Part shown: piece by piece, positions 1 to 19,450 of the stretch
Position numbering within the stretch: the stretch's first letter is position 1
Layout of the letters: every line of letters starts with the position of its first letter
DNA from: Promethearchaeota archaeon
GTDB taxonomy: Archaea; Asgardarchaeota; Thorarchaeia; Thorarchaeales; Thorarchaeaceae
Direction of reading: 5' to 3'
Length of the DNA stretch: 19,450 nucleotides
Assembly (NCBI GenBank): GCA_027031765.1
Contig: JALVPN010000027.1
Location: forward strand, 1-19,450
Translations under genes and position numbers: made by a program
The notes under the pieces: model-generated
Database searches by the model: none
Seen by the model: only the letters and a program-made list of their open reading frames with translations
Told to the model about the DNA's origin: nothing

Positions 1-1074
1 CCTCTGGTCCGGGTACACAGTGAGGTCTACCGAGTCCGTCGCATTTCGTCCGTACTTGTCTATGAGGGTGAGGTTGAACGTGTAGTGTCCTAGGTAGAAG
101 TCGTCGACCTCCACGACCATGTCGTCACCCTCGGGGTGTGCGAGAGTCCAGGTCTCTGTCTGGTTGTCCGGTGGGCCGTGGACCGCCGAGACGTTGCCGT
201 ACGTGTCGTCCATCTCGTGTACGACTATGGTGAGGCTGAAGTTTGCTGGGTTGCTGTCGTAGATGTGCCATACGATCTCATGGCCCTTGGAACCGAACTC
301 GTACTCAATGTCATCTGGAGACGATATCTCGGGCGGTGTCAGGTCAGGGTAGACGGTGACATTGACACTGCTCGTGGACTCGTGTCCCAGTGTGTCATTG
401 ACCCAGAGAGTGAAGAGGTACCACCCCGAGGCGTTGAGACCGTCGGCACTCACCGTGATGTGGTCTCCCGTCCACTCACCGCTCTCGACCACTACCGGCT
501 CGGCGGTCGTGGAGTTGTCAAGTCGTGTGACATTGTAGTAGTCGGGGTTTGGCTCCGTGATGTTCCACCTTATGTTGTGTCCAAAGCTGCCCTCCTCGTA
601 CTCGAAGTCCTCGGGTGTTTCAATCACTGGGGCTGTGGTGTCTGGAACAACGGTCACGACGACCACGTCCCAGGCAGACTCCTCCTGTTGGTTGAACACG
701 GTGCAGTTGAATATGAAGACGGCTGGCAGCACCGCAGTCTGGTGGTCCCTGTACACATAGTCCACGGGGACATCGATTGGGCCACCGTCCCATGCTCTCG
801 ACTCGTAGACAGTGCCGTTTATGGTGAGTGTGTAGTTCTTCGGCTCTGGGTCTGTAGCGTTCCACACAATCCGCCGGCCAAACGTGCCGTTCTCAAAGGT
901 GATGTCCGGTGGTCCCTCTATGCTGATTGCGACCTCAAATGCTGCGTGGCTGCGGGGTACCACGCCCCTCTGTCCAACGCCAGTGATGAGGAGTGGTGTC
1001 ACAGTGAGCCATATCAGTACCAGCACCAACACAAAGGCCGACCTGTTATCGTGTCCTCGGAGCATGGATGCCAT
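1..1074 (-). CDS. Secreted/surface protein with tandem ~99-aa Ig-like repeats (partial; continues past the left edge)
   Basis: Hand translation of the minus strand is open from ATG 1074 to position 1: MASMLRGHDNRSAFVLVLVLIWLTVTPLLITG (signal-peptide-like), then three repeats (GPPDITFENGTFGRRIVWNATD / APVIETPEDFEYEEGSFGHNIRWNITE / PPEISSPDDIEYEFGSKGHEIVWHIYD), each ending in a YxFTLxVxDxxGxxxxxxVxVTV-like strand. 16 N-x-S/T sequons in the mature part. Absent from the ORF track because no stop lies in the window. Confidence 0.9.
   Translation of the reverse strand, partial: MASMLRGHDNRSAFVLVLVLIWLTVTPLLITGVGQRGVVPRSHAAFEVAISIEGPPDITFENGTFGRRIVWNATDPEPKNYTLTINGTVYESRAWDGGPIDVPVDYVYRDHQTAVLPAVFIFNCTVFNQQEESAWDVVVVTVVPDTTAPVIETPEDFEYEEGSFGHNIRWNITEPNPDYYNVTRLDNSTTAEPVVVESGEWTGDHITVSADGLNASGWYLFTLWVNDTLGHESTSSVNVTVYPDLTPPEISSPDDIEYEFGSKGHEIVWHIYDSNPANFSLTIVVHEMDDTYGNVSAVHGPPDNQTETWTLAHPEGDDMVVEVDDFYLGHYTFNLTLIDKYGRNATDSVDLTVYPDQR
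10..915 (-). repeat. Three protein-level tandem Ig-like repeats, period 297 nt (99 aa)
   Basis: The conserved Trp codons fall at 864-862, 567-565 and 270-268, exactly 297 nt apart. DNA-level identity is low. Confidence 0.8.
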
Positions 1075-1120
1075 CCTTCCCGTCTGTCTGGGAGTCGTGA
1101 CCGTCGGACGCCTGGCGGCG

Positions 1121-1130
1121 GATTTATAGT
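1121..1130 (-). promoter_or_regulatory. Putative TATA box (TATAAA) for the Ig-repeat gene
   Basis: GATTTATAGT on + reads ACTATAAATC on -, about 50 nt upstream of ATG 1074 in an otherwise GC-rich intergenic region. Confidence 0.5.
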
Positions 1131-1320
1131 CTTCGGTGGGAGGTGCGCGAATCCGACAGCATGCCCGTCCGGTCGTGACCCGTTGTGGTAACCCACGTGC
1201 CTGTGCGTCAGCTGCGCCCATTGCCTCCACGGTGTGCCCCCCACTGCCCCCAGCGTATCCGTGCAGAGAACTGTCTTAAGGGTCCAGTCAAAGGGTTGTG
1301 ACAGAACGTGGGGTCTTGCC

Positions 1321-2238
1321 ATGCCGAAGGCCATCTATACTATCTGGTGGGACAACACACTCGGCCCACTGGTGGGCCGCTCCTATCCTCCGGGAAACGA
1401 GCTGACGACGGAGGAGGCCCTCGTAATATTCATGGGACATGGCGTGAACCAAGAGGCGCGGGTCGGCTACACCAAGCTTGACAGGGGACTTGTCGTGTCC
1501 TTGCTTGATGCGCCCAACTGCATCGCCGTGCTCCTCGATGACGACGACGACGCCATGCTTGTTGAACGTAACCTCCACCGCCTTGTCGGTGAGATCGACT
1601 TCAACACTGACGACTGGGACGTGGAGGTAAGACGTGCCTATGAACGGCTGTTGGATCTCATGGAGGAGGCGTCCCACGATGCGCTGCTGTCCGACCCCGG
1701 CATCAGGCGTCTCATCACTGACATGCAGGCTGGACGCCTCCGTGCAGTCAGTCCCAAGCATGTCCTGCGTGTCACTGCGTACTACCCCGAAGTCGCAGAG
1801 TACTTGGGTGGGAATGCGGATGAGGTGGCAAGGAAGCTCCGGGATCTGGAGAGCGCAGGCATCCTCACTGCGAAGACCTTTGGTAGGAGTATCCAGTGCA
1901 TGAGCTGTGGTTCTACGGAACTGACCGTTACAATAATGTGTCCCCAGTGCGGTTCCACCGAGCTGTACAATGTGTATGGTGTCCTGTGCCAACACTGTGG
2001 TGCGCGCGTCCAGACCGTGATAATGGATGACGTTTCGGAGGTGCCGTGCGCGAGCTGTCATAGGCCCATCAGAGTGGCTGGGCTGGAAATCCTCTCGGTA
2101 GAGGCCCTGTGTTCGGACTGTGGCACGGCGACTGAGGACCCGAAGATTACCCTCCACTGTGCCCTCTGCGGGAAGCGACTCACAATAGCCGACCTGCTGA
2201 GCGCAACTGGCCTTGCATACTACCTCTCGGAGTCCTGA
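1321..2238 (+). CDS. Longin/uDENN-like N-terminal domain + winged helix + triple zinc ribbon (TackOD1-like output domain), 305 aa
   Basis: ATG 1321 is preferred over GTG 1234. The N-terminus IYTIWWDNTLGPLVGRSYP resembles the longin/uDENN 'FDxxxGP...P' hairpin. The C-terminus has KLRDLESAGIL (wHTH recognition helix) followed by six CxxC pairs (CMSC, CPQC, CQHC, CASC, CSDC, CALC) and a terminal AYY, the layout of Thaumarchaeal output domain 1. Confidence 0.7.
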   Translation: MPKAIYTIWWDNTLGPLVGRSYPPGNELTTEEALVIFMGHGVNQEARVGYTKLDRGLVVSLLDAPNCIAVLLDDDDDAMLVERNLHRLVGEIDFNTDDWDVEVRRAYERLLDLMEEASHDALLSDPGIRRLITDMQAGRLRAVSPKHVLRVTAYYPEVAEYLGGNADEVARKLRDLESAGILTAKTFGRSIQCMSCGSTELTVTIMCPQCGSTELYNVYGVLCQHCGARVQTVIMDDVSEVPCASCHRPIRVAGLEILSVEALCSDCGTATEDPKITLHCALCGKRLTIADLLSATGLAYYLSES

Positions 2239-2358
2239 CAGCGTCCCACAACGTGCGGTCCACAGTGTGACACGACACGCCGAGACCCGGGCAGTGGACA
2301 GGGCCACCACAACAGTTTTCTCAACGGCGCGTGCAGGTCGTGTCTGGAGGCGCCCGCA

Positions 2359-3222
2359 GTGCCGGAACAGTGTAGAGTCGGAGTGCTCAAGCTCGGCTGC
2401 ATCTCGTCGACCCTGTTGGTCGACCTCATCCTCGACGAGCGTGCCACCCGGAAGGACATCCAGGTGCGTGCCTTCACCACTGGTGCCAAGCTCGACCGTG
2501 AGTCGTGCACGTCCGTCCTGTCCCTGCTCGTTGAGTATTCACCCGACTTTGCTGTCGTCGTCAGTCCCAATGCTTCACTTGAGGGGCCAACGGCCGTCCG
2601 GACGCACCTGCAAGAAGTGGGCATCCCCGTGCTGTCGGTCTCGGACGGGCCCGCAAGACGGGCGTTCTATAAGAAGGACGCATCGGGAAAGCGTGTCCCG
2701 GTGGTGTCAGAGGCCCAGGGCTTCGTCTTGGTGCCAGCAGACGCCATGATTGGGGCGCGCAAGGAGTTTCTCGACCCGGTGGAGATGGCAGTGTTCAACT
2801 CTGATGTGCTGATGGTCCTCGCAGCAACTGGCGCCCTCAGGAAGCTGCAGACCATACTTGACTCGATTGTCGAAGATGTGAAGGCTGGCAGGCCCCCGGA
2901 GATGCCAGCACTGACCCTGACGCCAGAGTACGCCACCGAAGGCGAGTTCGAGAACCCATATGCCCGTGCGAAGGCCGTGGCTGCACTTGTCATTGCAGAA
3001 CAGGTGGGCTCTGTGACCCGACAGGCATGCTTCAAGACGGAGGACTCGCGGCAGGGTACGCTCCTTGCGGCTGCTGCCCACGAGATGATGCGTACTGCAT
3101 CTACCCTTGCCGCCGAGGCGCGTGAGTTCGAGAAGTCGCGTGACACCGTCCTCAGGAAGCCCCACAGGTCTGGCGGGGGCGTGGTGGAGCGGCGCGGCCT
3201 CCTAGAAGGTCCTGATAGGTAG
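2359..3222 (+). CDS. mtd: F420-dependent methylenetetrahydromethanopterin dehydrogenase
   Basis: Family motifs throughout: KLGCISST..DLILDERA.R.DI.VR, PDF.VVVSPN...GP, DAMIGARKEFLDPVEMAVFNSD...VLAATG, FENPYARAKA.AA, GCF-like ACF, AAHEMMR.A..LA.EARE.EK..D.V.R.PH. Confidence 0.95.
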   Translation: MPEQCRVGVLKLGCISSTLLVDLILDERATRKDIQVRAFTTGAKLDRESCTSVLSLLVEYSPDFAVVVSPNASLEGPTAVRTHLQEVGIPVLSVSDGPARRAFYKKDASGKRVPVVSEAQGFVLVPADAMIGARKEFLDPVEMAVFNSDVLMVLAATGALRKLQTILDSIVEDVKAGRPPEMPALTLTPEYATEGEFENPYARAKAVAALVIAEQVGSVTRQACFKTEDSRQGTLLAAAAHEMMRTASTLAAEAREFEKSRDTVLRKPHRSGGGVVERRGLLEGPDR

Positions 3223-3233
3223 TGTTGGACCCC

Positions 3234-4826
3234 TCACTTCCTGTTGTTGTTCCGTTTGATGGTGCTCTGCACCACCTCGCGTGCAGCGGCTATGAGCTTC
3301 TCTGCCAGCTTCACGTTCACACCACTGACCCTTGAAGCAAGACGGCGTGCGTCAGCCCCGGCAAGCTGGGCCGCTGACTCGTAGCCCGCAGTCCGCAGCC
3401 TCCTCTCAAGTCCCGGCCCGATGCCCGGTACACGTCTGAGCGGGAGCACTCTGGCCAGCTCCTCCCCCAAGAAGTCACTGAGCTCGGCATCGCTGATCTC
3501 CTCGGTCGCCTCGATGATGTCAATCTGGGTGCGGATGGACTCGAAGTCCTCCTCTCCCAAGAACGCGGATACGGTCTGCTTGATGAGGGACTCGTCGAAG
3601 TCGAGCGACAGGTCTTCAATCTCGACCTCCCTGCCGACTATCTCTTCGAGGTGTCCGGAGAAGTACAGCGCAACAAGTGCGAAGAGTATTGCGAACTGCC
3701 CACCTACGAGCTTCACCCATGCGGGGGTGTGCCACACTCGCAGGTCGAGGGCCCAGAACAGCGCCATGTACCCCATGAAGAACGTCCACGCGCCCGCAAC
3801 ACGGGTCCCCTTTCCCCTTGCCGAACCCAGTTCCGGCCAGATTAGGAACAGGCACAGCCCCATGAGGAACCCTTCGACGGTCCGCTCAAATACGAGCAGA
3901 GGGGCTGCCAGTACGTGGAAGGAGTAGATGTTGCCGGGGTCTTCGTAGCCATAGAACGCCGACCCGAAGATGACCAGTAGGCCCAAGAGGAGCACCGCCA
4001 TACTGAAGGCGACCTTCCGTCCCCTGCGGTCCGCAATGAGACCGGCCAGGGCTGCGGCACCTGCGAGGACCAGCAGCTGCAACACCCCAATCCCTGAGTA
4101 CTGGCTGAGCGACTCGTACGCGTTGTTCCACGCGAACCCCTCCTCAATCTCCATCTTGGTCGAGAAGTACCACAGCATGTGGGACACCAGGACTGCCACC
4201 ATGGCCACAAAGTACCGCATGGTGTTGCCACGGGCGGCGAGTGGCACCTCCTCAAGACGCCACGTACCTATGGGCACTGATATCACGACGCACCCGAGTG
4301 CCGCCGCGGCTGGGACCAGATAGCTCGAGGCACCAGAGAGCAGCCCCACCAGTGAGGCGGTCTCGTAGGCGAATGCTACGAGCAGGGCCAGCCCAAGGAA
4401 CAGGCCTACGCAGCGCCCTCGGAACCTCACCACGATGCTCCTGCCAAGCTTCACGGCCAGTCCGGTGGCAAAGAAGGCCAGTCCGGCAAATGCAGAGAGC
4501 ACCACTGATGTCTCCATCAGCGGCGAGAAGGGGGACGGTGACCCCAAGACTCCGAGCACTACTCCGAGGGCTGTGGGCACCAGGGTACCGACATATATCA
4601 TCACATCGGTCTGCAGGAAGTGGTCCACGAGGATCCCGCTGATGGGCAGTACCAGCGACGCCGCAAGGGCACCGTACCCCAGCAGGAGGAAGTTGTCAAG
4701 GGCTGGTTCGCTGAACAGCGTCCTTGTGGTCAGTCCGTGGACCATGAAGATGAAGTAGGACAGCATGGGTGCGAAGAGCAGGTACACCGATGCGGTCCTG
4801 ATGGGGAACTCTCTGTACTCCAGCAT
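3234..4826 (-). CDS. MFS-type polytopic membrane protein fused to a C-terminal helix-hairpin-helix domain
   Basis: About 12 hydrophobic segments with MFS motif A (GLIADRRGRK) in the second half, then an acidic linker, then LRRVPGIGPGLERRLRTAGYESAAQLAGADARRLA...LAEKLIAAAR (HhH-type, GIG motif). Confidence 0.75.
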   Translation of the reverse strand: MLEYREFPIRTASVYLLFAPMLSYFIFMVHGLTTRTLFSEPALDNFLLLGYGALAASLVLPISGILVDHFLQTDVMIYVGTLVPTALGVVLGVLGSPSPFSPLMETSVVLSAFAGLAFFATGLAVKLGRSIVVRFRGRCVGLFLGLALLVAFAYETASLVGLLSGASSYLVPAAAALGCVVISVPIGTWRLEEVPLAARGNTMRYFVAMVAVLVSHMLWYFSTKMEIEEGFAWNNAYESLSQYSGIGVLQLLVLAGAAALAGLIADRRGRKVAFSMAVLLLGLLVIFGSAFYGYEDPGNIYSFHVLAAPLLVFERTVEGFLMGLCLFLIWPELGSARGKGTRVAGAWTFFMGYMALFWALDLRVWHTPAWVKLVGGQFAILFALVALYFSGHLEEIVGREVEIEDLSLDFDESLIKQTVSAFLGEEDFESIRTQIDIIEATEEISDAELSDFLGEELARVLPLRRVPGIGPGLERRLRTAGYESAAQLAGADARRLASRVSGVNVKLAEKLIAAAREVVQSTIKRNNNRK

Positions 4827-5097
4827 GGGGCTCTCTCCTAGTTGCTGGGTTCTAACAACCGTGTCGGAATATGGACATTTCGGGGATGCCCTCCTCTTGT
4901 CACCAGCTGTCGTCGTACCGCCGGCTCTCCTCCGCGTATCCTGGCCCGTCGGGGACGCGCGACCGGACAGCCGGTAGACATCTCACACTATGACTCCCGT
5001 CCATGACCGGGCACGCCAAGTTGGGCGTCGTCAGTACCCTGTGGTATGCTGCTCCAGTCCAGTCACGGCCCACGTCCGGGTGGTAGCCCCAACAGTC

Positions 5098-6861
5098 CTA
5101 CGTGCTCGACGCCAGGTGCTGTCGGCGCACACGGTACACGTACACCATTGCTCCCACAGCAAGTGCGCAGACCACTGCCTCCAACACGCGGCCGTCAAAG
5201 CCCACGACTGGGCTGAGACCAGTGGCCACCTCCCGGCCGTCAGGCAGTCCGTCGTCGTCGGTGTCGCTGTCCAGCAGGTCTGAGCCATGCTGGTACTCTT
5301 CAAGGTTGGTCAGGCCATCGTCGTCGGGGTCGAGTGACGCATCGCCGTCGTCGGTCGGGTCGAAGCTGTGGGCCACCTCCCAGCCGTCAGGCAGTCCGTC
5401 GTCGTCAGTGTCAGGGCTCTCACCGTCTGTCATGTACATGGGCTCCGAGTAGTCCGACAGCATATCCCCGTCGGCGTCTACGTCCTTGAGACACCCGGTG
5501 CGGCGGAATGATATGTCCCCACCGTGTCCTTGCCAGTACACCCGGCCCCCACTTACCGACGCCTCTACTGCGTACACATTGCTGTCCTCACTGCCTATGA
5601 CGACGTCGAGGTCGCCGTCGCCGTCTATGTCGCCCAGTGCTGGTGAGGAGGCAACACTGTTCCCGGTCTCGTACGACCAGAGGGTGGAGCCGTTGGCACC
5701 GTCCAGTGCATACACCCAGCTGTCGTAGCTGCCGATGACCACGTCCAGACCCCCATCACCGTCCACATCCCCCAGTGCTGCCGATGAGAGCACGACGTGC
5801 CCGGTGGCGTGTGCCCAGAGGACGGAGCCCGTGGTACCGTCAAGCGCGTACACCCGTCTGTCGTAGCTGCCGATGACCACGTCCAAGTCGCCGTCACCGT
5901 CCACGTCGCCAAGCGCTGCCGATGAGAGCACAGCGTCCCCAGTACCGTGTGCCCAGAGGACGGAGGCCGTGGCACCATCAAGTGCGTACACACTACCGTC
6001 CTCACTACCGACTACCACGTCCACGTCGCCGTCGCCGTCGAGGTCTCCCAGCGCAGGGGAGGAGTACACCCCGCGTCCGGTCTCGTACGACCAGAGGAGG
6101 GATCCTGTGGTGCCCTCAAGCGCGTACACCCGACCGTCATCACTGCCGATGACCACGTCCAAGTCGCCGTCACCATCAACATCGCCGAGCGCAGCTGAAG
6201 AGGCCACCTCGTTTCCGGTCTCGTACGACCAGAGGACAGAACCGTTGGCACCATCAAGCGCATACACCCGACTGTCCTGACTGCCGATGACCACGTCCAA
6301 GTCGCCGTCACTGTCGATGTCCCCAAGTGCTGGCGAGGAGTACACCGGACCTCCAGTACCGAATGACCAGAGGATGGAACCATTGCCACCGTCTAGGGCA
6401 TATACCCGGTTGTCGTCACTGCCCACGACGGCATCGAGGTCGCCGTCACCGTCAACGTCCCCAAGTGATGGGGATGAGGCCACGTATGAGGAGGTGTCAT
6501 GAGACCAGATGATGGAGCCATTGCCACCGTCGAGGGCGTACACCTGGCTGTCGCGACTGCCGATGACCACATCCAGGTCGCCGTCACCGTCAACGTCCCC
6601 GAGCGCAGGTGAGGAGAACACCTCATCCCCTGTCCTGTATGACCAGAGGGTGGAGCTGGGGGCACTGGACCGTGCCTGGTGTCCGGGTGGTGTGGCACCA
6701 GTGAGACCGGGCCCCACCTGTGGGGCTGCAATACCGTCATGGCCGCCGCCCACAGCGGTCACTTGTGGCCTCAGCAAAGTCACCCCTCCATGACCCGATA
6801 CTGCTGCGACTACAAACATCACAGTGACTATGGCTGCAAGCAGAACGAATGGTCTCTGCAT
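5098..6861 (-). CDS. Membrane-anchored surface protein: signal peptide, 8 FG-GAP/PQQ-like beta-propeller repeats, TSP3-like Ca-binding repeats, C-terminal TM anchor
   Basis: Hydrophobic N-terminus; 8 x 46-aa repeats WSYxTGxxVxSSPALGDVDGDGDLDVVIGSxDxxVYALDG; DTDDDGLPDGWE/DPDDDGLTNLEE/DTDDDGLPDGRE acidic repeats; TM VLEAVVCALAVGAMVYVY followed by a basic tail RVRR. Confidence 0.9.
   Translation of the reverse strand: MQRPFVLLAAIVTVMFVVAAVSGHGGVTLLRPQVTAVGGGHDGIAAPQVGPGLTGATPPGHQARSSAPSSTLWSYRTGDEVFSSPALGDVDGDGDLDVVIGSRDSQVYALDGGNGSIIWSHDTSSYVASSPSLGDVDGDGDLDAVVGSDDNRVYALDGGNGSILWSFGTGGPVYSSPALGDIDSDGDLDVVIGSQDSRVYALDGANGSVLWSYETGNEVASSAALGDVDGDGDLDVVIGSDDGRVYALEGTTGSLLWSYETGRGVYSSPALGDLDGDGDVDVVVGSEDGSVYALDGATASVLWAHGTGDAVLSSAALGDVDGDGDLDVVIGSYDRRVYALDGTTGSVLWAHATGHVVLSSAALGDVDGDGGLDVVIGSYDSWVYALDGANGSTLWSYETGNSVASSPALGDIDGDGDLDVVIGSEDSNVYAVEASVSGGRVYWQGHGGDISFRRTGCLKDVDADGDMLSDYSEPMYMTDGESPDTDDDGLPDGWEVAHSFDPTDDGDASLDPDDDGLTNLEEYQHGSDLLDSDTDDDGLPDGREVATGLSPVVGFDGRVLEAVVCALAVGAMVYVYRVRRQHLASST
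5542..6645 (-). repeat. Eight tandem 138-bp intragenic repeats (propeller blades)
   Basis: The GACCAGA motif recurs at 6641, 6503, 6365 and onward with a 138-nt period; DNA similarity is clear (e.g. CTGCCGATGACCACGTCCAAGTCGCCGTCACC). Confidence 0.9.
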
Positions 6862-6909
6862 CGAACGTGCAACACCCTCTTACTCTTGGTTCCCGCTACG
6901 TCCTCTCGT

Positions 6910-7020
6910 GCCGTACCATTGTGGCCTCAGGTGTAGTGCGGCCAGGGCAGCCCGGAGGCTGTGACCCAGACGCTCGAGGCGAAATGGGCCCACAGAACAC
7001 TGAGCCACTCTGGCACGGCC
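6910..7020 (-). ncRNA. Candidate structured RNA (5' leader of the FG-GAP gene or an independent small RNA); family unrecognised
   Basis: On the minus strand, nested pairings: GCCGUGCCA/UGGUACGGC, GUGGCUCAG/CUGAG(G)CCAC, GUGU/ACAC, CUGUG(G)GCCCA/UGGGUCACAG and inner CGC/GCG. Two pairs are G-U on - but A-C on +. A TTTATC box lies ~25 nt upstream. Confidence 0.45.
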
Positions 7021-7044
7021 CTGTAGTACTAGATGGCGTCGAGA

Positions 7045-7059
7045 GATAAAGGCCTTTGC
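7045..7059 (-). promoter_or_regulatory. Putative BRE/TATA (GCAAAGGCC-TTTATC) predicting a transcription start near 7020-7022
   Basis: Minus strand reads ...GCAAAGGCCTTTATCTCTC...; the spacing to the start of the long stem fits archaeal TATA-to-TSS geometry. Confidence 0.4.
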
Positions 7060-7266
7060 GGTCAGGACCCCGTACGGGCGTTCCCGGGCTACTGGAGTCG
7101 GTTGGCATCGGGGAGGGAGCAAGCGACGTGGTGCAGGGGCCCCCAACACGGCGTGAGAGGGACACATCCTGGACATGGGTTCATGTTTCGGCCCATCCGA
7201 CGAGCTCCCAGACGCGATACCTTAAAGACGCTTTGGGACCGCGTGATAGAGTAGAGGAGAGCGACA

Positions 7267-8151
7267 TTGTCGAGCAGGCTTCGTGTACTGGAGTTCATGG
7301 TCCTGAAAGCTGGCGGGATCCCCGTATTCCACTACTCCTTCTCAGGTGCGCAACGGCTAGATGAGCTGCTCTCCGGTTTCCTGTCCGCCATCACGAGCTT
7401 TGCCTCGGAGTTCGGTGAGCGGTCAGTGCAGAGCCTCTCGTTCGAGGGCTCGGAGCTCCTCTATGAGCAGACCTCCGACATGGCGATGTTCATCTTCCTC
7501 GTCGAGTCGGGCGCCCCGGAGAAGGTGCTGAGGGCCGTCCTCCGTGAACTGAGCGAGAGGTTCCTGTCCCGATATCGTGTGGAGCTCGACATGGACGTGC
7601 CCGTCCGAGAACTCTTCTTGGACTTCAAGCATGATGTCCTGGAAGTGTTCGCACGGTACGAGTCGGTCATGCGTGTTGCGTCGAGTCTGGGGCCCTTTGT
7701 GGTACCGACTATCATCCGGGAGCAGTGGGAGCACACCAGTAGCAGGGGCCTCCTCGATGACCTGCACAGGGACTTCGGCATCACCGCCACGCGTGTGGTC
7801 GAGGCCATTGATGGCAAGAAGCCCCTCCACGAGATTGCGCTATCGCTCGGCCTTGAGGAGGAGGAGGTGGCGCAGGTGGTGGAGTATCTGACGATTGCGG
7901 GCGTCCTTTCGGTCGCACGGATGCACCCTGTTGTGCGTGCCGACGACACTCGTTTTGATGCCTACCTTGACCTCGTGGGCCTGCCACGGAGGGACTACAA
8001 CCTGTTGAAGCGTGCCAGCCCCTTGTGCACCGGGGAGTACCCCCTTACGGTTGTGAGTGAGCGCATTGGCGTCACTGCTGAGAGGCTATACGAGGTTCTG
8101 TCGAAGCTCGGCGACAACGTCCAGTGGCGGCTTGTGGAGGTCGCTGCATGA
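7267..8151 (+). CDS. Longin-domain protein with two C-terminal winged helices (NPRL2-like architecture), 294 aa
   Basis: TTG start after AGAGGAGA. Longin signature VLKAGGIPVFHYSF...ELLSGFLSAITSFASEFGERSVQSLSF...LRAVLRELSERFLSRY. wHTH1: VVEAIDGKKPLHEIALSLGLEEEEVAQVVEYLTIAGVL. wHTH2: LCTGEYPLTVVSERIGVTAERLYEVLSKLG. Confidence 0.8.
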   Translation: MSSRLRVLEFMVLKAGGIPVFHYSFSGAQRLDELLSGFLSAITSFASEFGERSVQSLSFEGSELLYEQTSDMAMFIFLVESGAPEKVLRAVLRELSERFLSRYRVELDMDVPVRELFLDFKHDVLEVFARYESVMRVASSLGPFVVPTIIREQWEHTSSRGLLDDLHRDFGITATRVVEAIDGKKPLHEIALSLGLEEEEVAQVVEYLTIAGVLSVARMHPVVRADDTRFDAYLDLVGLPRRDYNLLKRASPLCTGEYPLTVVSERIGVTAERLYEVLSKLGDNVQWRLVEVAA

Positions 8152-8230
8152 GCCACGAATGTATAAGTGGGCCGGGTACTATCATAGCCATCCATATCTG
8201 TACCCGTGTCCATGTCGAAGGGCGAAACAA

Positions 8231-9544
8231 ATGGTGAAAGAAATCATCGTCCTCAGGGAAACCGGCATCCCACTGTTCCACTACAGCATCAGTGGTACCA
8301 AACGCCTCGACGAGCTGGTGGCCGGTTTCCTGTCCGCCGTTGGCTTCTTTGCCGAGCAGGTGGGTGACGAGAAGATAAAGGTGATCTCCTTCGCGAAGAG
8401 CAAGTTCGTATGGGAGAAGGTCGGCGACCTCTACTTCATTGCCCTTGTTGCTGAGGAGGACAGCCCTGAGATCTACGGCGTCATCCTCCGCAGCCTTGCT
8501 CAGCAATTCGTGGCCACCTACTACTCAGAGCTCCGCAAAGAGGAGCCGAGCCCGAAGGTGTTCGTCGCGTTCTCGGACGTCGTCGAGGCCACGCTCCAGA
8601 AGTTCGATGGCATCCCCGGCATCGCCCGGAGGTACCGTACGGCCCTCGTGCCGGTGGAGACCGTCAGGTCGCTCAAGAAGGCCCAGGCAAGGACCGAGGA
8701 GCACCCCGGTGTACACCGTTCTGCGGTCATTACTTCCGATGGCTACGTCGTGGTCTCCAACTTCAGGACATACGAACTTGAGGCCATTCTCGACATACTG
8801 TTGACGTTCTCCAGTCGCTCCGGCCCCGTCAAGGAGCAGCAGATTGCTGTCCACACGAGCCTCGACTCCAACACCAGGTACTATATCCGCCGCATGGGCC
8901 CGGTCGGCTGTTGCGTGTTCGTGGTCGATGCGGGTCTTGGCCTTGACGAGTGCGAGAGGGTTACGACGCCCCTGCGTGACGAGGTGAGTCGTACCGACTT
9001 CTCCAAGATCCAGCGTATCGACCCGGACGAGAGTGGTGGCGTCCTTGAGTTCTACCCCTACGATGTGTTGCGACTGCTCCGCCCCAAGGAGGAGATAGGA
9101 CAGGAGGAGAACGTCCTGTTTGTCGGACTGCCCATGGTCACCGTACAGAACATCAGGGCCGTCCTGCGGACTGTTGGTGAGAACACCACCTTGGACGAAG
9201 TGTACGAGGACAGCGGCCTTGAGCGTGAGGACGTGGACGAGGCGCTTGCCATACTCATCAGCAAGGGACTGGCAGAAGTGGTACGTGTTTTCCCGGTCAT
9301 CGCGGACCGCGACGAGCGCTTCGCAGCATTCCTCGAGGTCATCGGCATCCCCAAACGTGACTATGTTGTCCTCGACACCATCTGGGAGTACTGCAACGGC
9401 AGCCACTCCATCCGCGAGATATCGGAGAAGACACGGGTCCCGGCGTCGCGGATTGTCGAAGTCATGAGGGCGCTCGGCAGGTACGTGGAGTGGAACACAG
9501 AACGAATGCTGACGACCTCCCGCCGGGTCGAGGGCCGACCGTGA
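8231..9544 (+). CDS. Paralogous longin + roadblock-like + two winged-helix protein, 437 aa
   Basis: The start is set at ATG 8231 (MVKEIIVLRETGIPLFHYS) by alignment to the upstream paralogue; the track start at 8057 overlaps the previous gene. The central insert GVHRSAVITSDGYVVVSNF resembles the roadblock/LC7 beta-hairpin. The C-terminal half aligns with that of 7267-8151. Confidence 0.8.
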   Translation: MVKEIIVLRETGIPLFHYSISGTKRLDELVAGFLSAVGFFAEQVGDEKIKVISFAKSKFVWEKVGDLYFIALVAEEDSPEIYGVILRSLAQQFVATYYSELRKEEPSPKVFVAFSDVVEATLQKFDGIPGIARRYRTALVPVETVRSLKKAQARTEEHPGVHRSAVITSDGYVVVSNFRTYELEAILDILLTFSSRSGPVKEQQIAVHTSLDSNTRYYIRRMGPVGCCVFVVDAGLGLDECERVTTPLRDEVSRTDFSKIQRIDPDESGGVLEFYPYDVLRLLRPKEEIGQEENVLFVGLPMVTVQNIRAVLRTVGENTTLDEVYEDSGLEREDVDEALAILISKGLAEVVRVFPVIADRDERFAAFLEVIGIPKRDYVVLDTIWEYCNGSHSIREISEKTRVPASRIVEVMRALGRYVEWNTERMLTTSRRVEGRP

Positions 9545-9585
9545 CGACGGAAGACATTTCTTCCCCGGTGCAACAGTAGCAGTCC

Positions 9586-10539
9586 ATGCCAGACCTTGAG
9601 AGCCGATACGTGGGCTGCATGCTCGGTATGGCCATCGGTGATGCCCTGGGTGGGCCCACTGAGTTCATGTCCTTTGAGTCAATCCGCAAGACATGGCCAC
9701 CCGGTGGTGTCACGGACTTCTGCAGCTTCAGGGGCCTGCCAGCTGGCTCCTATACTGACGACACCGAGATGGCCCTTGCTGTGGCGCGCGGCATCCTTGG
9801 TGCCAGCTCGCTCGACGTGACCGCCATACTTGATGCAATAGCCGGCGAGTTCGTCCGGTGGTACGAGAATGTCGACTGGGCACGCTCGCCCGGCACGACG
9901 TGTACCGGCTCGGTTGCGAAACTCGTTGAGGGGGAGCACTGGACGGCCTCTGGGAGGAATGACTCCATGGGCTGTGGGACTGCGATGCGCGCACCACCCG
10001 TAGGCCTTGCATTTGCCCCCGACCGTGACCTCCTCCGGGAGGTCGCAGCCCGTCAGTCGCTCATCACGCACGGCCACGATGTCGCAACAGCGGGCTCGGT
10101 TGCGGTGGCCCTGATGGTCGCCGAGGCTGTCCAGGGGGCCCATCCGGACGACCTTCTCGCAATAGTGCGTGACTCCGTCGCCGAGATCAGCGATGTGTTC
10201 CTTGAAGCCCTCGACCGCGTGCCACCTGCTGTTGAGCTGGGAAATACGGCTCAGGCGCACTCCCTCCTGGGCCCCGGCTGGACGGCGGACGAGGCCGTCG
10301 CAGGTGCACTACATGCACTTACAATGCACCCGACATCATACAGGGACGCGGTACTTGAGGCAGCGAACTCCGGTGGTGACACCGACACGAAGGCATGCAT
10401 CGTGGGGGCTGTACTCGGGGCATCCTTGGGTGTCGGGGGCATCCCTGATGTTTGGCGCCAACATGTGGAGGACGGCGAGCTGCTTGTCGAGACCGGCAGA
10501 GAACTGTTGCTCTATGTCCGTCGCCACTTCGGAATATGA
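9586..10539 (+). CDS. ADP-ribosylglycohydrolase (DraG/ARH family)
   Basis: Family motifs GMAIGDALGGPTEF, YTDDTEM, GCGTAMR (GNG..MR variant), SLITHGH and NSGGDTDT...GAVLGA; the metal-binding acidic residues are intact. Confidence 0.93.
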   Translation: MPDLESRYVGCMLGMAIGDALGGPTEFMSFESIRKTWPPGGVTDFCSFRGLPAGSYTDDTEMALAVARGILGASSLDVTAILDAIAGEFVRWYENVDWARSPGTTCTGSVAKLVEGEHWTASGRNDSMGCGTAMRAPPVGLAFAPDRDLLREVAARQSLITHGHDVATAGSVAVALMVAEAVQGAHPDDLLAIVRDSVAEISDVFLEALDRVPPAVELGNTAQAHSLLGPGWTADEAVAGALHALTMHPTSYRDAVLEAANSGGDTDTKACIVGAVLGASLGVGGIPDVWRQHVEDGELLVETGRELLLYVRRHFGI

Positions 10540-10654
10540 TACGATTCGGCACCCGTCCTCTGCGTCGTACGGCATGCCCCTTGAGGGTTTCCACAGGTCA
10601 CCAGTGGTCTCTCGTCGCCGGTGCAGTATGCGCCCGTCACATGCAGGCCCAATA

Positions 10655-10681
10655 CCGAGTCCTACTCGGAAACACTTTAAG
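10655..10681 (+). promoter_or_regulatory. Perfect inverted repeat CCGAGT-cct-ACTCGG next to a BRE/TATA-like GAAACACTTTAAG
   Basis: Palindrome at 10655-10669, CTTTAAG at 10675-10681, about 50 nt upstream of ATG 10732. Confidence 0.5.
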
Positions 10682-10731
10682 CACAGCAACACATGGACAG
10701 CCATAGGACATATGATTTGGGGCCTCTACTG

Positions 10732-11493
10732 ATGTCAGGGCGCATTGTCAGCATTCACTCGTTCCGTGGCGGCACTGGCAAGTCGAACATCTCGGCCAAC
10801 CTCGCAGCGGTAGCTGCACTTGCGGGGAAGCGGGTCGCAGTGATGGACACAGACGTTGCATCACCCGGCATCCACGTGATTTTTGGGATGGGCCGCGAGA
10901 AACTCCAGTACACTCTCAACGACTACCTCAGGGGCGAGTGTGACATCACTGATGCGTGCATTGACATGACCCGTCGCTTGGGCATCAGACAGGGCAAACT
11001 ATACCTCATCCCGAGCTCCATGAGCGCCAACGACATAACGCGCATACTCCGGGAGGGCTATGAGGTCTCTGACCTGAGGAACGGTTTCTCTGAGGTGATT
11101 GAGGCACGCGACCTCGACTACCTGATAATCGACACCCACCCGGGCCTCGACAGGGAAACGCTCCTGTCCATGGCCACAGCCGACTTCCTCTTCGTCGTCG
11201 CTAGGATTGACGAGCAGGACCTCCTCGGTACCGCCGCCACTCTGAGCGTTGCACGGAAGCTCCAGGTCCCAGACATCCGCATCATAGTCAACAAGAAGCC
11301 CAGTATCTATGAGGACAGGGCAATCCTGTCAGAGGTGGAGCGCAAGTTCAGGACCAAGGTCGCTACGATAATACCCCTCGTTCCCATCCTGATAGAGGCT
11401 GGCAGCCGCTACATCGTCACGCTCAAACACCCGGACAACGAGTTCACGAAGCGCATTGAGGAGGTATACAGGGTGATGGAGGGCGAGGCCTGA
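10732..11493 (+). CDS. MinD/ParA-family (SIMIBI) ATPase, SxRGGTGKS subtype, 253 aa
   Basis: SIHSFRGGTGKSNISANLA (deviant Walker A), VAVMDTDVASPG (switch I), LIIDTHPG (Walker B), VNK. ATG 10732 is preferred because ATG 10693 lies too close to the TATA-like box. Confidence 0.9.
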   Translation: MSGRIVSIHSFRGGTGKSNISANLAAVAALAGKRVAVMDTDVASPGIHVIFGMGREKLQYTLNDYLRGECDITDACIDMTRRLGIRQGKLYLIPSSMSANDITRILREGYEVSDLRNGFSEVIEARDLDYLIIDTHPGLDRETLLSMATADFLFVVARIDEQDLLGTAATLSVARKLQVPDIRIIVNKKPSIYEDRAILSEVERKFRTKVATIIPLVPILIEAGSRYIVTLKHPDNEFTKRIEEVYRVMEGEA

Positions 11494-11600
11494 CCCCGGT
11501 CCCCGTGCGTGGTACTCGCCACTAGCGGACAGGTGACCGGGGTACCGCCGAGCAGACACACCGGTGGGTTCCCGGTATGCACCCGTCACCGGTGTCTGTC
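11493..11600. terminator. Two consecutive GC-rich inverted repeats after the MinD stop (possible terminator/3' structure between convergent genes)
   Basis: ACCCCGGTC (11493-11501)/GACCGGGGT (11535-11543) is a perfect 9-bp repeat; CAGAC(AC)ACCGGTG (11553-11566)/CACCGGTGTCTG (11587-11598). No U-tract. Confidence 0.3.
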
Positions 11601-11696
11601 GCAGCCGTCACGTTTCCAACACCCGATGGTATGGCCGGCATACTCTACACCTGGCCGTTGGTCACATCACGTGACGCCCTTGGGTGCAGCCACGGC

Positions 11697-11810
11697 TCAG
11701 TCGACAAGGACTGGTATGTATGCAATCGCAAGCGCGAGTAGCAGCAGCACCAGCGAGATGATGAGGCGTAGGGGGAGTAGCACTCCATCCGACGACCTGC
11801 GTCTCTCCAC
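11697..11810 (-). CDS. Small single-TM protein (37 aa), not in the ORF track
   Basis: GTG start 9 nt after a perfect GGAGGTGA Shine-Dalgarno. Translation MERRRSSDGVLLPLRLIISLVLLLLALAIAYIPVLVD has a basic N-terminus and one hydrophobic helix. Confidence 0.55.
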   Translation of the reverse strand: MERRRSSDGVLLPLRLIISLVLLLLALAIAYIPVLVD

Positions 11811-12252
11811 TGGCAGACTTCACCTCCAGTGTCTAGTGTCGCCCCAGTGCACTGCACCCCGCACGCAGTTGTTGATGGCCTCGCCCAAGTCTGCTCTGTG
11901 CTACCGTGGTCCTGTTGCTGGCCTGTGTCCCCGGTCCACACCACCAGTGAGGGCCTGCATGCGGGCTGGTCGTGGTAGGGCGTCGGGGACAGGTGGGACA
12001 TCCCACCTGCAGTGCAATGGGTCCTTCTTCTCTATGTCCACGTGGCAAGATGAGTCTGTCGTAGTGTAGCTGCCACCCACACAGTTGCCCGTGGACACTG
12101 TGTCAGGAGAATTGACGGTGTCTGTCGGGCCGCTACGGCCTCTTGGACGGGCGTGTGTGCAGAATGCAAGCAGTTTTCAATGGGTCCTCATCTCTATGTC
12201 CTCCCACAGTGGTCAGTGCGACCATATTGTCACGGACGAGGTGTTGTCGGTC

Positions 12253-12687
12253 ATGGAAATCGTAGTCCGGTTTGCAACAGCGCAGGACCGCCGGGCGCTC
12301 GAAGAGTTCTACAGTCGCGAGGGCATGGACTTCAGGGCCCTCTCAATGCGTGCGTCCGGTGCAATAAGCGAGACAATGTATGTGGTGGCTGTTTCAGAGG
12401 ACCTGGTAGTTGCAGCGCTGAAGCTTGACATCTCAAGGGACAGGGCGCTGGGGCCCATCGGGATGATACGGTATTTTGAGATCGAGGACGAACTTGAACA
12501 GACAGACATAGGCCAGAGGATGCTGGAGAAGGCCGTCCACATTGCTGAGGAGCGGGGCCTCAGGGCCCTTGAAGCTGTCGTCAGTGAGGCGCGTCATGAC
12601 CTGGTCCGGCTGTTCACAGAGGCCCACTTTGAGGAGTTGCGAAGGGACATCGTATTCCGCAGGAAGTTCCGTGCGCGCATGTTCTGA
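12253..12687 (+). CDS. GNAT-family N-acetyltransferase, 144 aa
   Basis: ATG 12253 follows GAGGTG. MEIVVRFATAQDRRALEEFY is a typical GNAT start; ...VAALKL..., FEIEDELEQTDIGQRMLEKAVHIAEERG (motif A-like), LVRLFTEAHFEE (motif B-like). Confidence 0.85.
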   Translation: MEIVVRFATAQDRRALEEFYSREGMDFRALSMRASGAISETMYVVAVSEDLVVAALKLDISRDRALGPIGMIRYFEIEDELEQTDIGQRMLEKAVHIAEERGLRALEAVVSEARHDLVRLFTEAHFEELRRDIVFRRKFRARMF

Positions 12688-12772
12688 CCATGTTGGTTGA
12701 GTCCTTACGGCGCTCGGGCTGGCCCCTACCACCCGTCACCCCGCGTCTGCGGCACGCGACAGCCGGGGTGGC

Positions 12773-14599
12773 TCATATCACGTCCGACAGGCCGACACGC
12801 TCTATTGTCTCGACCGTTGGCAGTCCGTCCGTGTCAAAGCCCCGCAACTGGTAGAACCTCTCAAGGCACGCTTCAAAGTCGTCACGGCTGACTGCGGCCG
12901 TCATGCCGTCCCTTGGGCCCCCACGTTCTGGCTCCCACATCCTTGGGGGCAGGACATCGCTGGCCCGTGTGACCCCCTCCCGGTGGTTGAACATCCGTGT
13001 GAGGACGGCCACCCTCTGGGCGAACAGTGCCACCGAGTCCTGGGTGTACTCAAGGCCCGTGGCAGCGTTCAGGAGTGCTATCTTCTCCTCGTGGTGGAGT
13101 GGGATGTGGTATGTGAAGTGACAGATGACCAGTGAGTCTGTGAGCACCTTCTGGTCGCGTGCTGTGACCATTGACTCCACCACATCGAGTGCCGATGTGT
13201 CGGGCGGCCCCGTTGTTGCAGGCCAGCCCCTGAGGTGACTTGCACCTACGTCAGCGGTGACATATGACAGGCCCATGCCGCGCCTGCCACGTGGGTCCCA
13301 TGCCGGGACTTCGAGACCCTTGACGTGCACCGCTATCTCCCCTGCAGCACCACCCAGTTGTCTTGCAGCCTCACGCACGCCGTCGGCTAGCAGGTCGCCA
13401 ATACCCTCCCTGCGACATATCAGCCGCAGTAGCTCCTCAGCGCCTTCCGCGTCGCCGAACCTGATGTCGAGCCCGTGTTTCTCAGTCGTGATGATGCCGC
13501 GGCTACAGGCCTCCATTGCGAACCCGATGACGCCGCCGGCACTGATGGTGTCGAGCCCGAGCTTGTCGCACAGGTAGTTGAGCCGCAGCAGGGCCTGCGG
13601 GTCGTCAATGCCAAGGTCTCCTCCAAGAAGGCCTATTGACTCGTACTCTATGCAGGACTCGACCTCCACACCAGCCCTGTCCGGGTCCTCTGTCCTGTAC
13701 GCCCTTGTGCAACGCATTATGCACTGCGGACACGAGTTGTGAGTGCCCAGGGCCCACCGCTCAAAGGCCTCTGGCCCAATCCTCTCGTGCTGTTCAAAGT
13801 AGCCCGTTTCATAGTTTCGTGTCGGGAACTGTCCGAGGCTGTTCGCCACCGGCACGAGGAACGGGGTCCCGTAGTCCTTGAACCCGGACTCCTTCTCGCG
13901 CCACCGCCTTGCGACTTCCCGGTTCACCTCACGTATCGCATCGGGATCCGCAGCCCTCACATCACTGGTCCCATGGACAACGACTGCTTTCAGCCGCTTC
14001 GCGCCCATGACCGCACCGGCACCACCGCGTCCGGTCTGGTGGACGACCTCACACGCCCCGGTGGCGAACCTACACAGGTTCTCCCCTGCTGGGCCAATTG
14101 CATATACTGAGGCCTGCTCTCCGTACAGTCCGTGGAGCTGCTCTGTCACCTCATGGACTCCAAGGCCCCACAGGTCCGGCGCCTCCCTGACCGCCACATC
14201 CTCGTCGTCAACAGTCACGACCACAGGTCCCTTTGCCTGTCCGCGTACGGCAATGAGGTCGTAGCCTGCACGCTTGATGTCCCTGCCCAGCGGCCCCCCG
14301 CAGTGTGAGTCTAGGAACAGCCCTGTGAGGGGTGACTTTGTGACGAGGGTCCAGCGCCCGGTGTTTGGTGCGTGCAGCCCCTGTAGTGGTCCCGTGAGGA
14401 AGAAGAGCACGTTCTCCTCCCCAAGCGGGTCTGCGCCTGCCGGCACGCGCGTGTACAGCAGGTACGCACCCAGTCCCTTGCCACCAATGAACATCTCAAG
14501 GGTCTGTCCACTGAGTCCCTCCACCCACGTCTTGCCTGTAGAGAGGTCGACCCAGAGGGCCCTCTTTTTCCAGCACTCGTGTGTCAACTCTGTGTCCAC
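12773..14599 (-). CDS. aor: Tungsten/molybdopterin aldehyde:ferredoxin oxidoreductase family protein
   Basis: FIGGKGLG, KSPLTG...DSHCGG, AIGPAGENL, GRGGAGAVMGAKRLKAV, 4Fe-4S CPQCIMRC, EYES, CDKLGLDTISAG, HVKGLE.P.WDPR, GASHLR, DSLVICHF, FNHREG, YQLRG.D.DGLP. The subfamily (AOR/FOR/WOR) was not determined. Confidence 0.95.
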   Translation of the reverse strand: MDTELTHECWKKRALWVDLSTGKTWVEGLSGQTLEMFIGGKGLGAYLLYTRVPAGADPLGEENVLFFLTGPLQGLHAPNTGRWTLVTKSPLTGLFLDSHCGGPLGRDIKRAGYDLIAVRGQAKGPVVVTVDDEDVAVREAPDLWGLGVHEVTEQLHGLYGEQASVYAIGPAGENLCRFATGACEVVHQTGRGGAGAVMGAKRLKAVVVHGTSDVRAADPDAIREVNREVARRWREKESGFKDYGTPFLVPVANSLGQFPTRNYETGYFEQHERIGPEAFERWALGTHNSCPQCIMRCTRAYRTEDPDRAGVEVESCIEYESIGLLGGDLGIDDPQALLRLNYLCDKLGLDTISAGGVIGFAMEACSRGIITTEKHGLDIRFGDAEGAEELLRLICRREGIGDLLADGVREAARQLGGAAGEIAVHVKGLEVPAWDPRGRRGMGLSYVTADVGASHLRGWPATTGPPDTSALDVVESMVTARDQKVLTDSLVICHFTYHIPLHHEEKIALLNAATGLEYTQDSVALFAQRVAVLTRMFNHREGVTRASDVLPPRMWEPERGGPRDGMTAAVSRDDFEACLERFYQLRGFDTDGLPTVETIERVGLSDVI

Positions 14600-14628
14600 C
14601 TTTGAGCTTGGACAGTCACTGCAGTCTG

Positions 14629-14781
14629 CTATGTGGTCTTGATGTCCACTCGCAGGACTTCGCCGGCCTCGACGTCCCTGAGGTTCTTGAGGAAGGCTTC
14701 AAGGATGTCCTTGAGGACGCCTGAGACGAACCTATTAGTGGCCACACGCTGCCCATTGACGTACAACTCAAGTCCTGTCAT
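14629..14781 (-). CDS. Small 50-aa protein resembling the C-terminal domain of MobB-type molybdopterin biosynthesis proteins
   Basis: MTGLELYVNGQRVATNRFVSGVLKDILEAFLKNLRDVEAGEVLRVDIKTT fits the 'L.VNG..I..N.FV..I....I..ML..L' pattern. It ends 29 nt before the aor start. The N-terminal 108 aa of track ORF 14629..15105 look non-coding. Confidence 0.7.
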   Translation of the reverse strand: MTGLELYVNGQRVATNRFVSGVLKDILEAFLKNLRDVEAGEVLRVDIKTT

Positions 14782-14810
14782 TTCTGGTCGGGGCAGTCTT
14801 GCTGGTGGCA

Positions 14811-14817
14811 CTTTAAG
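14811..14817 (-). promoter_or_regulatory. Putative TATA box (CTTAAAG) for the small-protein/aor unit
   Basis: About 30 nt upstream of ATG 14781, consistent with a near-leaderless transcript. Confidence 0.45.
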
Positions 14818-15063
14818 GTTCTTCCCGGTGGCGGTGTGGAGACCGTTGTTGTCCCCTGCTGTGAGGGCCCGTCCTCGTGCCCGTTGCTGATACGTCTTTG
14901 CCACGTCGTCTGGTACGGGGCGGCCCGTCGTGGTGTGTGGCCTCACTAGCGGGTGACCGCCGAGCACTGGTGCAGCCCGCACCGGTGTCCCCGTGCTCTT
15001 GTCTTGAGTCCTCGTGCCCTGCACTTGCCAGCTGTGAGTGTGCCGCACTCTCTCCGATATGCA

Positions 15064-15069
15064 TTTATA
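15064..15069 (+). promoter_or_regulatory. Putative TATA box (TTTATA) for the membrane protein/esterase unit
   Basis: Canonical archaeal TATA about 57 nt upstream of ATG 15126; a GGTGTGGAG RBS-like element lies before the ATG. Confidence 0.55.
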
Positions 15070-15125
15070 CCCCTCCCAGCCGTAGGGTGGCCAAGTATTG
15101 ACCAACAGAAGGTGTGGAGTCTAGA

Positions 15126-17111
15126 ATGGCCTTTGATGTTGTGAGATCAGCTATCACTCAGAAGACCTCGGAGGGTCAACAGTTCGAGCCCCTGAACCGG
15201 CCGTCGAGTATGGGTGGCATCCTAGGCGCAATTGCTGCAGTCATCGGGCTGATTGCAGGTGGCGGTAGGCTGCTCATCCCGACACCGTCCATCGGCCCTG
15301 ATGCCATCCATGATGTCTCCTACTACTTGCCTGCAACACTTTTCCTCGGTCTACTGACACTCTCACTTATCGTGCAGCTCCGGGGTATCCGGAAACTCCG
15401 GACGAAGCTGGCCTCTTCATTCCCACTGATCTCGTACATCCTCGTGCTGGTCGGCATCACGGCTACTGCGTACATGTTCTATGGTGGTACTGTGTACCAA
15501 CTTGAGGGTCGGATCAGGCCGTGGGCAACTGAGATGGTCATGCTCGGGTCGGTCCTCATAGTCTTCTACCAGATGCTGGCGGTGCTGTACCTAGACTCCA
15601 GCAAGAACTGGATTGGCCTTCTGGCTGGTCTGTGCAATGCCCTCCTCGTCCCGGTCGCCATGATTGGCCATGCACTGAACCCAGCACTGGTCTATGTTGC
15701 CTATGTGGTCTTCCTTGTCGGTCAGGTCTTCACAGCGCTCTTCTGGCTCGCACCTGAGTCTGACATCCGTGAGTTCGAGAGGAGCAGTGACATTGCCAAG
15801 TTCGCATTCGGCATTATCGGCGTCCTCACATTCGTAGTTGGTGCCGTCGCCACTTTTGTCGGCCCCATCGCAGTGGAGGAGGGCGTCGCTGTCTGGATGC
15901 CTTGGAGCACGATGGTCTCCCCATCGGAGTACCTGACCAACCCCGCCCTCGTATGTGCCTTCTGTGCTATGTTGATGGTCTGGACGACCGCCATACCAAG
16001 GATGGGTGCCAAGGAGCTGCGCATCGACCATGTGCGGAAGGACATAATCAAGGGCGGTACCAGATGGTTCATGATGCTGCTCGCAGGACTTGGCGTCTTC
16101 GTCGCCGGGATTGCCGGGTCCGGCAACCCTGATGTGGCTGCAAGTGCGTCGTTCTGGATGTCATCCCTACCGGGCTCGGTGATAATCCTTGCGGGCGCCC
16201 TCTACGTGAGCAGGTCCGACGTGATAACGGGCATGCCTCTCCTTGTGGCTGGCGTGCTGCTCACGGTGCACCCCTCTGTGCTCCCGTTCCTCGTCATATG
16301 TACGTGGGCGGCGCTCCTCGTAGCGCAGATTCTACTCCTGATAGAGACCAAGGTCCGCGGCTTTGCGAGCTTCTCTCAGGGCTTCCTCACCATGATACTG
16401 CTCTTTGGCAGCTCCGCCCTCTTCCTGATGTTCCTGCTGGGTGGGTTCGGTGAGGGCCCGGCAGCCCTCTGGCCGACCAACAAGTGGTTCAACATCGGCA
16501 TGTTCCCTGACATCCCGGTCGCGGCTCAGATCGGCACAGTACTCGCACTACCGACGCTTGTGCTCCTCCTGCGGAACATGGCGGTTGCAGGTCTGGCCCA
16601 CCTACGGCATCACTCTAGTGATGCGCTCTTGGGGATGAGCTTCATCTTCGCATTCTTCGTGCCGCTCATTGCCGGCAGCGATGTGGTCTCGCACCAGGCC
16701 AACATCGCGGCTGCTGTACTGATTGCTCTCTACACGATCAGCTTTGTCCTCGTCCTCTCAATCAACCTCAACCTAGCAGGCGATGTCGAGGACCAGGGCT
16801 ACGCATTCGAGGGTACCTTCATACGCATGACCACCATCGTGGGCATGATATCAGGGATGATAGTCGTGTTCGTCGTGCTCACCACCTTTGCGGCTGTCGG
16901 CACAACACCCACTGACATTGCAAGGGTCATCACACTACTCGTGGTCTTTGTGGTGGGCCTTGAGATCATCTGCGACATCGGTTGGTTCCTTGCAAGCGTC
17001 CGCCTTGGAATATTCAGGCAGGGCTTCAAGTTCATGACCGTAGCAGAAGCCCAGGCCAGTGTCCCGGTCAAGGAGCAGGCCCTTGACCTACCCGTAGCAA
17101 GGCGTCCATGA
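15126..17111 (+). CDS. Large polytopic membrane protein of unknown function (661 aa, roughly 16-18 predicted TM helices)
   Basis: Long ORF almost entirely made of hydrophobic 20-aa segments with short loops; no family motif recognised. ATG 15126 is preferred over GTG 15114. Confidence 0.8.
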   Translation: MAFDVVRSAITQKTSEGQQFEPLNRPSSMGGILGAIAAVIGLIAGGGRLLIPTPSIGPDAIHDVSYYLPATLFLGLLTLSLIVQLRGIRKLRTKLASSFPLISYILVLVGITATAYMFYGGTVYQLEGRIRPWATEMVMLGSVLIVFYQMLAVLYLDSSKNWIGLLAGLCNALLVPVAMIGHALNPALVYVAYVVFLVGQVFTALFWLAPESDIREFERSSDIAKFAFGIIGVLTFVVGAVATFVGPIAVEEGVAVWMPWSTMVSPSEYLTNPALVCAFCAMLMVWTTAIPRMGAKELRIDHVRKDIIKGGTRWFMMLLAGLGVFVAGIAGSGNPDVAASASFWMSSLPGSVIILAGALYVSRSDVITGMPLLVAGVLLTVHPSVLPFLVICTWAALLVAQILLLIETKVRGFASFSQGFLTMILLFGSSALFLMFLLGGFGEGPAALWPTNKWFNIGMFPDIPVAAQIGTVLALPTLVLLLRNMAVAGLAHLRHHSSDALLGMSFIFAFFVPLIAGSDVVSHQANIAAAVLIALYTISFVLVLSINLNLAGDVEDQGYAFEGTFIRMTTIVGMISGMIVVFVVLTTFAAVGTTPTDIARVITLLVVFVVGLEIICDIGWFLASVRLGIFRQGFKFMTVAEAQASVPVKEQALDLPVARRP

Positions 17112-17112
17112 G

Positions 17113-17895
17113 GTGCTACTCGCGTTGGCGTCCTCTGTGGACGGCGTTGAGCGCCGCTTGCAGAGTGCCAGCGCAAGTGCCCTCCTCATCCACGGCCTCT
17201 TTGCCGATGTTGACCAGATGGCACCACTACAGTCATATCTTGCAGACCGTGCCGTGGAGAGCTTTTCCGTCCGTCTGCCAGGTCATGGCACGACCCCAGA
17301 GGACCTTGCCGCGTCCACCCGGGCCGACTGGTACAAGGCAGTCCTTGTGGGCTACCGCCACGTCGTTTCGTGGGGCACACGCCCTGTGGTCATAATGGGC
17401 CTCTCAATGGGCGGGGCCCTTGCCCTCCTGCTTGCTGCACGTGAAAGCCCTGTTGATGGTGTTGTGGCCCTGTCGCCTGCCGTGTTCTTTGAGAACCCTG
17501 CTGCAAGGCTCGTGCCGCTGCTCAAACACGTGGTCAAGTACCGGCAAATCGACCTGTCCTACATCCCCGAGATGTACGAGATCCCATACTCGCGCTACGC
17601 CCGCGAGCCACTGTCCGCAGTACATGAGTTCATACGGCTGACCGAGCAGGTACAACGCGAGCTGGTCAATGTGATGGCGCCTGCCCTGATTGTCCAGTCA
17701 GGTGCGGACAAGACCGTGAGCCCGACGAATGGGAGACGCGTATACGAGACAATATCTTCCGAGGCAAAGACACTCCACGTGGTCGAGGGGGCCGAGCACG
17801 TGATCACATGCCACCGCAGTCGGGGTGAGGCGTTCGCGCTGATTGGTGACTTCGTTGATGGTCTCGTGGGTGGCGTTTCGGGTGGGGCATCATAG
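17113..17895 (+). CDS. Alpha/beta-hydrolase (carboxylesterase/monoacylglycerol lipase-like)
   Basis: LLIHGL oxyanion motif, RLPGHGT, nucleophile GLSMGG, Asp in SGADKTV, His in GAEHV. The start may instead be TTG 17125, 9 nt after GAGGTG. Confidence 0.9.
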   Translation: MLLALASSVDGVERRLQSASASALLIHGLFADVDQMAPLQSYLADRAVESFSVRLPGHGTTPEDLAASTRADWYKAVLVGYRHVVSWGTRPVVIMGLSMGGALALLLAARESPVDGVVALSPAVFFENPAARLVPLLKHVVKYRQIDLSYIPEMYEIPYSRYAREPLSAVHEFIRLTEQVQRELVNVMAPALIVQSGADKTVSPTNGRRVYETISSEAKTLHVVEGAEHVITCHRSRGEAFALIGDFVDGLVGGVSGGAS

Positions 17896-18642
17896 CCGGG
17901 CCGCATCATCTCGACTCCCCGGTGGCCAGATCTCGTCTACGACTCTGCGGGCCAGTGCGCAGTCGTCTGTGATTATCCCATCAACTCCCATCTCGCAGGC
18001 CTGTCGGATGTCGTGCTCCTCATTTACCACCCATGCATAGACCTCAAGGTCCGAAGAGTGCAGCATGGACACATGTCCCCTCTCCAGTGTTGCGAACTCG
18101 GGGATGACAGTTGTTACTTCATAGTCGTGAGCATACTCGCACACATCGTCTATCAGTCTCATGAACACGAGGGCCGTGCGGACAGTGGCGCTCCACCGTC
18201 TTACCTCTCGTAGGCACATGTGGTGAAAAGACGACACGATGACGCTCTGCTCCATCGACCTCGCAGAAACCATCCTCATGACGTCTCTCTCTATGTCCGG
18301 TACCTTGAGCTCTATGTCCACCCCGATGGATGCACTCCTGGCCTGGTCGAGTGCCTCTTCGAGCAGCGGGATGCGTTCTCCGTCACCCGCATCCAGAGTG
18401 CGGAGCTCAGCGAGTCCCATGTCTGCAACGTAGCCCTTGCCGCTGGTCGTCCTGCTAAGAGTGTAGTCGTGGATACACACGAGGTGGCCGTCTGCGGTCT
18501 CGTGGACATCCAGCTCGACCATGTCAGCGCCGAGCCTGATAGCGTTCCAGTACGAGCGGAGAGTGTTCTCAGGTGCAACTCTCGGAGCACCCCGGTGGCC
18601 GACGACTAGGGGCCCGTGCAAGGGCCCGGCCTCCGTACTCAC
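17890..18642 (-). CDS. Glycerophosphodiester phosphodiesterase (GDPD; GlpQ/UgpQ family), 250 aa
   Basis: VVGHRGA...PENT, ADMVELDVH, DGHLVCIHD.TL.RTT, DIELK, SSF, AWVVN, GVDGIITDD. The start is set at GTG 18642, which overlaps the upstream stop (GTGA). Confidence 0.92.
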   Translation of the reverse strand: MSTEAGPLHGPLVVGHRGAPRVAPENTLRSYWNAIRLGADMVELDVHETADGHLVCIHDYTLSRTTSGKGYVADMGLAELRTLDAGDGERIPLLEEALDQARSASIGVDIELKVPDIERDVMRMVSARSMEQSVIVSSFHHMCLREVRRWSATVRTALVFMRLIDDVCEYAHDYEVTTVIPEFATLERGHVSMLHSSDLEVYAWVVNEEHDIRQACEMGVDGIITDDCALARRVVDEIWPPGSRDDAARL

Positions 18643-18950
18643 TCCCCAGCGTCCTCCGGTCTTGCCAGCCCGCTCCCACCACACCTCGGACATGGTTCAA
18701 TGGAGCCGTCAGGTGTGGCACGGATTCGCCCGCTACCATTGCAGTAGTAGCACACGTCACTTGGTGTGTCAAGTCCGCGGCCAATGTCATTGGCAATGGC
18801 CCAGCCACTCCCCACAAGAATAGCGCCCACGAACATTGTCAGGAGCGCCAGCACATAGAGGTCGGGTAGCGGGAGCACACAGAAGAGTCCCACCAAGAAG
18901 AGGATGGCCCCTATGACTGCAAGGAAGTAGCCTATCTGTTCCTTCTCCAT
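18639..18950 (-). CDS. Two-TM membrane protein with a C-terminal DnaJ-type zinc finger, 103 aa
   Basis: MEKEQIGYFLAVIGAILFLVGLFCVL...YVLALLTMFVGAILVGSGWAIA (2 TM), then CYYCNGSG...CPRCGGSG (two CxxCxGxG motifs). Confidence 0.8.
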   Translation of the reverse strand: MEKEQIGYFLAVIGAILFLVGLFCVLPLPDLYVLALLTMFVGAILVGSGWAIANDIGRGLDTPSDVCYYCNGSGRIRATPDGSIEPCPRCGGSGLARPEDAGE

Positions 18951-19198
18951 GCTTCTCACTACGGCCGCCGGGATGCCTGTTGCCTTCATAATTGTTTTGC
19001 ATGACCTGTACGGTGCACGGCCCCGTATGGTGACATGTGCTCACAAGACACACAATCTTGTGTCCACATGATCCCTGATAGCCAGTGCACACCGCCCCGC
19101 TCTCCTAGGACAACAGATAATAGATATGCGCGGACTCAACATGACAAGTACCGACGGTGTTGTATCCTATGTCCAAGACAGATCTGTTCACGAGGTAC

Positions 19199-19450
19199 TC
19201 ACAACTGTACATGCGGCGCCGCGTGAGAGAAATAGTACCAGAGGGGGCATTTGTGCGTCAGCTCGTTGACGTCCCGCACCAGGACCTTGATGTGGGCGTC
19301 TTCTTCAAGGGGCCACAGGATGTCCCGAGACAGGTGTACCTCGGCAACCCGGTGCCCTTCGAAGTCGCTGAGGAGGAAGGCATTGTGTCCGTCGGCTCGC
19401 AGAGCTACTTTGTACGGACGGTCATCAGTGATTTCAAGGGGCTCGAGTAC
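19199..19450 (-). CDS. C-terminal 83 aa of a hypothetical protein (partial; begins past the right edge)
   Basis: Open minus frame VLEPLEITDDRPYKVALRADGHNAFLLSDFEGHRVAEVHLSRDILWPLEEDAHIKVLVRDVNELTHKCPLWYYFSHAAPHVQL*, with codon usage like the neighbouring genes. Confidence 0.65.
   Translation of the reverse strand, partial: VLEPLEITDDRPYKVALRADGHNAFLLSDFEGHRVAEVHLSRDILWPLEEDAHIKVLVRDVNELTHKCPLWYYFSHAAPHVQL

Follow-up and report, generated by a model that had tools for sequence, protein, structure and literature searches.

Paralogous longin-winged-helix proteins with an NPRL2/NPRL3-like architecture, linked by gene order to a MinD/ParA-type ATPase in Asgard archaea

Eukaryotic GTPase regulators such as GATOR1, folliculin, Mon1-Ccz1 and Ragulator share a core of longin and roadblock platforms. 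The tri-longin RabGEF subunits (Mon1, Ccz1, Fuzzy, Inturned, HPS1/4) act as paralogous heterodimers joined by their first longin domains. In the NPRL2-NPRL3 pair of GATOR1/SEACIT, GAP activity depends on Arg78 of NPRL2, a residue located in a longin loop (PMC8534245). An "NPRL2-like" family from Thorarchaeota has been catalogued by Liu et al. (bioRxiv 10.1101/2020.10.19.343400; Nature 2021). According to a preprint (10.64898/2026.10.19.760177), ParA genes displace MglA beside MglB-type genes, and in the ParA-wHTH systems mainly archaeal ParA genes are coupled to at least one winged-helix (wHTH) gene, whose product in some cases carries a fused profilin-longin-like domain; the text makes no mention of Asgard lineages.

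The window analyzed here is the stretch 1-19,450 (19,450 nt) of contig JALVPN010000027.1 from a Promethearchaeota archaeon of the Thorarchaeaceae (GCA_027031765.1). The original prediction described two adjacent reading frames at 7267-9544 as paralogues with a GATOR1-like domain order; both are present on the same strand at these coordinates, and every N- and C-terminal peptide quoted from them was found in their translations. The relevant genes are:

3234..4826, minus strand: polytopic membrane protein ending in a helix-hairpin-helix (HhH) tail; lies divergently beside the A/B operon as a conserved neighbour
5098..6861, minus strand: FG-GAP/PQQ beta-propeller gene, between the membrane-HhH gene and A
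7267..8151, plus strand: gene A, with a TTG start, encoding 294 aa: a longin domain, a short helical linker and two winged helices
8231..9544, plus strand: gene B, with an ATG start, encoding 437 aa: a longin domain, a roadblock domain and two winged helices
9586..10539, plus strand: ADP-ribosylglycohydrolase, which separates B from the ATPase only in this genome
10693..11493, plus strand: variant ATPase of the MinD/ParA type, conserved partner of A/B

The TTG start of A aligns with the first Met in 28 orthologues. The mechanical ORF of B begins at GTG 8057 and overlaps A; since all orthologues start at the Met of the MVKEI motif, we place the real start at 8231, which gives an intergenic spacer of 79 nt. 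BLASTP aligned the N-terminal parts of A and B with 34% identity over 141 aa (E 1e-26) and the C-terminal parts with 34% identity over 111 aa (E 4e-19), with about 140 additional residues in the middle of B. This likeness is far above chance, and A and B are paralogous, in agreement with the original prediction.

AlphaFold models (pLDDT 84 for A and 82 for B) comprise a longin and two winged helices in A, and a longin, a roadblock and two winged helices in B; both thus display the N-terminal longin fold that had been proposed. The domains map as follows:

7282..7671, plus strand: longin domain of A (residues about 6-135)
7780..8139, plus strand: tandem winged helices of A (residues about 172-224 and 225-291; from the secondary structure of the model and profile matches)
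8231..8608, plus strand: longin domain of B (residues 1-126)
8630..9010, plus strand: roadblock/LC7 domain of B (residues about 134-260), which A lacks
9131..9496, plus strand: tandem winged helices of B (residues about 301-357 and 358-422; from Pfam and the model)

The winged helices of A match the TrmB, HTH_47 and HTH_NPRL3 profiles. In B, the first winged helix exceeds the Pfam cut-off for TrmB (residues 317-352, E 2.9e-8, 33.9 bits; E 1e-11 for the best family member), and TrmB/MarR-type HTH matches occur in 42/42 B orthologues, while the last winged helix gives HTH_NPRL3 with E 0.21 (381-419). Neither protein has a match in NCBIfam, and the B-family profile retrieved a single MarR regulator (E 0.05) from the PDB sequences. 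The median net charge of the winged helices is -3 and -2 in A, and 0 and -1 in B; such acidic to neutral domains fit protein contacts better than DNA binding, although B, given its above-threshold TrmB match, may bind DNA.

At the level of whole chains, the ten best Foldseek matches of A in the PDB are all NPRL3/NPRL2 (Npr3/Npr2) chains of GATOR1/SEACIT, aligned over the full length (354-460 columns, E 1.3e-8 to 1.6e-5), and for B these chains rank second (from E 3.7e-6). An Atlas search paired A with a eukaryotic NPR2 cluster (TM 0.45/0.43 over 217 residues). In a second look with VIA, generic longins and roadblocks take up the 50 best rows of both models, which leaves no NPRL2/3 chain there. 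The architectural part of the original prediction finds support in these structural matches, A and B being, as NPRL2 and NPRL3 are, a paralogous pair in which an N-terminal longin is followed by a winged-helix C-terminal domain. It finds none in Pfam: NPR2 (PF06218) and NPR3 (PF03666) match none of 29 A and 42 B orthologues, and in a search of the whole genome these models leave A and B unmatched even at E 10. The resemblance to NPRL2 pointed out in the original prediction is real and collinear but weak: the A-family profile aligns the first winged helix (residues 165-220) with human NPRL2 183-238 at E 0.19, which is not significant taken alone. The last winged helix of A/B likewise shows a weak resemblance to HTH_NPRL3, all matches of which are sub-threshold (best E 1.8e-4 among orthologues; E 0.115 in the genome search, where control genomes match as well).

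These likenesses raise the possibility that an A-B heterodimer is the GAP of a Rag-like GTPase whose gene lies outside the locus, and weak Gtr1_RagA-type matches are indeed found on other contigs. Liu et al. gave the "NPRL2-like" name to a Thor family with the same domain organization and a distribution that agrees with ours, so the suspicion that such proteins were already catalogued in Asgards proved justified; the passages considered mention neither the A/B pairing, nor the roadblock insertion, nor the MinD/ParA linkage. In contrast to NPRL2 with its Arg78, orthologue alignments show no invariant arginine in the longin loops of A or B, the sole arginine in an invariant or nearly invariant longin column being R89 of A, within helix 2. 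The Pfam IML1 model found no DEPDC5/Iml1 in this 95%-complete genome, no small GTPase is encoded within the A/B locus, the linked NTPase is of the MinD/ParA type, B has an extra roadblock domain, and some lineages keep only one gene of the A/B type. We thus retain from the proto-GATOR1 reading the architecture and regard a Rag GAP function of A-B as quite improbable.

The best structural matches of B are RabGEF subunits of the Mon1/Fuzzy type (Foldseek), and B shares with the tri-longin subunits the order of longin followed by roadblock. A longin pair could accordingly be envisaged as a GEF platform for a Rab- or Arf-like GTPase, in the manner of Mon1-Ccz1 or Fuzzy-Inturned. However, the C-terminal 140 residues of B form two winged helices in place of the third longin, A lacks the second domain, and the rmsd to Fuzzy is 8.9, indicating that the two domains are oriented otherwise than in Fuzzy. 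Moreover, no Rab partner is encoded in the A/B locus, and the Thor genomes have no linked GTPase. We consider a GEF of this kind very improbable.

The NTPase that does accompany A and B is a MinD/ParA-type (SIMIBI) ATPase and not a small GTPase. Its real start is likely the Met located 13 codons into the reading frame (10732). The signature Lys of its Walker A motif is replaced by Arg, and the motif is invariant among the orthologues (HS[FY]RGGTGKSN); identity within family f1 is 74-88%. In 16 compared loci from three Asgard families (f1, f2 and f12) the ATPase gene lies directly 3' of B, or of A where B is absent, and in f1 the stop of the upstream gene and the start of the ATPase overlap or are at most about 10 nt apart, with starts inferred from alignments. 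At a threshold of E<1e-40, orthologues of the ATPase are present in 63/76 genomes of f1, 1/1 of f2, 17/19 of f12, 1/1 of f28 and 1/1 of f30; about 200 genomes from 25 other Asgard families have none. Of the 13 f1 genomes that lack the ATPase, 12 are also devoid of A and B, although these are kindred genomes rather than independent samples. The f28 ATPase (46% identical) has no B-like neighbour: the upstream genes considered, encoding a TPR protein and a 137-aa ORF, do not resemble B.

The set composed of A/B, the ATPase and the membrane-HhH protein occurs in the same three families, and the order A, B, ATPase is conserved. The Thor genus g12 has A and the ATPase without B, and the outgroup families f2 and f12 have B and the ATPase without A. 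In five genomes of other Asgard families, longins or tandem winged helices were found only in other architectures, and no close orthologue of the ATPase was found. The ADP-ribosylglycohydrolase is not a member of the module, as it does not separate B from the ATPase in any other compared locus; a search of three related genomes (E<1e-20) also failed to find it. The beta-propeller gene was not seen at its position in the other compared loci. Across genera, the locus is embedded in a stable core-genome neighbourhood (TackOD1, MTD, AFOR).

The linkage of a ParA-type gene to wHTH genes that bear a longin-like domain recalls the ParA-wHTH pairs as described in the preprint cited above, which are marked by a PwHTH1 domain, a "ConB2" ParA and a fast-evolving context of defence type. 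By this analogy, the winged helices would bind DNA and the longin would multimerize, making A and B DNA adaptors, either ParB/SegB-like or directed against mobile elements. Besides the profilin-longin-like fusions reported for some of those pairs, the HTH matches found throughout the B orthologues and the HhH tail (a DNA-binding type) of the conserved membrane neighbour argue for this interpretation. On the other hand, the net charge of the winged helices is negative or zero, and the genes form a stable part of the core genome, inherited vertically, rather than a variable island or a fast-evolving system of defence type. PADLOC returned nothing for A, B, the membrane-HhH protein and the ADP-ribosylglycohydrolase, and only generic P-loop matches for the ATPase. 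We regard DNA-adaptor function as rather unlikely.

Because the conserved partner is a MinD/ParA-type ATPase and not a Rag GTPase, A and B have the appearance of an archaeal module that serves as an NTPase platform, rather than of a proto-GATOR1. We propose, with a probability of roughly one half, that the paralogous longin dimer is a platform that binds and regulates this ATPase, with an NPRL2/3-like architecture and without the function of a Rag GAP. In such a module, A and B would dimerize via their longin sheets and their winged-helix C-terminal domains, as NPRL2 and NPRL3 do, forming heterodimers where both genes are present and homodimers where there is a single gene. The dimer would bind the ATPase and control or read out its nucleotide state, a role modelled on the longin/roadblock dimers that serve Ras-like GTPases; in switches of the MglA-MglB type, too, the gene for a roadblock/longin protein adjoins that of its NTPase. 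Gene linkage by itself would be equally compatible with a regulator, an adaptor or a cargo.

A predicted complex of A and B obtained an ipSAE of 0.51 (best control 0.09). Of 80 solved complexes 58 attain this mark, as do 2 of 110 mismatched pairs, but only 7 of those 80 score at or below 0.60. The prediction runs share at least 93% of contacts, with partner pLDDT of at least 78. This gives weak support to the predicted heterodimer, and the score may reflect the resemblance to solved longin dimers.

In two genomes of the Loki-type genus g24, the nearest relatives with the architecture of A are encoded 60-80 nt downstream of a gene for a GTPase of the Ras family (Ras E 5e-47), and elsewhere in Asgard this type of longin is fused to Arf-like GTPase domains. 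In an A/B tree rooted on the Loki relatives, the A proteins form a clade (100/100) with a long stem, which groups with the single f2 sequence (97/91). The position of A as a long-branched clade among B-type proteins suggests that it descended from a B-type gene by loss of the roadblock, although long-branch attraction is possible and the monophyly of the Thor B proteins is weak (75/88). More tentatively, and with considerable doubt, the A-B or single-paralogue dimer might be a true regulator, of the activator or exchange type, of the SIMIBI-class ATPase; one Asgard protein family would then act on Ras-like GTPases in Loki-type genomes and on a ParA-type ATPase in Thor-type genomes.

An Asgard lineage thus combines the domain order of NPRL2/3 with, in one of the two paralogues, the longin-roadblock order of Mon1/Fuzzy, and gene order ties the Thor A/B proteins to a MinD/ParA ATPase and their Loki cousins to a Ras-like GTPase. 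If the platform does control the ATPase, these architectures would predate the commitment to Rag/Rab signalling, and partner NTPases would have been swapped across P-loop classes. A, B and the ATPase are three soluble proteins, small enough for direct biochemistry.

All best protein hits of the window, whose source genome is 2.95 Mb and 95%-complete, bear the name Thorarchaeota. The two neighbouring genes considered here, A and B, are separated by a spacer of 79 nt:

7267-8151, + strand: gene A; TTG start, at the position where 28 orthologues have their first Met
8231-9544, + strand: gene B; 437 aa, starting at the Met of MVKEI

The mechanical ORF of B opens with a GTG at 8057, within A, but we set the start at 8231 because all orthologues begin at the MVKEI Met. 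BLASTP aligned the N-termini of A and B at 34% identity over 141 residues (E 1e-26) and the C-termini, again at 34%, over 111 residues (E 4e-19), with ~140 additional residues in the middle of B. These alignments bear out the tandem paralogy claimed in the original prediction, and by this measure A and B are true paralogues. AlphaFold2 models, computed from an alignment of 29 orthologues for A and of 42 for B (mean pLDDT 84.0 and 82.4, respectively), contain the following domains, whose folds were upheld by domain-level alignment:

A, residues about 6-135: longin (strand-strand-helix-strand-strand-strand-helix)
A, between longin and winged helices: short linker
A, residues about 172-224 and 225-291: two winged helices
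B, residues 1-126: longin
B, residues about 134-260: roadblock domain
B, residues about 301-357 and 358-422: two winged helices

Both N-terminal domains are modelled as longins, as had been anticipated, and their best sequence match is Fuz_longin_1 (19/29 A orthologues, best E 4e-6; 39/42 B orthologues, best E 2e-5). For the winged helices, matches are to TrmB and HTH_47 and, in 9/29 A and 19/42 B orthologues, to HTH_NPRL3 at sub-threshold level (best E about 2-3e-4).

Across 301 Asgard genomes, full-length A orthologues were confined to f1, the family of the window. Families f2 (of the same order as f1) and f12 possess a single gene of B type, which encodes 424-435 aa and shares 28-33% identity with B from end to end. 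In a Loki-rooted maximum-likelihood tree A forms a long-stemmed 100/100 clade among the B-type sequences, with an uncertain exact branching order; this position points to an origin of A from a B-type ancestor, probably by loss of the roadblock domain. The expected adjacency of A and B holds in most f1 genera, where 60-110 nt lead from A to the downstream B, but not in genus g5 (3.6-13 kb apart), in one genome of g2 (2 kb apart) or in five genomes of g12, where A is present and B is absent genome-wide. Since g12 has A without B, and f2 and f12 only the B-type gene, each paralogue is dispensable to the other in some lineages.

Comparison of the window's neighbours with 20 loci (tblastn and blastp) revealed a fixed core: a divergent membrane-HhH gene, then [A] B, then a MinD/ParA-type ATPase of 250-266 aa. 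In the window this core carries two further genes:

3234-4826, - strand: polytopic membrane protein, divergent from the A/B operon; carries an acidic linker and, at its C-terminus, a helix-hairpin-helix (HhH) tail
5098-6861, - strand: FG-GAP/PQQ beta-propeller gene, inserted between the membrane-HhH gene and A
9586-10539: DraG-like ADP-ribosylglycohydrolase gene, an insertion that separates B from the ATPase in this genome alone
10693-11493: MinD/ParA-type ATPase; probable real start 10732, a Met 13 codons into the ORF, where orthologues begin

The position of the beta-propeller gene is empty in all other loci compared. The ADP-ribosylglycohydrolase gene, absent between B and the ATPase in all of them and not found in three related genomes (E<1e-20), is a local insertion. 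In f1 the membrane-HhH protein is conserved at this place, and f12 conserves its C-terminal half. With starts inferred from alignments, the B stop and the ATPase start overlap or lie at most about 10 nt apart in f1; f2 and f12 retain the B-ATPase order with short gaps, and in g12 the ATPase follows directly after A. The ATPase is 74-88% identical within f1 and 50-62% in f2/f12, and its match to archaeal MinD falls far short of the NCBIfam cut-off. Its Walker A motif reads HS[FY]RGGTGKSN without variation in 20 orthologues drawn from three families, and has Arg where a deviant Walker A carries its signature Lys. At E<1e-40, orthologues occur in 63/76 genomes of f1, 1/1 of f2, 17/19 of f12, 1/1 of f28 and 1/1 of f30, and in none of about 200 genomes of 25 other Asgard families. 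A and B, too, are missing from 12 of the 13 f1 genomes that lack the ATPase, a purely descriptive count, as the genomes are related and not independent samples.

Other stable neighbours of the locus across f1 are a TackOD1 output-domain protein (1234-2238) that contains zinc ribbons and is without a Pfam match over its N-terminal 180 residues, MTD (2359-3222) and AFOR (12773-14599). Three ORFs have no Pfam or NCBIfam match: 11509-12069 (186 aa), with no homologue in the loci compared, and 14629-15105 (- strand, 158 aa) and 15114-17111 (665 aa), both with homologues in several related loci.

We infer that A and B would form a longin-based dimer, a heterodimer where both genes exist and a homodimer otherwise, and that this dimer would be a platform binding and regulating, or reading out, the co-operonic ATPase; we put the probability of this reading at about 0.5. 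Prediction of the A-B complex gave an ipSAE of 0.51 versus 0.09 for the best control, a weak score, and one that resemblance to longin dimers of solved structure may have raised; contacts agreed between runs to at least 93%, with partner pLDDT of at least 78. The ipSAE mark was reached by 58/80 solved complexes and 2/110 mismatched pairs, with scores of 0.60 or less in only 7/80. First in our ranking of rivals is a ParA-wHTH/ParB-like DNA adaptor, in line with a 2026 preprint (10.64898/2026.10.19.760177) on ParA-wHTH systems, which are mostly archaeal and include longin-like fusions, and DNA binding by the first winged helix of B may still occur, given its TrmB-type match. The median net charges of the winged helices (A -3 and -2; B 0 and -1) are acidic to neutral, a better fit to protein-contact domains such as the C-terminal ones of NPRL2/3 than to domains that read DNA, and we consider such an adaptor unlikely.

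The original prediction of an NPRL2/NPRL3 (GATOR1)-like pair is borne out in part. The ten best PDB matches that Foldseek returned for A all belong to GATOR1/SEACIT: each is an NPRL3, NPRL2 or yeast Npr chain, with alignments of 354-460 columns and E values from 1.3e-8 to 1.6e-5. Because isolated longins enter the list only from about 5e-5, the C-terminal half of A adds to the NPRL match. A eukaryotic ESM Atlas cluster with 100% Pfam NPR2 aligned to A over 217 residues (TM 0.45/0.43). The NPRL2 stretch cited in that prediction has a counterpart, in that the first winged helix of the A-family profile aligned to human NPRL2 183-238, but with an E of 0.19, not significant alone. Neither Pfam NPR2 nor NPR3 matched the A or B families, even at E 10 in searches of the genome alone. 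The modelled structures thus support an NPRL2/3-like architecture without sequence-family membership. GATOR1-like function is not supported: whereas NPRL2 has its GAP residue, Arg78, on a loop of the longin (PMC8534245), the A and B orthologue alignments show no invariant arginine in any such loop, Iml1/DEPDC5 was not found in the genome, and its Gtr1/RagA-type GTPases are weak matches only, all on other contigs. A true Rag GAP, second among the rivals, is accordingly improbable. Compared as single domains, the A and B longins are generic, which also speaks against NPRL-family membership. A Mon1-Ccz1-like GEF, ranked last, seems slightly less probable still than a Rag GAP.

Elsewhere among the Asgard families, hits of the B profile show the longin or the tandem winged helices in different architectures only. 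The closest relatives of the A build are 361-366-aa proteins of a Loki-type genus, g24 (TM 0.52 to A, Atlas). In two genomes a gene for a 179-aa Ras-family GTPase (E 5e-47) ends 60-80 nt upstream of theirs; one of these genomes has the pair of genes in two tandem copies of 82% identity, the other has a single copy. Longins of this type also occur as fusions with Arf-like or P-loop GTPase domains and with V4R:

L062 (G225:C103) 1137-4812 and L063 (G195:C32): g24 unit of GTPase and longin-winged-helix genes
L057 (G225:C50) 331-2249: longin-GTPase-domain fusions, two tandem genes of about 300 aa
L059 (G076:C25) 1148-2050: longin-GTPase-domain fusion, one gene
L058 (G262:C41) 1173-2123: longin-V4R fusion

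From the g24 Ras-GTPase linkage and the Arf-like fusions it follows that this longin family accompanies P-loop switch proteins; in the Thor lineage the P-loop partner is a SIMIBI ATPase.

In the part of Liu et al. available to us (bioRxiv 10.1101/2020.10.19.343400, Nature 2021), the A/B family is already catalogued, with a description that fits the proteins and distribution found here; that part mentions none of the paralogous pair, the roadblock insertion or the MinD/ParA linkage. A/B with the ATPase look like a longin/roadblock platform with its NTPase, the partner being of an unusual class; according to the 2026 preprint (10.64898/2026.10.19.760177), ParA displaces MglA beside MglB. The function of A/B is still putative, and the swap of the NTPase partner is directly testable.

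Follow-up and report, generated by a model that had tools for sequence, protein, structure and literature searches.

We believe that this DNA carries a conserved Asgard gene module, made up of eukaryote-like longin-wHTH proteins and a ParA/MinD-type ATPase, that is interrupted in the source genome by an unrelated gene; taken with the mechanism proposed below, this is the best overall explanation of the data, and we give it a probability of about 0.55. That the longin-roadblock-wHTH protein G2 (possibly with its paralogue G1) and the ATPase constitute a single functional unit, with the ADP-ribosylglycohydrolase gene (ARH) outside it, appears highly probable from sequence comparison. The mechanism as worded, in which docking of G2 sets the ATPase, is tentative and is put forward at less than even odds.

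The locus and its proteins

The window (19,450 nucleotides) is the entire contig C27 of the source genome (Thorarchaeota, Asgard archaea). The preliminary description listed four co-oriented genes separated by 79, 41 and 192 nt (G1-G2, G2-ARH and ARH-ATPase) and no small GTPase in the window. The coordinates were recovered, with all four genes on the plus strand (Table 1), and no small GTPase is found on the contig; the Ras-family matches of the genome (27, of which 25 exceed the Pfam cut-off) are on other contigs. Both ARH junctions are bridged by contigs from an independent Logan assembly (probable source run); therefore the order G2-ARH-ATPase does not stem from misassembly, to the extent that the source data can tell.

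Table 1. Genes, predicted domains and TATA-like boxes of the locus
Feature	Position	Strand	Remarks
MFS-like membrane protein with C-terminal helix-hairpin-helix (MFS-HhH)	3234-4826	-	PF14520 HHH_5, E 2.7e-10
Repeat-rich protein	5098-6861	-	GDxDGDGxLD...VYALDG repeats ("FG-GAP-like" in the preliminary description); window-specific insertion
TATA-like box GATACCTTAAAGA	7216-7228	+	~40 nt upstream of G1
G1	7267-8151	+	TTG start, 294 aa
G1 domains	longin ~residues 7-139; two wHTH ~172-291		no roadblock; AlphaFold2 model
TATA-like box TGTATAAGTG	8153-8162	+	within the G1-G2 spacer
G2	8231-9544	+	437 aa
G2 longin domain	8231-8614	+	AlphaFold2 model
G2 roadblock domain	8630-9010	+	AlphaFold2 model
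G2 two wHTH domains	9119-9496	+	AlphaFold2 model
ARH	9586-10539	+	317 aa
TATA-like box CTTTAAG	10675-10681	+	51 nt upstream of the ATPase start; specific to the source genome
ATPase	10732-11493	+	253 aa

G1 and G2 are paralogues with 34% identity in the N-terminal and C-terminal parts alike; G1 is the Thorarchaeota-specific paralogue, located just upstream of G2, and shares 50-58% identity with its Thorarchaeota orthologues. Judging by its AlphaFold2 model (pLDDT 82.6, pTM 0.73), G1 is an NPRL2/NPRL3-like protein: the top ten Foldseek matches in PDB are all GATOR1 chains, from entries containing NPRL2 and NPRL3 (E 6e-9 to 1e-5). The G2 model (pLDDT 80.8) matches Mon1-Ccz1, Fuzzy-Inturned and GATOR1 (E 1e-8 to 1e-6); its longin domain matches that of VAMP7 (Z 15.6), and its roadblock domain superposes on MK-D1 Roadblock3 and MglB (Z 12.4). 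G2 also scores above the cut-off against PF01978 TrmB (33.9 bits), and DNA binding by the wHTH domains of both proteins is assumed from the TrmB-family match alone. For the C-terminal domains of NPRL2/3, DNA binding is not known.

In Pfam, the ATPase matches families of the ParA/MinD type, and among solved sequences it is closest to archaeal MinD (1HYQ, E 5e-16), bacterial MinD and FleN; on the archaeal MinD model TIGR01969 it obtains 89.9 bits, under the cut-off of 201.75. Its start at 10732 agrees with the N-termini of the orthologues. The Walker A motif reads SFRGGTGKS, with an arginine (R12) at the position of the MinD signature lysine; this is invariant in 19 orthologues, as are G13-K17-S18, D39-T40-D41, S44-P45-G46, D134-T135-H136-P137-G138 and N187, and apart from the replaced lysine the nucleotide-binding and catalytic motifs are intact. 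Identity across Thorarchaeota is 75-90%, and the median identity to the window copy is 80% for the ATPase versus 40-57% for ten neighbouring genes, which makes it the most conserved and slowest-evolving gene of the block.

Linkage of G2 and the ATPase in Asgard genomes

Gene neighbourhoods were surveyed in a 400-genome sample of the phylum, with only genomes carrying orthologues of both G2 and the ATPase being counted. G2 is directly upstream of the ATPase and co-oriented with it in 73 of these 75 Asgard genomes (56/58 in family f1, 1/1 in f2 and 16/16 in f12), so that the neighbourhood check bears out the longin-MinD part of the preliminary description. Among 39 species-level Thorarchaeota loci, the gene directly before the ATPase is G2 in 35 and a G1-type gene in three. 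The median gap between G2 and the ATPase in Thorarchaeota, stop to start, is -1 nt; the genes overlap in 20 of 37 loci and are at most 30 nt apart in 33 of 37.

Across Thorarchaeota the entire 19-kb block is syntenic, from TackOD1 through to GDPD; hence adjacency alone is weak evidence within this group, and the case for a link between G2 and the ATPase rests on the reading-frame overlaps and on two more distant lineages. These are family f12 and a genome labelled "Hodarchaeota", where the only genes in common with Thorarchaeota are MFS-HhH, G2 and the ATPase, while the other neighbours differ. Three genomes have lost the entire block, and since they lose it jointly, the loss is uninformative on the boundaries of the unit.

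MFS-HhH, directly upstream of G1/G2 and divergent in 31 of the 40 loci (the window and 30 others from Thorarchaeota), is placed in the same way in f12 and the "Hodarchaeota"-labelled genome; it is the conserved, divergently transcribed neighbour that completes the set. In other Thorarchaeota it adjoins G1 immediately, and the repeat-rich gene that separates them here is outside every gene family common to at least 4 of the 40 compared loci; this gene is an insertion peculiar to the source genome.

The link is not obligatory. The coupling of G2 to the ATPase is broken in the source genome and in G015 and G019, with the genes still looking intact; genus g3 mostly lacks G2; and the ATPase orthologue of Helarchaeota-labelled genomes (46-50% identity) has a TPR protein, a small protein and a coiled-coil wHTH protein as neighbours, with no longin protein beside it. 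Overall, the longin proteins and the ATPase are an old and conserved Asgard gene set, and the link between them is strongly supported, as linkage only. In this sense the earlier proposal that a longin-roadblock complex is paired with a SIMIBI-class ATPase, rather than with an adjacent GTPase, holds: in almost all Thorarchaeota the genes are adjacent, co-oriented and often overlapping, and this recurs in a second lineage with different surroundings.

The ARH gene

ARH is a full-length, apparently intact member of PF03747 (E 3e-72; 244 bits, cut-off 26.2) that retains the metal-binding motifs YTDDTE and GGDTDT, as in DraG, ARH1 and ARH3. Its closest solved structure is MJ1187 of M. jannaschii (1T5J, E 2.5e-29); it differs from DraG in scoring under the cut-off of the DraG equivalog (122 bits versus 337) and in having no conserved neighbours. 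No ARH occupies the slot between G2 and the ATPase in any of the 39 other Thorarchaeota loci; in close relatives the slot holds a methyltransferase (L104-L107) or fn3-like ORFs (G015). ARH-family matches at E 1e-10 or better occur in 8 of 24 genomes of the same family, all of them unlinked, and only three of the eight (G013, G007 and G022, from three other genera) carry close orthologues (50-54% identity), which lie on other contigs and have no neighbours in common across genera. ARH is thus a passenger, inserted by chance between G2 and the ATPase in the source genome only. Its co-transcription with G2 is probable, considering the shared strand and a 41-nt gap without a TATA-like box, and most likely reflects an accident of position.

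The pattern YTTWAAR was used for TATA-like boxes; the window contains just three instances of it, and every one precedes a gene. The G1 box is kept at the same upstream distance in most of 31 Thorarchaeota loci, and a GGTATAAGTG-type box ~45-70 nt upstream of G2 is conserved in most Thorarchaeota loci. The box of the ATPase noticed in the preliminary description does exist; however, unlike G1 and G2, the ATPase has no conserved TATA-like box before it in the Thorarchaeota loci. The spacer between G2 and the ATPase is absent altogether in most relatives, and the region upstream of the ATPase does not clearly resemble its counterpart in the nearest relative. The box is a feature of the source genome, where the insertion broke the ancestral coupling. 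The earlier opinion that the MinD-type gene is linked more weakly than ARH must therefore be reversed: the former is the conserved partner and the latter the passenger.

Related systems, rival explanations and the proposed mechanism

The preliminary description knew of no account of this gene combination, which is out of date. Liu et al. (bioRxiv 10.1101/2020.10.19.343400) have described the G1/G2 family as the "NPRL2-like" family of Thorarchaeota; they report a longin domain with a C-terminal winged helix in most Thorarchaeota MAGs and do not mention the ATPase neighbour. An October 2026 preprint (bioRxiv 10.64898/2026.10.19.760177) describes ParA ATPases with the Arg variant and their coupling to wHTH proteins: arginine at the Walker A lysine marks its ConB2 assemblage, which includes mostly archaeal "ParA-wHTH" systems with at least one wHTH gene, some of whose wHTH proteins are fused to profilin-longin-like domains. 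The preprint also reports bacterial loci with ParA in the place of MglA beside MglB; it makes no mention, in the main text, of Asgard archaea, roadblock domains or the NPRL2-like architecture. On this description our module probably belongs to the ConB2 ParA-wHTH systems, the plain form of which is seen in the Helarchaeota-labelled orthologues.

Other systems resemble the module in part. Like NPRL2-NPRL3 of GATOR1 (yeast Npr2-Npr3), G1 and G2 are a paralogous pair in which both members carry a longin domain at the N-terminus and winged-helix-type domains at the C-terminus; however, neither a DEPDC5-like partner nor a Rag GTPase is linked to them, the conserved neighbour is a ParA/MinD-type ATPase, G2 bears an additional roadblock domain, no conserved arginine finger was found, and the C-terminal domains match the DNA-binding TrmB family. 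As in MglA-MglB and Rag-Ragulator, a dimeric platform is encoded beside its nucleotide switch, although the switch here is a SIMIBI-class ATPase instead of a Ras-like GTPase and DNA-binding-type domains are fused to the platform. The ATPase shares the deviant Walker A fold with MinD (with MinE), ParA (with ParB) and FleN (with FleQ), and like them it has a probable partner encoded in an adjacent gene; it scores, however, far under the MinD family cut-offs and has arginine for the signature lysine, no MinE, MinC or ParB adjoins it, and the fold class of G2 is not known among the partners in those systems.

The preprint proposes immunity for ParA-wHTH systems: the wHTH protein would recognise foreign DNA, and the ParA-type ATPase would coat or sequester it. 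Our ATPase shares with ConB2 the arginine and the invariant SPG and HPG motifs, and the wHTH protein of the Helarchaeota-labelled genomes has a long N-terminal helix fitting the preprint's description; the first wHTH domain of G2 has a weak profile match to that protein (hhalign probability 21%, E 1e-3), including a common G-[IL]-x-[KR]-[KR]...D-x-I-W stretch. Nevertheless, we consider an anti-invader role unlikely. Across Thorarchaeota the module occurs in one copy, is syntenic and seems to be inherited vertically; the neighbours are of housekeeping type (MTD, AOR, GNAT) and not defence genes; PADLOC defence families gave nothing but a weak P-loop match. The preprint's wHTH partners evolve rapidly, whereas here G1 and G2 keep the pace of their neighbours (47-54%) and the ATPase is the slowest gene of the block. 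An alternative is a GAP or GEF platform (GATOR1- or Mon1-Ccz1-like) for a small GTPase encoded elsewhere, with the ATPase a mere co-expressed neighbour. The nearest structures (NPRL2/NPRL3, Mon1-Ccz1, Fuzzy-Inturned), about 25 Ras-superfamily GTPases on other contigs and a G-x-P in the beta1-beta2 loop (invariant G17 and P19 in G1, G12 in G2) that recalls the "GP motif" of GAP-longin domains agree with it, and Asgard GTPases are generally outside the operons of their regulators (PMC10933270). It leaves unexplained, however, the overlaps of G2 with the ATPase and their joint retention amid changed neighbours; the G2 longin domain shows no invariant arginine, no locus examined has a small GTPase beside the module, and we regard this explanation as rather improbable.

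An absence of any functional link, G2 and the ATPase being neighbours solely through the frozen gene order of Thorarchaeota, would agree with the family-wide synteny from TackOD1 to GDPD and with the joint loss of the block; the stop/start overlaps and the retention of the pair with MFS-HhH in f12 and the "Hodarchaeota"-labelled genome make it very improbable. Hardly tenable is the fuller model of the preliminary description, which combines the longin pair, ARH and the ATPase in a single signalling module under reversible ADP-ribosylation, with the transferase encoded elsewhere. The probable co-transcription of ARH, its preserved metal-binding motifs and the SIR2-family genes elsewhere in the genome speak for it; a search of the genome for DraT gave no match, its controls being equally silent. 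The linkage of ARH to the longin pair fails in all 39 other Thorarchaeota loci, and neither the scattered, unlinked ARH-family genes nor the methyltransferase and other ORFs in the slot of the closest relatives fit such control. The comparative data already contradict this model.

Within the conserved-module explanation, the unit consists of G2 (longin-roadblock-2xwHTH) followed directly by the ATPase, with G1 (longin-2xwHTH) just upstream. The ATPase would be a switch of the Arg-for-Lys ParA type that dimerises in dependence on ATP, and G2 its cognate partner, acting either as a homodimer or, within Thorarchaeota, as a heterodimer with G1 formed via the longin/roadblock platform, in a role similar to that of ParB, McdB, MinE or FleQ for other members of the ATPase family. 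The platform would dock on the ATP-bound ATPase and set hydrolysis, and the tandem wHTH domains would bind DNA; the nucleotide state would thereby determine whether the wHTH proteins occupy DNA, or at which sites, perhaps near the MFS-HhH membrane protein. For the archaea that carry the module, the output may be gene regulation, the positioning of DNA or of a complex, or defence.

Gene row and linkage of G2 with the ATPase

We believe that the ParA/MinD-type ATPase and G2, the longin/wHTH protein with an extra roadblock domain, form one functional unit, with or without the paralogue G1, and that the ADP-ribosylglycohydrolase gene (ARH) lying between their genes does not belong to it; we put the probability at roughly 85%. 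The row of four genes is as the preliminary description gave it, all on the plus strand with spacers of 79, 41 and 192 nt. The window takes up the entire contig C27, 19,450 nt in length; the source genome is 2.95 Mb long and 95% complete. The stretch was found in one sequencing run only, a hydrothermal-vent metagenome that is the probable source DNA run, and contigs assembled from it by Logan (records 5 and 6) span both ARH junctions.

Features of the locus, in window coordinates
Feature	Position	Strand	Remark
TackOD1-domain protein gene	1321-2238	+	
Repeat-rich gene	5098-6861	-	between the MFS-HhH gene and G1
AATATGGAC(A/C)TTTCG motif	7172-7195 (degenerate copy)		
GATACCTTAAAGA box	7216-7228		5' of G1
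G1	7267-8151	+	
GGTATAAGTG-type box	8153-8162		G1-G2 spacer
G2	8231-9544	+	
ARH	9586-10539	+	
CTTTAAG box	10675-10681		the ATPase gene's own
ParA/MinD-type ATPase	10732-11493	+	

G2, ARH and the ATPase gene were each searched for in 40 relatives, among which the ATPase gene, with 75-88% identity, lies directly 3' of G2 almost everywhere. The gene right before it in 39 Thorarchaeota loci, drawn from a scan of species-representative genomes, is G2 in 35, a G1-type gene in three and neither in one (the nearest relative, G015). Measured between the G2 stop and the ATPase start, the median gap is -1 nt; the two genes overlap in 20 of 37 loci and lie no more than 30 nt apart in 33 of them, and in the window the gap is 1,187 nt. 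A phylum sample of 400 genomes has the two genes adjoining in 56 of the 58 genomes of family f1 with both, in the one genome of f2, and in 16 of 16 in f12, a second Asgard lineage where the gaps are 22-103 nt. The sum is 73/75 genomes.

Gene order across the entire contig is conserved within Thorarchaeota, so adjacency there is weak evidence alone. The f12 genomes and one genome labelled "Candidatus Hodarchaeota" at NCBI have in common with Thorarchaeota only the divergent MFS-HhH membrane-protein gene, G2 and the ATPase gene; their other neighbours differ. Since f12 has the G2-type gene without G1, we take G1 to be a Thorarchaeota duplication that has since lost the roadblock domain. Three genomes (G009, G002 and G024) have none of MFS-HhH, G1, G2 and the ATPase; G009 and G002 miss the flanking TackOD1 and GNAT genes as well, so this co-loss is uninformative on the boundaries of the unit.

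Some loci depart from the common order. In the Thorarchaeota genus g3 (L047, L053, L055; G017:C35) the roadblock-bearing G2 is mostly missing (2 of 17 genomes have it), and a G1-type gene lies 112-220 nt 5' of the ATPase in its place. Inserted genes that together span 2-3.7 kb part G1 from G2 in a few Thorarchaeota genomes (L050, L067, L075, L091, L092). In the relative G019, G1 is about 13 kb off on the opposite strand and G2 is 3.3 kb from the ATPase. The TackOD1-domain protein of the window (PF18551, E 5e-22) is encoded in the conserved Thorarchaeota block and occurs in 23 of 40 compared loci, the window counted; its N-terminus, WDNTLGP, matches in spacing the W-D...G-P motifs of the C9orf72 longin domain (PMC12290439).

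The ARH gene and the transcription units

ARH is a full-length ADP-ribosylglycohydrolase (PF03747, 244 bits, cut-off 26.2, E 3e-72). Among solved relatives MJ1187 of M. jannaschii comes nearest to it and DraG next, and the metal-binding motifs YTDDTE and GGDTDT are kept and align with those of MJ1187 (di-metal Asp/Thr). Assignment to the DraG equivalog (TIGR02662, ADP-ribosyl-[dinitrogen reductase] hydrolase) was rejected, the score of 122.4 bits being below the cut-off (337). A second, distant paralogue with 35% identity is found elsewhere in the window's genome (G000:C143:7038-7928), and the match crosses one in-frame TAG.

The preliminary description joined the longin pair, ARH and the ATPase into one signalling module, possibly controlled by reversible ADP-ribosylation. 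Its linkage of longin/roadblock proteins with a SIMIBI-class ATPase is upheld by the conserved neighbourhood, and the membership of ARH is not: ARH is absent within 6 kb at all 39 Thorarchaeota loci. Of 24 genomes from the same family, no more than 8 have ARH-family matches at E 1e-10 or better, each on another contig, and orthologues with 50-54% identity in three other genera have no neighbours in common across genera. The sub-clade closest to the window's genome has differing genes at the G2-ATPase junction. A class-I SAM methyltransferase gene lies just 5' of the ATPase on the opposite strand with G2 still upstream (L104:1165-1992 (-)), the methyltransferase occupies that slot on the same strand in L105-L107 (L105:1-648 (+)), and G015 has fn3-like ORFs there and its G1-G2 pair on another contig. 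As the methyltransferase is in the slot in either orientation (L104, L105), the junction is a site of repeated insertion in this sub-clade. Flanking repeats or a mobile-element signature at ARH were sought, and only short, chance-level matches were obtained, of which the strongest covers 14 nt with 86% identity (9559 and 10612).

The comparison of loci thus indicates that ARH is a passenger, incidental to the module, and its absence and scatter, with the varied genes in the slot, leave the reversible ADP-ribosylation model unsupported. The linkage of ARH had also been ranked above that of the ATPase; the order is the reverse, as the ATPase is next to G2 in the relatives and ARH is not. Among the partners proposed for an ADP-ribosylation cycle, a sirtuin is indeed encoded in the genome (SIR2, on other contigs); the DraT (PF07357) and PARP (PF00644) searches of the genome gave no match, but control genomes were silent too.

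The GATACCTTAAAGA box about 40 nt 5' of G1 and the GGTATAAGTG-type box between G1 and G2 are conserved in most Thorarchaeota loci, and typical genomes leave no space for a promoter ahead of the ATPase. The positions of the boxes and this missing space suggest that the ancestral units were likely G1 by itself and G2 with the ATPase. In the window's genome the predicted units are likely G2 with ARH and the ATPase by itself; its upstream region, when aligned to that of G015, showed no clear similarity.

The divergent intergenic region between MFS-HhH and G1 contains, in most Thorarchaeota loci, a conserved AATATGGAC(A/C)TTTCG motif, about 100 nt 5' of G1 in L040-L077; it may be an operator, or else the promoter of the MFS-HhH gene. 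The window has a degenerate copy (..CATGTTTCGG) beside G1, cut off from MFS-HhH by the inserted repeat-rich gene, the product of which is probably secreted and which sits there in this genome only. With this insertion, the conserved trio is interrupted at each of its two junctions in the window.

Folds and relatives of the proteins

G1 and G2 are paralogues with 34% identity at both ends, and some 140 additional residues lie inside G2. AlphaFold2 models made from orthologue alignments predict in G2 a longin domain (bb-a-bbb-a), a roadblock domain (a-bb-a-bbb-a) and two winged helix-turn-helix domains, and in G1 a longin domain followed by two wHTH domains. The longin domain superimposes on VAMP7 with Z 15.6 (2.1 Å across 114 residues), and the roadblock domain matches Asgard Roadblock and MglB with Z 12.4. 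Full-length G2 finds Mon1-Ccz1, Fuzzy-Inturned and GATOR1 (E 1e-8 to 1e-6), and for G1 each of the ten best Foldseek matches is a chain from a GATOR1 entry that contains NPRL2 and NPRL3.

These matches bring to mind the tri-longin-domain Rab GEFs (Mon1-Ccz1, Fuzzy-Inturned, BLOC-3). We rejected this assignment: the GEFs have three consecutive longin/roadblock-type domains, whereas G2 has two, then two wHTH domains, and its matches cover residues 1-260 only. In form the models agree with NPRL2/NPRL3, as a paralogous pair with an N-terminal longin and a C-terminal domain predicted to be of the winged-helix type. NPRL2/NPRL3 work with DEPDC5 on Rag GTPases; the window and its related loci contain neither a Rag-like nor a DEPDC5-like gene. 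GAP-type longins and some Asgard longins have a GP motif and an arginine finger (PMC12290439, Traffic 2025). A candidate counterpart of the GP motif, G-x-P, is found in the beta1-beta2 loop, with G17 and P19 invariant in G1 and G12 invariant in G2; the longin domain of G2 has no conserved Arg among the aligned orthologues, and K58 is invariant.

Sequence searches with G1 and G2 gave nothing useful in the PDB and no match in NCBIfam, and the protein atlas returned only the query protein's own unnamed Thorarchaeota clusters. The G2 profile found only 16 proteins at E 1e-30 or better among 1.84 billion representatives, so the full architecture of G2 is narrowly distributed. Three distant proteins with only the C-terminal module of G2 in common (P0171, P0140, P0269) do not adjoin an ATPase orthologue. 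Liu et al. (bioRxiv 10.1101/2020.10.19.343400) described an NPRL2-like family, present in most Thorarchaeota MAGs, that joins a longin domain to a C-terminal domain of the NPRL2 type, and did not mention an ATPase; according to Tran et al. (PMC10933270), the GTPases of Asgard archaea generally do not share an operon with roadblock or longin genes.

The ATPase is a member of the ParA/MinD group, the nearest solved sequence being Archaeoglobus MinD-1 (E 5e-16). It was rejected as a MinD cell-division ATPase, with 89.9 bits on the archaeal model TIGR01969 (cut-off 201.75) and 60.2 on the bacterial TIGR01968 (212.9); no Min partner (MinE/MinC) was found within the window or the related loci. Its Walker A reads FRGGTGKS against xKGGxGK[ST] in MinD, with the signature Lys replaced by Arg. 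This Arg (R12) is invariant in 19 orthologues of four lineages, as are the remaining nucleotide-binding motifs. Within the block, constraint is strongest on the ATPase gene, with a median identity to the window copy of 80%, against 57% for AOR, 54% for G1, 47% for G2 and 40-54% for the rest. Its close orthologues are Asgard without exception: 72-90% identity in Thorarchaeota, 52-56% in a second group and about 50% in Helarchaeota-labelled proteins. The Helarchaeota-labelled loci L084-L087 (ATPase identity 46-50%) keep the SFRGGTGKSN motif and have a TPR-like protein (350-530 aa) and a small protein (110-137 aa) encoded 5' of the ATPase and a coiled-coil wHTH protein (about 200 aa) 3' of it; no longin protein was found beside the ATPase there.

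Relation to ParA-partner systems and a possible mode of action

A preprint (bioRxiv 10.64898/2026.10.19.760177, Oct 2026) describes a ParA assemblage (ConB2) with Arg replacing the Walker A Lys and, within it, a mostly archaeal "ParA-wHTH system", in which the wHTH partner is sometimes a profilin-longin-like fusion; the authors propose an immune role. Two of the traits are present here, namely the Arg-for-Lys replacement and the coupling to wHTH genes (G1 and G2 encode two such domains each and adjoin the ATPase). The PG motif downstream of sensor-1 may correspond to the invariant S44-P45-G46 or H136-P137-G138. The partner PwHTH1 is described there as rapidly evolving with an elongated N-terminal helix, whereas G1 and G2 start with a longin(-roadblock) part and evolve at the pace of neighbour genes. 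The plain form of the system, as portrayed there, fits the Helarchaeota-type loci, and the first wHTH of G2 matches the partner of that type weakly (hhalign, probability 21%, E 1e-3). Probably, then, the module of Thorarchaeota belongs to the ParA-wHTH system or is closely related to it. It does not behave like a defence system: it occurs as a single copy in conserved synteny, evolves slowly and has housekeeping genes for neighbours, and PADLOC matched no defence family except for a weak P-loop hit.

We class the module as a variant ParA-partner system, the partner being an NPRL2/3-like protein with longin and roadblock domains. Linkage of the genes, the folds and an ATPase with intact motifs are established; the mechanism that we infer is tentative as a whole, with the odds somewhat against it. 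The ATPase would be an ATP-dependent dimerising switch, and its cognate partner would be G2 alone or a putative G1-G2 heterodimer joined through the longin/roadblock platform; this platform would dock onto the ATP-bound form. G2 would fill the role that falls to ParB, McdB, MinE or FleQ elsewhere among ParA/MinD systems, the tandem wHTH domains would be the DNA-binding part, and the conserved MFS-HhH membrane protein is a possible third component. It is unlikely that the platform truly regulates the SIMIBI-class ATPase in the manner of a GAP or GEF and forms, with MFS-HhH, a membrane-linked sensing switch; if so, the transporter-like MFS-HhH, G1/G2 and the ATPase would be a loose parallel to SLC38A9-Ragulator-GATOR1.

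In eukaryotic membrane traffic and nutrient sensing, the switching of small GTPases is built around longin and roadblock domains; the origin of this machinery is a question of eukaryogenesis, and Asgard archaea are the archaeal group nearest to eukaryotes. To our knowledge, the GATOR1, Ragulator and Mon1-Ccz1 platforms serve small GTPases only, in eukaryotes. Should the GAP- or GEF-like reading be true, such platforms would, in Asgard archaea, have acted on a nucleotide switch of another kind. For the window itself the useful outcome is negative, in that the ADP-ribosylhydrolase should not enter models of the module; its genome is a natural case in which the presumed ancestral G2-ATPase coupling has been split by an insertion. 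Gene order and overlapping frames link a ParA/MinD-type ATPase with NPRL2/3-like proteins, and this makes them a concrete and testable pair.
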